64,000 nucleotides of DNA from a bacterium (GCA_965261595.1 CBDHDG010000005.1:1-64000), one strand, 5' to 3'. Positions 1-64,000 are shown, numbered from the stretch's first letter. Notes: a model not told the origin generated them from the letters alone. Program-made: numbers and translations.

Positions 1-58
1 CCGCGAGGCCCACTGGGTGCGCGCGGTGCTGGAGCCGGCGCGCTGGAGGCTGCCGTGA
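1..58 (+). CDS. traV: 3' end of probable TraV lipoprotein
   Basis: Frame ...REAHWVRAVLEPARWRLP* overlaps the traC GTG start; position and W-containing C-terminus fit TraV. Confidence 0.5.
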   Translation, partial: REAHWVRAVLEPARWRLP

Positions 59-2595
59 TCGAGCGCCTCAAGGACCTGCTCAGGGGACCGGACGCGCTTC
101 AGCCCTGGATCCTTCCGGCCCTGCCGGCGCCCCTCGCCGGCCTCTTGCCCTGGCGGGCCTGGGACGAAGGGAGCGAGCTCTATATCAACGCCGCGAGCTG
201 CGGCTTCCTGCTGGAGCTGCCGCCCTTCGTGGGCATCGACGAGGAGACCCTGGGCGCGCTGGCCGGCACGCTCGCCGACGCCGCGCCCGAGCGCGCGGTG
301 GTGCAGATCATCCATTGGACGAGCCCGCGCTACGGGGCGGCGATCCGGAGCTGGGCCGAACCCCGGCGCCTGACGGGCGGGGTACAGGCGGGGATGGCGG
401 CGCGGCGCAGGGCCCTGTTTGCCCATGCCGGATGGCGCCCCCTCCATGCGAGCGGACCGCCGTTCACGCTGAACGACTGCCGGGTGTTCCTCGCGGCCTG
501 CCTGGCGGGCCCGGCCGGACCGGCGGCCGAGACCGCCCTCGGGGGGTTCCGGCGGGCCTTGGAAGGCACGCTCGCCTCGGCCGGCGCCGAGGCGCGGCGG
601 GTCGAGCCGGACGTTCTGCTGTCCCTCGCCGCGGAGATCACGGCCCCCGACCTGGCGGGAGAGCATGACGGCGGGCTCGACAGGCCGCAAAGGCGCTGGT
701 CGCCCAGAGACCCCATTCATCTTCAGTGCGCGGCGCCGGGCCGGGCCCTGACCGTTGCGCCCACGGGCCTGGTCTTCCTTCACCCGGACGGGACGGACGT
801 GGCGGTGCGCGTGCTCTCGGCCCGGGCCTTCCCCGACGTCTGGCCCGGCTGGCGCGGCAACGCGCTGATCGGAGACTTCCACCGGGACTTCCTGCAGCCG
901 GGCGCCCCGGTCCTGACCGCCCTCACCGTGACGATGGGCGACGCGGCCGCCGGCGAGCGCGCCTTCCTCAAGTCGGCCCGGGCCACGCAGCAGGGCGGGC
1001 ACGGGGATCGCGCGCTATTTGCCGGGCCTGCCCGAGAAGGCCCGGGACTGGCGCTTCGTCACCGAGCGGCTGAAGAACGGCGAGCGGCTGGTCAAGGCCT
1101 GCTACACGATCGCGGTCTACGCGCCCCTGGACGCCATCGACGAGGCCGAGCAGGCGGTGCGGGCCATCTATCACGGCCAGGGCTGGCGCCTGGGGCGCGG
1201 AGCGCTACGCCCACCTGCCGGCCTGGCTCGCCTGTCTGCCCATGGTTCCGGCGGGCGGGCTCGACGCCGACCTCGCCCGTATGGGCCGGATGAAGACCCT
1301 GCTCACCTCCTCGGCCGTCAATCTCGCGCCGGTGCACGGCGAGTGGCGCGGCCAGGGAGCGTCGCCCGACGCGCCGCCGGCCCTGCTCCTGATCGGAAGG
1401 CGGGGCCAGCCCGCGTGCTGGTCCCCCTTCGCCAACGAGGCCGGCAACTACAACGTGGCCGTGACCGGCAAGTCCGGGTCGGGCAAGTCGGTCCTGATGC
1501 AGGAGCTGGTCGCGGGCATCGCGGGCGCGGGCGGCGAGGCCGTGGTGATCGATGACGGGCGTTCCTTCCAGCACACGGCCGAGGCCCTCGGCGGCGTCTT
1601 CATCGCCTTCGGCAAGGACCCGGCGAGACTCAACCCCTTCGCCATGATCGACGCGGACGTGGCGGCCCGGGACGGGGACTACCGGGAGGAGTGCTTTGCC
1701 ATGCTGGCCGCCGTGGTCGGGCGCATGTGCCGAAGGCGCGGGCGCATCGACGACATCGAGGCGGCGCTCATCGACGAGGCCATCGCGCGCGCCTGGGAGG
1801 AGGCCGGCAACGGCGCCGACCTCGGGACCGTGCAGCGCCGGCTGGAGGCGGCGGGCGACCGGCGGGCATCGGACATGGCTCTCGCCCTCGGACCGTGGCG
1901 GCCGGGCGGCGCGCTCGGGCGGCTCTTCGAGGGATCGGAGACCCCGGCCCTGGACGCCGCGCTCACCGTGTTCGAGCTCGCCGAGCTCAAGGGCCGGGGC
2001 GACGTCCAGGGCGTGGTGCTGATGCTGGTGGTCTTCCTCGCCACCCAGCGCATGTATCACGGCCCCAGAACCCGGCCCAAGGCGATCGTCATCGACGAGG
2101 CCTGGGACCTCCTGTCGGGCGAGGACAGCCGGGCCTTCCTCGAGGGCGCGGCCAGGCGGGCGCGCAAGTACCGGGGCGCGCTCGTCACCGGCACCCAGAG
2201 CGTCAACGACTACTACGCCAACCCCGCGGCCCGGGCGGCCTGGGACAACGCCGACTGGACCATCTTCCTGGCCCAGAAGGACGAGTCCGTCGAGCCTCCT
2301 CAAACAGGAAAAGCGCATCCACTGCGATCCCGGCATGGAGCGGGCCCTCAAGAGCCTGGCCACCGTGGACGGGCGCCATGCCGAGCTGGTGCTGCACGGT
2401 CCGGACGGCTGGCGCGTGGCGCGGCTCGCCCTGGACCCCTGGTCGGTAGCTCTCTATTCATCGCGCGGGCCGGCCTTCGCCGCGGTCGAGCGGCTGAAGG
2501 CCGAAGGCCTCACCACCGAGCAGGCCATCGACCGCATCGCCGACGGCGACGGTCCGGAGGCCACGACAGCCGGCCCTGCGGGCAGCGCGCCGTGA
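55..2595 (+). CDS. traC: F-type T4SS VirB4-like ATPase TraC, split by ~3 frameshifts (~1000, ~1200, ~2295)
   Basis: Walker A GKSGSGKS, IVIDEAW and RRARKY motifs spread over consecutive ORFs 55-1293, 1019-, 1242-2612, 2335-2595. Confidence 0.9.
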
Positions 2596-2628
2596 CGGCC
2601 TCCATAGCTTAAACAGAAGGAGACGCAC

Positions 2629-3364
2629 ATGAGCAAGGACAGGAACAGGCGGGCGCCATCGAGTGCTGCGACACGGGCGGAGAAGCCCCGATCCGGGGAT
2701 CGGCCCCTCGCCTGGCCGGAAGATCCGGAGGGGCTGACCCCGGACGCCGTCGACTTCGAGGCCCTGGCCCACGTGCTGGCCAACACCTGCCGCAGGGGCG
2801 GCCGGCTCAGGCGGTTCCACTCGCTGGCGGCCCACGCGGTGCTGATGAGCGAGGAGATCGAGGCCTTTGAAGGATCCGGGGACCGCCGGGAGGCGGCCCT
2901 CTACGCCCTTCTGGCGGACGCGAGCGTCGCGTGGCTGGGAACAAAGGCCGCTTCCTCCCAGCGCGGGGCGGAGCGGCTGAAGCGGCTCGGCGGGACCATC
3001 GACCGGGCCGTGCGCGAGTCGGCCGGGCTCGATGCGGAGCCCTCCCCGGAGCAGGCGGAACTGCTGCGTTTCGTGGCCCGCATGGCCGAGGCCCGCGGAG
3101 GACCGGGACCTGCCGGGCGCGCGCGACGGCGCGGCTTCCGCGGTCGCCTTCCCGCCCCTTAAGCGCCGCATCCGGACCGTGGTTCCCGATCGGGCGGCCA
3201 GGCTCTGGCTGGACCGCTTCCGGGCCCTGAAAGGGCAGGAGGGCGCGGGACGGGGCCCCATCGCGTCCGCCCAGAGGGAGTCCCGTGGCACGCACGACCC
3301 CACCCCACCGGAGGAGCTTCATGTCACGCGCGAACAGACGGCGCCGGAACGGGCTGCGTCATGA
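2629..3364 (+). CDS. HD/YfbR-like phosphohydrolase-fold protein, frameshift near 3090
   Basis: ALAHVLANTCR...FHSLAAHAVLMS...ALLADASVAWLG resembles the YfbR family, but the HD dyad reads AD; RBS AGGAG. Confidence 0.6.
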
Positions 3365-3741
3365 GCGGGCCCACGGCGTTGGCCGCCGCGCTTGTGCTGA
3401 GTGCCGGGGTGGCCGCGGCGGTCTCGGCCGTCACGGCGCGCATGGCCCTGGAGAGGGTCCCGCGCATCGCGAGCGTGCGGCTTGCCGAGCTCACGGCAGA
3501 CTACATGGCCAAGGCCGCCCGGGAGCACGGCGACCAAGAGGAGGCCGTAAAAGCCGTGCGCGGCTGGGCGCGCCGGTTGGAGGAGGCGCTCGTCCGGACG
3601 GCAGCCCGCCACCGCGCGGTGCTGCTGCCCGCAAGGGCGGTCGCCGCCGGCGCGCCGGACCTCACCGCCGAGATAAAGGCGGCGATCCAGACGGCCCTGT
3701 CCAAAACCCATCCCCCGACGAACACGGAGGACGAACGATGA
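3361..3741 (+). CDS. trbI: TrbI F-type conjugal transfer protein
   Basis: N-terminal TM segment, C-terminal AVAAGAPDLT motif, synteny. Confidence 0.8.
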   Translation: MSGPTALAAALVLSAGVAAAVSAVTARMALERVPRIASVRLAELTADYMAKAAREHGDQEEAVKAVRGWARRLEEALVRTAARHRAVLLPARAVAAGAPDLTAEIKAAIQTALSKTHPPTNTEDER

Positions 3742-4315
3742 GAGAGACCCTGCACGCCTTGCCGCGTGCGCCCGGACGGCGTGCGCCTGAACGAACCGGA
3801 CGGGGCCGCAAGATCCTGCTCTGGATGGCCATGCTGGCCGCCCTGTGGCTCGTCGCGGTCTCGCGCGTCTACGTCAACGCGAGCTGGTCCGACGGAGCCT
3901 GGGGGTATTTCGTGCTGCCCCTCGTGGGAGAGTTCCAACGGGGCGACGCGGTCCTGTTCGACCCACCCGAGGAGGCCGGCTCGGGGGATCCCCTACCTCA
4001 AGACCGTGCGCGGCCTGCCCAGAGACCGGGTGGAGGTGGACAGGGAGCGCCGGGTCTCGGTGAACGGCGCGGTCCTCGGCGTTGCCAAGACGCATGCGCT
4101 TGATGGGCGCAGGCTCGAGGCGATCGGGCCGGGCGTGATCCCGCCGGGCCGCTACTACGTCCACGCCGATCACGTGGACAGCCACGACAGCCGCTATTCG
4201 GAGATCGGGCTCATCCCGCAAGAACGCATCCGGGGCCGGGCCTGGGCCCTGCCCGACGTCCCCTGGCTCGGGCTCAAGGGACCGCTCGCCAAAACCCGAG
4301 GAGGCGCGGCCATGA
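3738..4315 (+). CDS. S26 conjugative signal peptidase (TrhF/TraF-like), frameshifted near 3990
   Basis: NASWS, YLKTVRGLPRD and DSHDSRY motifs. Confidence 0.75.
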
Positions 4316-4983
4316 CGCGGCGTGTTCTCCTGTCCCGTCTTCGGCTCATCGCGATTGCCTGCGTGCTGATGCTCGCGGCGCGGCCCGTACCCGCGAAGGA
4401 CCTTGGCGTGCGCGGCGCGGTGTGGCCCATCGCCGAGCCCGACCTGCTCGAACGGATCGAGGCCCGGCTTGAAGCGCTGGAGTCCTCGGGCGACCTCACC
4501 CGCATGCGCCGGGAGGCCCTGGACCGGGGCCGGGAGCGCATCGAGGCGCCCGGGCGCGTCGAGGGCATCGGGCCCGCGCGCGTCCGTCGCACCCGGCTGT
4601 TCGATCCTTCGATCACGGTCGAGCAAGACGTCCGGGCGCACGATGGGACCCTGATTGCGGCCCGGGGCGCTCGGATCAACCCCCTCGAGGTGTACCCGCT
4701 GACCCGGGATCTGCTGTTCATCGACGGCGCGCGGCCGGCCGAGGTCACCTGGGCCCTCGGCCACGAACGGCCCGCGAAGATCGTGCTCCTGGCGGGCCGC
4801 CCGCTGGACCTGATGCGGCCCCACGAACGGCCGTTCTTCTTCGACCAGAACGGCCGGCTTGCGAAACGTTTCGGGCTCCGCGCCACCCCGTCCCTGGTCG
4901 CGGCCGAGGGATCCATGCTCAGGATCACGGAAGTGCCGCTCGACGACGAAGCCAATCCCGCGACCATCGGAGGGCGGCCATGA
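4312..4983 (+). CDS. traW: TraW pilus assembly protein
   Basis: DLGVRGAVWPIAEPD, FDPSITV, FFFDQNG motifs. Confidence 0.9.
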   Translation: MTRRVLLSRLRLIAIACVLMLAARPVPAKDLGVRGAVWPIAEPDLLERIEARLEALESSGDLTRMRREALDRGRERIEAPGRVEGIGPARVRRTRLFDPSITVEQDVRAHDGTLIAARGARINPLEVYPLTRDLLFIDGARPAEVTWALGHERPAKIVLLAGRPLDLMRPHERPFFFDQNGRLAKRFGLRATPSLVAAEGSMLRITEVPLDDEANPATIGGRP

Positions 4984-5981
4984 GATCCCTGAAGACCGTC
5001 TGCACGGCGCTGGTCCTTGCCGGAGCCCTGTCCACGGGGACCGCTTCCGCCCAGTCCTGCACCGGGCGTTTCGTGAACCCCGTCACGGACGTGTGCTGGG
5101 AGTGTCTTTTGCCGATCTCGATCGGGCCGATCCGCATGGGCAGCGCCACGGGCGCGCCGGACACGCCCAATCCGGGATCGCCGATCTGCCTCTGCGGCAA
5201 GCCGATCCCCCGGATCGGACTCTCCCTGGGCTTGTGGGAGCCGGCGCGGCTGATCGACGTCAGCCGCGCGCCCTGGTGCTTCCCCAATCTCGGGGGCATG
5301 ACCATCGACCCGGGCCTGCCCGCGGGGCGCGGACGTACTGGCTCCTCGGGCGGCGACGGCGCCTCGGGCTCTGTGTGGCACGTCCATGACTACGTCTATC
5401 CGCTCCTGTCCTGGATCGGGGCCCTGCTCGACATCGGCTGCCTTGAAAGCGGGGGGCTCGACATCGCCTGGGTCTCCGAGCTCGACCCGGCCTGGCTCGA
5501 CGACGAGCTGTCCTTCCTGTTGAACCCGGAAGCCGCGCTGTTCGCGGACCTGCCGGCCCAGGCGGCCTGCGCCGCCGATTGCGCCGCCGCCTCGGCTGGC
5601 CTGCCGCTCGACCCCCTGTTCTGGTGCGCGGGCTGCCAGGGCGGGATGTATCCCCTGACCGGCAACGTGGCCGCCCACGTGGGCGGGGTCCAGGCCTCGC
5701 TCCTCGTGGCCCAGCGGCTCGTGTTCCGTCTTCACCGGCTGCTGCTCGCCTGGGGCACGTCGGGGCCGGCGGCGCTCTGCGGGCGCTATCCCATGCCCAT
5801 CATGAAGAAGTCCCAGTACCGCTGGCAGATGACCCAGCCGGTCCCGGCCACGTCGCCCCTCACCGGCTGCAACCCCACGGGCCGGTCCTCGGTGATCTGG
5901 GAAGCGCTGCGCGAGCTGCCGGTGGCGGGCGAGAACTTCGGCTATCTGCTCTGGCGCAAGCGCAACTGCTGTCTGCTCTGA
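4980..5981 (+). CDS. traU: TraU
   Basis: Cys-rich; NPVTDVCWECLLP and WRKRNCC motifs. Confidence 0.95.
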   Translation: MRSLKTVCTALVLAGALSTGTASAQSCTGRFVNPVTDVCWECLLPISIGPIRMGSATGAPDTPNPGSPICLCGKPIPRIGLSLGLWEPARLIDVSRAPWCFPNLGGMTIDPGLPAGRGRTGSSGGDGASGSVWHVHDYVYPLLSWIGALLDIGCLESGGLDIAWVSELDPAWLDDELSFLLNPEAALFADLPAQAACAADCAAASAGLPLDPLFWCAGCQGGMYPLTGNVAAHVGGVQASLLVAQRLVFRLHRLLLAWGTSGPAALCGRYPMPIMKKSQYRWQMTQPVPATSPLTGCNPTGRSSVIWEALRELPVAGENFGYLLWRKRNCCLL

Positions 5982-5991
5982 GGAGGCTGAC

Positions 5992-6705
5992 ATGAACGAT
6001 AACCCGATTCGTAAGACCATCCCGGCTCTCGCCTGCGCGCTCGTGATGGCGGCCTGGTGCGGCCCGGCCCGGGCCCAGGGAAAAGCCAAGGACTTGGCGC
6101 GCGATACTGTCGATCAGGTCCTGCGGCAACCGGCAAAAGTCCGTGACGGGGACCTGGACGCCTGGTCGCGCTCGGTGATCGAGCGCGCGCTGGAACGCGC
6201 GGGCAAAAACGCCCCCGGGGCCTCCGGCCCCCTCCCGGCCGAACGTCATGCCGGCCGCGTTGCCCGCGGCCTTTCCGAGCGTCCCCATGGCCCCGAGGTC
6301 ATCGTCTTCATGAGCCTCTCGGCGCCCGCGGCGAGCTGGCGGCAGTGGAGCCGCGAGGCGGCGCGGATCGGCGCGCCGCTGGTGCTGCGCGGGCTCGGCC
6401 CGGACGGGTTGCAGGCCACGGTGAAACGCATCGGCCCGTACCTGGGCCGCAAGTCCGGCGCAACAATCGATCCGCGTCTGTTCCGGATCTTCGGCATCGA
6501 GGCGATCCCGGCCGTCGCGGTGGTCCCGGGCGGGGTCCCGCCCTGCACTAGCCGGGGTTGCGCCGCGGATCCCGCGCCGCCCCACGACCGCATCGCGGGG
6601 AACATCGGCCTGGAAGCGGCGCTCGAGGCCATCGCCGCCGAGGGAGGGCCGGGCCGCGCGGCCGCGCGCCGCCATCTCGCAAGCCTGAGAGGAAACTTGC
6701 CATGA
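5992..6705 (+). CDS. trbC: TrbC pilus assembly protein
   Basis: VFMSLS, LVLRGL, IDPRLF motifs. Confidence 0.85.
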   Translation: MNDNPIRKTIPALACALVMAAWCGPARAQGKAKDLARDTVDQVLRQPAKVRDGDLDAWSRSVIERALERAGKNAPGASGPLPAERHAGRVARGLSERPHGPEVIVFMSLSAPAASWRQWSREAARIGAPLVLRGLGPDGLQATVKRIGPYLGRKSGATIDPRLFRIFGIEAIPAVAVVPGGVPPCTSRGCAADPAPPHDRIAGNIGLEAALEAIAAEGGPGRAAARRHLASLRGNLP

Positions 6706-7901
6706 ACCGCAAGGACGACACGAACGAAAATCCGGAACCCGGTTCCGATCGCAGCTTCGAAGCCCTCATGGAGGCGAAGCGGCCAAGGCTTCAGATGGCG
6801 CGAATCGAGGCCTGGGGACGCTTCCCTTGCTGGACGATGGCCGCGAAGGCCTTCGTCCTGGCCCTGGTGGTCCTGACGCACCTCGTCAACGGCCCCGCCC
6901 GGGCCGAAGACCCGGCAGCGGCGGCCCGCGCGATCGGCCAGGCGGGACAAGCCGCGGCGGGCGCCATCGCGAAGGATGCGGATTCCGCCGCCCATGTGCC
7001 GGGCTACGGTGGAACGAGCCTGCCAGAGAGGGGCCTGGGCGCGGGCGAACTAAGAAACGCCGCGAACCGGGTGATAAACGATCCCGCCGATCCCGGGGGC
7101 CAAGCCGGCCGCGCGGTGATCGAGGGTACGGTCAAGCGCCCGGACGCCCCGGTCAAGGCGGACGATCCGATGGTGAGGCGCGGGGACGGGATCCAAGGCG
7201 ACGCCCATTCCCCCCTCTGGGGCGCGGACGGGATCGCCTCCGGATCGGTGAACGACTGCAAGGCGGGACTCGAGCGCGCCGGGGCCGGCGGCCATTGCGG
7301 CTCGGTCTCCTGGTGCGTGGGCGCCGAGTGCGGAACCGCGGCGTCCCGGGCCAACACCGGGTTCGTCGATTCGGCGGCCCGGCTCAACATGGCCATCGAG
7401 CTGGGCGGAGAGGAATTCGACCGCCAGACCCTCCGGTTCTTCAGGGGCGATCGCCAGTCCTGCCGGATCCAGTGGGGAGGCCTCGCCGATTGCTGCAAGA
7501 ACTCGGGCGCGCTCGTGGGCGTGGCCGGCTGCACCAAGGAGGAACGCCTCCTGGCCGAGGAGCGCCATGCCGGGAACACGCATTACCTGGGCAAGGGATG
7601 CGCGAAGCGGATCTTCGGCGTGTGCATCCGCTGGAAACGTTCCTGGTGCGTGTTCGGCTCCAAGCTCGGGCGCATCCTGCAGGAAGCGACACGCGGCCAG
7701 CTCGGGATCGGCTGGGGCAGCTGCCGCGGCTTCACGGTCGATGAGATGGAACGCATCGACTTCGAGGCCGTGGACCTCTCCGAGTTCACCGAGAATCTGA
7801 CCGACGGGTCGTATGAGCCCTCGATCGAGCTTCCGGAAGCCGGCCGAACCGGCGCGGTGATGCGTGAGCGCATCCACGGCTTCTACACCAAAAGCAAGTG
7901 A
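6702..7901 (+). CDS. traN: TraN mating-pair stabilisation protein (short form)
   Basis: C-terminal CCK...CVFGSKLGRILQE...CRGFT..E...IDF...DLSEF TraN motif. Confidence 0.85.
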   Translation: MNRKDDTNENPEPGSDRSFEALMEAKRPRLQMARIEAWGRFPCWTMAAKAFVLALVVLTHLVNGPARAEDPAAAARAIGQAGQAAAGAIAKDADSAAHVPGYGGTSLPERGLGAGELRNAANRVINDPADPGGQAGRAVIEGTVKRPDAPVKADDPMVRRGDGIQGDAHSPLWGADGIASGSVNDCKAGLERAGAGGHCGSVSWCVGAECGTAASRANTGFVDSAARLNMAIELGGEEFDRQTLRFFRGDRQSCRIQWGGLADCCKNSGALVGVAGCTKEERLLAEERHAGNTHYLGKGCAKRIFGVCIRWKRSWCVFGSKLGRILQEATRGQLGIGWGSCRGFTVDEMERIDFEAVDLSEFTENLTDGSYEPSIELPEAGRTGAVMRERIHGFYTKSK

Positions 7902-8746
7902 AGGGGGCAGCCATGACCATCCCGTACGCCCTCGCACTCGCCTGCCTCCTCGCCGTCCTCGCGGCGCTGCCCGCGGATGCGCGGGAATGGCGGCCTTGGT
8001 GCGGTCCCCGATCGGGCCCAAATCGGGAGACTGAGCCCTCGCTCGGCTGGCACTTCTATTGCGACCGGAACGAGGAAGACGCGGAAGAGGACGCGCCGGC
8101 GGCGCAAACGCCTCCCGCAAGACCCTCTTCGCGGCCCGAGACCGCAATGGAGCGCCTCCTGGGGATGCGCCGGGCCCTGGAGGAAGCCCGGGCCAGGGCG
8201 ATCCTGGACCCGAGCCCGGAGAACGTCACGGCCTACCTGCGCCTCCAGCAGGAGACCCTGCAAAAAGCCGCCTCCTTCTCGGACGCCTTCCGCCGCACGG
8301 TCTGGGCGAGCCCGGATCTCGATTACACGCTGAAGCGTCCGGTGGGCGCCCTGGCCAAGCAGGTCTGGTCGGAGCAGCGCCGGGCCGAGCGCGACGCCGT
8401 CCTGGCCCGGCTCGGCGAGCGTTACGGCCTCATCTATCTCGGCCATGCGCGATGCCCGGGATGCCGCGTGTTCGGCCCCCTTCTGCGCGCCTTCGCGCTG
8501 CGCCACGGCCTCGACGTGCTCGCGGTCTCGATGACGGGCGAGCCCCTCGATGGGTGGCCCGAGGCGGTCCCCGACCAGGGCCGCGCCGCGCGTCTCGGCC
8601 TCGAGGCCCCGGTGTTCCCCGCCCTTGTCCTCTACGACACGCGAACCAGGCGGGCGCTTCCGGTTTCCTTCGGCGTGGTCGCCAAGGACCAGCTCGCCGA
8701 GCGCATCTTCACCCTCACCGCACGGGAGATCGGACATGACTATTAA
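7898..8746 (+). CDS. traF: TraF thioredoxin-like protein
   Basis: GWHFYC and CPGC motifs, synteny. Confidence 0.9.
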   Translation: MKGAAMTIPYALALACLLAVLAALPADAREWRPWCGPRSGPNRETEPSLGWHFYCDRNEEDAEEDAPAAQTPPARPSSRPETAMERLLGMRRALEEARARAILDPSPENVTAYLRLQQETLQKAASFSDAFRRTVWASPDLDYTLKRPVGALAKQVWSEQRRAERDAVLARLGERYGLIYLGHARCPGCRVFGPLLRAFALRHGLDVLAVSMTGEPLDGWPEAVPDQGRAARLGLEAPVFPALVLYDTRTRRALPVSFGVVAKDQLAERIFTLTAREIGHDY

Positions 8747-10175
8747 GCAAAGGATTGCGGGCATGACCATGGCTGCCCGCGAATTCGTGCTCGTGTGGGC
8801 CATCTCGCTCTGCCTCGCCCCGCCCGCGGGCGCGGACGTGCTCTCGGAGATGGAGAGCTTCTGGAGGGGCGCGGCGGTGAACACCACCGGGCCGACCGCC
8901 TTCGACGGCCAGGCCTCGGGCCACTGGACCCTGGGCAACCTCTACCTGCGCGCCCCCGTGCGCTCCGAGCCCATCGCCACGGTGAGCCTGCCCTCCTTCC
9001 GGGCCGGCTGCGGCGGCATCGACACGTTCGCCGGCGCCTTCTCCTTCATCAATTCCGACCAGCTGATCGCCTTTGGCCGCGCCGTGGCCCAGAACGCCGC
9101 GGGCTTCGCCTTCGAGCTGGCGCTCGAGACCATCTCGCCGGTGATCGCCGAGACCCTGTCCAAGCTCCGGGCCCTGGCCCAGTGGGTGAACAGCCAGAAC
9201 CTCAACTCCTGCGAGACCGCCCAGGCCCTGGTCGGGGCGGTCTGGTCCAAAAACGACCGGGCGAGCGCGGCGATCTGTGCGGCCATCGGCACGCGACAGG
9301 GGATCTTCTCCGACTACGCCGCCGCCCGCCACGGCTGCGGCGCGGACGGCAAGCGCCACTCGACCCTGGCCGCCGCCTCGGGACCGCTCAAGGACCAGGC
9401 CCCGGTCAACGTCAACTACGCCTGGCGCGCGGTGAGGGCGTCGGGCTTCCTGGCGTCCGACCGGGATCTCGGCGAGTTCGCCATGTCGATCTCGGGCACC
9501 GCGATCGTCACCGCCCCGGTCTCCGACGGCGACACCTCCGGCCCCAGGATACGCATCCTGGAGCCGCTGGCCCTTGACCGCCGGGTGACCGAGATCCTGA
9601 TGGAGGGGGGAGGCGACCTCCCGGTCTATCGCTGCGACACCTCCGTCGACTGTCTCAACCCCGTCCTCGGACGGCTCACCGTGCCGGCGGCGCGGGGTTT
9701 CCGGGACCGGGTGGCCGGCCTGCTCCGCCGGCTGGTCGAGGCGGTGCGCGCCGACACGGCGCCCCCGGCCGACGCGCTGGGGCTCGTCAATCTCACCACC
9801 CTGCCGGTCTACCGGGTGATCAACACGGCCGCCGCCTACCGCGGGGCGGTGGTGGACCAGGAGGTGGACGCGCTGGCCGAGGCGGTGGCCCTCGACGTGC
9901 TCCAGGTCTGGATCTCGGACCTCCACCGGACGGTCGAGGAACGCGCCGGCACCCTGGACATCGCCGACGGCGACCAGTTGGAGCGCTGGCGCGAGGGGCT
10001 GCGCCGGAACCGGGCCGCCCTCGCCAAACACCGCCACGAGGGGCTGGAGCGGTTCAACACCGCCCTCGCCGTCGTGGAGAAGCTCAGGCTGATCGAGACC
10101 GAGCTCGCGGGCGCGCTCTCGGCCGATCTCAGGGCGGCGCTCGCCTTCTCCCGGGGCGGCGCAGGAGCCCGGTAG
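8736..10175 (+). CDS. traH: TraH pilus assembly protein
   Basis: PSFRAGCGGIDTFAGAFSFIN motif. Confidence 0.95.
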   Translation: MTIKQRIAGMTMAAREFVLVWAISLCLAPPAGADVLSEMESFWRGAAVNTTGPTAFDGQASGHWTLGNLYLRAPVRSEPIATVSLPSFRAGCGGIDTFAGAFSFINSDQLIAFGRAVAQNAAGFAFELALETISPVIAETLSKLRALAQWVNSQNLNSCETAQALVGAVWSKNDRASAAICAAIGTRQGIFSDYAAARHGCGADGKRHSTLAAASGPLKDQAPVNVNYAWRAVRASGFLASDRDLGEFAMSISGTAIVTAPVSDGDTSGPRIRILEPLALDRRVTEILMEGGGDLPVYRCDTSVDCLNPVLGRLTVPAARGFRDRVAGLLRRLVEAVRADTAPPADALGLVNLTTLPVYRVINTAAAYRGAVVDQEVDALAEAVALDVLQVWISDLHRTVEERAGTLDIADGDQLERWREGLRRNRAALAKHRHEGLERFNTALAVVEKLRLIETELAGALSADLRAALAFSRGGAGAR

Positions 10176-11070
10176 GGGCAACGACCATGTACGAGCTCTT
10201 CACCCTGGGCGGCGGGACCTATCTGGTCGACCTGCTGAACGCGGTCGCCGCGATCACCGGCGGCGGGGCCTTCGTGACCCTGGCCCGGATCGCGGGCGTG
10301 GCCGGGCTCGCCTGGGTCCTGTTCCGCACCGCCTTCGGCGGCTCGTGGAAGGACAACGCCAAGTGGATCCTCCTCTTCATCGCCGTCTGGGGCGCGATGG
10401 TGGTCCCCAAGGCGACCGTGCGGGTCGTGGACCGGCTCGACCCGGCGCTGGCGCCCGCGGTCGTGGCGGGCGTCCCGCTCGGCCTGGCCCTCTTCGCCTC
10501 CCTGACGAGCCAGGTGGGCGACGGGTTGACGCGGCTCACCGAGCAGGCCTTCTCCCTTCCGGACGACCTGACCTACCGCCGCCACGGCCTGATCTTCGGC
10601 GCGAGGCTCGCGGCCGCCGCGACCCGCATGGAGGTGACCGACACGGTGTTCGCGCGGAACCTCCGGGCCTACGCAAGGCAATGCGTGTTCCACGCCCTGC
10701 TCCTGGGCCACGTCTCGGCCGACGATCTGCGCGAGAGCACCGATATCTGGCGGCTCGTCACATCCACTGGATCGCCTTCCGCCGGGGCCTCGCCCGCGCG
10801 CATGGTGGAGTACGCGACCCGGGGGACGCCGTCCGGCACCGGCGCCACGCCAATCGATCCGGAATTATGCCCTTGACAAAGTAGGCCACAAGGTCTATAT
10901 TCTAGGGTATGGCTGATTCATCGTTCACTTCAGCGTCTTTCGACCTTTCGCCCACAATCTTGTCTACTTCCTTCATAACCCGTTTTCCGAATATCTTCTC
11001 CATAAAATCATGGCCCGAAAGTTCGAGGTCTTCCTTTTTCAGTTCGTCTTTCTCTTTGGGGGATTGACCC

Positions 11071-11961
11071 ATGGACATGAACCTCGTTTCCTTGATGGAC
11101 CGCTTCAACTGCGATAAAAAGTGCCGAAAGGCCCTGGAGCATATCCGGTGGCCCAATGGTGTCGCCTGCACCCGTTGCGGCGATATGGACGTTCTTCCTC
11201 TTCCCAAACACTGCCGATGGGAATGTAAGTCATGCGGCTACCAGTTCAGCGTCATGTCGGGGACCATCATGCACGATTCTCATCTTGCCCTTCGCAAGTG
11301 GTTCCTGGCGATCTACCTGATGTGCGAGTCGAAGAAGGGGATTTCCGCCCTTCAGATGAAGAGAACGCTTGGGACAACCTACCGGACGGCCTGGCACCTG
11401 TGCCACCGAATCCGCGAGGCGATGGGCAATGATCCGTTTGAGGGGCCTACGCTTCTCGGAGTGGTAGAGGTCGATGAAACGCTTGTGGGAGGCAAGAAGA
11501 AGGGCAAGGGCCGTGCCTACAAGGGCAACAAGGTTTGGGTCGCAGGAGCCATCCAGCGAGGCGGCAAGGTCCGGGTCGAGCGTATCTCCGACGTGAAACG
11601 TCACACGCTCCATGGATTCATTAGCCGCGCCGTTCGGGACGAAGCCGAGGCCATCTATACGGACGAATTGAAGTCCTACCTGGGAATTGCCGACAACAAT
11701 ACGCGCCATGAGACGGTCAACCATTCAGCCGAACAATGGGTCATTGGCGAAGTTCACACCAACAGTATAGAAGGTGTTTGGAGCCTATTCAAGCGTTCCC
11801 TGATGGGTGCGTTCCACAAGATGAGCGCGAAGCACATGGACCGCTACCTCGAAGAGCTTGAATGGCGGTTCAACAACCGGAACAACCCGAATCTATTCCA
11901 AGATACCCTTGCCCGCATTATGGACACTAAGAATCTGACTTATCGGGAGTTGGTGGCTTAA
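11071..11961 (+). CDS. IS1595-family transposase
   Basis: Zn ribbon (RWPNG..C..C), VEVDET, YTDE, HTNSIEG, YLEE motifs. Confidence 0.95.
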   Translation: MDMNLVSLMDRFNCDKKCRKALEHIRWPNGVACTRCGDMDVLPLPKHCRWECKSCGYQFSVMSGTIMHDSHLALRKWFLAIYLMCESKKGISALQMKRTLGTTYRTAWHLCHRIREAMGNDPFEGPTLLGVVEVDETLVGGKKKGKGRAYKGNKVWVAGAIQRGGKVRVERISDVKRHTLHGFISRAVRDEAEAIYTDELKSYLGIADNNTRHETVNHSAEQWVIGEVHTNSIEGVWSLFKRSLMGAFHKMSAKHMDRYLEELEWRFNNRNNPNLFQDTLARIMDTKNLTYRELVA

Positions 11962-12626
11962 GTCTTCCACGGTTTCCCTCGTCATTAACAGACTCTGGTG
12001 GAAGTTGTATATGCAAGAGGAATAATGGAACATCACCAATTTTCTCTGCATACCTGCGCAAGGCCTTTATAGACACTTGTTGATTGTCTCCGGGGATCTT
12101 TTCCTGAACTCCTGCAAAAGTCTCCAGAAACCCTGGAATCCCCCCCCCAATTACTTGACAAATCTTTGACGATAATGGCATCCTTGAGCTGGCTTAACAT
12201 AACCTTGATCCTTGGATCTTTTGTTGCCTGATGAGGATCTATGGAAAACCACAAACAAGCCGCCTGAGACAATGATAGATTTTTGTGTTTTTGGTATAAT
12301 GAAACATCTACCTCTATGGGTTCTTCACCTGGAGCTACAGTATCTGTGTGGATGCACTCATCGATCTTCTTGTCTAAACGTTCCACCTCGAGACGAAAAG
12401 GCGCCATTAACAAGTTCCATAGGAATGTTGGAACGATAGCCACCAATATGAATATGATAGCGATCACAATATTATCCGTCATTTCTGAACTAGCCTTTTC
12501 TTCTTCTCCGATATAGCTGAGTAGCAAAATAAATATCGCAGGAACGAGAACCAACACAAGGACGGTTCCAAATGACAACCCAAAACTCTTCCACGTGTCA
12601 ATACACGCTTTCTTAAAGATTTCCAT
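11927..12626 (-). CDS. IS passenger: two-TM membrane protein with soluble C-domain (probable frameshift at poly-C ~12145)
   Basis: ORF 12033-12626 plus overlapping ORF 11927-12181; AT-rich. Confidence 0.6.
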
Positions 12627-14900
12627 GCAACAAAACTACACATGGGATCGGGCTTTGTCAAGGGCATAATTCCGAATCGATCGCGAGATCGTCACCTGCG
12701 CCGAGGCCGCCCCGCGGCTCAACGCGCTCTGGGGGGCCGAGATCGCGAGGGCGTCCGGCATCTTCGGATGGAGACTCTTCCCCGGTGCGGCGACCGAGGC
12801 GCTGGCCCGGGCCGAGCTCATGGCCGCGCTGCCCGTGGCCCACGACTACCTGATCGGCGCCTCCAGGACCGCGGCCGAGATCCTGCGCCAGCAGATGGTC
12901 CTCAACACCCTCCACGGCGCGGGCGAGCAATGGGCCGCGGAGGCAGGCAACGCCGCCGCGCTCAGGTCCTATACCGAAGCCCGGGCCGAGGCCCAGACCG
13001 TCTCGGCCTACCGGGCCATCGGAAGGCAGGCCGAGACCTGGGTCCCGATGCTGCGCATCGTGTTCGAGTGCCTCTACGTGGGCGCCTTCCCCATGGCGGT
13101 GCTGCTCATGCTCACCCCCGCGGGCGGCGGGATCTTCCGGTCCTACTTCGCCGGGATCGTCTGGATCCAGAGCTGGGGGCCGCTCTACGCGATCCTCCAC
13201 CGCATCTCCATGGGCGAGGCCGCCGAGCGCATGAGCGCCGGCGCCCTCATGCCGGACGGCGAGAGCGGCGTATCGCTCGTCGCCCAGGCGGGGATCCGGG
13301 CCGTGGCCTCCGACGTGGCCGTGATGTCGGGCTACCTCTCGATGTCGGTGCCCTTCCTCGCCGCGGCCCTGGCCTACGGGGTGGGCAAGGCGACCATGCT
13401 CGCCACCTCGGTGCTCGCGGTCGGCCAGGACGCGGCCTCCTCGGCCGCCCACGAGGGCACGACGGGCAATATCTCCCTCGCCAACACCCAGGCCGACGTC
13501 CACCGCTTCGCAACGCTCGAGGGCCGCCAGCTCCGCACCTCCATGCACGTCGATACGGACCGCTATACCGGGTTCGCTCCCGAGGGCGCGGCCTTCACCG
13601 TGACTGGAGACGGTACCGCGGTCATGGACGCCGGCTCCGCCACCAGCCGGATCCCGGCGGCGGGCGTCAGACTCTCCGAATCCCTTGCGGTCAGCCACGA
13701 GAGCCGGGCAGGCGCCGCCCGGGAGCAGGCCCGGCACTGGTCGGCCGAGGCCGGCACGGCGCGCACGGCCGTTGCGACCGATTCGGCGGCCATGGTCGAG
13801 CGGTTCTCCCGGGACGTGCACACGGGCCTCGCCCATTCGAGGGGCGTGACGGAAAGCGAGAGCACGCAGGTCCAGGCCCTGGAAAGCCACATGAAACGCC
13901 TGTCCGAGACGGGCGGGATCTCGAAGGAGGAGGCGGCCGTTCTCACGGGCGAGGCCAGGGTGGGAGGGGGGTTCGACTTCATCGTGAAGTTCGGGGCCGA
14001 CGGTTCGGCGAGCTGGCGGGGCCAGACCATCGGCCGGGAAGCCTGGAACCGGATGACCGACTATGCCGAGCAGAACCAAGTGATCGATCACTGGTCCCGG
14101 GTCGCCGATGCCTCCAGGCGCTACTCCACCGCCTCGGGCGAGAGCGAGCTCAAGAGCCTGGAGGAGAGTTTTGGCGCCAACCTGACGCGGATGCGCCGCT
14201 TCGGCGAGCAGGAGGCCCTGAGCCACCGGGAAGCCGAGAGCTGGAGATCTCAGGCGGCCGAGGTGCGAAGCCGGTCCCGGGCCGTCGACCGGGAGCTGGG
14301 CCAGCCCTTCTTCGCCTGGCTGACCGCCCGGCCTGGCGCCGGCGGGCGGGAGATCGGCGTGGGGGGCGCCATGCGGCTCGCCTCGCCCCAGACCCCGGAG
14401 GACGCCGAGGAGCTCCGCGCGCATGCCGCCGCCTTCATCGCGGAGCGCTTCCCGGCGCCCGAGGGGGTGGATCCGGCCTCGGTCCCGGGGCTGGCGGACT
14501 ACGAGCGGAGGAGAGACGGGCTGAAGGAGTATCACGCGGGCGAGACCGAGGCGGCCTGGGGCGACTGGTCGGCCTCGGTGAAAGGTCGCGGACGCGGGGC
14601 CGGGACGCCCGATCCGGGCAAGGTCGAGACCCGGGCAAGGCGCGAAAGCGCCAGGACCGAGCATGATCTGAGGGTAAGGGAGGCGGGACGAGAGGAGCGG
14701 GCCGGGATGACGGACGAGCGCATCGAGCAAGGCCGCGCGAAGGTCGCGGCCGAGGCCGACAAACCCTTCGTCGAGCATGCCACCGAGGCGGTCCCGTTCA
14801 TCGGGAAGTGGCTCGGCGGCAAGCTCTACGGCACCGCCAGGAACGCGGCGCCGGACCCGGGGGAGGGGAAGAAGGACGACCGCTGACGCGACGGTCCCTT

Positions 14901-15302
14901 CTACGGGGACCGGGTGCTCGGGCCATGATCGCGAAGGCGCCCGTGGTCGTGGAGGTGCCGGTCCTCGACGTCGCGGAGCCAGGCGTAGCGGCCGGTCTTG
15001 GTCGCCCAGTCGAACCGGTCGCCGCCCTCTTCCGGGAGCTGGTACCGACCGAAGGCCGACCAGTCGCGATGGCGGAATCCCCGCCACAGGGCGCACGCGA
15101 GGGCGGCAAGGGCGGTCCAGATCATTGCCCAGAACCAAATCCCCCCGAGCAAGCGGACATTGGTCCCGGTGGCCACGGAAAAGACGGTGACGGCGAGGAC
15201 GAGGGCGAGCCCGCCGAGGACGAAGGCGCGGGCGCGGCAGCTGGGCCTGACGGGGACATGGGGCACATGGGGGATGCTACTGGATGGATTGGGATCGGTC
15301 AT
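14901..15302 (-). CDS. Small membrane protein convergent with traG, candidate entry exclusion protein
   Basis: Two hydrophobic segments; position matches eex of SXT/IncC elements. Confidence 0.5.
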   Translation of the reverse strand: MTDPNPSSSIPHVPHVPVRPSCRARAFVLGGLALVLAVTVFSVATGTNVRLLGGIWFWAMIWTALAALACALWRGFRHRDWSAFGRYQLPEEGGDRFDWATKTGRYAWLRDVEDRHLHDHGRLRDHGPSTRSP

Positions 15303-15468
15303 GGATGGTTCCTCCGGGGTTGGGGTTCAAGGCGTCTCGGGCGCCAGCCTCTCCGGTCCCGGCGTCCCGCGCCCAGGCTCCGGCCCGCCTCGACCTCCCG
15401 CCCGGCGCATTGCAACGGAATGGCGCCAAGACCGCCGCTATCCACACCACCTTGAACGGGAGAACCCG

Positions 15469-17574
15469 ATGATGTTCGGCAACGCAACGCTCAGGGGCGG
15501 CCAGACCCTGGCCCACGACGTCCATATGTGGGGCCAGCTGGTCCGCTGGGGGCTTTTGGGCATCGCCCTGACGGTCGTCCTGGTCCCCGCCGTGGCCCTG
15601 TTCCGCACCACGACCGCCCATGAATGGCGCCTCGTCGGAACGGGCACCCTCGCCCAGGTCAAGCTCGCGCTCGGGTATCCACGTCATTCCCTCCAGGCGT
15701 ACGAGTGGCGAGAGGGCCAAAAAACGGCCCTGAGAATCGTGGATATCGCCCAGGACCCCAGGATCGAAAGGATCCGGAAACGCATGCTCCATACCGTCTA
15801 CGCCAGGGCGTGGCTCGGCCTCTGGATCGGAGTTGGGGGCGCGGTCCTCTGTACGGTCCTGTTCTCGGTCCTGGGAAGGCGCCTGGACCGTGCCCAACGG
15901 GTCCGCGGCGCGGAAATGACGACGGCCCGGGAGCTGAGAAGGCGCGTGCAGCCCGTGTCCGCGCGCCTGGCCGAGGCCCTGTTCCCCGCCGCGCGCCGAG
16001 CCTCCTGCCGCATCGCCGGGATCCCCTGGCCCAGGCGCGCCGAGACCCAGCACACCATCGTCTCCGGCACCACCGGCTCGGGCAAGACCGTCCTGATCTC
16101 CGACCTCGTTGCCCGGCTCCGCGCCCGGGGCGAGCGCTGCATCCTCTACGACAAGATGGGGAGCTATACCCGCTCCTTCTTCGATCCCTCTTGTGATGTG
16201 CTGATGAACCCCCTGGACGCCCGGGCGCCCCGCTGGTCCCCCTTCTTCGAGGCGAGGACGCCCCGGGACTTCGACATGATGGCCGCCGCCCTCATCCCCC
16301 AGCAGAAGGACACGGTGGACCCCTTCTGGGTCACGGCCGCGAGGCAACTGTTTTCCAACGGCGCGGGCGTGCTCTGGAAGAAGGGCGTGACCGAGAACCG
16401 GGTGCTGGTCGACCACCTGCTCAAGACCGACCTGACGGCCCTGGCCCGGGCCATGGAGGGCACGGTGGCCCAGTCCATCGTGGACCCCGAAAACCCCAAG
16501 ACCGCGCTCTCCGTCCGGGCCATGCTGACCGCGCACCTGGGAGCGCTCGAGTTCCTGCCCGATACGGGAGAGCCCTTCTCGATCCGGGACTGGGTGGGCC
16601 AAGAGGACGGGACCGAGTTCCTGTTCCTGACCTCCCGGGGCGACCAGCACGCGAGCCTGAGAGGGCTCATCTCCACCTGGCTCGAGATCGCGGTGAACGC
16701 GCTCCTTTCCCTCCATCAGGACGATGCGCGCCGGGTCTGGGTAGTCCTGGACGAGCTGCCCACCCTTCACCAGGTGCCGAGCCTCCAGCCGGGGCTGGCC
16801 GAGTCCCGCCAGTTCGGAGGGTGCTTCGTGCTCGGGATCCAGGTGATCTCGGCCCTGCGCGACCTCTACGGAAAGAACGGGGCGGAGACGATATCCGGGC
16901 TGTGCGGCACCCGGGTGGTCCTGGCCGCGCCCGACCAGGAGACGGCCCGGTGGTCGGCCGAGAGCCTGGGGCGGGGCGAGGTGGAGGAATACGCCCACGG
17001 CATGAGCTACGGGGCCAGCGTGCTGCGGGACGGGGTCTCGCTCACCCAGCGCCGGGAGATGCGCTCCCTGGCCCTGCCGTCGGAGATCATGCGGCTCGAG
17101 AACCTGAAAGGCTATCTGAAGTTCCCCGGGCCCTGGCCCGTGGCCCGGATCGGGCTCGACTACGTCAAGAGGCCCAAGGCGGCCGAACGGTTCGTGCCGA
17201 GAGAGGAAGGGCCTTCGGAGCAGGGCGGTTGGGTCTCCGATGTGACCGCGGCCGATTCCGGAAGCGGGCGCGACACCGATGCCCCGGCGCCGGACGATGC
17301 CGGGAACGAAAGCGAGCATGGCGATACGGGCGCGGCGTGCTCAGCGGCGGAATGGACCGGCGATCAACCCGAGCTCGGTCTCGAGCCGGCCCCGGCCGAA
17401 TGCCGCGCGGTGGAAGCGGAAGGAGCGGAAATGCCCGAGGTCCCGGTTGCCGGTTCCGGCGGCCGGGATTCCGCTCTTTCCGGGCAACGGGAAGACCCCG
17501 CGGCCGATCCGGATGAACCCGAGGACAGCGGCGCCGGCGGCGCGGACGAGCGCTGTCCGGTCGACTGGCTGTGA
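15469..17574 (+). CDS. traD: Type IV coupling protein TraD
   Basis: Two N-terminal TMs, GTTGSGKT, VLDELPTL, acidic tail. Confidence 0.95.
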   Translation: MMFGNATLRGGQTLAHDVHMWGQLVRWGLLGIALTVVLVPAVALFRTTTAHEWRLVGTGTLAQVKLALGYPRHSLQAYEWREGQKTALRIVDIAQDPRIERIRKRMLHTVYARAWLGLWIGVGGAVLCTVLFSVLGRRLDRAQRVRGAEMTTARELRRRVQPVSARLAEALFPAARRASCRIAGIPWPRRAETQHTIVSGTTGSGKTVLISDLVARLRARGERCILYDKMGSYTRSFFDPSCDVLMNPLDARAPRWSPFFEARTPRDFDMMAAALIPQQKDTVDPFWVTAARQLFSNGAGVLWKKGVTENRVLVDHLLKTDLTALARAMEGTVAQSIVDPENPKTALSVRAMLTAHLGALEFLPDTGEPFSIRDWVGQEDGTEFLFLTSRGDQHASLRGLISTWLEIAVNALLSLHQDDARRVWVVLDELPTLHQVPSLQPGLAESRQFGGCFVLGIQVISALRDLYGKNGAETISGLCGTRVVLAAPDQETARWSAESLGRGEVEEYAHGMSYGASVLRDGVSLTQRREMRSLALPSEIMRLENLKGYLKFPGPWPVARIGLDYVKRPKAAERFVPREEGPSEQGGWVSDVTAADSGSGRDTDAPAPDDAGNESEHGDTGAACSAAEWTGDQPELGLEPAPAECRAVEAEGAEMPEVPVAGSGGRDSALSGQREDPAADPDEPEDSGAGGADERCPVDWL

Positions 17575-20555
17575 TGGTCGTCTCGATCGGCGCCGTCGCG
17601 TCCTCTGCCCAGGGCATCTCCTATTACGAGAGGGACGGCTACTACGCGAAGGACGACCCGGCCCACAGGGACGCGAGCGCCTGGACCGGCAAGGGCGCGG
17701 AGGACCTCGGCCTCTCCGGCCCGGTCGATCCGGACCTCTTCAAGGCGGTGCTGGAGGGCAAGGTACTCGACGGGACCGGACGGCAACTCGGACGCGGGGG
17801 ACCCGATGGGGCCCTGCAGCACCGGCCCGGGCGTGACCTGACCTTCTCGGCTCCCAAATCCGTCTCGCTGGCGGCGCTGGTCGGCGGCGACGCCCGCATC
17901 GTCGAGGCCCATGACCGGGCGGTCAAGCGCTCGCTGGCCTGGATCGAGGGCAACGCCGCCGAGACCCGGTTGAAGGACCCGGAGACCAGCCGCATGGTCC
18001 GCGCCGGGGACCAGAAGACGGTGGCCGCGACCTTCCGGCACGACGCCTCGCGCAATCTGGATCCCCAGCTCCACACCCACGCGGTCCTCGCCAACATGGT
18101 CCAGGGCGGGGACGGCAAGTGGCGGACCATGGCCAACGAGGCGCTCTACCGCCGCCAGAAGTTGATTGGCTTGATCTACCGGAGCGAGCTCGCGCGGGAG
18201 TTGGGCAAGCTCGGTTACGGAATCGAGAAGAGCCATGCCGACGGACGCTTCGAGATCGCCGGGGTCCCGAGGAAGGTCATCGAGGCGTTCTCGACCCGGC
18301 GGGCCGAGATCGAGGCGGCGGTGGCCGAGCGGGGCATGAGCGGCACCGCCGAGAATCAGCGCCTCGCCGAGCGCGCGGCGCTGATGACCCGGGCCCACAA
18401 GCGCGAGGTCGACAAGGCGGCGCTCAGGGCAAGCTGGGAGAAGCAGGCCGCCGGGCTGGGGTTCGACGCGCGGGCGCTCGCAGCCGAGGCCATGGCGAGG
18501 GACTCCGGCCGGGAGAACGCTCCCGCACGGGATGTCGATCCCGCTTCGGCGAATGCTGCCGGGTCTCCCACCTCCATCGCGGAAACCGACCCAACGCGGC
18601 GGGAACCGGCAACGAAGGAGCCGGCGGCCGAGGCCGCGGAATGGGCGATGGCGCATCTCGCCGAACGCGAGGCGGTGTTCTCGCGCGCCGATCTGCTCGC
18701 CGCCGCGCTGGCCTGGCAACCGGGCGCCGTGTCCGTCGAGGCGGCGGAGAAGGCGTTGGGCGATCTCGAAGGTCAGGGACGGCTCCATGCCGCGCCGGCA
18801 TTGCATGCGGGCGACGGCATGACCACCGACAAGGCCCTAGTCGACGAGCGCGAGACGATCGGGCTGATGCAGGACGGACAGGACAGAAGCCCGGTGGTGA
18901 TGCGAAGCTGGATGGTGAGCGCGCGGCTACACAAGGGACCGCTGACCGAGGGGCAGAAGCAGGCCGTCAAGCTGATCCTGTCTTCGAAGGACCGCGTCGT
19001 CGGCGTGCAGGGCTATGCCGGCACCGGCAAGACCACCATGCTGCGGCGCGCCAACGCGCTCGCGGGCAAGAGCGGCTACCGCATGATGGGACTGGCGCCG
19101 TCGGCCTCGGCGGTGAAGACGCTGGCGACCGAAGCCGGGATCGAGAGCGAGACCCTGCAACGCTTCCTCGCGCGGAACGCCGGGGTCGCCGAAGGGCGTT
19201 TGACGAAGAAGGGCGAGAAGGAGATGCGCGCGGCGTTCGCGAAGACCGTGCTCGTGGTGGACGAGGGATCCCTCGCCTCCACGGTCCAGGCCCGCGATCT
19301 GCTCAGGATCGCGAATGCGCTCCGCGTCCCCCGCGTAGTCCTGGTCGGCGACGAGAAACAGCTCGACGCTGTCGACGCCGGAAAACCCTTTGCGCAGTTG
19401 CAGCGGGCAGGCATGAAGACGGCGGTGATGGACGAGATCCTGCGCCAGCGCGACCCGGAGCTGAAAGCGGCCGTGGAGGCGAGCCTCGCCGGCGAGATCG
19501 GCAAGGCCTTCGAGAAGCTCGGCCCCAACGTGGCCGAGGTCCAGGCCGACAACATCGCGGGCGCGGTGGCGGCGCGCTGGCTCAAGCTGTCCCCCGAGGC
19601 GAGAGAGAACACCGGCGTCATGGCGCCGAGCCATGAGCTTCGCCGGGAGATCAACGGCCATATCCGGGAGCGCCTCGCGCGCGACGGCAGGATCCACGGC
19701 CCCGCCTTCACGGGTGAGCGGCTGGTCTCCCACGGCTACACGAACGCCGAGAAGTCGCTCGCCGCCAACTACGCCGAGGGCGATATCGTCGCCTTCCACC
19801 GCCCCTACAAGACGCTCGGAATCGACAAGGGCGACGAGCGGCGGGTCGCCGACGTGGATCACAAGAGCCATACGGTGATACTCGAAGGCGGGGACGGCAG
19901 GACCGTTCCGTGGAAGCCAGGCCGGATCGCCGGGCGGACAGGCGGCGCCGAGGTCTACCGGGCCGATGGGATCGAGCTTCGCGCCGGAGACCGCATCCGC
20001 TGGACCCGCAACGACAAGGGCCTCGGCCTCGTCAACAGCCGCACCGCCGAGGTCGCGAGCGTGAAGGACGGCCGTGTGGCCTTCCGTCTGGAGGACGGGC
20101 GCATGCTCGACATGAAGGCGGGCGATCCCCAGCTGCGCCATCTCGACCACGCCTGGGCCTCGACCGTGCATGCCTTCCAGGGCCGGACGGTGGACAACGT
20201 GATCGCCGCGATGGAGGCCAATCACCCCCACCTCACCACGCAGAAGAGCTTCTATGTGGAGATCAGCCGCGCCCGCGACCGGGCCGAGTTGGTGACGGAC
20301 GATGCGGCGCGGCTGCGCGAGCAACTCGAAACCGCCACCGGCGAGCGGATCTCGGCACTAGAGGGGATCGGAGAGGCGGCGCGGGACGCGCCGGCAAAGG
20401 GCATGGAAGCGGGTGAGAGGGCCGGACGATCGCCGGATCGAGGCGTGGAATCCGGTGCCGGGATGGAGCGAGACGGCGGCGGACAGGCGTCGAAGGATCG
20501 GGAACCTGCCCAGCCCGTGCGCGAAAAATCCACCGGGATGGACTTCGGCCTGTAG
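17574..20555 (+). CDS. traI: MOB-F relaxase-helicase (TrwC/TraI)
   Basis: YYERDGYY, DLTFSAPKS, HDASRNLDPQLHTH, GYAGTGKT, YVEISR motifs. Confidence 0.95.
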   Translation: MVVSIGAVASSAQGISYYERDGYYAKDDPAHRDASAWTGKGAEDLGLSGPVDPDLFKAVLEGKVLDGTGRQLGRGGPDGALQHRPGRDLTFSAPKSVSLAALVGGDARIVEAHDRAVKRSLAWIEGNAAETRLKDPETSRMVRAGDQKTVAATFRHDASRNLDPQLHTHAVLANMVQGGDGKWRTMANEALYRRQKLIGLIYRSELARELGKLGYGIEKSHADGRFEIAGVPRKVIEAFSTRRAEIEAAVAERGMSGTAENQRLAERAALMTRAHKREVDKAALRASWEKQAAGLGFDARALAAEAMARDSGRENAPARDVDPASANAAGSPTSIAETDPTRREPATKEPAAEAAEWAMAHLAEREAVFSRADLLAAALAWQPGAVSVEAAEKALGDLEGQGRLHAAPALHAGDGMTTDKALVDERETIGLMQDGQDRSPVVMRSWMVSARLHKGPLTEGQKQAVKLILSSKDRVVGVQGYAGTGKTTMLRRANALAGKSGYRMMGLAPSASAVKTLATEAGIESETLQRFLARNAGVAEGRLTKKGEKEMRAAFAKTVLVVDEGSLASTVQARDLLRIANALRVPRVVLVGDEKQLDAVDAGKPFAQLQRAGMKTAVMDEILRQRDPELKAAVEASLAGEIGKAFEKLGPNVAEVQADNIAGAVAARWLKLSPEARENTGVMAPSHELRREINGHIRERLARDGRIHGPAFTGERLVSHGYTNAEKSLAANYAEGDIVAFHRPYKTLGIDKGDERRVADVDHKSHTVILEGGDGRTVPWKPGRIAGRTGGAEVYRADGIELRAGDRIRWTRNDKGLGLVNSRTAEVASVKDGRVAFRLEDGRMLDMKAGDPQLRHLDHAWASTVHAFQGRTVDNVIAAMEANHPHLTTQKSFYVEISRARDRAELVTDDAARLREQLETATGERISALEGIGEAARDAPAKGMEAGERAGRSPDRGVESGAGMERDGGGQASKDREPAQPVREKSTGMDFGL

Positions 20556-20924
20556 TGTGGAGAAACTAACCGCCGCCGGGCATCTCCGCGCTTGCGACGA
20601 CTCGTTTTTCTTCTACACATCAGACGCATCTTCGATGCTATGAGCGAGTCCGGTCCATCCCAAGGGACCGATTTCTACTTTGTAACAGTCGATTAGGCCG
20701 TTTTCGGCCTCACACCGCGCCCCCCTGCGCGGGACGAGGCAAGCCGGCCGAAATGGACTTCGGCTTGTAAGCGAGGAACCGGTGTTGCCGTATCCTTTGG
20801 CGGGCTGTATCGTCATGATATTGAGCGGGGTTGTGGTATTTTCGGCGAGCGGTGGAGGGTTTTGGTTCATGGCGGCGGTGACGCGAGCCCACTTTAGAGA
20901 GGTGGTCATCCGGGAGGCCGGCTT

Positions 20925-21020
20925 GCCGCGCGACAAGGCGTCGCGGACTGGCCACAATCCCGCGACCGGCATGGAGGCGCCGATATCGCCGCACCGTGTG
21001 GTGACGTTCCGGCCGTTGCT
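20925..21020 (+). pseudogene. IHF/HU C-terminal remnant
   Basis: [29 protein letters not shown] matches the IHF-alpha arm; N-terminal helices absent. Confidence 0.65.
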
Positions 21021-21198
21021 CTGGCCGAGGGATTGGGAAAATAGCGGAATGGCGGGCACCGGCCGGAACGTCGGCCTGGAGTATTTCCGTCCGCCGGTTC
21101 GGGCGTCCATCTGCAACGAAGTCCAGGAATTTGTGAAGGCCGGCGCCAAAAGAGACAGCTGATCGAGTTCCGCATGGGCTTGATCGGAAACACAGATT

Positions 21199-21693
21199 GT
21201 GGCATACATGAATCTGGTGGAGGAGGCTCGGCCAGTGAGTGAGTCGTCCAGTTTCAAAATATCCGTTTGGAGCGCTTTTGCGCCCCAAACCGATCTGGCT
21301 ATCGATACAGGTTCAGGTGAGCCGCAGGTTCGTGTGGTGGCCAAACAAAGTTCCGGCCTCCATAAGGAAGTATTCGGCTGGCGCATGTCCGAAGATCTTT
21401 TTGCCGGAATCGCCGACGAAAGTGACCGAGACAAACTGAAAGCGGCTTTATTCGACAAGATGGCAATCGACATCGATCCGAATAAACGCTCAATCGATTC
21501 CCTCAAGTCTTTTGTCGATGTGGCTAACGAGATTCTTGACGCCAACCGTGTCGAATGGATCGGAAGCCAAAACCCTTCTGGAGACGATGACGAGAAAGGA
21601 CGCCTGAATCCGCTACTCGCGCTGGTCAATCACCTATCATGGCTGATCGGCATGTTCAAGGACATGCCTAATACATCGATCAGTGTTCGATGA
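21199..21693 (+). CDS. Hypothetical 164-aa protein, first gene of putative defence operon
   Basis: Intact ORF; ATGA overlap with next gene. Confidence 0.75.
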   Translation: MAYMNLVEEARPVSESSSFKISVWSAFAPQTDLAIDTGSGEPQVRVVAKQSSGLHKEVFGWRMSEDLFAGIADESDRDKLKAALFDKMAIDIDPNKRSIDSLKSFVDVANEILDANRVEWIGSQNPSGDDDEKGRLNPLLALVNHLSWLIGMFKDMPNTSISVR

Positions 21694-23765
21694 TGGCCAA
21701 GAGTCTTACGCCGCCCGCCGATACCGTTGAAGCGGTTGCAGGCCTGTTCGAGCCAAACTCCATTTGCAACCTATCGATACGGGAAGACCGTGCGTTCGGT
21801 CCCTCCGAGTTTCTTTGTCTCGGATCGATAAGACTTTTCCCGGAGGATAACGGTTTAGAGCACCGTGCTCGGGCCGTCCGGCGCGGGGCGTTTGAGTGGC
21901 GCGCGCCCGATGTCGCGGCGGTCAATAAAGAAATTCAGGAAGTCCTCGGCATTAAAGACCTGAAAGAAGAAGCAGGTATCCGGGCAAAGGACAAGGTCCT
22001 GAGAATTCTCGACATGTTCGGCGCCGTTCCGGTCCGTCTTGGTCTGAGTCATCCGATTTTCGATCCCCATGCTCTTGAGGACATGCCGTTTCGCCGACCG
22101 GTAACGGTCGTAAGTGACACGTCGGGCGTCTTGCAGGGCGGCCTCGGCTTTATATCGCGATATTTGCATCCGGCCGCCCGTATCAAGGTACCGGCCGTGA
22201 CGCATATGGAGATTGTTAATTTCGCCGACAGATTTCTTAAAAATAGACGTGCGAGTAAAGTGAAGCGGCCGGACCTCATGATAGATCACCTCAATAGCCA
22301 AGCCGGCCAGAGAGTTCTTGTGCAACTTGAACTGCGTTCGGACGTCGAATTGGAAAGAACCTTCCTGTTAGGCGATCCTTTGAGGGGTTCGTTTCAACAT
22401 GATCAGGACCGGGAACTCAGTCAACTGAATCTCAGTATCCCGATCAAGTCGTACTCAGACCGACTGATTCTGGAAGCCACACGGCAACATCGGTCACAGG
22501 CGGATTCCAGTCATCGGGTCATGTTGCTCACGGGCGACCAAGGTCTAGCGCGCATGGCCATGGCGGAGGGAATAAACTCGATATATTTCCACAGCGCGGG
22601 AGCCGATGCGTTCTTCGGCAAGCGCTTCACGGGAGCGAATTTCCATCCGTTTTCCGAGGAACTTCACACTACGAGTATTCCGGAAATTCTATGGGAACTC
22701 GCCACCATTTCCGGCTGTGCGCGGCTGTCCGCGGAAGATCCCGAACGAAATCTAACGGTTCATGCAATCGGCGAAGACCTTGCATGGGCTCCCTATCATT
22801 CGCAAGACGATCTTCTCTGGGTTGAATTTCCTGACGGTCCAGCGACTTCGTGTGGGCCGGTGGTCCGGAGCGCCGAAGCGACGCTCTCACCGGAGGCCAA
22901 GAGCCACGCCGTCGCGGAAGCGCCCAGCGGAAGCCGAGCCCGCCCGCCCGCCCGTCGGGGACCATTGGGCGAGGGCGGGGCCGCGAAGGCGGCCCTCTAC
23001 AAGTTCAATCTCGGTCGTCTATTCGCCCTGATCGATAAATTGGAAATCCGTCAACAGCTTCCTGTCAACGAAGTTATGACATCGCTTGGCGTTCGCACCG
23101 CAAGCGGACTGAGCGACTATCGTCGTTTCCTGGAGTCGGGCAAAACGATATTCGTGGACGAAGGAAGCTGGTCGGCGGCCCCTCCTCTGAGTCGTATCGC
23201 GGTTGTTCTCCAGAACGCCGATGTCGACGAATTGCGAAAAGAGCTTCGCTTGTTTCCGTCATATGTAGAACTGGAGCGGGTGTTGTCACAGGAAGCTGTC
23301 GGGGGTGCGTTCGATGCGACAACTTTCGGGCGGGCAGCGTATACGTATACGGCCTTGGCGGAGCTTGCGGAGCTTGGTGCATCCGTTCAGGGAAAGGGCT
23401 TTTTCGTCACCCCACGAGATCCCGGCGATGATGAGTTCGCGAAGATCGCCGTATCCGCATATGATCGGTTGGAGCTAGGCGGCAACTGGGTCGCGACGGG
23501 ACGCTGGCTTGAAGAACTGATCGTGAATGATGGAATCCACCCCGTCGTTGCGCGGCGACGGCTGCAATCCGCCGCCAACCATGGCTTGGTCAAGCGCGTT
23601 ACCGAAGGATCGACTACGGAAACCGGGCATGACCTTCAGACACTGAGGACGCTGGCGTTGAAGGACGGTGTCCCGTATGTGAAGGTGGAGTATCTTTACA
23701 GAGGTGATTTCCTCATTCCGGGGAAAGCCAGTTCGAGTTTGAAAATCGAAATGATTGAGACATGA
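21690..23765 (+). CDS. PIN-domain ribonuclease-like protein with long C-terminal (possibly winged-helix) region
   Basis: VVSDTS, VPAVTHME, SDRLILE, LLTGDQGL give the PIN acidic tetrad. Confidence 0.75.
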   Translation: MMAKSLTPPADTVEAVAGLFEPNSICNLSIREDRAFGPSEFLCLGSIRLFPEDNGLEHRARAVRRGAFEWRAPDVAAVNKEIQEVLGIKDLKEEAGIRAKDKVLRILDMFGAVPVRLGLSHPIFDPHALEDMPFRRPVTVVSDTSGVLQGGLGFISRYLHPAARIKVPAVTHMEIVNFADRFLKNRRASKVKRPDLMIDHLNSQAGQRVLVQLELRSDVELERTFLLGDPLRGSFQHDQDRELSQLNLSIPIKSYSDRLILEATRQHRSQADSSHRVMLLTGDQGLARMAMAEGINSIYFHSAGADAFFGKRFTGANFHPFSEELHTTSIPEILWELATISGCARLSAEDPERNLTVHAIGEDLAWAPYHSQDDLLWVEFPDGPATSCGPVVRSAEATLSPEAKSHAVAEAPSGSRARPPARRGPLGEGGAAKAALYKFNLGRLFALIDKLEIRQQLPVNEVMTSLGVRTASGLSDYRRFLESGKTIFVDEGSWSAAPPLSRIAVVLQNADVDELRKELRLFPSYVELERVLSQEAVGGAFDATTFGRAAYTYTALAELAELGASVQGKGFFVTPRDPGDDEFAKIAVSAYDRLELGGNWVATGRWLEELIVNDGIHPVVARRRLQSAANHGLVKRVTEGSTTETGHDLQTLRTLALKDGVPYVKVEYLYRGDFLIPGKASSSLKIEMIET

Positions 23766-24862
23766 GCCTCCGCGAAAAACTGGGGAGTAAGCAGGGAACC
23801 AGCCGCGATTCTCTTCTGTCGGACTTCGGCGTTCTTTCCAACCCCTTTCCGACTGCGAATCAGACCCTTGATAATCCTCATTATCCTGTACCGAAGGATG
23901 ATGAGGCAGAAGAAAGAATTATTACGTTCCTGCGGGAGATGAAATCCGAAGTCCTGGTTGTTCTCGGCACCCAAGGGGTCGGAAAAACCAATTTCCTCAA
24001 TTACCTAGACGGGCAAATCCAAGAAGTAAAAGACACACTGGACGGCTACTACATTGTCCGGTATATGGCTGATCCGGAACCGTCCTTCGACGCGACGGTT
24101 CGCATGATCTTTTTGGAATTCGGGATTCCACATCTTAAAAAAATCGCGGAATCTCTATCCAATTCACGCGATGCGTTGTCTACCGTTAGATCCTATGACC
24201 TGAGAGAGGCCCTGTCGGCCCTTTCCGATAATCCTGACGATAACGAACTTCTCGGGCTTTGCCAACAGTGGTTGTTCGGCTCGCGTCTTCTGAAGGCTCA
24301 CAGGAACGGCCTCGGTGTCAACTTTAGGCTGGACACAGTGGAATCACGCACGGCAGCATTACGAGACTATATCATGCTCAGCGCGGAACTGGGATTATTG
24401 AAGGGCATATTCCTTTTGCTTGACGAGTTAGAAAAGCAGGCGGGCGTGCTCGGTCCCACAGCGGTGGTCCGCTACCTGTCGGGTTTACGGGCGATCATGG
24501 ACGCACTTCCGAAGCATCTGTTTATGATCATAGCTGTTACGCCGGACGCGATGCGCAGGTATTCAAGCGCCCTTCCCGCCTTTCGGAGCAGGTTGGAAAA
24601 TCAGATTGAGTTAGAGCCTCTTGCCAATTCCAAAGAGGCAATGGGTTTGGCGAAATTCTATCTGGAGAAAGCGAAGTCGGCGGTTCCCGTGAAGCAAAGG
24701 AAATCGGGCTCGCGAGATTTGGTGACCGAGCCAGAGATGTTAAATATTTTTAACGATTCAATGAAGTTATCGAAACGCCGCGGCGACGACGGTGTTCGGC
24801 AGCGAGAATTTCTGAACGGGCTACACGACATCGCGGAAAAGAAAATTCAAAAACGTGTGTGA
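23762..24862 (+). CDS. P-loop AAA-type ATPase
   Basis: FG..SNPF, Walker A GTQGVGKT, Walker B LLLDELE, AFRSRL; ATGA overlap with the PIN gene. Confidence 0.85.
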   Translation: MSLREKLGSKQGTSRDSLLSDFGVLSNPFPTANQTLDNPHYPVPKDDEAEERIITFLREMKSEVLVVLGTQGVGKTNFLNYLDGQIQEVKDTLDGYYIVRYMADPEPSFDATVRMIFLEFGIPHLKKIAESLSNSRDALSTVRSYDLREALSALSDNPDDNELLGLCQQWLFGSRLLKAHRNGLGVNFRLDTVESRTAALRDYIMLSAELGLLKGIFLLLDELEKQAGVLGPTAVVRYLSGLRAIMDALPKHLFMIIAVTPDAMRRYSSALPAFRSRLENQIELEPLANSKEAMGLAKFYLEKAKSAVPVKQRKSGSRDLVTEPEMLNIFNDSMKLSKRRGDDGVRQREFLNGLHDIAEKKIQKRV

Positions 24863-25022
24863 CCGGGTTGACAGGGACGGCTCCGTCATCGATTCAGGAT
24901 GGCTGCGCGCGCCCCTCACGCATCAGTAATACCAAACTGAACTGGCAATGCACGGCAGGTTTATGCGGTTGCGTTGGGGGCGGTAGCCCAACAGCGGTAC
25001 ATAATGGAGGCGATCCGGTCGA

Positions 25023-25591
25023 TCAGCCGATCCCGGGATCGGGGCGATCGGGCGCCAATTCGTCCAGCCTGGGGCCGAAGACACGCTTGAAATCCAGCAG
25101 TTTGTCGATCATCCAATCTTCTATTTCTTTCAGCGTCTCCGAGTCGCCGTCAATGCTACCTTGGCGCACGACCGCAATGCGGCTCGCCCTGTGATCGTCC
25201 AGGCGTTCCCAATTCAAGCGATTCCGAGAGTTCGGATTCGATGGATTCTTTTCGTTCCATGAGGCGGTCGAACAGAATCTTGTTCCAATCCCTATCGGTG
25301 TTATCGATATAAACTTCAATCCTGGCTCTTTTCTCTTGAACGAAAGTAGCGCCGTATTGAACGCGTTGCGCATGCCCCGCCGAGAAGTAGTACCAACTTT
25401 GAAGCTGCGCCTTGCGCACATTCGTGAATCCTCGCTCTCTGAGCGCGTCCATGATTTCCTGCAAAAAACGCTTGGTAGCGAAGGTTCTTATCCGAGTCCC
25501 CAAGCCAAGGAGTGAAATCGGCGGCCTCGTGCGGCCAAGCCTCACGGAGGTCGGCCTTTTCGATGCGACCAAGTCCCGCCGTTTCCGTCAT
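25023..25591 (-). pseudogene. DUF4268-domain protein remnant (internal deletion, frameshifts)
   Basis: LREAWPHEAADFTPWL N-motif abuts C-terminal IEVYID...WERLD..RASRI in different frames. Confidence 0.7.
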
Positions 25592-25665
25592 TGTTCTCTC
25601 CCTCCCTTTCGGTTTTCCATCGAACGCATGCGGTTCAGTAGCCGGGTGTTTCTCGACGGCCGGCT

Positions 25666-26049
25666 TCATTTCGAGGCATCTTCCAGGATCGTCGCCTGGG
25701 TCTCCCGGGCCAATTTTATCATCTCGTCGAGTTCGTCGCCGCGCCCTTCGCGGAGCATTTCATCGCGTTTGAGGGTCGCAACGATGTACGTGCTTCGATA
25801 GATGCGCTCGATCAGCGCGACGATTCCTAGCGGCATCACGGTGGGGTCCGCGATGTTCTTGTTCCGGGCGAGGTTCAGAGCGGCATCGCGGACAAACTCG
25901 GCAGCCGGGATTTTATGCTCTGCTGCCGCCGTTTTGACCCGTTCCCACTCGGAATCCGAGAACCGGATTGCCCGCGGCGTGCGCGTGTCGGTCTGCTTTT
26001 CGTCTGGAGTCGCGCCGGTTTCAGCGTCAGTTCGCTCGTTTTCGCTCAT
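25666..26049 (-). CDS. Ribbon-helix-helix relaxosome accessory protein (MobC/TrwA-like)
   Basis: RAIRFSDSEWERVKTAA...AEFVRDAA; adjacent to oriT. Confidence 0.7.
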   Translation of the reverse strand: MSENERTDAETGATPDEKQTDTRTPRAIRFSDSEWERVKTAAAEHKIPAAEFVRDAALNLARNKNIADPTVMPLGIVALIERIYRSTYIVATLKRDEMLREGRGDELDEMIKLARETQATILEDASK

Positions 26050-26142
26050 GGTTTTCTCTCTCCGGGTCGCGGTTTTCGTTCGGAAATGCACAGATTTCCC
26101 CAGGGAACGGAAGCGGTTCCGTGCTCCACAGCGTCTAATCCC

Positions 26143-26265
26143 CGTATATCGGTGCAGCATACACGGCCGTCACAACTGCGACATGAGCGTATACCGGTCG
26201 TATGCCGGTCAGAAACAAAATACAGCAATATCAATGTTTTAGACTCGTATATCGGTACGGCATAC
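26143..26265. repeat. Four 11-bp repeats CGTATRYCGGT next to oriT
   Basis: Copies at 26143, 26188, 26199, 26246. Confidence 0.75.
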
Positions 26266-26337
26266 GCTCGATCCAACAACACCGGGGCAGCTATTGGTGC
26301 CGTTTGCGCGGGAAACGGGATGACAAGCGCGCACCTA

Positions 26338-26372
26338 GATGCGAGGGCATCAACGATGCGTGGGGTGTGAGA
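26338..26372 (+). other. oriT: oriT, MOB-F nic site
   Basis: GCATC-AAC-GATGC hairpin abutting GTGGGGTGT^G; 13-nt identity with the F oriT core TGCGTGGGGTGT^G. Confidence 0.8.
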
Positions 26373-26629
26373 GTAAAAGCGCCGACCGGCGTCCGACAGA
26401 CCAAAATGTGAGGAACGAGCGAAGAGGGGATCTCCGCGGGCGCGTGACGCGCGGGGGAGCCGCCGCGGCGATTGAGCGGGCGGCCGTGCGGAGCACAGTG
26501 CATGGAGCGGTGCAGGACGGATTGAGCAGTGGGGTCCGCACCGGTGCGGTGCACAGTGCAGCGGGACGTGAAGGAAGGAAGAACGGGCCGCGCCGCCGGG
26601 TGGCGACGCGACCCGCGAGGTCGTTCGAC

Positions 26630-27553
26630 TCAGGCGGCGACGCACTGGACCGGGATACCGAGCTTGCGCGCCTTGTCGACCAGATTGTCGGTGATGCCCG
26701 AGCCCGGGAACGCGATGACGCCCTTGGGGAGGAGATCGAGCAGCTCGTCATTGCGCCGGAAGGGCGCCGCGCGTCCGTGTGCGTCCCAGTTGGGCTTGCA
26801 GACGATCTGGTGGACGCCGTTGCGGTCCGCCCACTTGGCCGCGATCTTCTCGACGCCGGGACCACCGCCGTGGACCAGGACCACATCGTCGTACTTGGCC
26901 TTGAGCTTCTCGAGGGTGCGGATGATGGCGCCTGCGTCGCCGGTCTGCTTGCCGCCTGCCACCGCGACGAGCGTTCCCTGGGGCAGGAGCGCCTTGTTCT
27001 CGCGGTCCCTGCGGGCACGCTGGAAGTCGCGGGCGTCGATCATGGCCGAAGTGAGCTTGCCGGTCTGGGAGGTGTGGGACCCGCGCCGGGGCCGCCAGAG
27101 GTCTCCGGTCTCGACCCGGTAGGCCTCGGCCGCTGCATCTCTGAGTTGCTCGAAGGCGTCCCGCCGGTCCGTGAGGTTCTTGGTTCGGTCGGTGACGAGT
27201 TCGAGCTCTCGGGACCGGATCTCCGAGCCGTCCTGCTCTCGCTGGAGGTCGCGCATGTCGGGGAGGAGCCTGTCGGCCGCGCGGTCGAGGCGTTGGGTCT
27301 GGGCGTCGAGCATGTTGACGAATCCCCAGAGCAGGCTCTCGCGCTCGTCGGCGAGTTGCGTTCCGTCGGGCGCGACGCCGTGTGCCATGATGCGGAAGGC
27401 TTCCGTGACGGCGGAGAGGGCGTTCTCCGGGTCCCAGACCTCCCGGTTGTCGAATTCGTCGCGCTCCGGGGTTGCTCCGAAGAGAGCCGCCTGGTCGCAG
27501 ACGGTGGCGGTGACGGACTGGTTCTGTTCTGAGATGTTGTCGATATCGTGCAT
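26630..27553 (-). CDS. DUF2493 / YspA-like SLOG protein
   Basis: VAVAGG, LVHGGGPGVE, APFRRND, VIAFPGSG motifs. Confidence 0.85.
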   Translation of the reverse strand: MHDIDNISEQNQSVTATVCDQAALFGATPERDEFDNREVWDPENALSAVTEAFRIMAHGVAPDGTQLADERESLLWGFVNMLDAQTQRLDRAADRLLPDMRDLQREQDGSEIRSRELELVTDRTKNLTDRRDAFEQLRDAAAEAYRVETGDLWRPRRGSHTSQTGKLTSAMIDARDFQRARRDRENKALLPQGTLVAVAGGKQTGDAGAIIRTLEKLKAKYDDVVLVHGGGPGVEKIAAKWADRNGVHQIVCKPNWDAHGRAAPFRRNDELLDLLPKGVIAFPGSGITDNLVDKARKLGIPVQCVAA

Positions 27554-28289
27554 GATGCTCTCCTTCCGGGTAGAGGGTTGAGAACCGTTACGGTTCGTTG
27601 TGCGGAGAGAGTCTCCGAACGTGATGGTTGAGTGGCCCACGCGCGCGCAGCAAAGTCACCGTGGCCGCAAGGCCTGGCGCGGCGAGGGGCGCGAGTGGTG
27701 CGGGCGCACAAGCGACCGCAGGGAGCGCGGAGCCTCGGTCGCGTTTCTCGCCACGCCTAGGCGCGCAGCGCCGTAGCCTTGCGAGCCAGGGCCGGAACGG
27801 AGCGGAGCGTAGTGTAGGACCCGCGGAGCGGGTTGGCGCAGCGAGCACGTGTGGGACAATGGGCCATCACGTCGAGAGGGATATTGTTTGCCACTGTCCC
27901 GGACGCCCTGTGCGGTTCCGGGATTGAGACCCGGGTCTCGGGCGCCGGCCCGGCAAGCGTAGCGCGCAGCGAGCGCCAGCGAGCGGAGGCGATAGGGATA
28001 GAAGCGCAAATCGGAGCGGAGCGGAGATTGCAGCGGGGAGCCCGGCCCGAAGGGATCGCCCGAAGACGGCATGGCCCGTCACCGCAACGGACGCGTATCG
28101 ACGAGTCGCTCCGCAACCTCGCAGGCGAGATTGCCATGGTGGTAGACCCTCGACTCGTACGGGCGATGCTCCTCAAGGTAACGGATTGCATTTCGGTTCT
28201 CCTTCCGTGTTGCTGGTGCCCGGGGCCCTCTCTCTCCCTCCTCGCGGCGTTCGCCCCTCTCGCGCTTCACTCTCCCCTCCGTTCCGCCA

Positions 28290-28439
28290 GAACGGAGGCC
28301 GCCCATGCCGCGCGGCGCGGGCGAGGACCTGCCCATGGCAGGGCAGCGGCGCGCATCAGAAGGCCAGTGGCTTGCCGTAAAGGGCCGCGAGCGCCGCCCG
28401 CAGGGCTGGCGCATGCCTGAGATTGACGATGTGCGCCAT
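28290..28439 (-). pseudogene. DUF4326 remnant
   Basis: LYGKPLAF*CAPLPCHGQVLARAA with W-to-stop change. Confidence 0.6.
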
Positions 28440-28480
28440 GCTCTCTTCTCCTTTGGAGCCGTTCACCCCTCCCCCGCTCT

Positions 28481-29497
28481 TCACTCCCTCTCTCCGACCC
28501 GCTGCGGCGCGGGGAACAGGGCGGCGAGCCGAAGAGCCAGGGCCCGGGGTCCGAGAGTAACCAGATCGTCGTTGAAGTCGCCGTATTCGGAGACGATGAC
28601 GTGGGCGGCGACGCCCGCCCGCGCGCAGCGCCGGGCGAGGCGTTGGGCGGCCCGTTCGCCCTCGGAATCGTTGTCGCGGGCGATGACGAGCCGTTTGAGC
28701 CCGCCAGGTGGAGCGAAGGCGCTGAGGCTTCCGGCCGAGAGCGCGGCCGCCGAAATGACCCCGGGCGCCGCGGTGACGATCGACAGCACCGTCTCGATGC
28801 CTTCGCCGACGAGCAGCGAAGCGCCGTCGGCGGGCTTGCCGAAGCACACGGCGCGTCCGTGGATGCGGCCGAGCGCCTTGCGCGGGGCCGCATCCACGGA
28901 CGCCTTGGCGGGCAAGCGCGAATCGAGCCAGGTGCGCTGCACGCCTTGGATGGCGCCGTCGTCGCCGGTCACGGCGGCGACCAGCGCCGGAAAACGGCGC
29001 AGGGAAGAGCCTTCGCGATAGCGAAGCTCGGGATGGAAGCGCAATGCCGGGAACCGGCAGCGCGCGAGTCCGCGGGCGTGGAGATAGGCCTCGGCATGGG
29101 TGCCGCCGATGGCGCGGCAACCCCGCCAGAGGCGGCGGGCCGCTTCTGTTGCGTCGTAGCCCTCGCCCGGCGCCGGCGGAGCCGGCAGGGCGAGGGAGGC
29201 GCGGGCCTCGGCGAGCGCCGCGCGAAGCGTCGGCGCGCCCGAGCGATGCCGGACGAGATCGAGCAGGTCGCCGTGCTCTCCGGTGGCCGCGTCGGTCCAC
29301 TTCCCGGGGACGCCGGGACCGTGCAGGCGGACGAAGAGCGAGCGGCCGCGAGCGCCTTCGAGATCACCGGCGACCCAGTACCGGCCCTGCTTTTTGCCCT
29401 GGGGCAGGTAACGCCGGCAGACGGCCTCGGCGCACGCGCCGAGCGCGGCGGCGATGTCGGCGGCGGGAGATACGGAACGGGACGATGGGGGCGGCAT
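28481..29497 (-). CDS. Toprim-domain primase-like protein
   Basis: GKWTDAATGEHGDLLD, VGEGIET, IARDND motifs. Confidence 0.85.
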   Translation of the reverse strand: MPPPSSRSVSPAADIAAALGACAEAVCRRYLPQGKKQGRYWVAGDLEGARGRSLFVRLHGPGVPGKWTDAATGEHGDLLDLVRHRSGAPTLRAALAEARASLALPAPPAPGEGYDATEAARRLWRGCRAIGGTHAEAYLHARGLARCRFPALRFHPELRYREGSSLRRFPALVAAVTGDDGAIQGVQRTWLDSRLPAKASVDAAPRKALGRIHGRAVCFGKPADGASLLVGEGIETVLSIVTAAPGVISAAALSAGSLSAFAPPGGLKRLVIARDNDSEGERAAQRLARRCARAGVAAHVIVSEYGDFNDDLVTLGPRALALRLAALFPAPQRVGERE

Positions 29498-29691
29498 AAC
29501 GGGCCTCCTCTGGATGGACGGGGAACGCCCGATACCGGCCGGCCTCCGCCTCCGGCCGGCGCCGGAGGGCGAAGCGCCGCGCGCAGCGCTGGCGCGAGGC
29601 CCGAACGGGCGCTGTCTCGGAACGGGCAGCAAGAAAAAGGGCCGACGCGCGAAGCGCCGGCCCAGGTAGAGGGAGGAAACGGAATGCGCGC

Positions 29692-30117
29692 TCAGAACGG
29701 GATGTCGTCCATGGGCGCTTCGGCGGACGGCGTCTCCGCCTCCGCGACCGGCGCGCCGTTGCCGTTGGGCTTGTCGAGGAACTGCACGCGCCCGCCCGGA
29801 ACCAGCAGGATCTCGGTGGAGAACCGGTCGGAGTCCTCGTCGTCCTTCTTCCAGCGACGGGTCTGCAGCTTGCCCGCCACATAGACCAGCCGGCCCTTCG
29901 TCGCGTGCTTCTCGAACATGTCCACCAGCCCGGGCTGGAAGGTCACCACCCGGTGCCACTCGGTCTTGTCGACCCGGTCTCCGGTCTGCTTGTCGATGTA
30001 GCCCTCGTCGGTGGCGATCGACAGGTTCGCGACGCGTCCGCCGCTGGTGAGGTGGTTGACGGTGACGTCGGCGCCGAGGCGGCCGATCACTTCAGCGCGA
30101 TTGAGTCCGAAGGCCAT
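29692..30117 (-). CDS. ssb: Single-stranded DNA-binding protein
   Basis: NRAEVIGRLG, TEWHRVV, C-terminal DDIPF. Confidence 0.95.
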   Translation of the reverse strand: MAFGLNRAEVIGRLGADVTVNHLTSGGRVANLSIATDEGYIDKQTGDRVDKTEWHRVVTFQPGLVDMFEKHATKGRLVYVAGKLQTRRWKKDDEDSDRFSTEILLVPGGRVQFLDKPNGNGAPVAEAETPSAEAPMDDIPF

Positions 30118-30207
30118 GATCATTCTCCTTAGAGTTAAGGGTGTGGAAGACAACGGGTGATGTGAAAAGGGGGGAGAGCCTCTCTCTCCGGCCCCTTGGT
30201 TCACCCC

Positions 30208-30348
30208 CTAGAAAAGCTCCTCTCCTTCGCCGGTGTCGGCATGGACCGCTTCGGTGAGGATCCTGCGGATGGTGTAAGAGTCGAGGCCGATCTCGGCGAG
30301 CAGTTCGTCACCTGTGGGGAGTTCGAGGTCGAGGTCCTGGTCGATCAT
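30208..30348 (-). CDS. 46-aa acidic protein
   Basis: RBS AGGAG; 13 D/E versus 2 R. Confidence 0.55.
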   Translation of the reverse strand: MIDQDLDLELPTGDELLAEIGLDSYTIRRILTEAVHADTGEGEELF

Positions 30349-30610
30349 GGGCTTGTCTCCTGTTCCGGGATTGCAGTTCCCGGCATCGGGACCGGGAGAC
30401 CGTCTCCCTCTTCCCTGCCGGGCGTTTGCCCGGCCCTTGCTTCCCTCTGGCTCGAAGGACGGTGACGGGACCCTGGGCGAGCTCAGAGGGCGCGACGGAC
30501 GCCGGCAGCCGCTCGCCGACCTTGCGCGGTCTTCGCCCTCGCCCGGCTGTCGTCGAACACGGACCCGCTCGGGCTTGCGTGCGGTGCGAGTTTCGAGTCG
30601 GATAAGGCGC

Positions 30611-30877
30611 ATGGACGACCAGGGCCTCATCAAGCGGCGCGGCTTCTGGCTGCTGGCGCTCCTGTGGCTGCCCGCCGGAGTGGTCACGACGGCGGCGGTG
30701 CACTTCGCGCCGGAGGCGGAGCCGGAGGTGGAGCCCCGAATGTGGCTGTCGATGCTGCTGATGTCGACGGCGTCGCTGATGGCGGGACTGCTTGGCCCAA
30801 TCGTCATCGCCGACTACGCGATGGTCTTGAGCCTTCCGGTGTGGATCGCGTGGTGGTGGCTCGCGCGGCGGGGTTGA
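30611..30877 (+). CDS. Small membrane protein
   Basis: Several hydrophobic segments. Confidence 0.45.
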   Translation: MDDQGLIKRRGFWLLALLWLPAGVVTTAAVHFAPEAEPEVEPRMWLSMLLMSTASLMAGLLGPIVIADYAMVLSLPVWIAWWWLARRG

Positions 30878-30919
30878 GGCCGGCTGACGTCAGGCCGGCT
30901 GCGCAGCAATGCAGTCGGC

Positions 30920-31102
30920 TCACTGCACGGTCTTGCTATCCGGTGTGCCGTTCTCGGCGCGCATGGACCGTGCGGCCAGGGTGGTGGGAATGTAGCCGCT
31001 CATGTCGTGGATAACGATTCTGATCTGCTGTAGATCGTTGTCGAGGTCGTAGGCCGGGGAGAAGGCGTAGTAGGGGTTCTTCGGCAGGGTGTGCGCGGTC
31101 AT
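30920..31102 (-). CDS. Hypothetical small protein, possibly truncated
   Basis: RBS GGAGG; MTAHTLPKNPYYAFSPAY. Confidence 0.45.
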   Translation of the reverse strand: MTAHTLPKNPYYAFSPAYDLDNDLQQIRIVIHDMSGYIPTTLAARSMRAENGTPDSKTVQ

Positions 31103-31215
31103 GTGCGGGCCTCCCTTGAGGGGTCGACGGTGCGCCGGGGGGCGCGGGTGATGGTCCCCCCGCTGGCGGGCGGCAGGTCGGCAGTACGTACCCCCGGCGA
31201 GCCGGCGCATAGAGG

Positions 31216-32025
31216 TCACTGCCCCGTAAAAGACGCCATCGGTGACGTATCCGAAATAATCTCCACCTGTTGGTGGGACAGCCGCGCGAAGGCCAGACAC
31301 ATGGCCACCTCCTCCCAGCTGTCCCAGGTCCCGTGGTCCTCGCCCGTGGCGACCTCGATCACGGTGTAGCGAGGCGGAAGGATCGGAAGGCCCCGATGCC
31401 AGCCCGACCGCACCCAGGACCGGTGCGCGCACGGCACGCACCGCGCCGCTCCCTGAGAGGGTTCGCCACAGTCCGTGCAACGCCACCTCGCACGCCTATG
31501 GGCGTAGCGCCTTCGGCTGGCCGCGTTCTTCCGTGGATGGCGCCCGGCCTCGAGAGTCGCGCAGGGACCGCAGCGCGAGGCGTGGTCAAGGATATGTCTT
31601 CCGCACCTGCCGCACCGTCCCTCGGCCCTGCGGGCGGCATACTGCTCTTGTTCGGCCGCTTGCCGGGCGTCACGGCAAGCCCGGCAGGTCGCTCCGCCCG
31701 GGACGGGAGGACGGTTCCCGCATCGCGTGCACAGGCCGGCGGCCCGGCATGCCCGGAGGCGCTTCCTGCTTCTCTCCCGCCCGAGCCTGCGGCAGTCCTT
31801 GGGATCCCGGCCTCCGTAGAGCCTGCCGGCGGCCTTGCCCTTGGCGTACCGGGCGCGCTCGGCCTTGCGCCGCTTCTCGCCGCAGGAGCGGCACAGACTA
31901 CAGTCGGGAGGAAGGGGCTCTCTTCCGCATTTGGGGCACAGGCCTTGGGCGAGGCGCTCTTTGGTGAGCCGGCGGTAGCGTTCCCGGTCATGCTCGCGGG
32001 CCTTGTCGGGGTTCTTGTAGGACAC
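31216..32025 (-). CDS. Arg-rich protein with four C4 zinc-finger repeats
   Basis: Four CxxC-x9..11-CxxC units; GTG start with GGAGG. Confidence 0.75.
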   Translation of the reverse strand: MSYKNPDKAREHDRERYRRLTKERLAQGLCPKCGREPLPPDCSLCRSCGEKRRKAERARYAKGKAAGRLYGGRDPKDCRRLGRERSRKRLRACRAAGLCTRCGNRPPVPGGATCRACRDARQAAEQEQYAARRAEGRCGRCGRHILDHASRCGPCATLEAGRHPRKNAASRRRYAHRRARWRCTDCGEPSQGAARCVPCAHRSWVRSGWHRGLPILPPRYTVIEVATGEDHGTWDSWEEVAMCLAFARLSHQQVEIISDTSPMASFTGQ

Positions 32026-32164
32026 CTGTGGACGCCTCCCATCGGGGCTGGAATCGGGACGACGGACGCCCGGCCGGCGCCGGGCCGGCAGGACGTCCTG
32101 ACAGAGAACGTCAATCAGTGCTTCTGCTTGCGGTCGCAGAACAATCCCGTTGCCATCCAGCCCA

Positions 32165-32529
32165 TATGTTGCATCGATGACAATTCCTTCTGTCCAGCAG
32201 GAGGTTGAGTAGAATTCATGCAACATAATTTTTCGGCACCTGTGCACGTAATCGTGCCTCCACCAACAGGGAGACGCGACTATGTCCAAAGAACTGTTCA
32301 CACAACCGGACACCATCAAGGCATACCAGGCGGCACCGCTCGCTCGGGGGTGGCGATATCTTCACCATCGCACGGAATGCAGTACCAGACCGCTTGCGTT
32401 GTAAAGATTGCCGGGACCCGATTGCGCTCGGTTCGCCTTCCTGAAATCCCTATGATTGCAAAAGGTTATGTTGCGGCGATCCGGACTTCTTCCATAGCAG
32501 TCAGAAGAATCTGTCATCGCTGCAACATA
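32165..32529. repeat. Two 63-bp units bounded by TATGTTGC...GCAACATA, in inverted orientation
   Basis: 32165-32227 and 32467-32529. Confidence 0.7.
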
Positions 32530-32686
32530 TTCCGCCAGATAACATTACAGCCCCAGTACTGGACCCCGGAGTTCCGGAGGTTGATTCCGGTTGCAATGAT
32601 GATCTCGTCCCGCACGGGCCGCATCTTCCGGACCGCCTGCCGAGACACGATCGTATTCGCCGCCTTGGACTGGTTCTTGGTCCTTG

Positions 32687-34090
32687 TGGACCGCCCCTGG
32701 GTTATTGGACACTCGGGTGAGGGTATTCGACCTCATGCGGCCTCCGCAACTTGAGCGAGTTTTTCCTGCCTTGCCTGGGCCGGCGTTCGGTAGCCGTAGC
32801 CCTCGAGAATCCAATGATGGTTGTACAGGTTTTTGAACTCAAGCAGCGCCCACCGCAGTTCCTCTACGGTGGCGAAAGAGCGCACCCACAGGAGATTCTC
32901 CTTCAAGATGCGGATAAACCACTCACAGTAGCCATTTCCCTCGGGCGCCCGCACGAAGCTGGGCGAACTGGTCATGCCCAGGTAGGCGATCTCCCGCTGA
33001 AAGTCATCGGACAGATAGGCGGGGCCGTGGTCGTGACGAACTTTAAGCCCCTCGGCGACGTCCGCCTCCAAGCCGGCGAAGCGCTCGGCGACCCCCTGCC
33101 GGATCGGCTCCAGGGCCTCGAAGCGGTTGCCGCTCTTGGCCGCATGGATCCCCACGCAGTCCACCGAGCAGTGATCCACCGCCACGAACACCGAGGCCAC
33201 CCCCTCCTCGGTGGTCACCGTCGTCGTCATGTCCGTGCCCCACATTCGGTCGGGCCGCTCGGTGCGGATGGTCCCGTTGTGGGCCTTGGGACCTCGGGGT
33301 TTGCCCACCCGGTGGGGGGCCTGAAGCCCCGCCTCCCGCATCAGGCGACGCACCCGCTCCTTGCTGGTGCGGATGCCCGCGAAGCGCAGCCTCGCCCACA
33401 CCTTGCGGTAGCCCTCGCCATGGAAGGGAGAGTCCTCCAGGACCTGCCGGATGTGGCCGAGGAGTTCCGCATCGGTGCACGGGCCCACAGGGCCGCGCTT
33501 ATTGGGCGTGGGGCGTTCATGAACGGGGACCGCCTCTCGCCGCCGTTGCGCGTAGACCGTGGAGCGCGCCAAGCCCCAAAGGGCGCACACCCGCTTCAGG
33601 CCGTAGGCTCTGCCCGTGGAGGTGAAGCGGGCCTGACTCATCGCCTCCACCTCCTGCCGGCTAAAGGGCGGCCGGCCTCCAGGCGGTCGATCTTCTCCCG
33701 CAGGACCTCGCCCTCCATCGTGAGTTCGCCCACCTTGGCCTTGAGCCGGGCGTTCTCCTCGGCCCGCTCATCCGCCGGGCGGGCTTTGAGCGCCGCCTCG
33801 CCCCCGCGAAGGAACGCCTCGCGCCAGGCGGAAAGCCGAGCCGCTGTCGTGCCCAACTCGCGGCAGAGCGTCTCCAGGCTCTCGCCCCGCAAAAGACGCA
33901 GGACCGCCTCCCGCTTGCGCTGGCAGGAGAACCGACCCCGCTCACTGCGATGCCCTGGGGCCTTGGCTCCGTTCGCCCTGCGGGCGCCCTCCGCCAAAGC
34001 CCCCTCTTGCTTTTGTTCGTTCATCGCGACACCCCTTTCTCCATGAATCATGGATCAATCGAGTGTCCAACAAAACCCTAGAGCGGGGGA
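32687..34090 (-). mobile_element. IS3-family element, copy 1 (orfA 33638-34024, orfB 32733-33650)
   Basis: DDE motifs WGTDMT/HDHGPAY; 4-bp TSD CTTG; 1404 bp. Confidence 0.95.
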
Positions 34091-34575
34091 CTTGTACCCC
34101 CGGCGCGCAGGGGCCGGATGTCGCCGTCAGCCATTGACCGGAAGCGCTCGACCACGTAGCGGTCGTCATCGAGACCTTGGCCGAACAGGTGGGTGAGGAA
34201 GGTGCTTGCGTTGCCGGGATGGGTCTGGACCGTGGGCATGGTGCCGTCCTCCTTCGGGTCGATGGTTAAGAGAGGCGGCGATGCCCTCCCCGGGACATCC
34301 GTCCGCCGCCCCGCTCACGGCCCGGCTCGGCCTCTTCGCGGCGCATTGCGCGTCTGTGAATAGCGGTGGAGATGTCGTTGTGGTGAATGTTTCGGTGGGT
34401 GGGAATTCGACCCCCTCGGCCACCGCGGGCTGCCCGTGGTTCGGACGGGGGTATCCTAAATCTACCGATTCTGGGGAAAACTCACGTCCACGGGCTGTCG
34501 CCCACCTCAGGGCGGGGGCGACAACCATAACCTTTCCATCAAAACGGGATAACTCAAGTACATGAACCCCTTGGT

Positions 34576-36006
34576 GAGGGTATGCCAAACTTAGTTGAAA
34601 ATTGACGGAGCGCCCCCCCAGTGGTGGAGTTGGGTTGTGTGAGATGCACATCCACCCACCGGAGGAAAGGAGACGCTCCATGAACACGGTGCGACGAGGG
34701 AAGAGGCAGGTCAAGGGTGAAGAGCCGAAGCGGGTCACGTTGGCGGATTTTGCGCTGCATGCTCCGGTGGACACGTTGGTCGAGTTGATCCAGGCGTTGA
34801 TCCCTTTGGGGTTGATGGCGGTGGGGGATTGCCTGAAGGCGGACGTGGCACGCTTGGCGGGGCGCGCTACCGTCGTGGGGACGGCTTGGCCAGTCACGTG
34901 CGGTGGGGCCGTCAGCGAGGCTCGGTGTATTTGGCCGATCAGAAGCTGCCCATCCAGGTTTCTCGGGTCAGAAATCGCCTCACCGGCCAGGAGGCGCCGC
35001 TGGAGACGTACACGCGCTTGCAGAGGCCGCGCGGGGCCGATGCCGGACTGTTCCGCCGGGTGCTGAAGGGGCTGAGCTGTCGGGACTATGAGGGATGCGC
35101 CGAGGCGGTGCCCGAGGCCTTTGGGCTTTCCCCCTCGACGGTCTCGCGCCGCTTCATCCGGGCCAGCGCCCGCAAGCTCAAAGAGCTCTGCGAGCGCCCC
35201 CTGCAAGGGTATGACTTCGTGGGCCTGGTCCTGGACGGCAAGCGCTTTGAGGACGACCTCATGGTGATTGCCCTGGGCATCACGGTTCAGGGCGAAAAGG
35301 TGGTGTTGGGGTTTGTTCAGACCGGGACCGGGACCGAGCGGGCGTTGACGGCGTTTTTGCGGGAGTTGGTGGAGCGGGGGCTGCGCTCTGAGGCTGGTCT
35401 GCTCTGTGTGATCGACAGCTCCAAGGGCCTTCGGGCGGCGATTCGGCGGGTTTTTGAGGCACACGCGGTGGTGCAGCGCTGCCAGTGGCATAAGCGCGAG
35501 GGCGTGCTCAGCCACCTGCCCAAGGGCCGGCAGGGGCGCATCGGGCGGAAACTCCAGGCGGCTTATGATGAGCCCACTTACGAGGGGGCCAAGGGGGCGC
35601 TCGGGAGGCTTCGCAAAGAGCTTGAGCTGCTCAACCGCTCGGCGGTGAAGAGCCTGGACGAAGGCCTGGAGGAGACCTTGACGCTCCATCGCCTGGGGGT
35701 CTTTCCCATCTTGGGGAGAAGCCTGAAGACGACGAACTGCTTGGAGTCGATCATGTCGCTCATTGCTCAGCGAACGGACAGGGTGGACCACTGGCGCAAC
35801 AGCGACCAGAAGCAGCGCTGGGTGGCCACGGCGCTCCTCGACATCGAGCCTCGGCTGAACCGGATCCAGGGCTGCCGGCATCTGCCGGTCTTGAGGGCCG
35901 CCATCCGCTCTACGCTCGGCCTTCGGGCTGACTGCGACGAGCGCGAGGTGGCCTAACGTGCACCCAGGGGTCACTCCGGAATTTCAACTAAGAATGGCAT
36001 TGACTC
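34576..36006 (+). mobile_element. IS256-family element (transposase 34680-35956, frameshift ~34860), inserted in a degenerate IS3 fragment
   Basis: Imperfect TIR GAG...ATGCCA..CTTAGTTGAAA; 9-bp TSD CCCCTTGGT; flanks read PYRLRDLTVQRPN*VWVVDI...KGFMYL on the minus strand. Confidence 0.9.
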
Positions 36007-36109
36007 CCCCTTGGTCATCGGGAGAGAACAGATGTCGACCACCCAGACTTAGTTGGGGCGCTGAACGGTGAGATCCCTAAGCCGGTAAGGGTCCAGCTCT
36101 GGGTACGAT

Positions 36110-36445
36110 GTCACCGTCTTCGGGCGATCACCGGAAAGCGATGTCGCCTGTCCGGCATGCGTCAAGGGACGGCTTGAGCGACGCGAGAATGCCCGGGATG
36201 GGAGCGCCTTCTACGGCTGATCGAACTGGCCCAATTGCGGGCACAGGCAATCCTCCTGCCCTGCTTGCGGGACGGGATTGCCCGTCAAGGCGAAGGGCGT
36301 GTTCCGTTGCCGCGACTGCGGTCAGGCCATGGAGGGATGCCCGGACTGCGACGGCTGGCTGCAACGCAGGAGCGGCAAGTACGGCCCCTTCCCAGGATGC
36401 ACGAATTGGCCCGATTGCAGATACACCCGAGACGTTCGGCAGTAA
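36110..36445 (+). pseudogene. Topoisomerase-type C4 zinc-finger C-terminus of a UvrD/HelD-like helicase
   Basis: CPACVKG...FYG*SNWP.C...CPDCDGWL...GKYGPFPGCTNWPDC. Confidence 0.6.
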
Positions 36446-36502
36446 CGGCCACGGAACTAGACTCCCGCCGGAGGTTCCGGTCTCGGCGGTGAACGAATAG
36501 GA

Positions 36503-37590
36503 CCCGCATTTCCCATTTGGATCATAAGATTGGACAGACCGAAAGGCGCTTTCTCATGTAAAATCAGCGTGTTGGCTTCCCCCTGCCACGTTCTCGCGGG
36601 GGAACCCTCTGGGTGGAGCGAAAAAGACGGCATTGAGGGTCCATTGTAACCGCAGGCTGAGGCTTGACTTTCACGGAGCCAGAATCACTTCAGATGCAGG
36701 ATTGCTGGCCTGCCGGGAGTTGGATGATGCGCTGGGTTTGACGGTGAGAGCACCAGCCCACTTGCAAGAGATCCGTCATGGCCGGAACGTCCAGCATGAG
36801 TTGGTGCCGCTATTGCGCCAGTCAGTCTATAGTCGCCTGGCCGGGTACGAGGACACCAACGATGCCGAGCGATTGGCGAGAGACCCTGCTAGGCAAGCCG
36901 TAGTGGGCCGGCGGGCACTTGAGAAGCAGGCGGCCAGTACCAACACATGGAGCCGGTTCGAGACGGAAGTTCTCTGCAGCGAGGAGAACCTGAGTAGGCT
37001 GAGGCAACTGAACACGGAATGGGTAGAGCGGGCCATGAGCCGCACGCCGCATCAGCGGGTCATCCTGGACATGGATAGCTCGGAAAGCCGGGTGCACGGA
37101 CAGCAGGAAAGGACTGCCTATAACGGTCACTTCGGTTCCCTCTGCTACCATCCCTTATTCTGCTTCAACCAGTTTGGGGACTGCGAGGGGGCGATGTTGC
37201 GTCCGGGCAACGTTCACAGCGCCGATGGGTGGCGAAAGTTGTTGGAGCCCATCACGGCCCGCTATGAGCACGCGGATGTTCGCCGTTCCTTTCGGGCCGA
37301 TGCCGCCTTTCCGAGCCCCGAGGTCTATGAGTACTTGGAAGAGCGTGGCTTCCTCTACGCCATCCGGCTCCCTGCGAACGAAGTGCTCTACCCACGGATC
37401 GACTTCCTGCTGACTCGCCCGGTCGGTCGCCCGCCCAAGAGACCCATCATCTTCTATCACGACTCCCGGTATCAGGCTGGAAGCTGGGACCACCCCCGAG
37501 GGGTGGTGGCGAAGGTGGAATGGCACTCAGGCGAACGCTTCCCTCGCGTCGGATTCATTGTCACGAACCGGACGGCTCGACCCGAGGGTG
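36503..37590 (+). mobile_element. Truncated IS1380-family element
   Basis: ITSDAGLL, GYEDTND, LDMDSS, RADAAF, GFIVTN motifs; C-terminus missing. Confidence 0.85.
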
Positions 37591-37803
37591 ACCGAGGCTG
37601 CGAAGAGGCTCGCCGTGTCGCGCAACACGCTTTCCATGCTGCTCAACGGCCGGATCGGCATTTCCCCTGAGATGGCCATCCGGCTCTCTCAGGCTTTCGG
37701 GGGGAGTCCTGAAAGCTGGTTGCAGCAGCAGATGCAGTACGATCTATGGCAGACTCAGACGAACCGAGACAAGATTGCGGTTCTCAGGTTCGTGACCGCC
37801 TGA
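37588..37803 (+). pseudogene. higA: HigA antitoxin fragment (5' truncated)
   Basis: [19 protein letters not shown]...[23 protein letters not shown]. Confidence 0.8.
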
Positions 37804-38003
37804 TCGCCGAAGACGAACAGGCCGCGCAGAACCCCGGCGGAAGCGCGATGGTGGTCCGCTTCAACCCCAGATACATCGAGCCGTTTTCATGAGCCGTAAA
37901 ATCCTCATATCATATTGATATGAGGATGAATATTCATTTTCTCCAATCCCGTTCGGAACCCGTCTTTTACAACTTGTAATCAAAACGAAAGCGGATTCAT
38001 TAA

Positions 38004-38904
38004 GGGAATTATAAAGGTTTTGACACTAATTGGGTGAGTTGTTGGACCACCAGGGGAAAGAGATCCTGGTGGCGGTGATTGTAGCGGAATTCCATCTCCT
38101 TCAGGTAGAGGGGGAATCGCTCCTTGGACACGCCATGATGTTTGATGAGCCTCTGCTTGGCGTAGGCCCAAAAGCCTTCCAGGCCGTTGATGTGCACTTT
38201 GCCCCGACTGAAGCGCCGATCATGATCCACCCGCAGGTGGCGATAGCCGCAGAACATCAGGGCGTCATAGACGCTGGTAGCGGTCGGTGTAGACCACGCT
38301 GCCCCGATGGACCCGCTTCACGGTGGAGGCCAAAAGGGTCTGGGCCTTGACATTGCCGACCGCCTCCACCTTCACCCGGCCACCCCGCTCCAAAATACCG
38401 AAAACAGGGACTTTACCCGCTGCGCCTCGGCCTCTCTTCCCCTTGCGCCTGCCCCCGAAGTAGGCCTCGTCCGCCTCCACCTCCCCTCGAAGAAGCTCCT
38501 GTCCCCCCGGCGTTCCGGCCACAAGACTGCGCCTGAGCGTCGTCACAGCCCTGAGCGCCGTCGGATAGCTCACGGCGAGTTGCTGGGCCATCTTGCGGGC
38601 CGAGACCTCCAGCTCAAAGAGCTTCACCACCCAAAGCCACTCCCGGGCTGAGAGGCGAAGCTGGCCCAGCCAGCGGCCCGTGAACGGCCCGAAGGTGTAC
38701 CGACACCCAGCGCAGCGAAAGCGCCCTTTCGTGCCCACAACGTAGCATTTTCGACCCTCACAACGAGGGCAGATTTTACGCCCGTTTTTCTGACACGCCC
38801 TGAGCAAATGGCGTCTCGCTGTAACCTCCGTTTTTACAAGCCCTTCAAAGCTCTTTACGTCCACGACACCAGCCTAATCCGGTGTCATAGCTTTTACAAG
38901 CCCC
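38004..38904 (-). mobile_element. IS1595-family element, transposase 38009-38864 frameshifted
   Basis: EADEAYFGG, VYTD, HINGLEGFW motifs; imperfect 23-bp TIR; no TSD seen. Confidence 0.85.
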
Positions 38905-38921
38905 TAAGGATTTGATGACTC

Positions 38922-39311
38922 TCATAAGAGAGTGCGCCTGCGTTTTTCAAGCCAACTCCGGGCTCGCTCGGAGTTGACGGCCCACATGCCGGAGCCCTTG
39001 CCTCCGGGGGAATAGAAGGGTGCTTCGGAATCAGGCAATCCCCTCTGCCTGAAAACGGTGGAATCGACACAGTTTTGATTGTAGGAACTCTGAACAGCTT
39101 CCTCGAACTTTCCAGGGATAGGTAATCCAGTATCTTTGCGTTGCTTTTCAAGTGTGTCGAGAATCCACCTCCTCGTCATTCCATTTTTGTGCGGCAGCAG
39201 GAGCTTGATCAAGCCCTCGACATAGGTGTGTTCCTTTCTTAACTTCGCCAATTCGATGACTTCAACAATGTTACGACATAATGCGTCATAGTCAGGCCCA
39301 TTTTCGGCCAT
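38922..39311 (-). CDS. Hypothetical protein, possibly winged-helix
   Basis: Intact ORF with RBS GAGGAG; GSGMWAV wing-like motif. Confidence 0.55.
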   Translation of the reverse strand: MAENGPDYDALCRNIVEVIELAKLRKEHTYVEGLIKLLLPHKNGMTRRWILDTLEKQRKDTGLPIPGKFEEAVQSSYNQNCVDSTVFRQRGLPDSEAPFYSPGGKGSGMWAVNSERARSWLEKRRRTLL

Positions 39312-39363
39312 TTCTCATCTCCTCAATCATCACCCAGAAAAACCGGCTTGACAAGGGATTGAC

Positions 39364-39455
39364 AAAAAGGGGTCAGATCTATTTTTCATCTCATGAGTTG
39401 AGCGAGAGTTGCCGTCGACTCGCCGGGCTGCGAAAAATAGATCTAACCCCTTTTT
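39364..39455. repeat. 24-bp inverted repeat pair (MITE/REP-like)
   Basis: AAAAAGGGGTCAGATCTATTTTTC ... GAAAAATAGATCTAACCCCTTTTT, 1 mismatch. Confidence 0.8.
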
Positions 39456-39739
39456 CACCACCGAAACATCCTGGAAGCACATTCAAGATTTCAGATGGTC
39501 GGGAAGAACGCACCCCTGGGTTCAAGGTTCATAAAGGATTATCGGAGAACGAAGAATACACGGTTTCGTCAGTCATTTTCACATGCAACGTAGAGGATGA
39601 TTACATATGTATTGACCCGCCTACTGGAGACGAAATCACCGTTACGCGCGAATGGGACGATGTATCGGTAAGGTGCGTTTTGTCGATAGGCTCTGATGAG
39701 GTAGAACCTTGGCAAATCAGCAAGAGAGCCCTTTCGAAG

Positions 39740-40156
39740 CTATTCTTTAGTTGACCTCAGAAGTTCGAGTGTTTCCAGAAGGCCCTGGATCATATTCTTT
39801 AAACTCGCATAATCAGTCTTGAAGACATCCTTCCCCCCTGCCATATTCTCGATGATGAGAGCAACAGAAGAGACGTGCTCTCCATCCAATAAGATCACAT
39901 CCATGTCCCGAAGAACGAAGTCCAGAGGATTTAGTTTCTTGGCCAATTCCGCGGCCAGTTCCCTGTCTAGCCTGTAATGACATCCACCCTGCATCAAATC
40001 GGAGGTGTTATTTCCAGACATCAATACCAAGGCAAGGGACCCGTCTTCTTGACGAACCACCTCACAATCCTTTAGGGGTCTAGGTTTCACTTCATCCAAA
40101 ATGTTCTTTACGTATTCGTCACGGCTCATACTATCCAGTAGGTTGTCTTGCATCAT
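39740..40156 (-). CDS. Hypothetical protein
   Basis: ORF with RBS GGAG, directly downstream of the IS1-like remnant. Confidence 0.55.
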   Translation of the reverse strand: MMQDNLLDSMSRDEYVKNILDEVKPRPLKDCEVVRQEDGSLALVLMSGNNTSDLMQGGCHYRLDRELAAELAKKLNPLDFVLRDMDVILLDGEHVSSVALIIENMAGGKDVFKTDYASLKNMIQGLLETLELLRSTKE

Positions 40157-40159
40157 CTT

Positions 40160-40379
40160 TTCTCTCCAGTTTGTCCTTCGCCCGCTTCTTGTACGGCCCA
40201 CGGGGCCCGGGCTTGGGATCGCGCGCCTCGATGAGCTCGACGATCCACTCCATGGTCCGCGCCCATCCGCCAGGCCGGCCCGCATCGCCGGCGTTCCTTG
40301 GCCGTCAGGCAGGCGGGGTGCGCTCAATGAGGGTCTTCTGGCCATCGATAAGGGCTTTGAGGGCGGCCATGCTTTCATC
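40160..40379 (-). pseudogene. C-terminal remnant of an IS1-family-like transposase
   Basis: TPAMRAGL.../...MEWIVELIEARDPKPGPRGPYKKR. Confidence 0.6.
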
Positions 40380-40442
40380 GGCAACGTTACACTTGACATA
40401 CCACGCACGATCCCCCATATTGGGGTCAGGAGGTATTCTCTC

Positions 40443-41378
40443 ATGGCCCACTCTGTTCTATCTGCCTCGCATTTCCACAATGAGGATGCGGCCTTCGCAT
40501 ACGTCGAGAATTCCCTTTGGTCAGATGGCCCTTACTGTCCGTTCTGTGGCGCTACTGAAGATCATGTCCGCAAGCTGAATGGCAAGACCACCCGCAAGGG
40601 TTTGCACAAGTGTTACGCCTGCCAGAAACCGTTCACCATTCGGATCGGGACTATCTTCGAGTCTTCGCACCTGCCGCTGCACTTGTGGCTGCAAGTGATC
40701 CATCTGATGTGCGCCAGCAAGAAGGGCATCGCAACCCGCCAAATTCAACGGATGCTCCAGTGCAGCATGAAGACTGCGTGGTTCCTTGCCCATCGCATCC
40801 GCGAAGCCATGAAAGACGGATCGCTTGATCCCCTGGGCGGCGAAGGCAGGGCGGTCGAGGTCGACGAAACCTATATCGGCGGCAAGGAGAAGAACAAGCA
40901 TGCCAACAAGAAACTGCGCACTGGCCGTGGCTCTGTTGGCAAGGTAGCCGTGCTGTCTCTGGTGGAGAGAAATGGACGCGTTCGTTCGATACGCGTTGCG
41001 AGCGTCACCGCCGGAAATCTGCGGCCGGTGTTGGTGGCCCAGATTGACAGCAAGTCCAATCTGTACACTGACGAAGCTGGTCAGTACCGCCAAATGGGGC
41101 GAGACTTCGAGCACAATAGCGTCAACCACAGCTCCAATGAGTACGTGCGCGGGAATGCACACACCAACACCGTCGAGAACTATTTCAGCATCCTCAAGCG
41201 CGGTATCACCGGATGCTACTTCCACGTTAGCGAGGCACACCTGCATCGCTATCTGGCCGAGTTCGACTTCCGCTACAGCAACCGAGAAGGGTTGGGCGTA
41301 GACGACGTTGGCCGCGCCGCGGTCGCTCTGAAAGGGTTCAAAGGCAAACGACTCACCTACGAAACGGCTCACTCGTAA
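40443..41378 (+). CDS. IS1595-family transposase
   Basis: Zn ribbon, VEVDETYIGG, YTDE, HTNTVEN, YLAEFDFR motifs. Confidence 0.95.
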   Translation: MAHSVLSASHFHNEDAAFAYVENSLWSDGPYCPFCGATEDHVRKLNGKTTRKGLHKCYACQKPFTIRIGTIFESSHLPLHLWLQVIHLMCASKKGIATRQIQRMLQCSMKTAWFLAHRIREAMKDGSLDPLGGEGRAVEVDETYIGGKEKNKHANKKLRTGRGSVGKVAVLSLVERNGRVRSIRVASVTAGNLRPVLVAQIDSKSNLYTDEAGQYRQMGRDFEHNSVNHSSNEYVRGNAHTNTVENYFSILKRGITGCYFHVSEAHLHRYLAEFDFRYSNREGLGVDDVGRAAVALKGFKGKRLTYETAHS

Positions 41379-41499
41379 GCAATCGCTAAACGAGAAAACC
41401 CGGCGCTGGCGGGTATGGGCTCGGTTGCAGTTGCCCGACCCGCAACTAGAGTTTTTCTTCATCGTTGAGGACTGACTGGTTGTGAGGTATGGTTCACCC

Positions 41500-41682
41500 A
41501 TGATGCAGAAGCCCACACATAAGACAGCTTTTAAGCCTGACGATCCTGAGCAATATAGGCGTTTTCTCGAAACCGCCGAAGAAGTCGAGGTGGATAAAGA
41601 CCCAAAGGCTTTTGACCGGGCATTCAAGAGCATATCTCTAGCCCTTAAATCCCGAGTTACAGTAAGGGTGCGAAAGCCGTAG
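41500..41682 (+). CDS. Small IS1595-associated protein
   Basis: DPEQYRRFLETAEEVEVDKDPKAFDRAFKSI. Confidence 0.5.
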   Translation: MMQKPTHKTAFKPDDPEQYRRFLETAEEVEVDKDPKAFDRAFKSISLALKSRVTVRVRKP

Positions 41683-42317
41683 ATTATCGCTTTGGTTGTC
41701 TCCCCCGCCCTTTGTTCGAATCACATGATCAAATGTCACAGAATTACTGTGGATAGGCGCTTTGCAAATGTCACATCTAATGGGATTATCTAGCGCCGTT
41801 CGAATGAATGTTGCGGACTTTGATTCACGGGATGCCCCACGCTTACTGACCTCCCTGTCGAACGTCGGCGGCGGTATGCTTGACTGCTTCAAGTGGACAA
41901 AATCATCTCGTTCGATAAACGCCTCGAATAGATCGGCATCGGACAGCCTTTGGTGCATTCCCTCAAAGATGGACCAGTAGAGGTTGGCGATACGATTCAG
42001 GCTGCGCCCACCACTTCCCAACCTACTAATCGTGAGAGATACAAACAACTTGTTTGCATGAAGATACTCTTCTAATCGATTCCGAACGCGCGTAAAGTCA
42101 TCTTTTCTATTTTCTTTATCTAGTTTTTTGGAAAACTCCAGAGATGCGAGGAAGGCGTTTGAAAGAAAGAGACCTGATCTCGCGTAATAGTAAATAAGAG
42201 GGTGGAGCCCTAGAGACCCTGCATGGTTTGTGCTAACCAAAATAAGGCGTTTTTTAACATTCTCTAGGTATTCAATGGTTTCCTCTCCAGTTTCATCAGG
42301 CGGAAGAGGATTTTCCA

Positions 42318-43705
42318 GAGATACGCTCAGATCTGGTGTATGGGGTGAATTGAAGAAGGCGGCGCATTCCTGCTGAAATGGGGTTGTGAAGAGCCCGGTT
42401 ATTCAGCGAGAGAGGAGATGCGCCACCATGGAGAAAGATACGACGGTTACATTTTCGAATCCAGCCTTTCGGGACGAACTCAGCGAAGTGGTGCGCCACG
42501 GCGCACGGCAAATCATTCGACAAGCCGTGGAAGCGGAGTTGCAGGCCTTCCTGGAGGAGCATGCGGCCGAGCGCGACGGTCGGGGACGCCGATCGGTCGT
42601 TCGCAACGGCTACCTGCCTTCGCGGGAGGTTTTGACGGGAATCGGCCCGGTCCGTGTCCGTGTTCCCCGGACGCGGGACAGGTCCGGCGGGGGACATTGT
42701 TTCCGCTCGGAGTTGTTGCCGCCCTACCTGAAGAAGACGAGGCGGGTGGAAGCGGTTGTGCCGTGGCTGTACCTGAAGGGGGTATCGACGAATGACTTCG
42801 AGGAAGCCTTGCAAGCGTTGTTCGGCGAATCGGTGAAGGGTTTGTCTGCGGCGAGTGTCGCACGTCTCAAGGGCGGCTGGGAGGTCGAGTACGCCCAATG
42901 GCGGGAGCGTGACTGGGGAGGCGAGGAGTTCGTGTATCTGTGGGCGGACGGGATATACGTGAACGTGCGCAGCGAGGAGCGGCGTTGTCTGTTGGTGGTG
43001 GTGGGTTGCGACGTGCGTGGTTGCAAGCACTTCCTGGCCCTGGATGCGGGGTTCCGGGAATCGAAGGAGAGCTGGAAGGCGGTGCTGTTGAGCCTGCGCG
43101 ACCGCGGGGTGAAGGCGGCGAAACTGGCGGTGGGCGACGGAGGGCTCGGGTTCTGGTCGGCCCTGGCCGAGGTGTACCCAGAAACCCGGGCGCAGCGCTG
43201 CTGGGTGCACAAGACGGCGAACGTGCTCGACAAGCTTCCCAAACGCCTTCAGGGCAGCGCGAAGTCGATGTTGCATGAGATCTGGCGGGCGGATACACGG
43301 GCGAGAGCGGAGGAGGCGTTCAAGCGCTTCGTCGCCACCTACGAAGCCAAATACCCCAAGGCCGCCGACTGCCTGGCCAGGGATCGGGAGACGCTTCTGT
43401 CCTTCTACGACTTCCCGGCGGCTCACTGGCAGCACCTGCGGACTACCAACCCCATCGAATCGACCTTCGCGACCATACGGCTGCGAACGGTGAAGACCAG
43501 GAACTGCCTGAGCGAGAAGACGGCGTTGAGCCTCGTGCATCAACTCGCCATGAGCGCCCAGAAACGCTGGCGTCGGCTACGCGGCTTCCGTCATCTGGCC
43601 GGCGTGGTCGCCGACGTGAAGTTCATCGATGGGATTGACGAGAGAGAGATGGGCAGGGAAGCCGCTTGATTCAGGACGCCCATACACCAGATTTGACAGT
43701 AACTC
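42318..43705 (+). mobile_element. IS256-family element (intact transposase 42428-43669)
   Basis: 9-bp TSD GATTTTCCA; WADG, GDGG, QRCWVHK, TTNPIES motifs. Confidence 0.95.
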
Positions 43706-43850
43706 GATTTTCCATGGTCTTGTTCGCTAGGCTATTAGGAATCTTCAATCCATTCGTGAGACTCACCAGATTGAACACAAACGGCAGAGCGTTATAGCCC
43801 TGCCCGGCTATCGGCAGGTCGGTGGATGTAATGGGCGGGGCATGAGCTGG

Positions 43851-45254
43851 TGGACCGCCCCTGGGTTATTGGACACTCGGGTGAGGGTATTCGACCTCAT
43901 GCGGCCTCCGCAACTTGAGCGAGTTTTTCCTGCCTTGCCTGGGCCGGCGTTCGGTAGCCGTAGCCCTCGAGAATCCAATGATGGTTATACAGGTTCTTGA
44001 ACTCAAGCAGCGCCCACCGCAGTTCCTCTACGGTGGCGAAAGAGCGCACCCACAGGAGATTCTCCTTCAAGATGCGGATGAACCACTCACAGTAGCCATT
44101 TCCCTCGGGCGCCCGCACGAAGCTGGGCGAACTGGTCATGCCCAGGTAGGCGATCTCCCGCTGAAAGTCATCGGACAGATAGGCGGGGCCGTGGTCGTGA
44201 CGAACTTTAAGCCCCTCGGCGACGTCCGCCTCCAAGCCGGCGAAGCGCTCGGCGACCCCCTGCCGGATCGGCTCCAGGGCCTCGAAGCGGTTGCCGCTCT
44301 TGGCCGCATGGATCCCCACGCAGTCCACCGAGCAGTGATCCACCGCCACGAACACCGAGGCCATCCCCTCCTCGGTGGTCACCGTCGTCGTCATGTCCGT
44401 GCCCCACATTCGGTCGGGCCGCTCGGTGCGGATGGTCCCGTTGTGGGCCTTGGGACCTCGGGGTTTGCCCACCCGGTGAGGGGCCTGAAGCCCCGCCTCC
44501 CGCATCAGGCGACGCACCCGCTCCTTGCTGGTTCGGATGCCCGCGAAGCGCAGCCTCGCCCACACCTTGCGGTAGCCCTCGCCATGGAAGGGAGAGTCCT
44601 CCAGGACCTGCCGGATGTGGCCGAGGAGTTCCGCATCGGTGCACGGGCCCACAGGGCCGCGCTTATTGGGCGTGGGGCGTTCATGAACGGGGACCGCCTC
44701 TCGCCGCCGTTGCGCGTAGACCGTGGAGCGCGCCAAGCCCCAAAGGGCGCACACCCGCTTCAGGCCGTAGGCTCTGCCCGTGGAGGTGAAGCGGGCCTGA
44801 CTCATCGCCTCCACCTCCTGCCGGCTAAAGGGCGGCCGGCCTCCAGGCGGTCGATCTTCTCCCGCAGGACCTCGCCCTCCATCGTGAGTTCGCCCACCTT
44901 GGCCTTGAGCCGGGCGTTCTCCTCGTCCCGCTCATCCGCCGGGCGGGCTTTGAGCGCCGCCTCGCCCCCGCGAAGGAACGCCTCGCGCCAGGCGGAAAGC
45001 CGAGCCGCTGTCGTGCCCAACTCGCGGCAGAGCGTCTCCAGGCTCTCGCCCCGCAAAAGACGCAGGACCGCCTCCCGCTTGCGCTGGCAGGAGAACCGAC
45101 CCCGCTCACTGCGATGCCCTGGGGCCTTGGCTCCGTTCGCCCTGCGGGCGCCCTCCGCCAAAGCCCCCTCTTGCTTTTGTTCGTTCATCGCGACACCCCT
45201 TTCTCCATGAATCATGGATCAATCGAGTGTCCAACAAAACCCTAGAGCGGGGGA
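43851..45254 (-). mobile_element. IS3-family element, copy 2 (orfA 44802-45188, orfB 43897-44814)
   Basis: Near-identical to copy 1; 4-bp TSD CTGG. Confidence 0.95.
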
Positions 45255-46104
45255 CTGGCTTATACAATATATCCCAAATCTGAGCCCCTAGTTCCTCTAC
45301 CTGTTCCTGTCGGCACAGATCGAATTTAGCCCAATATTTGTGGCCTCTACCGCCCCTGGCTATGCATCTAGACGCTATCGCGTTCGGGGATGTGCGACTT
45401 TGAAGGATACGCCGCTCGACGGGATCAATAGGCTGTGCTGCTTGATTGATCTTAAAGAATGAATTCTCCGCGGCTTCGGTACTCTCTGCCTTAACCCATT
45501 GAATAAGAACAGAATTCTTTCCAATTGCGCTTAGATACCTTGCCTTTACAGGATTGGGGACCGACTGCCCTATCAGACCAATAAACTCAGCGTATGGTCC
45601 AATTTCCTTATTAATGACCTTTCTCGTGCGGTCGGCAATCTTTCGCTGTTCGTCAGTCAGCCCGCTCCCAAAGATCGCGTTAGAATTAGTGCCGTCGCCA
45701 TAGTCATCGCGAATCCACCCAATGAGAGCACTCAGCCGGTGCGCGCCATCAATAACAAAAACTTCGTCTCCTCGCTCCCAAAGAATGACGGCTGGGATTA
45801 GATCGCCCTGAAGGAATGCGCGGACCAAATCGTATACTGCCGCTGGCGCCCAGTGCGTCGTTTCGCGCTGAAAGTCCGGCTTCCTAAGTGAGTTTTGGAA
45901 GAAACCATTGCTGCCAAAGTCTGAAATGCTGATTGTTTGTCGTGGACTTCCGCCGGATTGGATCGCCTCCGAGACAAAGTCGCCACGGGGTATAAGAGCG
46001 TCGAGGTTAACCGTCACGGGCGTCATGCGCTTTTCCCCAGTAAATGGTGCCAACTTAATCATAGCTTAGCACCCATCACTGGGTATGTCAAGTGTAACGT
46101 TGCC

Positions 46105-47144
46105 CAAGGTAATGGGGTACTCGCGCCAGCAATTTTACGAGATCCGTCGCAACTTCAGACCTACGGTGCCGAGGGGCTGATCGACCGACTGCCTGGGCCG
46201 CGCGGACCGCACCCGAACCGGATGGCGGCACAGAGCGAGGCGGCCATCCTGGAGCATGCGATACAGCACCCCTGCCACGGTGCGATCCGGGTCGAGCAGG
46301 AGATGCGCCTTCAGGGCATCCAGGTCTCCTCGGGCGGGGTGCGCGGGGTGTGGCAGCGCCACGGGCTGTTGACCAAGCATGAGCGCCTGCTGCGGCTTTT
46401 GACGGCCACCGCCGAACGCAAGCTCGAACTCAGCGAGAAGCAGATCCAGCTCCTGGAGCGGTTCTCCCCGGAGTTCCGCAAACGCCATATCGAAGCACCC
46501 CATACCGGCTCCCTGGTGGCCGTCGATACCTTCTTCGTCGGCACCCTCAAGGGTGTGGGCAAGGTCTACCTGCAGACCGCGATCGACTGCCATTCGCGCC
46601 ATGCCTGGGCGCGCTTGTACCCGAACAAGCTGCCGGTGACAGCCGTCCACCTAATGAACAACGACGTGCTGCCGACCTTCGAGGCTGCCGGCGCGCGCAT
46701 CGAGGTCGTGCTGTCAGACAACGGCCGTGAGTTCTGCGGTCGGCCCGACAGGCATCCCTACGAGCTGTTCCTGCAACTCGAGGAGATCGAGCACCGCTCT
46801 ACAAAGGTCAAGCGGCCACAGTCCAACGGCATCGTGGAACGCTTGCACCGAACGCTCCTGGACGAGCACTTCCGGGTCGAGGGAAGGCGGACCTGGTTCG
46901 AAACCATCGATGAGATGCAGACCGTGCTCGACGACTACATGACCGTCTACAACCGCAAGCGGCCACACCAGGGTCGCGGCATAAACGGCCGGACACCCGG
47001 GCAGGCGTTCAAGGACGGCTTGCCAGCCACCAACAAACCGAGCACAATCAAACAGACGGAGAATCCTAAAGCCGCTTAATCAAACCCCCCGCCGTACGTG
47101 CGGCAAACGGGGGGGTACTGTCAGGTGAATACCATCCCTGTACA
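46105..47144 (+). mobile_element. 5'-truncated IS481-family element
   Basis: MGYSRQQFYEIRR..., VAVDTF, SDNGREF, NGIVER motifs; ends in TGTACA. Confidence 0.85.
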
Positions 47145-47149
47145 AGCTG

Positions 47150-47731
47150 TCACGAGCACCGTTCTCTTACATATTCAAACAGAGTTTCAGTGAATGGTTT
47201 CTGTCCTGCCGGAAGAATCCATAGTGTTTCCTCATTCCGTACCGAATTACCCACCGCACTTGTTTTTCCCTCGAATTTATTATCATACTTGAAGTTTATC
47301 ATCATAGTTTTATTCGATTTTAACGCTTGTTCTAGCGATGCAAATTCAACCATATCTGCAAGTGTTATTTTCAGTCCTTGCATCGTTCCCGCTATTTTAG
47401 AAAATCGCGTAACAGCATTTTTGTACAGTTCGACAACTTTTCTTCTTGTATCGTCGTTTAGATCGCCGTATATTTTTATAATGTTGTGCGTATGTTCACA
47501 TTCTTCTTCATTTTCTAACTCCCAAAGTATCTTTATAGAGTTTTCAAATATTATGACATAAAGCATATGGGAAGTAATGTTTCTCTGCCATCTGTGTTTG
47601 TCCATTTCCTCCTCAGGATTCTGTCCCGGCACAACCGGAATTATATACTGGGGACTTGATGTCAAGTATTTTGCCATATGAAAAAAGGCCTCTGTGGCTT
47701 CCAATTTATCTTCTGTCTCACGCATTTTCAT
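47150..47731 (-). CDS. HEPN-like protein
   Basis: FENSIKIL...HTHNIIKIY..L resembles the HEPN N-terminal motif; very AT-rich. Confidence 0.55.
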   Translation of the reverse strand: MKMRETEDKLEATEAFFHMAKYLTSSPQYIIPVVPGQNPEEEMDKHRWQRNITSHMLYVIIFENSIKILWELENEEECEHTHNIIKIYGDLNDDTRRKVVELYKNAVTRFSKIAGTMQGLKITLADMVEFASLEQALKSNKTMMINFKYDNKFEGKTSAVGNSVRNEETLWILPAGQKPFTETLFEYVRERCS

Positions 47732-47850
47732 GTCGACTACCCTCCTGCTAAACAGACATTCCCCATTTGAGGGTCACACACTATCTGCCTGTAGTGAGCG
47801 TACCCGGCTTGCAAGGGACTTTGGCACTTGGGTCAGGCTCGACTACTGGA

Positions 47851-48873
47851 TCACTTCTGAGGCATTGCGACCTCCGTCCGGCTGGTGACGAGGCTTGTCT
47901 GTGAGGCCCGGTCATCTATGGCGGCCATGATGAACTTTCGACAATCCAAGAGAGCACCGATTACGTCCGATTCAAGGTCTAGTGTATGACCGCGATATTG
48001 AAGGATCGCAGAGTCCAAGAAGTCCGGCTGATCAAAGATCGTCAAGGCGACTGGATCGATCTTCTGTGAAGGACCGAACTTACCCATTGCGCGATCATCA
48101 ATGTGTTCGAATGCGTGGCGCATTTCTTCGACCGGCCTGCTTATCTTGTTTACGCTGTCAGGCACTTCCAATTCAGGGCAGAACTGATCAACCAGCGAAT
48201 GCACCATTCTTGTGCACCGATGCAAAGCAATGATTGCCATTTCGGCTGTTGCCAGTGCGATGAAGGATTTGTGTCGCTTAGGAATCCCATCGGCCTTCAG
48301 TGCCTCATTTCTGGTTTCCATGGCCGACGCCCACAACGCATGTGCTGCGTCAGTTCTCCGGGCGAGGGAAAACAGGAAGAGCACGAACCCTACACGTTCG
48401 GACACAATCCGGTACCATGTCCAAATGGTGTTCGCTACAGGCGCATAGCCGCCCAACCCTGGGCTGGAGTAGGTATCTATCTGATCTGTACTAACGACGA
48501 GCGCGCCGGGCTCGAATACCAACCGGTCTCCTTTCTGCAATGGGATCGTTTTACCGGGGTCTTGTTCTCCTGGCCGGAGAGAACGATAGTAGACTGTGTT
48601 CCCTTCCCGCCTGACGGGCACGATTCTGCCGCCAAACAAGAACTCGCCTTTGTCTTGTTGAGTGTCTGGGGCGTCGGGGGCATTGTCAAATACTCCATTC
48701 TGATTACAGTTAATCTTTTCCGCCAAAGTCATCATGCGGCGCGGGCCTCTGGTTCGGCGGGTGTCACTTCTGATCACTGCACTGGACACAACGCGGACGG
48801 TGTGGGTGACTTGCGACATCAGGAGACGTTCGGTGAGCTGCCCGAGGAAGCTGTAAAGACGAGATTTGTTCAT
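47851..48873 (-). CDS. Protein with C-terminal HEPN-like RX4H motif (start uncertain)
   Basis: EMRHAFEHIDDR. Confidence 0.6.
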   Translation of the reverse strand: MNKSRLYSFLGQLTERLLMSQVTHTVRVVSSAVIRSDTRRTRGPRRMMTLAEKINCNQNGVFDNAPDAPDTQQDKGEFLFGGRIVPVRREGNTVYYRSLRPGEQDPGKTIPLQKGDRLVFEPGALVVSTDQIDTYSSPGLGGYAPVANTIWTWYRIVSERVGFVLFLFSLARRTDAAHALWASAMETRNEALKADGIPKRHKSFIALATAEMAIIALHRCTRMVHSLVDQFCPELEVPDSVNKISRPVEEMRHAFEHIDDRAMGKFGPSQKIDPVALTIFDQPDFLDSAILQYRGHTLDLESDVIGALLDCRKFIMAAIDDRASQTSLVTSRTEVAMPQK

Positions 48874-49189
48874 CGTCAGTCCCTCATGTGGTGGTTTGTA
48901 CTATGTTGATCTCAACATTGTACAAAGCAACTCAACAGGGCGAGTTATAGCATCGCCCGTTCTGCAACGCCATCAAGGCATCGTGGTGTTCGGCGGTTAT
49001 AGTCGAATCCGATGACGTCCGGCGCGCCGGCCGCTACAGTAGGATGGTTGTTTGCAGGCTGGCCGCTATGCTCGGCCGAATCATTTTGCGGGATTGGAGG
49101 TGTGCGATCGGCGTCTAGGCGGCGGTGCCGGAATTGGATGCAATTAGGGTGATGGTTGCCTAGCGCGGACTTGCCGCGCCTGTATACTG

Positions 49190-52100
49190 GATTGAGGATT
49201 GATGATTGAGGCTGTGACCCAACAGCTTTCCGATCATGGGGCTGTTGAAAAAGCCGGTTTCGAGACCGGGCGCATGCAGGATCACGTGGCGGCGGCCGCC
49301 CGCAAGTCTGTTCGGGGTGCGTAGGCGTGATGGATATGCAGCGGCTCTTGTCCGGCAACGCGGGCCGTCCAATTGGCCAATAGGATGGCAACAAGGGCGG
49401 CCCCAAGCCGCTTGAGATTGATCGCCGCGGCCGTCAGGTAGGCCTGGATCTTCATGTTGTCGAGACCGCGCCGGACCGCGCGCCCGAGGCCGTGCCAGAG
49501 CTTCGCCTCGCCGTGGAAGCCTTCCGAACGCCAGAGGTGGCGTTGGTACAGGCGCCGGTCGTCCTCGCTCCATCGCGCACGCCGGCGCCGCGCTCTGAGC
49601 AGCGCCGGATAGTCATGCGGGAGCACCACCTCCTTGTTGATGCGCGTCTTCGGCAGACACTCGCTCCGAAGCGGACAGCGTGCGCAGTCGCCGGCCCTGG
49701 AATGGAAGAAGCGTCCGCGCCCAGTGACCCGCAGGGGACGCAGGAGCTTTCCACGCGGGCACTTCACGATGTTGTTCCGGGCGTCGTAGCGGAAGCGACG
49801 CAAGGGAACTCTGCTCCCGGACGGATCTCTCCGTGCCGGGATGAGCGGATCGATGCCGCGGCGCTCGAGCCCGCCATAGACCTGGGCGTAGGCATAACCG
49901 GCATCGGCCGTCACCGTCACGATCTCCCGACCCGCGATCTTCCGAACCTCATCCACCTGCGCCTCGATCATCTCGCGCTCGTTCACCGCTCCCGTCGTCA
50001 CAGAAACGTCCAGCACCACGCCTCTCACGTCGTCCACCGTCGTGTGCTGCTTGTAGCACGGCTCAAGCCGCCGGTTGCACGCCGAGGTCGCCATGCTCGT
50101 GTCCGCATCGGTGCGGCTCACCTTCCTGGACTTGCCGCGCCGACCGCCTCGCCTCTTCTCCCCTTCAACCTCCTCCTCCCCGCGGTTCTCCGTCATCACC
50201 TCATCCACATGCCGCTCCACCAAGCTCTCCCAACTGACATCGGCGCGGATCAGCGAGGCGTCGTGCACAACCTCGGCCGTGGCGACCTTCGCCTCCAGGC
50301 ACGCCCTCACCGTGCGCTGGAATATCTCCCGGAACCGTTTCTCGCCCCAGCGCTGGCGGATACGGGTCAGGCTCGAATGGTCGGGCAGACGCTCGTGCAA
50401 GCCATAGCCGATGAACCACCGGATCGCGATGTTCACCTGCGCTTCCCGCATCAGCCTGCGGTCGTGCACAATGCCCAATAGCAGGCCGGCGAGCATCAAC
50501 CGCACCGCTACCTCCGGGTCGATGCCGGGCCGGCCGTTGTCAGCGCAATAACAGTCCGCCACTTCCTCGCGCAGCCAGCCCAGGTCGAGAACACGGTCCA
50601 CGCGCGCCAGTACGTGATCCTCGGGCACCAGCTGCTCAAGCGAACCGGTGATGAACAACGTCAACTGATCCCGCCCCTTCCGTCCCAACATCTCCTGGCC
50701 TCCCAAAATCGAACACTAGATATCGATACAGAGAAGCACGAAGGCCGAGCTTTTTCAACACCCCCATCATCGGAAGGCTCTCGCCCAGGGCCAGCGCACG
50801 GCTGGCATACGAGTGACGGAGGTCGTGAATCGTTGCGGAAGCAAGGGTAGGAACCTGGTTGCAGCCCGTTCCTGGTTGATGGCGCTCGAAACTGTTGTGT
50901 TTCTTGATGCGCCCGCAGATGCCGCGAACCTCGCCCGGAATCTGCTTGATGTCTGAGCGATTCCGCGCCAAGCTGCCAACGCCGCCGCACACATCGCGAT
51001 TGCCATCACGAACGGCGTGACGTCCGCGACGGGGTGCGGTTCATGCCTTCTACGCCTCCTAGGAAGAGCAGATTGCGGAGCTGGTGGAAGAGTTCCTGCG
51101 GGAGAACGGTATCGTTCCGGAATGGAGATGAACCGCCTGGAACGGGATCGCCCGCGGCATTGGTTCGCGGCAACGGACGGCGCACCGGCAGCGCGATGGC
51201 ATTGGTCAACGCCATCATTGCGACCCTCGCCGGCGGGGGGCTTCCGGGTTCGGGGCGGCTCCGGGCCGGAGTCCGAACGGCTACGATTCGCGCGGCCGAT
51301 GGTCTCGAATCGGCGGAAACGGCGGATCGGCGGCGGCGCACGGCGTCAGGAGCGCGCCTCGATATGGCACGGCGCACCGTGTTGAAATAGTGTTGAACTT
51401 TACAGGAAGTCGTCAGTCAGGAAAGATAGAGAAACAGATATTAACCTATAATATCAATGCGTTATACAATGGCCGTAAGCCGTGGGAAAAAGCGATCTAT
51501 AAATTCCCAGCGCAACGTCAGGATCTCGCTCTTCCGGCATCCGGTCAGCAGCAGCAGCCGGAGCGCCGCAATCACCGGCGGCCACACCGAGCCGTCCGTT
51601 TCCGCGTCCCTCAACACACGGCCCAGCCGCCGGAACTCCTCCGGCGTCAGAAACCGCTCGCACGACCTCTCCTTGTAGCGGCGCACCGACCGGCACGGGT
51701 TCCGGCCGGGCGGCAGTCTTTCCCAGGCTTCCGCCAACGAGAACATTCTCGACAGAACCTTGACCGTCCGGTTGGCCATTGCAGGCGTGTCACGAAGCCG
51801 GTGATGCAGCGCGGAAATCTCCCTTCGTCCTACCTCGTTGATTGACATCGCGCCCAGGGTGGGAAGAATGTGCTTGCCGAGCACGCACCGGTACGTTGCA
51901 ACGGTGCTCGGCTTGCAATGCACCTTGACATGGGTGCGCAGGAACCGTTCGGACAGTTCGGCCAACGTGAGCTCCGGCTCGGGCGGCGCGGGCACGGGGT
52001 CCTCCCCCCGCTTGATGCGGTCGATGACCACGGCCGCCCGCTTCCTCGCCTCCTCGGTCGACATGTCCCCATGCCGTCCGAGGGTCACTCGCTTCGGTCC

Positions 52101-52262
52101 GGCCGGCCCCCGGGACTGCACTACGTAGACCTTGCGACCCGTGGCATGGACCCGCACCCCGAAGCCCGCCAGGTCCCGGTCCCAGAAGACGCCATCCGTG
52201 GCATCGACGGTGAGTGCATCCACGGTGCGTTTGGTGATCCTGAGCTCGCTCCTTCTGGGCAT
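49190..52262 (-). pseudogene. int: P4-type tyrosine integrase (Arm-binding DUF4102), fragmented
   Basis: N-part 52262-51500 (WDRDLAGFGVRV, TGCRKSE); C-part HDLRHSYAS...PMIGKLLGH split by IS1182. Confidence 0.85.
49238..50765 (-). mobile_element. IS1182-family element (transposase 49282-50691)
   Basis: 17-bp TIR GGGG(C/G)TGTTGAAAAAGC; 5-bp TSD ATCAT; GRPGIDP, PDHSSL, ADAGY motifs. Confidence 0.9.
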
Positions 52263-52477
52263 GGTCGCTCCTTGCCTTTGTTCTATGGTGATTCGGTATG
52301 CAATTCCGTAATCAAATAGAACACACGCTGCATCAAATCGGTGCGTATTTGAGCACAAGCGTGGCGGGAATGCAAGGGGCAAGAGACGGGATAATGAAAA
52401 ATAAATTCAATGTTTACAGCACTTTATCTCAGCACAGCGTTCTCGGTCGCACCATTGGCGAGGTGAGATATTTTAAC

Positions 52478-53375
52478 CACGTTTTCCATCTTGTGAAACC
52501 AGCACCGCTGATGGGGCGTGAAGGGGTAGACCACCTCCAGCGCCGCCAACAGCCCCGGGTTGCCGTCGGTGATGATGAGGCGAAGGGAGTGACCCAAAAG
52601 CCCCCGGTGGTAGAGGTCGTCGAGGAACTTCGTCCATGTGGCCTCGCTCTCCGAGTCGGCCAGACGGAAGTCGATGATCTCCCGCCGGCCCGCGAGTGTG
52701 ACGCCCATCGCGCACAAAAGGACCTTGCGCCGGCTTCTCGACGCCCCGCGCACCTTGAAAGCCAGGCCATCCAGGAACACACAACGGTAGTGGTCGCTCA
52801 AAGGGCGGTCGTGGAACGCCGCAACGTCTCGGCTGAGCGCCGTGCACACCCGCGAGACGGTGGAGGCGCTCACCGCTTCACCCAACAACCCCTTCACGCA
52901 CGCCCCCACCCGGCGGGTGGACACCCCGGCCAGGAAGCAATCGCGAAGCGTGCGGTCCACCACCGCCCGGCGGCGCCGGTAGCGCGAACGCCCGGCTCTG
53001 AAAGCCGCCGCCGCGAACCCGGGGCACACGCAGGGCGCGGATCAGCCCCCCCTCGGTCCCCAGGTCCCGGACGTAGTGGCCGTTGGCCCAGTCGCGCCGC
53101 TTGGGCGTGCGCTCCCGGAACCCGGCCGCCAGGTAGACGGCCCGCTCCTCGGCCATCAGGCCCTCCAAAAACCCTTTCAGGCTCGCCTCGATGGGCAACT
53201 CCACCTCCCACGTCTCATTCAGCTCTTGAAATGCCCGGCCCAAATCCTTATCCCCAAAAAGCAACTTCGGTTGCATTGGGTGTGCTCCTCCAAAATGGGT
53301 TTCTTGCTCCCAGGAAGAGTACACCCTCTCTTTTTGCCCGAAAACACTTTCTACACACAAAACGGTACATCACCC
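52478..53375 (-). mobile_element. Truncated, frameshifted IS256-family element
   Basis: NGHY.R, FLDG, ITDG..GL, QRCWFHK motifs; 3' half absent. Confidence 0.85.
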
Positions 53376-53440
53376 TGTGACTTCCTGTCCTTGACACCAC
53401 CCAGGAGATTTCGGAGCATGCGGGACGGAGCGGCGGATGG

Positions 53441-54742
53441 TTGGGAGGGCGGGAGGTGGCGGCGAAACCCGGGATTCAAGCCGAGCGCATCCGGTCGGAC
53501 TTGGTGAGGTTCGCCCGCATCGGGGCGATGCCCGGCGGCGGCGTCCAGAGGCTTTCGTTCTCCCCACAGGAGATCGCGGCCCGCCAGCTCGCCCTGCACC
53601 TGATGCAGGCGGCGGGCCTCACGGTCCGGATAGACGGGATCGGCAACCTCTTCGGCCGGGTGGAGGGGAAAATCCCGGCGCTTTCCCCCCTCTGGGTGGG
53701 CTCCCACATTGACACGGTTCCGGCGGGCGGAAAATTCGACGGAAGCGTCGGCGTGGCGGCGGCCTTGGAGGTCGTCCGCGTCCTGCGCGAGGATTCGGCG
53801 CCCCCGGATCGCCCGGTGGAGGCGGTTGTCTTCGTCTCCGAGGAGTCCAGCCGGTTCGGCCTGGCGACCATCGGAAGCGGCGTCGTGGCCGGGGTGTTGC
53901 GGCCCGAGGAGCTCCTGGAGCTTCGGGACGCGGACGGCCGCCGCTTGGTGGACCTCCTGGCCGCTCAGGGCTTCGACGCGGAAACCATCGCGTCTGCGCG
54001 CATCGGACCGGACGATGTGCGTGCGTTCTTCGAGGTCCACATCGAGCAGGGCCGGGTGCTTGAGACGGAGGGGATGGGCATCGGCATCGCCACGGCCATC
54101 GCCAACTCCACCCGGTTGCGGATCACGTTTCTGGGCCGGGCCGATCATTCCGGCGCGACACCGATGAGTCTTCGGCGCGACGCCTTTGTAGCCGCCGCCC
54201 ACCTGACCACCTATATTGAAACCCTCTGCCGGGAAACCGATCCCCCCGTTGTGGGGACGGTCGGCGTCGTTCGTGTCGAGCCGGGCGCGATGAACGTCAT
54301 CCCCGGCCGCGTGGAGCTGGGCGTAGACATCCGCTCCACCTCCGGACCGGCGAAAGAGGCGGTGGCGGAACAGGTGGAGGCGGAGGCCCGGCGAATCGCC
54401 GAAGGGCGCGAGCTGGGCATCGAGGTCGAGCTCCTGGGCCGGGGCGTTCCTGTGGCGCTGGGGAAGGAGATGGTGGATCTCCTGGAGGATGTTTGCCGCT
54501 CGCGGGGGTGTCCATACCGGCTCTTGCCCTGCGGCGCGGGACATGACGCCATGCAGATGGCCCGGCTCACCAAGGCTGGCCTGGTCCTCATCCCCTGCCG
54601 CGAGGGGGTCAGCCACAACCCGGCCGAGTGGGCCGAGATGGCGGAAATCGTGCAAGGGGCGGAAGTGATCCTCGAGGCCGTCCGCCGGTTCGAGGGCCGG
54701 CGGCCTCAGGGTTCTTCAGACGCCGAAAGGAATGAGACATGA
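53441..54742 (+). CDS. M20 Zn-dependent amidohydrolase (allantoate/N-carbamoyl-amino acid hydrolase)
   Basis: GSHIDTV, EESSRF, EVHIEQG, GAGHDA, SHNPAE motifs. Confidence 0.9.
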   Translation: MGGREVAAKPGIQAERIRSDLVRFARIGAMPGGGVQRLSFSPQEIAARQLALHLMQAAGLTVRIDGIGNLFGRVEGKIPALSPLWVGSHIDTVPAGGKFDGSVGVAAALEVVRVLREDSAPPDRPVEAVVFVSEESSRFGLATIGSGVVAGVLRPEELLELRDADGRRLVDLLAAQGFDAETIASARIGPDDVRAFFEVHIEQGRVLETEGMGIGIATAIANSTRLRITFLGRADHSGATPMSLRRDAFVAAAHLTTYIETLCRETDPPVVGTVGVVRVEPGAMNVIPGRVELGVDIRSTSGPAKEAVAEQVEAEARRIAEGRELGIEVELLGRGVPVALGKEMVDLLEDVCRSRGCPYRLLPCGAGHDAMQMARLTKAGLVLIPCREGVSHNPAEWAEMAEIVQGAEVILEAVRRFEGRRPQGSSDAERNET

Positions 54743-55296
54743 ACAGCGAGGCGCGCTGCATTCTCACGGCGGGCGACATCCAACGGGCCCTGGACCGCAT
54801 GGGGGCCGAAATCGTCGAACGGAACCGGGGCATTCGCGGCCTGGCCCTCGTGGGAATCCGGACGCGCGGGGAGTTTCTGGCCCAGCGTCTTCAGCAGTCC
54901 ATCGCCTTTCACGCCGTCACGGGTTCCGGAGAGGGCGGGAAGGTGCCGGTGGGCGTGCTCGACACCACCATCCACCGGGATGACTACGACCCCCTGCGCG
55001 GGGAGGTGCAGATCCACAGGACCGAAATCGCCTTCGATGTGGAGGGGCTTCACCTGATCCTGGTGGACGATGTTCTTTGGACGGGGCGGACGGTGCGGGC
55101 CGGGATGACGGGGGTGATGAGCTTCGGGCGGCCCAGCCGGATCAGTCTGGCGGTCCTGGTGGACCGCGAAGGTCGGGAGCTTCCCATCAGCGCCGATTTT
55201 TGCGGCCGGGAGATTTCGACCGCGCCGGACGAGCGCGTGAAGGTGCTGCTTCAGGAGGTCGACGACCGCGATGAGGTCCTGGTGATCCGGAACTGA
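54739..55296 (+). CDS. pyrR: PyrR regulator/uracil phosphoribosyltransferase
   Basis: GIRTRG, LVDDVL.TGRT, RELPI.AD motifs. Confidence 0.9.
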   Translation: MNSEARCILTAGDIQRALDRMGAEIVERNRGIRGLALVGIRTRGEFLAQRLQQSIAFHAVTGSGEGGKVPVGVLDTTIHRDDYDPLRGEVQIHRTEIAFDVEGLHLILVDDVLWTGRTVRAGMTGVMSFGRPSRISLAVLVDREGRELPISADFCGREISTAPDERVKVLLQEVDDRDEVLVIRN

Positions 55297-55640
55297 GGGG
55301 AAAACCGCGGGGGGCGCTTTTTGTAAGGCGCCCCCCCGCACCCCCCCGCAAAACTTTCTGACGGCCCGGCATTTCATGCCGGGCCTGCTGGGGTTGGGCG
55401 TCAGGCCGGCCGGCCTGAGAGTCTGTGCGTTTCCGGTGGCTTGGGTCTTTGTCCGGATGCCCGTCTGCCTACGACACTTGCGTGTCTTCGGCAGCCGCAG
55501 CATCCGGACAAGGGGCCAGGTTTCTTGCGACAGCGTGCGGCCCGGAGGGCCGCACGCTGTCGCCTCTTGAAAGTTTTCTGGGGGGTTCCCAACCCCTGGG
55601 AGGGGTTCGAGGGGGCGGCTTTCAAAAAGCCCCCTCCGAG
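55297..55640. repeat. Cluster of REP-like hairpins
   Basis: 17-bp perfect stem 55527-55563; 12-bp stem 55449-55511; G/C-run palindromes at both edges. Confidence 0.65.
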
Positions 55641-55671
55641 GTTTTATGTTTTGCCTTTAGGAGGTTTTGGC

Positions 55672-56088
55672 GTGGAGATTGGAAAGTTGGACCACATCGG
55701 CGTGGCCGTTCGGGACATGGAGCGGGCCATCGCCCAATACGAAAAGACATTGGGGGGCAAGGTCCGCAGCCGCCATCCCAATCACAACAACGAAGTGGAC
55801 GCCGCCTTCGTCCTGATTGGCGACACCGCCATCGAGTTCCTCGCCCCGACGAAGGAAGGAAGCGTTATGGACAAGTTTCTGGAAAAGCGGGGGGAGGGGA
55901 TTCATCACCTGGCGTACAAAGTCCCGGACATCCACCGGGCCGTCCAGACCCTGATCCAGGACGGTCTGACGCCGCTCGACAAAGAACCGCGGCCCGGCAT
56001 TCTGGGAGAGTTGATTTTCTTCTTCCACCCCAAGAGCACCCACGGCGTCCTGATAGAGCTTGTCGAAGCGGCCCCTGAGGGCGGTTAG
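55672..56088 (+). CDS. mce: Methylmalonyl-CoA epimerase (VOC fold)
   Basis: DHIGVAV, GEGIHHLA, FFHPKSTHGVLIEL motifs. Confidence 0.85.
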   Translation: MEIGKLDHIGVAVRDMERAIAQYEKTLGGKVRSRHPNHNNEVDAAFVLIGDTAIEFLAPTKEGSVMDKFLEKRGEGIHHLAYKVPDIHRAVQTLIQDGLTPLDKEPRPGILGELIFFFHPKSTHGVLIELVEAAPEGG

Positions 56089-56315
56089 GGGATGCCCTTT
56101 TTTTTGGCCGGTCCATTGGAAGCGCAAGAATCACAAACGGATTGCGGATTAACGATGATGGCCGGGATGGTTGTTCGTTCTCCCGTTTGAATCCTCAACA
56201 ATTTCGATGACGGTCGGGGATGGCCGGAGGTCGGTTGAGCCCGCGCCCTCCAGCCCTTTCAGATGATCTGACGAACGACTGATTCGTAATGTCCCCGGCC
56301 GGCGGCGCATCGGCG

Positions 56316-57619
56316 TCACGACGGGAGCTCGCAAGGAGCTTCCCCCGGGCTCGGGGTCAAATCACCCTTCCGCGACATCCGCGAAAAGAGTTTTTCAGGA
56401 GTCTGCCGGCAGAGGCGGAAGAGTCCTTTCTTCCCGGGCTTGCGTCTGCTCGGCGCCGTTTCTCCGCCGCAGAGGGTTTCCGCCAGGTTGAACATGGCCC
56501 GGGTGACCGGCGAGCGGGGCGCGCATTCCCATAAAGAGAGTCCCCGGTTGATGGCGTGAATCACCGTGCGATAATCCGAAGGAAGAGATGTGAGGACCGG
56601 GATGCCCACTGTCTTCCCGATTTCCTCCGGGCTCATATCGTCCTCGGCCGGATTGTACCGATTGACGATGAGGCGGATTTTCTTCTCATAGCCCAGGGTC
56701 GTGAAGACATTCAGGGTGCGCTTGGCGTGGGCGACGGCCGCGAGGTGAGGAAGGGTGACCAGCAGAATCGTCCCGGACAGATCCAGGGTTTTCAAATTGG
56801 CGGGAGAGAGATTGTTGCCGGTGTTGATGAGGACGAAATCGAACATCTCCCGCATCTCCAGGATGATCGGACCGATATTTTCCGCCGTCACCTTTTCGGC
56901 CTGTTGGATCTCCTTCGGGGCGGCCAGCACCTCGACGCCAGAGGCGTGAGGAATAAGCGCTTCGTGGAGGGCGGTTCGGATGGGCAGGTCATTGCGTTCG
57001 GCGATCTCGGCCAGGGTGGCGGAGGGGGAGAGGTTCAGGAAGAAGGAGACGTCCCCGAATTCCAGATCCATGTCGATGAGAGCGACCTTCTTGTTTTGCT
57101 CCCGCGCCAGCAGGATTCCCAGGTTGACCGTCAGGGTGGTCAGCCCGCTCCCGCCCTTGGGGCTGAAGAGGGTGATGACCTGCCCGAGCCGCCGGGCGTC
57201 TTTGACCCGCTCGATCCGGGAAAGCGCGGCGATGGCCTCTTCGGAGTCGAAAGGGAAGGCCAGGAAATCCCGGAAGCCGGAGCGCACACCGCGAATCAGG
57301 TGGTCCTCCGTTCCGCCCTTACTCACGCCGAGAAGGACCGATTGGGGCGAGGAATCCGATATCTCGGCCGCAACGGCCATCGCCTAATCCGGGTTGGCGT
57401 CCAGGTTGACGAAGATCGCGACCGGCGCCCCCTCCCGGGCCGCGACGACGGCCTCCGTCCAATCCGGGACGCCCCCCAGAAATGTCCACCCATCCATGGA
57501 CTCCGCGAGGCTCCGCACCTCCCGGAAAATCTTTTTTCCGGATCGACGGCCAGGACGCCCCAGGGCTGTCCCGGCCCTCCATCGGATATTCCTTCGCGTT
57601 CCTTCGGATGGTCGCGCAT
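56316..57619 (-). CDS. cpaE: CpaE/TadZ-like pilus ATPase; N-terminal receiver-like part has a frameshift and a TAG
   Basis: SPKGGSGLTT, IDMDLEFGD, VNR motifs. Confidence 0.75.
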
Positions 57620-57812
57620 GGTCATACCTTATATATCGGTTGTCGGGGCCGCGAGATGAGTCCCGGGGGTTTGTCCCGTGTTTACGAAGGCTTTCGGGGA
57701 AACGGCGCCGCCCTCCCGTTTCGCTCAGGGGGAGGGGGGGGGAGGGAGACGGGTGTGGAGCGAAGGTTCCCGCGAGTTCCGGATTTTGGATGGGGTTGCA
57801 TGGTCCTCATCT

Positions 57813-57897
57813 TTTCGGTAAACTGATTGGATGGAGATTTTCTTCTTCAGACCCGTGCTTTTGCGTCCCGATCTCGCGACCGGTTTGCCGTTATCGG
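57813..57897 (-). ncRNA. c-di-GMP-I (GEMM) riboswitch
   Basis: GGCAAA-CCGGTC-GCGA-GATCGG-GACGCAAA...GGGTCT...TTACCGAA upstream of cpaE; P3 3' arm imperfect. Confidence 0.75.
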
Positions 57898-58092
57898 ACA
57901 TGAGTGACTCGGACGGCGTTTCCGGGGGGGAGAGGGGAGGGGGCAACCCGGATTTTTTCCCGCCGGAATGCGGTGACTCTTCACGCCGTCTTCTTTCAAT
58001 CCTTCATCGGCGAATCGGCCCGAAGGCTTTAGCGGACAACAGAAAGTTTCACCGGGCCTTTCGCCCGTGACCCGCCGAATGGGCGAGGCCGC

Positions 58093-58430
58093 CTACTCCG
58101 CCTGGACGCCGCCCGTGACGACGCCCCCCGCAAGGTCCCGGCGGGCGGCGACGATGGAGATCGTGAACCCCGCGATCACGTCCAGCAGCGACATCAGGCC
58201 GATGATCAGAAAAGCGGAATTGCCCGCGCCGGGCGCCAGGATGAACTCCACCAGAAACACAATGAAGACCAGCATGGACAACGTGTGGTTGATCACGGAA
58301 ACCTTCGTGGTTCGGGTGGCGCGGAAGAGCTCGAAGTACAGGGCCAGGATGCCGAGGACAATCAGGGAGTCGCCGAAGGTCGCGACCCATTCCCCCCCCC
58401 CAAAAAAGACAGCGGAAGGGTGAACAGTGT
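58093..58430 (-). CDS. Conserved hypothetical membrane protein (5' end unclear)
   Basis: GDSLI...E.FRATRT...NHTLSM...AARRD hydrophobic pattern. Confidence 0.55.
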
Positions 58431-58671
58431 GGCGTCTCACAAATACGTGACATGTGTTTTGCCTTTTCCAAGCGAGGGTGTCACTGGCAGCTTGTCTGCC
58501 AGTGCCGCCTCGGAGCAACCCCGCAATGAGATGGAGTTTCCGGTGTCGGGATACCCTTTGGCTTTCCCAAAAAATGCGGCGTCGGCGGACAGACACAACC
58601 GTGTCGCGCCGCCAGTGGCGCCCTTTTCTGAGAAGCTTCAGAATTCGTGAGGTTATTTCTGAGACACGACG

Positions 58672-59694
58672 CTAGGGGGACGGTTCGTGGGCGGCTTGCA
58701 AGGGCCGCGGGTCGGATTCACCGGTGACGTCCACCTCGAAGCCCATGTCCCGAATCATCCGGTGGGCCTCGTCGGGGGGCTGGCCGGGGGTCGTGAGATA
58801 GCCCGAGACGAAGATGGAGTTGGCCGGGTAGAAGGCGAGCGGCTGGAGGGCGCCCAGTTGGATTTCCCGGCCTCCCGCCACGCGGATCTCCGAGCGAGGA
58901 TTGAAGAACCGGACCAGGGAGAGAAGCCGCAGGCAGCGCGCGGCCCCCAGCGCGGCCGTTTCCGCCAGGGGCGTTCCCCCGAGGGCGTGCAGAAAGTTCA
59001 CGGGGATGGACTCGGGCTGAAGCGCGCGAAGCGTCCGGCACACATCGTAGATGTCTTCGCTCGATTCGCCCTGGCCGAAAATCACCCCGGAGCAAAGCTC
59101 CATGCCCGCCCCGCGCGCGGAGTGGAGCGTTTGGAGGCGATCGGCGTAGGTGTGCGTGGAGCAGATGGAGGGGTAGTGCCGCTCGCTGGTGTTGAGGTTA
59201 TGGTTCAGCCGGTCCACGCCGTGCGCCCGGAGGCGTCCGGCCTCCGCCTCGCCGAGGATCCCCAATGAGCAGCAGATCGAGAGGTCGGTTTCGGCTTTGA
59301 TCCGCCGGACCGCCGAGCCGATGTGTTCGATCTCCTCATCCGTGGGTCCGCGCCCGCTGATGACGATGCAATACCGGCGCGATTTCGCCGCCACCGCCCG
59401 CTTCGCCCCTTCGAGCAGGGCCGCTTCATCCATCAGCCGGTATTTTTCGATCGGGGCGGAGGAGACCGCCGATTGGGAGCAGTAAGCGCAGTCTTCCGGG
59501 CACAGACCGCTTTTGGCGTTGACGAGGAGGTGGATCTGGACCTTCCGGCCGAAGAACGCCCGCCTGACCCGGAAGGCCGCGTGAAGGATGGGGAGGAGGT
59601 CGTCCGCCGGGGCGTTGATGATCGCCTCCGCCTCATCCCGGCCGGGCGCGTCCCCGTTCAAAGAGCGTCTCGCCAAATCCTGATAATCCATCAT
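58672..59694 (-). CDS. bioB: Biotin synthase
   Basis: CPEDCAYCSQS, NHNLNTS, SIPVNFL, ANSIF motifs. Confidence 0.95.
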   Translation of the reverse strand: MMDYQDLARRSLNGDAPGRDEAEAIINAPADDLLPILHAAFRVRRAFFGRKVQIHLLVNAKSGLCPEDCAYCSQSAVSSAPIEKYRLMDEAALLEGAKRAVAAKSRRYCIVISGRGPTDEEIEHIGSAVRRIKAETDLSICCSLGILGEAEAGRLRAHGVDRLNHNLNTSERHYPSICSTHTYADRLQTLHSARGAGMELCSGVIFGQGESSEDIYDVCRTLRALQPESIPVNFLHALGGTPLAETAALGAARCLRLLSLVRFFNPRSEIRVAGGREIQLGALQPLAFYPANSIFVSGYLTTPGQPPDEAHRMIRDMGFEVDVTGESDPRPLQAAHEPSP

Positions 59695-59791
59695 GGATGG
59701 ACCGGCTTCCATCGTCACCGGCGGGGTCCTCGGTCTATGGAGTCTTGCGGGCGGCTCTTCCCCGGAAGCGGATGATCCCCGGCCCGTCCCA

Positions 59792-61096
59792 TCACGAGGA
59801 TGCGGCCGCGGGCGGGGGGGCGCCGTACAGGATGTTGCTGAGCGCGTCGCGGACCGACTCGGGGTCCATGCCGTTGGAGCGAAGAAAAGGCCCGCTTTCG
59901 TCCAGGACGCGCTGGATGTCTCCCAGGAGACGGAACCGCTGGAAGTAGGCGTCGTGGTGAATGTCCATCGCCTCGCCGACGAGGGAGATGAAGTTGCGGA
60001 CGGCGAACGGTTGATTCGCCTCCTCGCCGCAGAGCTCCCGGTAGCAGCTGTGATACGTGGCGGCCAGGGTGTCGATGCCCGCCGCCCGGGCCTCCCGGAA
60101 GAGCGTTTCCCTCATGTCCTCCTTGGCCGCTTCCAACAGGAGCGTCGGGCACTGATAGCCGTTCTGGACGAGCTGGGGGATCTCCACCAGCTCGAGGCCC
60201 GGCACGGAGCGCAGGATCTTGCGGACGTCCTCGTTGATTCCCGGCATGCCCGTGTGCTCGTGAAGCCCCACGCGCTTCTCGACCGGCCGGACGTACAGGG
60301 CCTTCAACGCGTCCAACCGGTCCGCCAGAAACCGGGTGATGTGCTCGAACGGCATGTCGGTGGGTTTTCCCAGGGGAGGGCGCTCGGTGTACTGCATCTG
60401 GCAGGAAGGGCAGAAGGTCACCACCTTGTCCGGATCGAAAGCGGCGAAGTGGCTGAGGGAGTTGGCCTTCATCCTCCCGCCCCCCTCCTCGTCCCCCGCA
60501 CGGAGGTGGTTGACGCCGCAGCAGTTCGCCGCGCCGCCCTCGACGACGTAATCCACGTTCAGCTTCTCGAAAACGTCCAGGACAGTGAAAACGATGTGGG
60601 GCGTCTGGAGAAGGTTGCAGCCGAAGTAGAAGACGATGTCCGCTTGGGATTTTTTCCCCCGGCGGACGGCCGTCAGGTGGCGGAACCGCTCGGGCGCCAT
60701 CTGGACGCCCGCGACCAGTTTCAGTGTCTGGCTGAAGCGCTTGAAGAATTCGCCCGTTTCCGCTTTTATCCCGGCCGCGCCGACCTCTTCCACCCTCAGC
60801 TTGGTTCGGGCGTAGGCGAGCATGGTTCGCGGGTTCACCGGCTCCGGGCAGGCGTCGATGCAGAGCCCGCTCATCATGCAGGCCTCCGCCCAGGCGGCGC
60901 CCTCGCCGCGGACTTCTTTGTCCTGGATCAGGTCGATGACGTCCCGCGTCACCCGCTCGGGATCGGTGCCGGCGAGATCGGTGTAGGGGACCATCGGGCA
61001 CGCCTTGAAGCACTCGCCGCAATACGTGCAGGCGGCGGCCATCCGCGCGATGTCCTCGTTCATGTAATCAATGTGAGATGTCGGCAAAGTTGTCAT
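59792..61096 (-). CDS. 4Fe-4S/CCG-domain oxidoreductase
   Basis: CTYCGECFKACP, FYFGC, CCG, CPSC motifs. Confidence 0.85.
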   Translation of the reverse strand: MTTLPTSHIDYMNEDIARMAAACTYCGECFKACPMVPYTDLAGTDPERVTRDVIDLIQDKEVRGEGAAWAEACMMSGLCIDACPEPVNPRTMLAYARTKLRVEEVGAAGIKAETGEFFKRFSQTLKLVAGVQMAPERFRHLTAVRRGKKSQADIVFYFGCNLLQTPHIVFTVLDVFEKLNVDYVVEGGAANCCGVNHLRAGDEEGGGRMKANSLSHFAAFDPDKVVTFCPSCQMQYTERPPLGKPTDMPFEHITRFLADRLDALKALYVRPVEKRVGLHEHTGMPGINEDVRKILRSVPGLELVEIPQLVQNGYQCPTLLLEAAKEDMRETLFREARAAGIDTLAATYHSCYRELCGEEANQPFAVRNFISLVGEAMDIHHDAYFQRFRLLGDIQRVLDESGPFLRSNGMDPESVRDALSNILYGAPPPAAASS

Positions 61097-61206
61097 CGTC
61101 TTCTCCTCAAACGTCCACTCGCCGCTGAGCGTTACGGTAAGTTTCATTGTAGACCCGGAATCGCGCATCTCCAAGCCGCCCCGTATAGGAACGCGCGCGG
61201 TTTCCC

Positions 61207-61533
61207 TTACGCGATGAGCCAGCGGAACAGGTGGAAGGTCGCGAGGGCGATTCCGATAATGAGCAGGACATTGCGAAACCACAGGGCGGCCCCCAGGGCC
61301 GCGAGCGCCGCGTAGAGTGCCGGGTTGGCCTCGAAGCCGGCGAACTCGCCCCCCGGAAAACCGACCAGAGAGACGGTCAGGGTGGCCAACGCCGCCACCG
61401 GCGCCGCTTCCAGGCAATGTTTCAAAAAGGGCGGCAGGCGGAGCCGTCCCGCCGTCGCGAGGATGGGACCCCGGGACAGGTACGTGACGGCCGCCATCGC
61501 CAGGATCAGGTAGAAGACCGGCTGCGTAACCAA
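61207..61533 (-). CDS. azlD: AzlD-family membrane protein
   Basis: MAAVTYLSR..P motif; follows azlC. Confidence 0.8.
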   Translation of the reverse strand: MVTQPVFYLILAMAAVTYLSRGPILATAGRLRLPPFLKHCLEAAPVAALATLTVSLVGFPGGEFAGFEANPALYAALAALGAALWFRNVLLIIGIALATFHLFRWLIA

Positions 61534-62222
61534 TTCAGGTAGCCTCCCGCGACAGAGATGAGGACGATGGTGACCAGGACGGCGTGCGCGTGGGGGAGAA
61601 CGGCGGCGGCGCCGGCCGTGACGGGGACGGCCAGCAGGGCGACCGCGATCTCGGCGGGGCCGCGAAGCAGGGGAATGAGGATGGCGATAAAGACGGCGGG
61701 GTTGACGATCTCCAGGCCCATGTCCCGGATCTCGGGAAGCGATTCCAGCAGGTAGCCGCCGATAAAGCTCGCGGGGATCCAGGTGAGGTAAATGAAGAGG
61801 GTGACCGCGAGATAGTAGGCGTCCTTGCGCGGCGCTTCGGGATCGCGCAGGCACCGGGCGATGGACAGGGCGTAGGCCGCGTCCACCAGCCCAAAGCCGA
61901 TGAAGGCCAGCCAGCGGGGCCTCCGGTCCCGGAAGTGGGGGGCCAGCGAGGCCGCGTAGAGGACGTAGCGCAGGTTCACAAGGAACGTGGTGAGGACGAT
62001 GAGGACGAACCCGGCTCCCTGTTTCATCAGCCCCACGGCGATGAGCTGGGCCGGCCCCGCGTAAACGATGGCCGACATCAATCCGGCCTCGACCCAGGTC
62101 AGCCCGGCGGCACGGGCCAGCGCCCCGAAGATGAAACCGATGGCCGTCAGGCCGATGACGATGGGGAAAGACTCGCCCAGTCCCCTGCGAAATTCCGCCC
62201 GCGCGGCGTCCGATTCAATCAT
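61506..62222 (-). CDS. azlC: AzlC-family branched-chain amino acid exporter
   Basis: MSAIVYAGPAQ, NLRYVLY motifs. Confidence 0.9.
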   Translation of the reverse strand: MIESDAARAEFRRGLGESFPIVIGLTAIGFIFGALARAAGLTWVEAGLMSAIVYAGPAQLIAVGLMKQGAGFVLIVLTTFLVNLRYVLYAASLAPHFRDRRPRWLAFIGFGLVDAAYALSIARCLRDPEAPRKDAYYLAVTLFIYLTWIPASFIGGYLLESLPEIRDMGLEIVNPAVFIAILIPLLRGPAEIAVALLAVPVTAGAAAVLPHAHAVLVTIVLISVAGGYLNWLRSRSST

Positions 62223-62291
62223 GAAGGCGTCCAAAGGTTCGTCGGGCTTGGCGGCCGCCCCGCGTGAGGCGGCGCGAAACGCTTCCGCCGC

Positions 62292-63554
62292 TCACAAGGC
62301 GGGGGAGGCGGCCCGGCCGATGGACCGGGGCAGGAGCAGGTAGTACGCCCCCGGGTGTTTCATCCGTCCCGCGTAGGCTTCGGCCCGGTCCCCCGTCCCC
62401 CAGAAGATGTCGCCCCGGACCGGACCTCGAATGGCGCCGCCCGTATCCTGGGCGATGAACAATCGGCGCAAGGGCCGCCGATCTCTCCAGGACCGGCCTT
62501 CCGCGGGGGCGTAGGTGTCGAGCCAGAGCGGGACGCCGAGAGGGATGAACCGCCTGTCCACGGCCAGCGATCGGAGGGCCGTCAGCGCGACGCCCTGCGC
62601 CCCGATGGGGCCGTCGCCTTCGATTTCCCGGAAAAAGATGTAGGACCGATTCTTTTCCAAAAGGGCGCGTCCCTTTTTCGGATGGCTCTTCACCCAGGCC
62701 CGGATGGACTGGAGCGTGACGCCCTCGCGTGCGAGGGCGCCGGTGCGGATCAGTTCCCGCCCGATGGAGCGGTAGGCGTGGCCGTTTTGGCCGTCATAAC
62801 CGATCCGCAGGAGGGTTCCGTCTTCCAGGATCACCCGGCCCGAGCCCTGGACGTGAAGAAAGAAGGCGGCGACGGGATCGTCCACCCAGACGATTTCGAG
62901 TCCCCGTCCTTCCAGGGCGCCGGCGTTGATGCCCGCCCGGTCGTCGTACGGCCTGAGCTTGCCCCCTTCGACCTTGCCGACGATCCGCCGCCCCCGCAGG
63001 TCCCTTTGGAATTGGCCCAGGTCGACCGTGACCAGGTCTTTCGGCCGGTTGTAAAGAGGGTGGAAGTACGGCCCGCCGCGCGTGCGGGAGCCGCGGAGGA
63101 CCGGCTCGTAGTAGCCGGTGAACAGCCCGTTCGGGTCATCGTGGTCGGCCGCCCGGTAGGGGATGAACCATTTCTCGAAAAAGGCCCGCGCGCCCGGATT
63201 GTCCCGGGGACGGCCGTCCTCCAGCCGGGCCGCTTCGGCGCAGACGGCCCGCCAGTCGGCGACGCGTCCGGCGAAGCGCTTGCCGTCGATGGGCCGTGGG
63301 TCCGGCTGCCGATGAAGGCGTTCACAGGATTTCCGGAAGACGGGAAGGACCTCCGCGTGACGCTCCGCCCGCCACCCCGGCAGGTCTTTGAAGGCGGTCC
63401 GCTCCAGGATCAGTTGTGCGCGTCCGTGGACGGGGCCGGAGATTCGCTCGGGAGCGGAAGGCCCGAGGGAAATCGCGCAGCCGGAAAGGGCGAGGAGAAG
63501 AAGGAAGAACCCCCCGAGCGGGCCAAGGGGGGAACGCCGACGGGTCATCTTCAT
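62292..63554 (-). CDS. mltA: Lytic murein transglycosylase A (lipoprotein)
   Basis: LSGC lipobox, TGYYEP, QGSG, AQDTGGAI.G..RGD motifs. Confidence 0.9.
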   Translation of the reverse strand: MKMTRRRSPLGPLGGFFLLLLALSGCAISLGPSAPERISGPVHGRAQLILERTAFKDLPGWRAERHAEVLPVFRKSCERLHRQPDPRPIDGKRFAGRVADWRAVCAEAARLEDGRPRDNPGARAFFEKWFIPYRAADHDDPNGLFTGYYEPVLRGSRTRGGPYFHPLYNRPKDLVTVDLGQFQRDLRGRRIVGKVEGGKLRPYDDRAGINAGALEGRGLEIVWVDDPVAAFFLHVQGSGRVILEDGTLLRIGYDGQNGHAYRSIGRELIRTGALAREGVTLQSIRAWVKSHPKKGRALLEKNRSYIFFREIEGDGPIGAQGVALTALRSLAVDRRFIPLGVPLWLDTYAPAEGRSWRDRRPLRRLFIAQDTGGAIRGPVRGDIFWGTGDRAEAYAGRMKHPGAYYLLLPRSIGRAASPAL

Positions 63555-64000
63555 TGGACGCTCGGATAACGACTCGACATCGGAAATGGCCAAAGACATT
63601 CCAATTGAAAGTAATAGGATGGGTCGGTTTCGTCAAGTGAAATGGAGTTTGGGGGGGACCTCCATCTCTGAAGTCGCCGGTCCCCGGGAAGGATGCGACG
63701 TCTGGGTTTCCCATGTTTTGGACCCATGCCTGCGGCGGAGGATCCGTAATTTGATACAATCCGGATGGAAGCGGTGGATTCCGGTTCCGGCGCGAAGTCG
63801 CGGAACCGGATTCGTCCAGGACGTCTCAAAGACTGCCGACTCCCGGTCAACGGGCAAGACGCCGCGGGGGGGGGGCTGTCCGAGGATTTTCATGGAGCGA
63901 TCGATGCGAGAGGTGAATCTTCTGGACGCGTATCCCAGGATCCAGCGTCCGATCAAAGAGCGGGCGCAATGGAAAGATCGGACCGAAGAGGGCCGGGCCG

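Follow-up and report, generated by a model that had tools for sequence, protein, structure and literature searches.

Layout and setting of the cassette

Within the 64,000-nt stretch of bacterial DNA analysed here (the window), three genes that we call A, B and C follow one another on the plus strand, and the ORF listing of 21199–24862 returns exactly these three on that strand. Conserved sequence extends beyond them on both sides, with outer limits given by comparison with the closest relative, locus L001:

21040–21198, plus strand: conserved upstream leader, presumed promoter and 5′ UTR; similarity to L001 ends here on the left
21199–21693, plus strand: gene A, 164 aa, GTG start
21690–23765, plus strand: gene B, 691 aa, ATG start
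23762–24862, plus strand: gene C, 366 aa, ATG start
24863–25047, plus strand: conserved tail 3′ of C; similarity to L001 ends here on the right
25666–26160, minus strand: NikA-like accessory gene

The A/B and B/C junctions are 4-nt overlaps and, since each comprises an ATG and a stop beginning with its TG, both necessarily read ATGA; the three translationally coupled ORFs of the preliminary description are thus borne out as an intact operon. Compared with L001, dN/dS is 0.30 for A, 0.37 for B and 0.19 for C, placing all three under purifying selection, and these ratios together with hundreds of homologues for each identify them as real genes rather than chance ORFs. The carrier is a conjugative element of ~70% GC; in 1-kb windows, GC is 0.52–0.57 across 21001–25000 as against 0.69–0.72 across 13001–20000, in agreement with the earlier remark that the triad is more AT-rich than the tra genes (52–57% versus ~70% GC).

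Directly before the triad, as first reported, lies traI (17571–20555), which is intact and encodes TrwC relaxase and helicase domains. The 640 nt separating it from A hold no recognisable gene and include a second copy of the 3′ end of traI, marking this gap as a rearrangement scar. On the other side, a DUF4268 gene is split over several frames; the gene next to the triad is a decayed PDC-S11 candidate. The claim that pseudogenes flank the triad on both sides is borne out downstream; on the upstream side the neighbouring gene is intact.

Positions 21040–25047 of the window correspond to 9350–13341 of L001 at 89.7% identity over 4011 nt (blastn), while the sequences flanking this ~4.0-kb unit in the window and in L001 are unrelated: the cassette is a horizontally mobile unit of ~4.0 kb. 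At the left edge, the two sequences begin to align well near 21040 and more weakly from about 20995, and a 17-nt hairpin (21003–21019 and 21056–21072) spans this edge. No sigma-70-like site emerged from a consensus scan of the leader's plus strand, and an Rfam scan of the whole window at the gathering threshold gave no match in the tail.

The three encoded proteins

The product of gene C matches Pfam family PF10923 (BrxC_BrxD) over residues 137–289 with 27.9 bits (cut-off 22.2), a partial match to profile positions 160–323 of 414, and of the 120 C homologues listed, most carry a precomputed assignment to the same family. Judged by its sequence, C is a BrxC/BrxD (DUF2791) family AAA+ ATPase of the ORC/Cdc6 clade; its original designation as an AAA ATPase is right about the ATPase, but the generic AAA label gives way to this family. 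C carries an N-terminal FGxxxNPFP motif (here FGVLSNPFP) and an invariant insert, FRLDTVExxT. The FG..NPF, Walker A/B and Arg-finger-like motifs noted before are all upheld by columns invariant in 33/33: G23, N27, P28 and P30 of the N-terminal motif; Q71, G72, G74, K75 and T76 of Walker A; D221 and E222 of Walker B; and R266 and R277. PADLOC models mad8 (5e-4), DpdH (0.015) and PtuA (0.02) align with the P-loop only, and sequence searches of the PDB gave weak matches only, to NB-ARC (0.013) and DnaI (0.04). We rejected C as a STAND NTPase of the Avs or NLR-like kind, as NACHT and NB-ARC models score 16.8 and 12.3 bits (cut-offs 26.7 and 23.5) and C, at 366 aa, is without a repeat region or fused effector.

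Gene B divides into five modules:

21690–22049, plus strand: residues 1–120, N-terminal alpha/beta domain in the AF2 model, forming part of the predicted A interface
22092–22589, plus strand: residues 135–300, putative PIN nuclease domain, PIN_4/SMG6-like by Pfam, Foldseek and tetrad
22590–22838, plus strand: residues 301–383, small beta-rich domain (AF2 strands at 312–358), predicted A interface
22839–22994, plus strand: residues 384–435, linker, predicted to be disordered (pLDDT <50 at 384–431)
22995–23765, plus strand: residues 436–691, three winged-helix-like units from AF2/DSSP

The AF2 model of B has a pLDDT of 85.3. Its N-terminal domain is modelled in blocks at pLDDT 82–96 with a beta-alpha-beta pattern, and there G66 is invariant and E32, F36 and W70 nearly so. 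The full acidic tetrad ascribed to the 691-aa protein proves to be a family feature, with D143, E174, D257 and D283 invariant in 47/47 aligned B homologues. The window's own B falls 0.4 bits short of the Pfam PIN_4 cut-off (21.5 bits against 21.9, residues 154–298); PIN_4 matches 40/47 family members at E≤0.1 (best 1.2e-5), PF13638 is precomputed on several homologues, and the Pfam PIN model PF01850 matches weakly, in 5/47 members only. Foldseek aligns the B model with the PIN domains of SMG6, EST1A and Nmd4 (probability 1.0, E 2e-3 to 1e-2), with Dis3 (probability about 1.0, E within 2e-3 to 8e-2) and with the PIN-type RNase P HARP (probability 0.82–0.97, E 1.3e-2 to 8e-2). By predicted fold and by tetrad, then, B is a member of the PIN superfamily.

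The unexplained C-terminus of ~390 aa in the preliminary description is real, but it resolves into a beta domain, a linker and the winged-helix-like units. G315, P320, W335 and E336 of the beta domain are invariant, whereas the linker is poorly conserved, variable in length and gap-rich in the alignment. Beyond it, DSSP assigns helix-strand-helix-helix-strand-strand three times at a pLDDT of about 90, in a region (436–691) that has no Pfam family match and contains the conserved motifs YRRFL, EGSTT and LYRGDxLIPGK. Foldseek gives only weak matches here, to tandem winged-helix proteins such as RPC62 and UFL1 (E 0.05–0.08), and the Atlas offers no more than leads (scores of at most 0.80), namely clusters of double winged-helix, FokI recognition-domain and DpdG-like type; the units presumably bind nucleic acid.

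Searches with A found no match in Pfam, PADLOC, NCBIfam or PHROGs. Its AF2 model (pLDDT 87.0) is a four-strand beta sheet with three helices, for which Foldseek gave no PDB match with E<1 and a best match of only E=0.07 among viral structures. W24, R97, W148 and P157 are invariant in an alignment of 48 sequences, and the C-terminal strand (PGxSVSxR) is conserved. A profile search gathered 259 clusters at E≤0.001; the 150 listed are mostly 100–200 aa, and a longer (fused) form does not recur among them.

Modelled together, A and B form a complex with an ipSAE of 0.84 in three runs (best control 0.20), a value reached by 116/157 solved complexes and 2/215 mismatched pairs, a calibration that holds only roughly here because our own unpaired alignments were used. 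At least 95% of contacts agree between runs, with a partner pLDDT of 70–72. The predicted contacts on B fall at 50–52, 61–69, 119–130 and 312–327 and do not include the catalytic residues; on this surface P122, D125, G315 and P320 are invariant and L119 and F321 nearly so, while A contributes the conserved W61, W148 and F153. The model thus places A on the N-terminal half of B, clear of the catalytic residues, and A looks like an adaptor, not an active-site plug. We describe A as a protein without recognisable fold or family and as a predicted adaptor that binds B.

Conservation, mobility and genomic neighbourhood

Two peptide motifs of B retrieved 83 stretches from among genomes of 185,579 species. 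In the 80 related loci found with these motifs, drawn from at least 12 phyla, the gene order is always A-B-C and the stop/start overlaps are preserved. By tblastn, A lies upstream in 73/80 loci and C downstream in 77/80, frequencies that are conditional on B since B motifs retrieved the loci; a profile search raises A to 76/80. In the four loci lacking A (L037, L041, L070 and L075), B is N-terminally truncated or interrupted by the edge of a contig, and those lacking C have a truncated B (L029) or stop at contig ends (L074 and L080). What emerges is strict co-occurrence of the triad across the 80 loci, not homologues that part company.

Over 65 loci, the pairwise distances of A, B and C agree closely with one another (r 0.96–0.98), and none of 999 permutations reached as high a value; the three genes are shown to be inherited and transferred as one unit. 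Clustering of 1330 flank ORFs revealed no fourth conserved gene outside Nostoc synteny. The related loci are for the most part chromosomal. B turned up in none of 72,556 plasmids and 50,697 phage records and in only 83 stretches of so many genomes, which makes it rare. Decayed copies occur in L013, L029, L060, L077 and L078.

We scanned the flanks of 53 loci using crude gene calls (longest ORFs, minimum 120 aa). Clear PADLOC defence families lie within 6 kb at 19/53 loci (4/17, 7/20 and 8/16), a raw count in keeping with the suggestion of defence-island neighbours; ambiguous PADLOC neighbours occur at 4 more, and 34/53 loci have no clear defence neighbour, several lying among metabolic genes. 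Hma genes adjoin the triad in L033, L044 and L064, and DISARM or type IIG genes in L069, L072 and L032. The placements can be intimate: SspH and SspD/C/B flank the triad in L002, the only one of the 53 loci with Ssp-gene linkage; in L044 it lies directly 3′ of HmaB and an HmaA-like helicase; in L064, HmaB and HmaC precede it and PDC-M55ABC follows; and in L069 it is directly 5′ of DISARM DrmC/B/A. At L073, a 159-nt sequence about 5 kb 3′ of the triad is weakly similar to the start of traI.

Relation to named systems and proposed function

The gene order had initially been matched to no named system, and this stands: in PADLOC-DB v2.0.0 (2023), no family is hit by A or B at E≤1, C matches only through its generic P-loop, and a full-text literature search found no description of the A-B-C cassette. 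The closest family link is to BREX, whose BrxC/PglY and BrxD share with C the PF10923 P-loop ATPase family and occur in defence contexts. BrxC, about 1200 aa long, is larger than C, and BREX components do not include the partners that C has here, a PIN-winged-helix protein and A. We rejected the cassette as a BREX system, as the 331 flank ORFs of 53 loci contain no PglZ and PglX models were matched only weakly, by other methyltransferases in those flanks. Septu (PtuAB), PARIS (AriAB), Gabija and Lamassu are ATPase-plus-nuclease defence systems, with ATPase models in PADLOC, that likewise pair an NTPase, as sensor or switch, with an effector nuclease within defence islands; their ATPases, however, are of ABC, OLD or SMC type rather than ORC/Cdc6-clade, their nucleases HNH, TOPRIM or Cap4-type rather than PIN, and none has a relative of A.

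In VapBC, too, a small upstream gene is coupled to that of a PIN protein, which its product binds, as A is predicted to bind B. VapBC toxins are single PIN domains of ~130 aa, whereas B is a five-module protein of PIN_4/SMG6 type; the small DNA-binding VapBC antitoxin covers the active site, whereas the contacts of A are predicted off the catalytic residues; and the cassette has an obligatory third gene, an ATPase. No known antitoxin fold was found for A by Foldseek among PDB and viral structures, and with the size and modules of B, the fold of A and the predicted contacts all contrary, we rejected a VapBC type II toxin–antitoxin assignment.

Two further comparisons concern architecture. Orc/Cdc6 ATPases are encoded with DndG/SspB/FokI-like triple-winged-helix proteins in defence neighbourhoods, according to the accessible part of one study (PMC10853773); there, PIN is named solely among various nucleases that neighbour Dnd genes. 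SspB–SspC of the Ssp system shares with the cassette an Orc/Cdc6-clade ATPase and about three winged-helix units with a nuclease in mobile defence neighbourhoods, but Ssp employs a REase or nickase where the cassette has a PIN domain, and its sulfur-modification genes have no counterpart conserved with the cassette. Membership of the Ssp/Dnd systems was rejected on hhalign probabilities of 0.2% for B–SspB and 1.5% for C–SspC, obtained with single-sequence templates of low sensitivity, so that the link to triple-winged-helix plus Orc/Cdc6 systems is architectural only. As far as the accessible part of a preprint describes it (bioRxiv 10.64898/2026.10.19.760177), a ParA-associated module likewise links an NTPase to a PIN RNase and a small HelixGK-domain protein of helices and beta sheet, elements that the A model also shows; its NTPase is ParA, of the SIMIBI class, as opposed to AAA+.

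The cassette is probably a new, unnamed ATPase-plus-nuclease defence system, whose function and mechanism we infer; the case for defence is one of guilt by association. We think it rather likely that the cassette is a nuclease–ATPase machine that protects the host, or else the conjugative element carrying it, from phages or other DNA invaders. More tentatively, we propose a stand-alone immune system in which a BrxD-type ATPase senses or loads on the invader and licenses the triple-winged-helix PIN nuclease while A restrains or assembles it, the 4-kb unit moving between phyla and being captured in Hma, Ssp and DISARM islands and in conjugative elements. On binding nucleic acid or some cue from the invader, C would act as an ATP-dependent switch or loader. 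B would be the effector, its winged-helix-like units holding nucleic acid for the SMG6-type PIN domain to cut; RNA is the likelier substrate, given that the closest structural relatives are RNases, and the target may be the invader itself or host RNA (abortive infection). A, a structural adaptor or regulator, would sit clamped among three parts of B (the N-terminal domain, the linker preceding PIN and the beta domain following it), leaving the active site unplugged. We count the invariant PIN tetrad and Walker A/B motifs as sequence indications of catalytic competence.

The layout would also suit an addiction function, a tripartite toxin–antitoxin module with B as toxin, A as antitoxin and C as regulator or chaperone that stabilises its element and for which phage defence is incidental. 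Its VapBC-like order with a small gene first, the predicted A–B binding, its position on a conjugative element here and beside a TrwC relaxase in L010, and its intactness while neighbouring genes decay all accord with this. We nevertheless consider such a module unlikely: B has five modules and 691 aa where VapC has about 130 aa, no DNA-binding fold is recognisable in A, whose predicted contacts miss the catalytic residues, related loci are mostly chromosomal with B in no plasmid record, and the frequent placement with Ssp, Hma and DISARM genes is better suited to defence islands.

That placement, inside Ssp in L002 and beside Hma, DISARM or type IIG genes elsewhere, might instead indicate a restriction or effector module working only with a DNA-modification system (Hma, Ssp, DISARM or BREX-like), as might the BrxC/BrxD family of C and the pairing of Orc/Cdc6 ATPases with multi-winged-helix proteins in such systems (PMC10853773, accessible part). 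Yet no methyltransferase or modification gene is conserved with the triad, the modification systems nearby vary by locus, the 34 loci without a clear defence neighbour have to be accommodated, the 4-kb unit alone moved between the window and L001, and in the window no such partner is within reach; we judge dependence of this kind quite improbable. Finally, ORC/Cdc6-clade ATPases and PIN/FEN-like nucleases act in replication, and the triad lies directly 3′ of traI on the same strand in the window and in L010, as might be expected of a conjugation or replication accessory (an ORC-like loader with a flap or RNA nuclease); housekeeping RNA turnover would be another such non-conflict role. Nucleic-acid processing of either sort seems very improbable, as a relaxase adjoins the triad in only these 2/54 contexts, the distribution over at least 12 phyla is patchy and rare with signatures of horizontal transfer, the GC content is foreign and several copies have decayed.

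Were the cassette not protective, it would still represent a strictly co-inherited, widely transferred three-protein complex in which the fold of A matches no solved or viral structure searched. If protective, as we favour, it would be a compact three-gene system combining parts in a way absent from named systems: an ORC/Cdc6-clade BrxD-like ATPase, an SMG6-type PIN domain with winged-helix units, and an adaptor without detectable relatives. To our knowledge, the role of the BrxC/BrxD ATPases in BREX is still unclear, and the cassette would offer a small, tractable model for how this family acts. Protection would further show PIN_4-type nucleases, which are most familiar from RNA decay in eukaryotes, in a bacterial role as licensed immune effectors, and the cassette at the end of the tra operon would be a further case of immune cargo on conjugative elements.

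The cassette within a decaying conjugative element

The ORF listing confirmed the three plus-strand genes that the preliminary description had proposed as a candidate new anti-phage system, encoding a small protein (A), a PIN nuclease (B) and an ATPase (C), with a four-base overlap (ATGA) at both the A/B and the B/C junction. As had been noticed, this triad is more AT-rich than the tra genes (GC 0.52–0.57 at 21–25 kb, against 0.69–0.72 in the upstream tra genes), and it is embedded in a decaying F-type conjugative element, with genes for TraC, TraN, TraF and TraH identified around it.

Features of the window around the triad
10187–10876, TraG_N fragment of 229 aa; traG apparently interrupted in the region 10187–13000
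11071–11961, IS1595-family transposase, following the TraG_N fragment in a low-GC stretch (0.52–0.54)
14998–17574, coupling protein
17571–20555, intact TrwC-type relaxase-helicase (traI)
21199–21693, plus strand, gene A, 164 aa, GTG start
21690–23765, plus strand, gene B, 691 aa
23762–24862, plus strand, gene C, 366 aa
25023–25669, minus strand, DUF4268 gene broken over at least three frames, adjoining the triad
25666–26160, minus strand, NikA-like gene
26630–27640, minus strand, YspA/SLOG-domain protein, beyond the NikA-like gene
28481–29959, minus strand, DUF7146 and Toprim primase-like protein, beyond the NikA-like gene
36.6–43.7 kb, further IS1595, DDE_Tnp_1_4 and Mutator-family transposases

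The conjugative element looks degenerate, many transposases lying downstream of the triad; the YspA/SLOG and DUF7146/Toprim genes (26630–29959, minus strand) may belong to its leading region. Pseudogenes had been described on both sides of the triad: downstream the DUF4268 gene is indeed broken, whereas the nearest recognisable gene upstream, the relaxase-helicase, is intact. The DUF4268 fragments match the PADLOC single-gene defence candidate PDC-S11 (profile positions 3–31 and 178–264), and the gene is a decayed second defence-type gene beside the triad. A possible fourth coupled ORF (24859–25194, its GTG start overlapping the stop codon of C) was rejected, having no family match and no conserved downstream counterpart across loci.

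The last 22 nt of traI, stop codon included (20533–20554), recur 215 nt downstream at 20748–20769 with 86% identity, suggesting that an insertion or rearrangement left a scar between the two. An inverted repeat with 17-nt arms (21003–21019 and 21056–21072; 36-nt loop, arms 94% complementary) spans the point where similarity to the closest related locus, L001, ends on the left; it may be a tra-operon terminator or a recombination site. Consensus promoter and terminator scans gave counts not above those in shuffled sequence, and Rfam and tRNA scans returned no feature within or adjoining the cassette; the sole Rfam match in the window is a c-di-GMP-I riboswitch aptamer at 57814–57899 (minus strand; 44.6 bits, Rfam gathering score 35).

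Conservation and transfer of the triad

Two peptide motifs of B, searched for in a single genome from each of 185,579 species, gave 83 confirmed stretches, from which 80 loci were kept, bearing labels that span Alpha-, Beta-, Gamma- and Deltaproteobacteria, Acidobacteriota, Binatia, Spirochaetia, Cyanobacteria, Nitrospinae, Gemmatimonadales, Lentisphaerales, Riflebacteria and Armatimonadota. By tblastn, 73 of these loci have A upstream of B and 77 have C downstream of it, in the order A-B-C without exception, and a profile of A adds three loci, bringing its count to 76 of 80. In all four loci lacking A, B is N-terminally truncated or cut by a contig edge; the three lacking C comprise one truncated B and two contig ends. 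The start/stop overlaps are kept among the loci, and clustering of 1330 flank ORFs revealed no further common gene outside closely related Nostoc loci. Over 65 loci, the pairwise distances of each protein track those of the other two (r 0.96–0.98), a level reached in 0 of 999 permutations, indicating that the three never swapped partners; since shared ancestry alone also yields high r, the correlation speaks for co-inheritance and is silent on function. B or C is frame-split or truncated in L013, L029, L060, L077 and L078, all three genes being broken in L077, which reflects genuine decay or else faulty long-read assembly of metagenome-derived genomes.

Between the window (21040–25047) and L001, 4011 nt align at 89.7% identity with unrelated flanks, and therefore about 4 kb—a 160-nt leader, the three genes and a 185-nt tail—was transferred as a unit. 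The dN/dS values between these two copies are 0.30 for A, 0.37 for B and 0.19 for C. B was absent by tblastn from 72,556 plasmids and 50,697 phage records, and the cassette gave no megablast match to plasmids. In L010, from a genome labelled Acidoferrales, a TrwC relaxase-helicase (5489–8797), apparently in two pieces, stands directly upstream of the triad; this placement is common to L010 and the window, though their B proteins are only ~45% identical.

The three proteins

C scores above the curated threshold for PF10923 (BrxC_BrxD; 27.9 against 22.2 bits). The FG..NPF and Walker A/B motifs read from the sequence proved invariant across 33 of 33 sequences, as did T260, R266 and R277, the full N-terminal motif FGxxxNPFP and the insert motif FRLDTVExxT; the C profile gave weak P-loop matches only among PDB sequences.

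B falls just short of Pfam PIN_4 (21.5 bits, cut-off 21.9), a family matched by 40 of 47 aligned relatives, and the full PIN acidic tetrad attributed to it (D143, E174, D257 and D283) is invariant in all 47. Its AlphaFold2 model (pLDDT 85.3) has five parts.

Parts of B in the AlphaFold2 model
1–120, N-terminal alpha/beta domain
135–300, PIN domain
301–383, small beta domain
384–431, disordered linker
436–691, three winged-helix-like units

In Foldseek searches of the PDB, B matched SMG6 and EST1A in their PIN domains, with further matches to Nmd4, Dis3 and HARP, a PIN-type RNase P. The top match, the cA4-binding protein SiRe_0806 (9jxx; E 1e-4 over 289 columns, TM only 0.22/0.35), offers a lead that the modelled N-terminal domain may be a CARF-like ligand sensor; literature searches on it found no support. 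The C-terminal part gave weak Foldseek matches to tandem winged-helix proteins, and residues 436–691 scored at most 0.80 in the ESM Atlas, with leads toward clusters of double winged-helix, FokI recognition-domain and DpdG-like type. The B profile had no match among PDB sequences, and no fused or longer forms of B were found, which is weak evidence.

A matches nothing in Pfam, PADLOC, NCBIfam or PHROGs. Its structure model is confident (pLDDT 87.0), yet by Foldseek no PDB entry reached an E below 1 and the best E in a viral library was 0.07. In the ESM Atlas, A scored at best 0.89, against unnamed viral clusters, which is too low to count as a meaningful match. A profile search of 1.84 billion representatives recovered 259 clusters at E<=0.001; among the 150 listed, most are 100–200 aa, nearly all align up to the final position of the profile, and longer, fused forms do not recur. 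Modelled with full-length B, A gave an ipSAE of 0.84 in three of three runs (best control 0.20), a level that 116 of 157 solved complexes attained, as did 2 of 215 mismatched pairs; the calibration is rough, since the model was built on custom alignments. The runs share at least 95% of contacts (partner pLDDT 70–72), and the predicted interface, between A 58–64 and 113–156 and B 50–69, 119–130 and 312–327, takes in conserved residues of both partners, the catalytic residues of B not being among those listed. The model supports binding of A to B as a prediction.

Defence neighbourhoods and interpretation

PADLOC was run on 331 ORFs, each 120 aa or longer, lying no more than 6 kb from the triad in 53 loci; the 27 loci set aside were 21 Nostocales-like ones (represented by L045), the near-duplicates L020/L028, and L029, L068, L074 and L077. 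Clear defence families lie near the triad at 19 of the 53 loci, and ambiguous ones at four more (L022, L024, L067 and L078). The enrichment that these counts suggest is a matter of informed judgement.

Loci with clear PADLOC defence families near the triad
L002, SspH, SspD
L015, TmtA, PDC-S35 TIR
L016, LmuB
L017, type II methyltransferase
L023, PDC-S47
L025, control protein and methyltransferase
L030, PD-Lambda-2_B
L032, type IIG enzyme
L033, HmaB
L037, PDC-S01
L039, methyltransferase and PD-T4-6
L042, DpdF
L043, type I REase
L044, HmaA-like helicase
L064, HmaC, PDC-M55ABC
L066, type II R-M
L069, DrmC, DrmB
L072, DrmMI / type IIG
L073, type IV REase

Set aside as non-defence were ABC transporter ATPases matching mad3/mad8 (L004, L067), a thymidylate kinase matching PDC-M51B (L009), a TraI helicase matching PDC-S68/RecD (L010), an ImmA-like capP/RmrA (L022), a group II intron-type reverse transcriptase (L024) and an FtsK/HerA-type ATPase matching mad8/DndH (L078). 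In extended flanks, the triad of L002 has SspH on one side and SspD/C/B on the other, and that of L044 immediately follows HmaB and a helicase resembling HmaA, HEC-01A lying farther away; the triad follows HmaB and HmaC in L064 and immediately precedes DrmC/B/A in L069. Two ORFs of L002 (191 and 694 aa; 9716–12372, minus strand) between the triad and SspD, inside the Ssp cluster, match nothing in Pfam or PADLOC and may be another embedded module. Among the first 17 loci, Pfam also identified genes of mobile elements nearby (the TrwC relaxase of L010, LexA-like/ImuB genes, transposases and a resolvase), and several contexts are plainly metabolic.

The gene order had not been matched to a named system in the preliminary description: against PADLOC-DB v2.0.0, A and B have no match at E<=1 and C matches in P-loop segments only, and NCBIfam and PHROGs hold no meaningful match for any of the three. 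Full-text literature searches found no description of the triad, though a recent one may exist. By hhalign, B shows no kinship to SspB of L002, nor C to SspC. The architecture resembles a theme described in PMC10853773, in which mobile defence neighbourhoods pair a multi-wHTH protein with ATPases of the Orc/Cdc6 clade; a ParA-linked module of a PIN RNase and a HelixGK protein is mentioned in a 2026 preprint (bioRxiv 10.64898/2026.10.19.760177).

We consider it fairly probable that the triad is a self-contained, mobile defence system, in which C would act as a BrxD-type ATPase switch, B as a PIN nuclease anchored by its winged-helix units, and A as an adaptor with no known relative; its substrate, its trigger and whether it would cleave the invader directly or act by abortive infection we infer only. 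That the three genes instead form a tripartite addiction module seems unlikely, and that they serve as a dependent module of DNA-modification systems, a little more so; a nucleic-acid function outside conflict we regard as very improbable. As a defence system, the triad falls within a known kind of immunity, that of an ATPase plus a nuclease.
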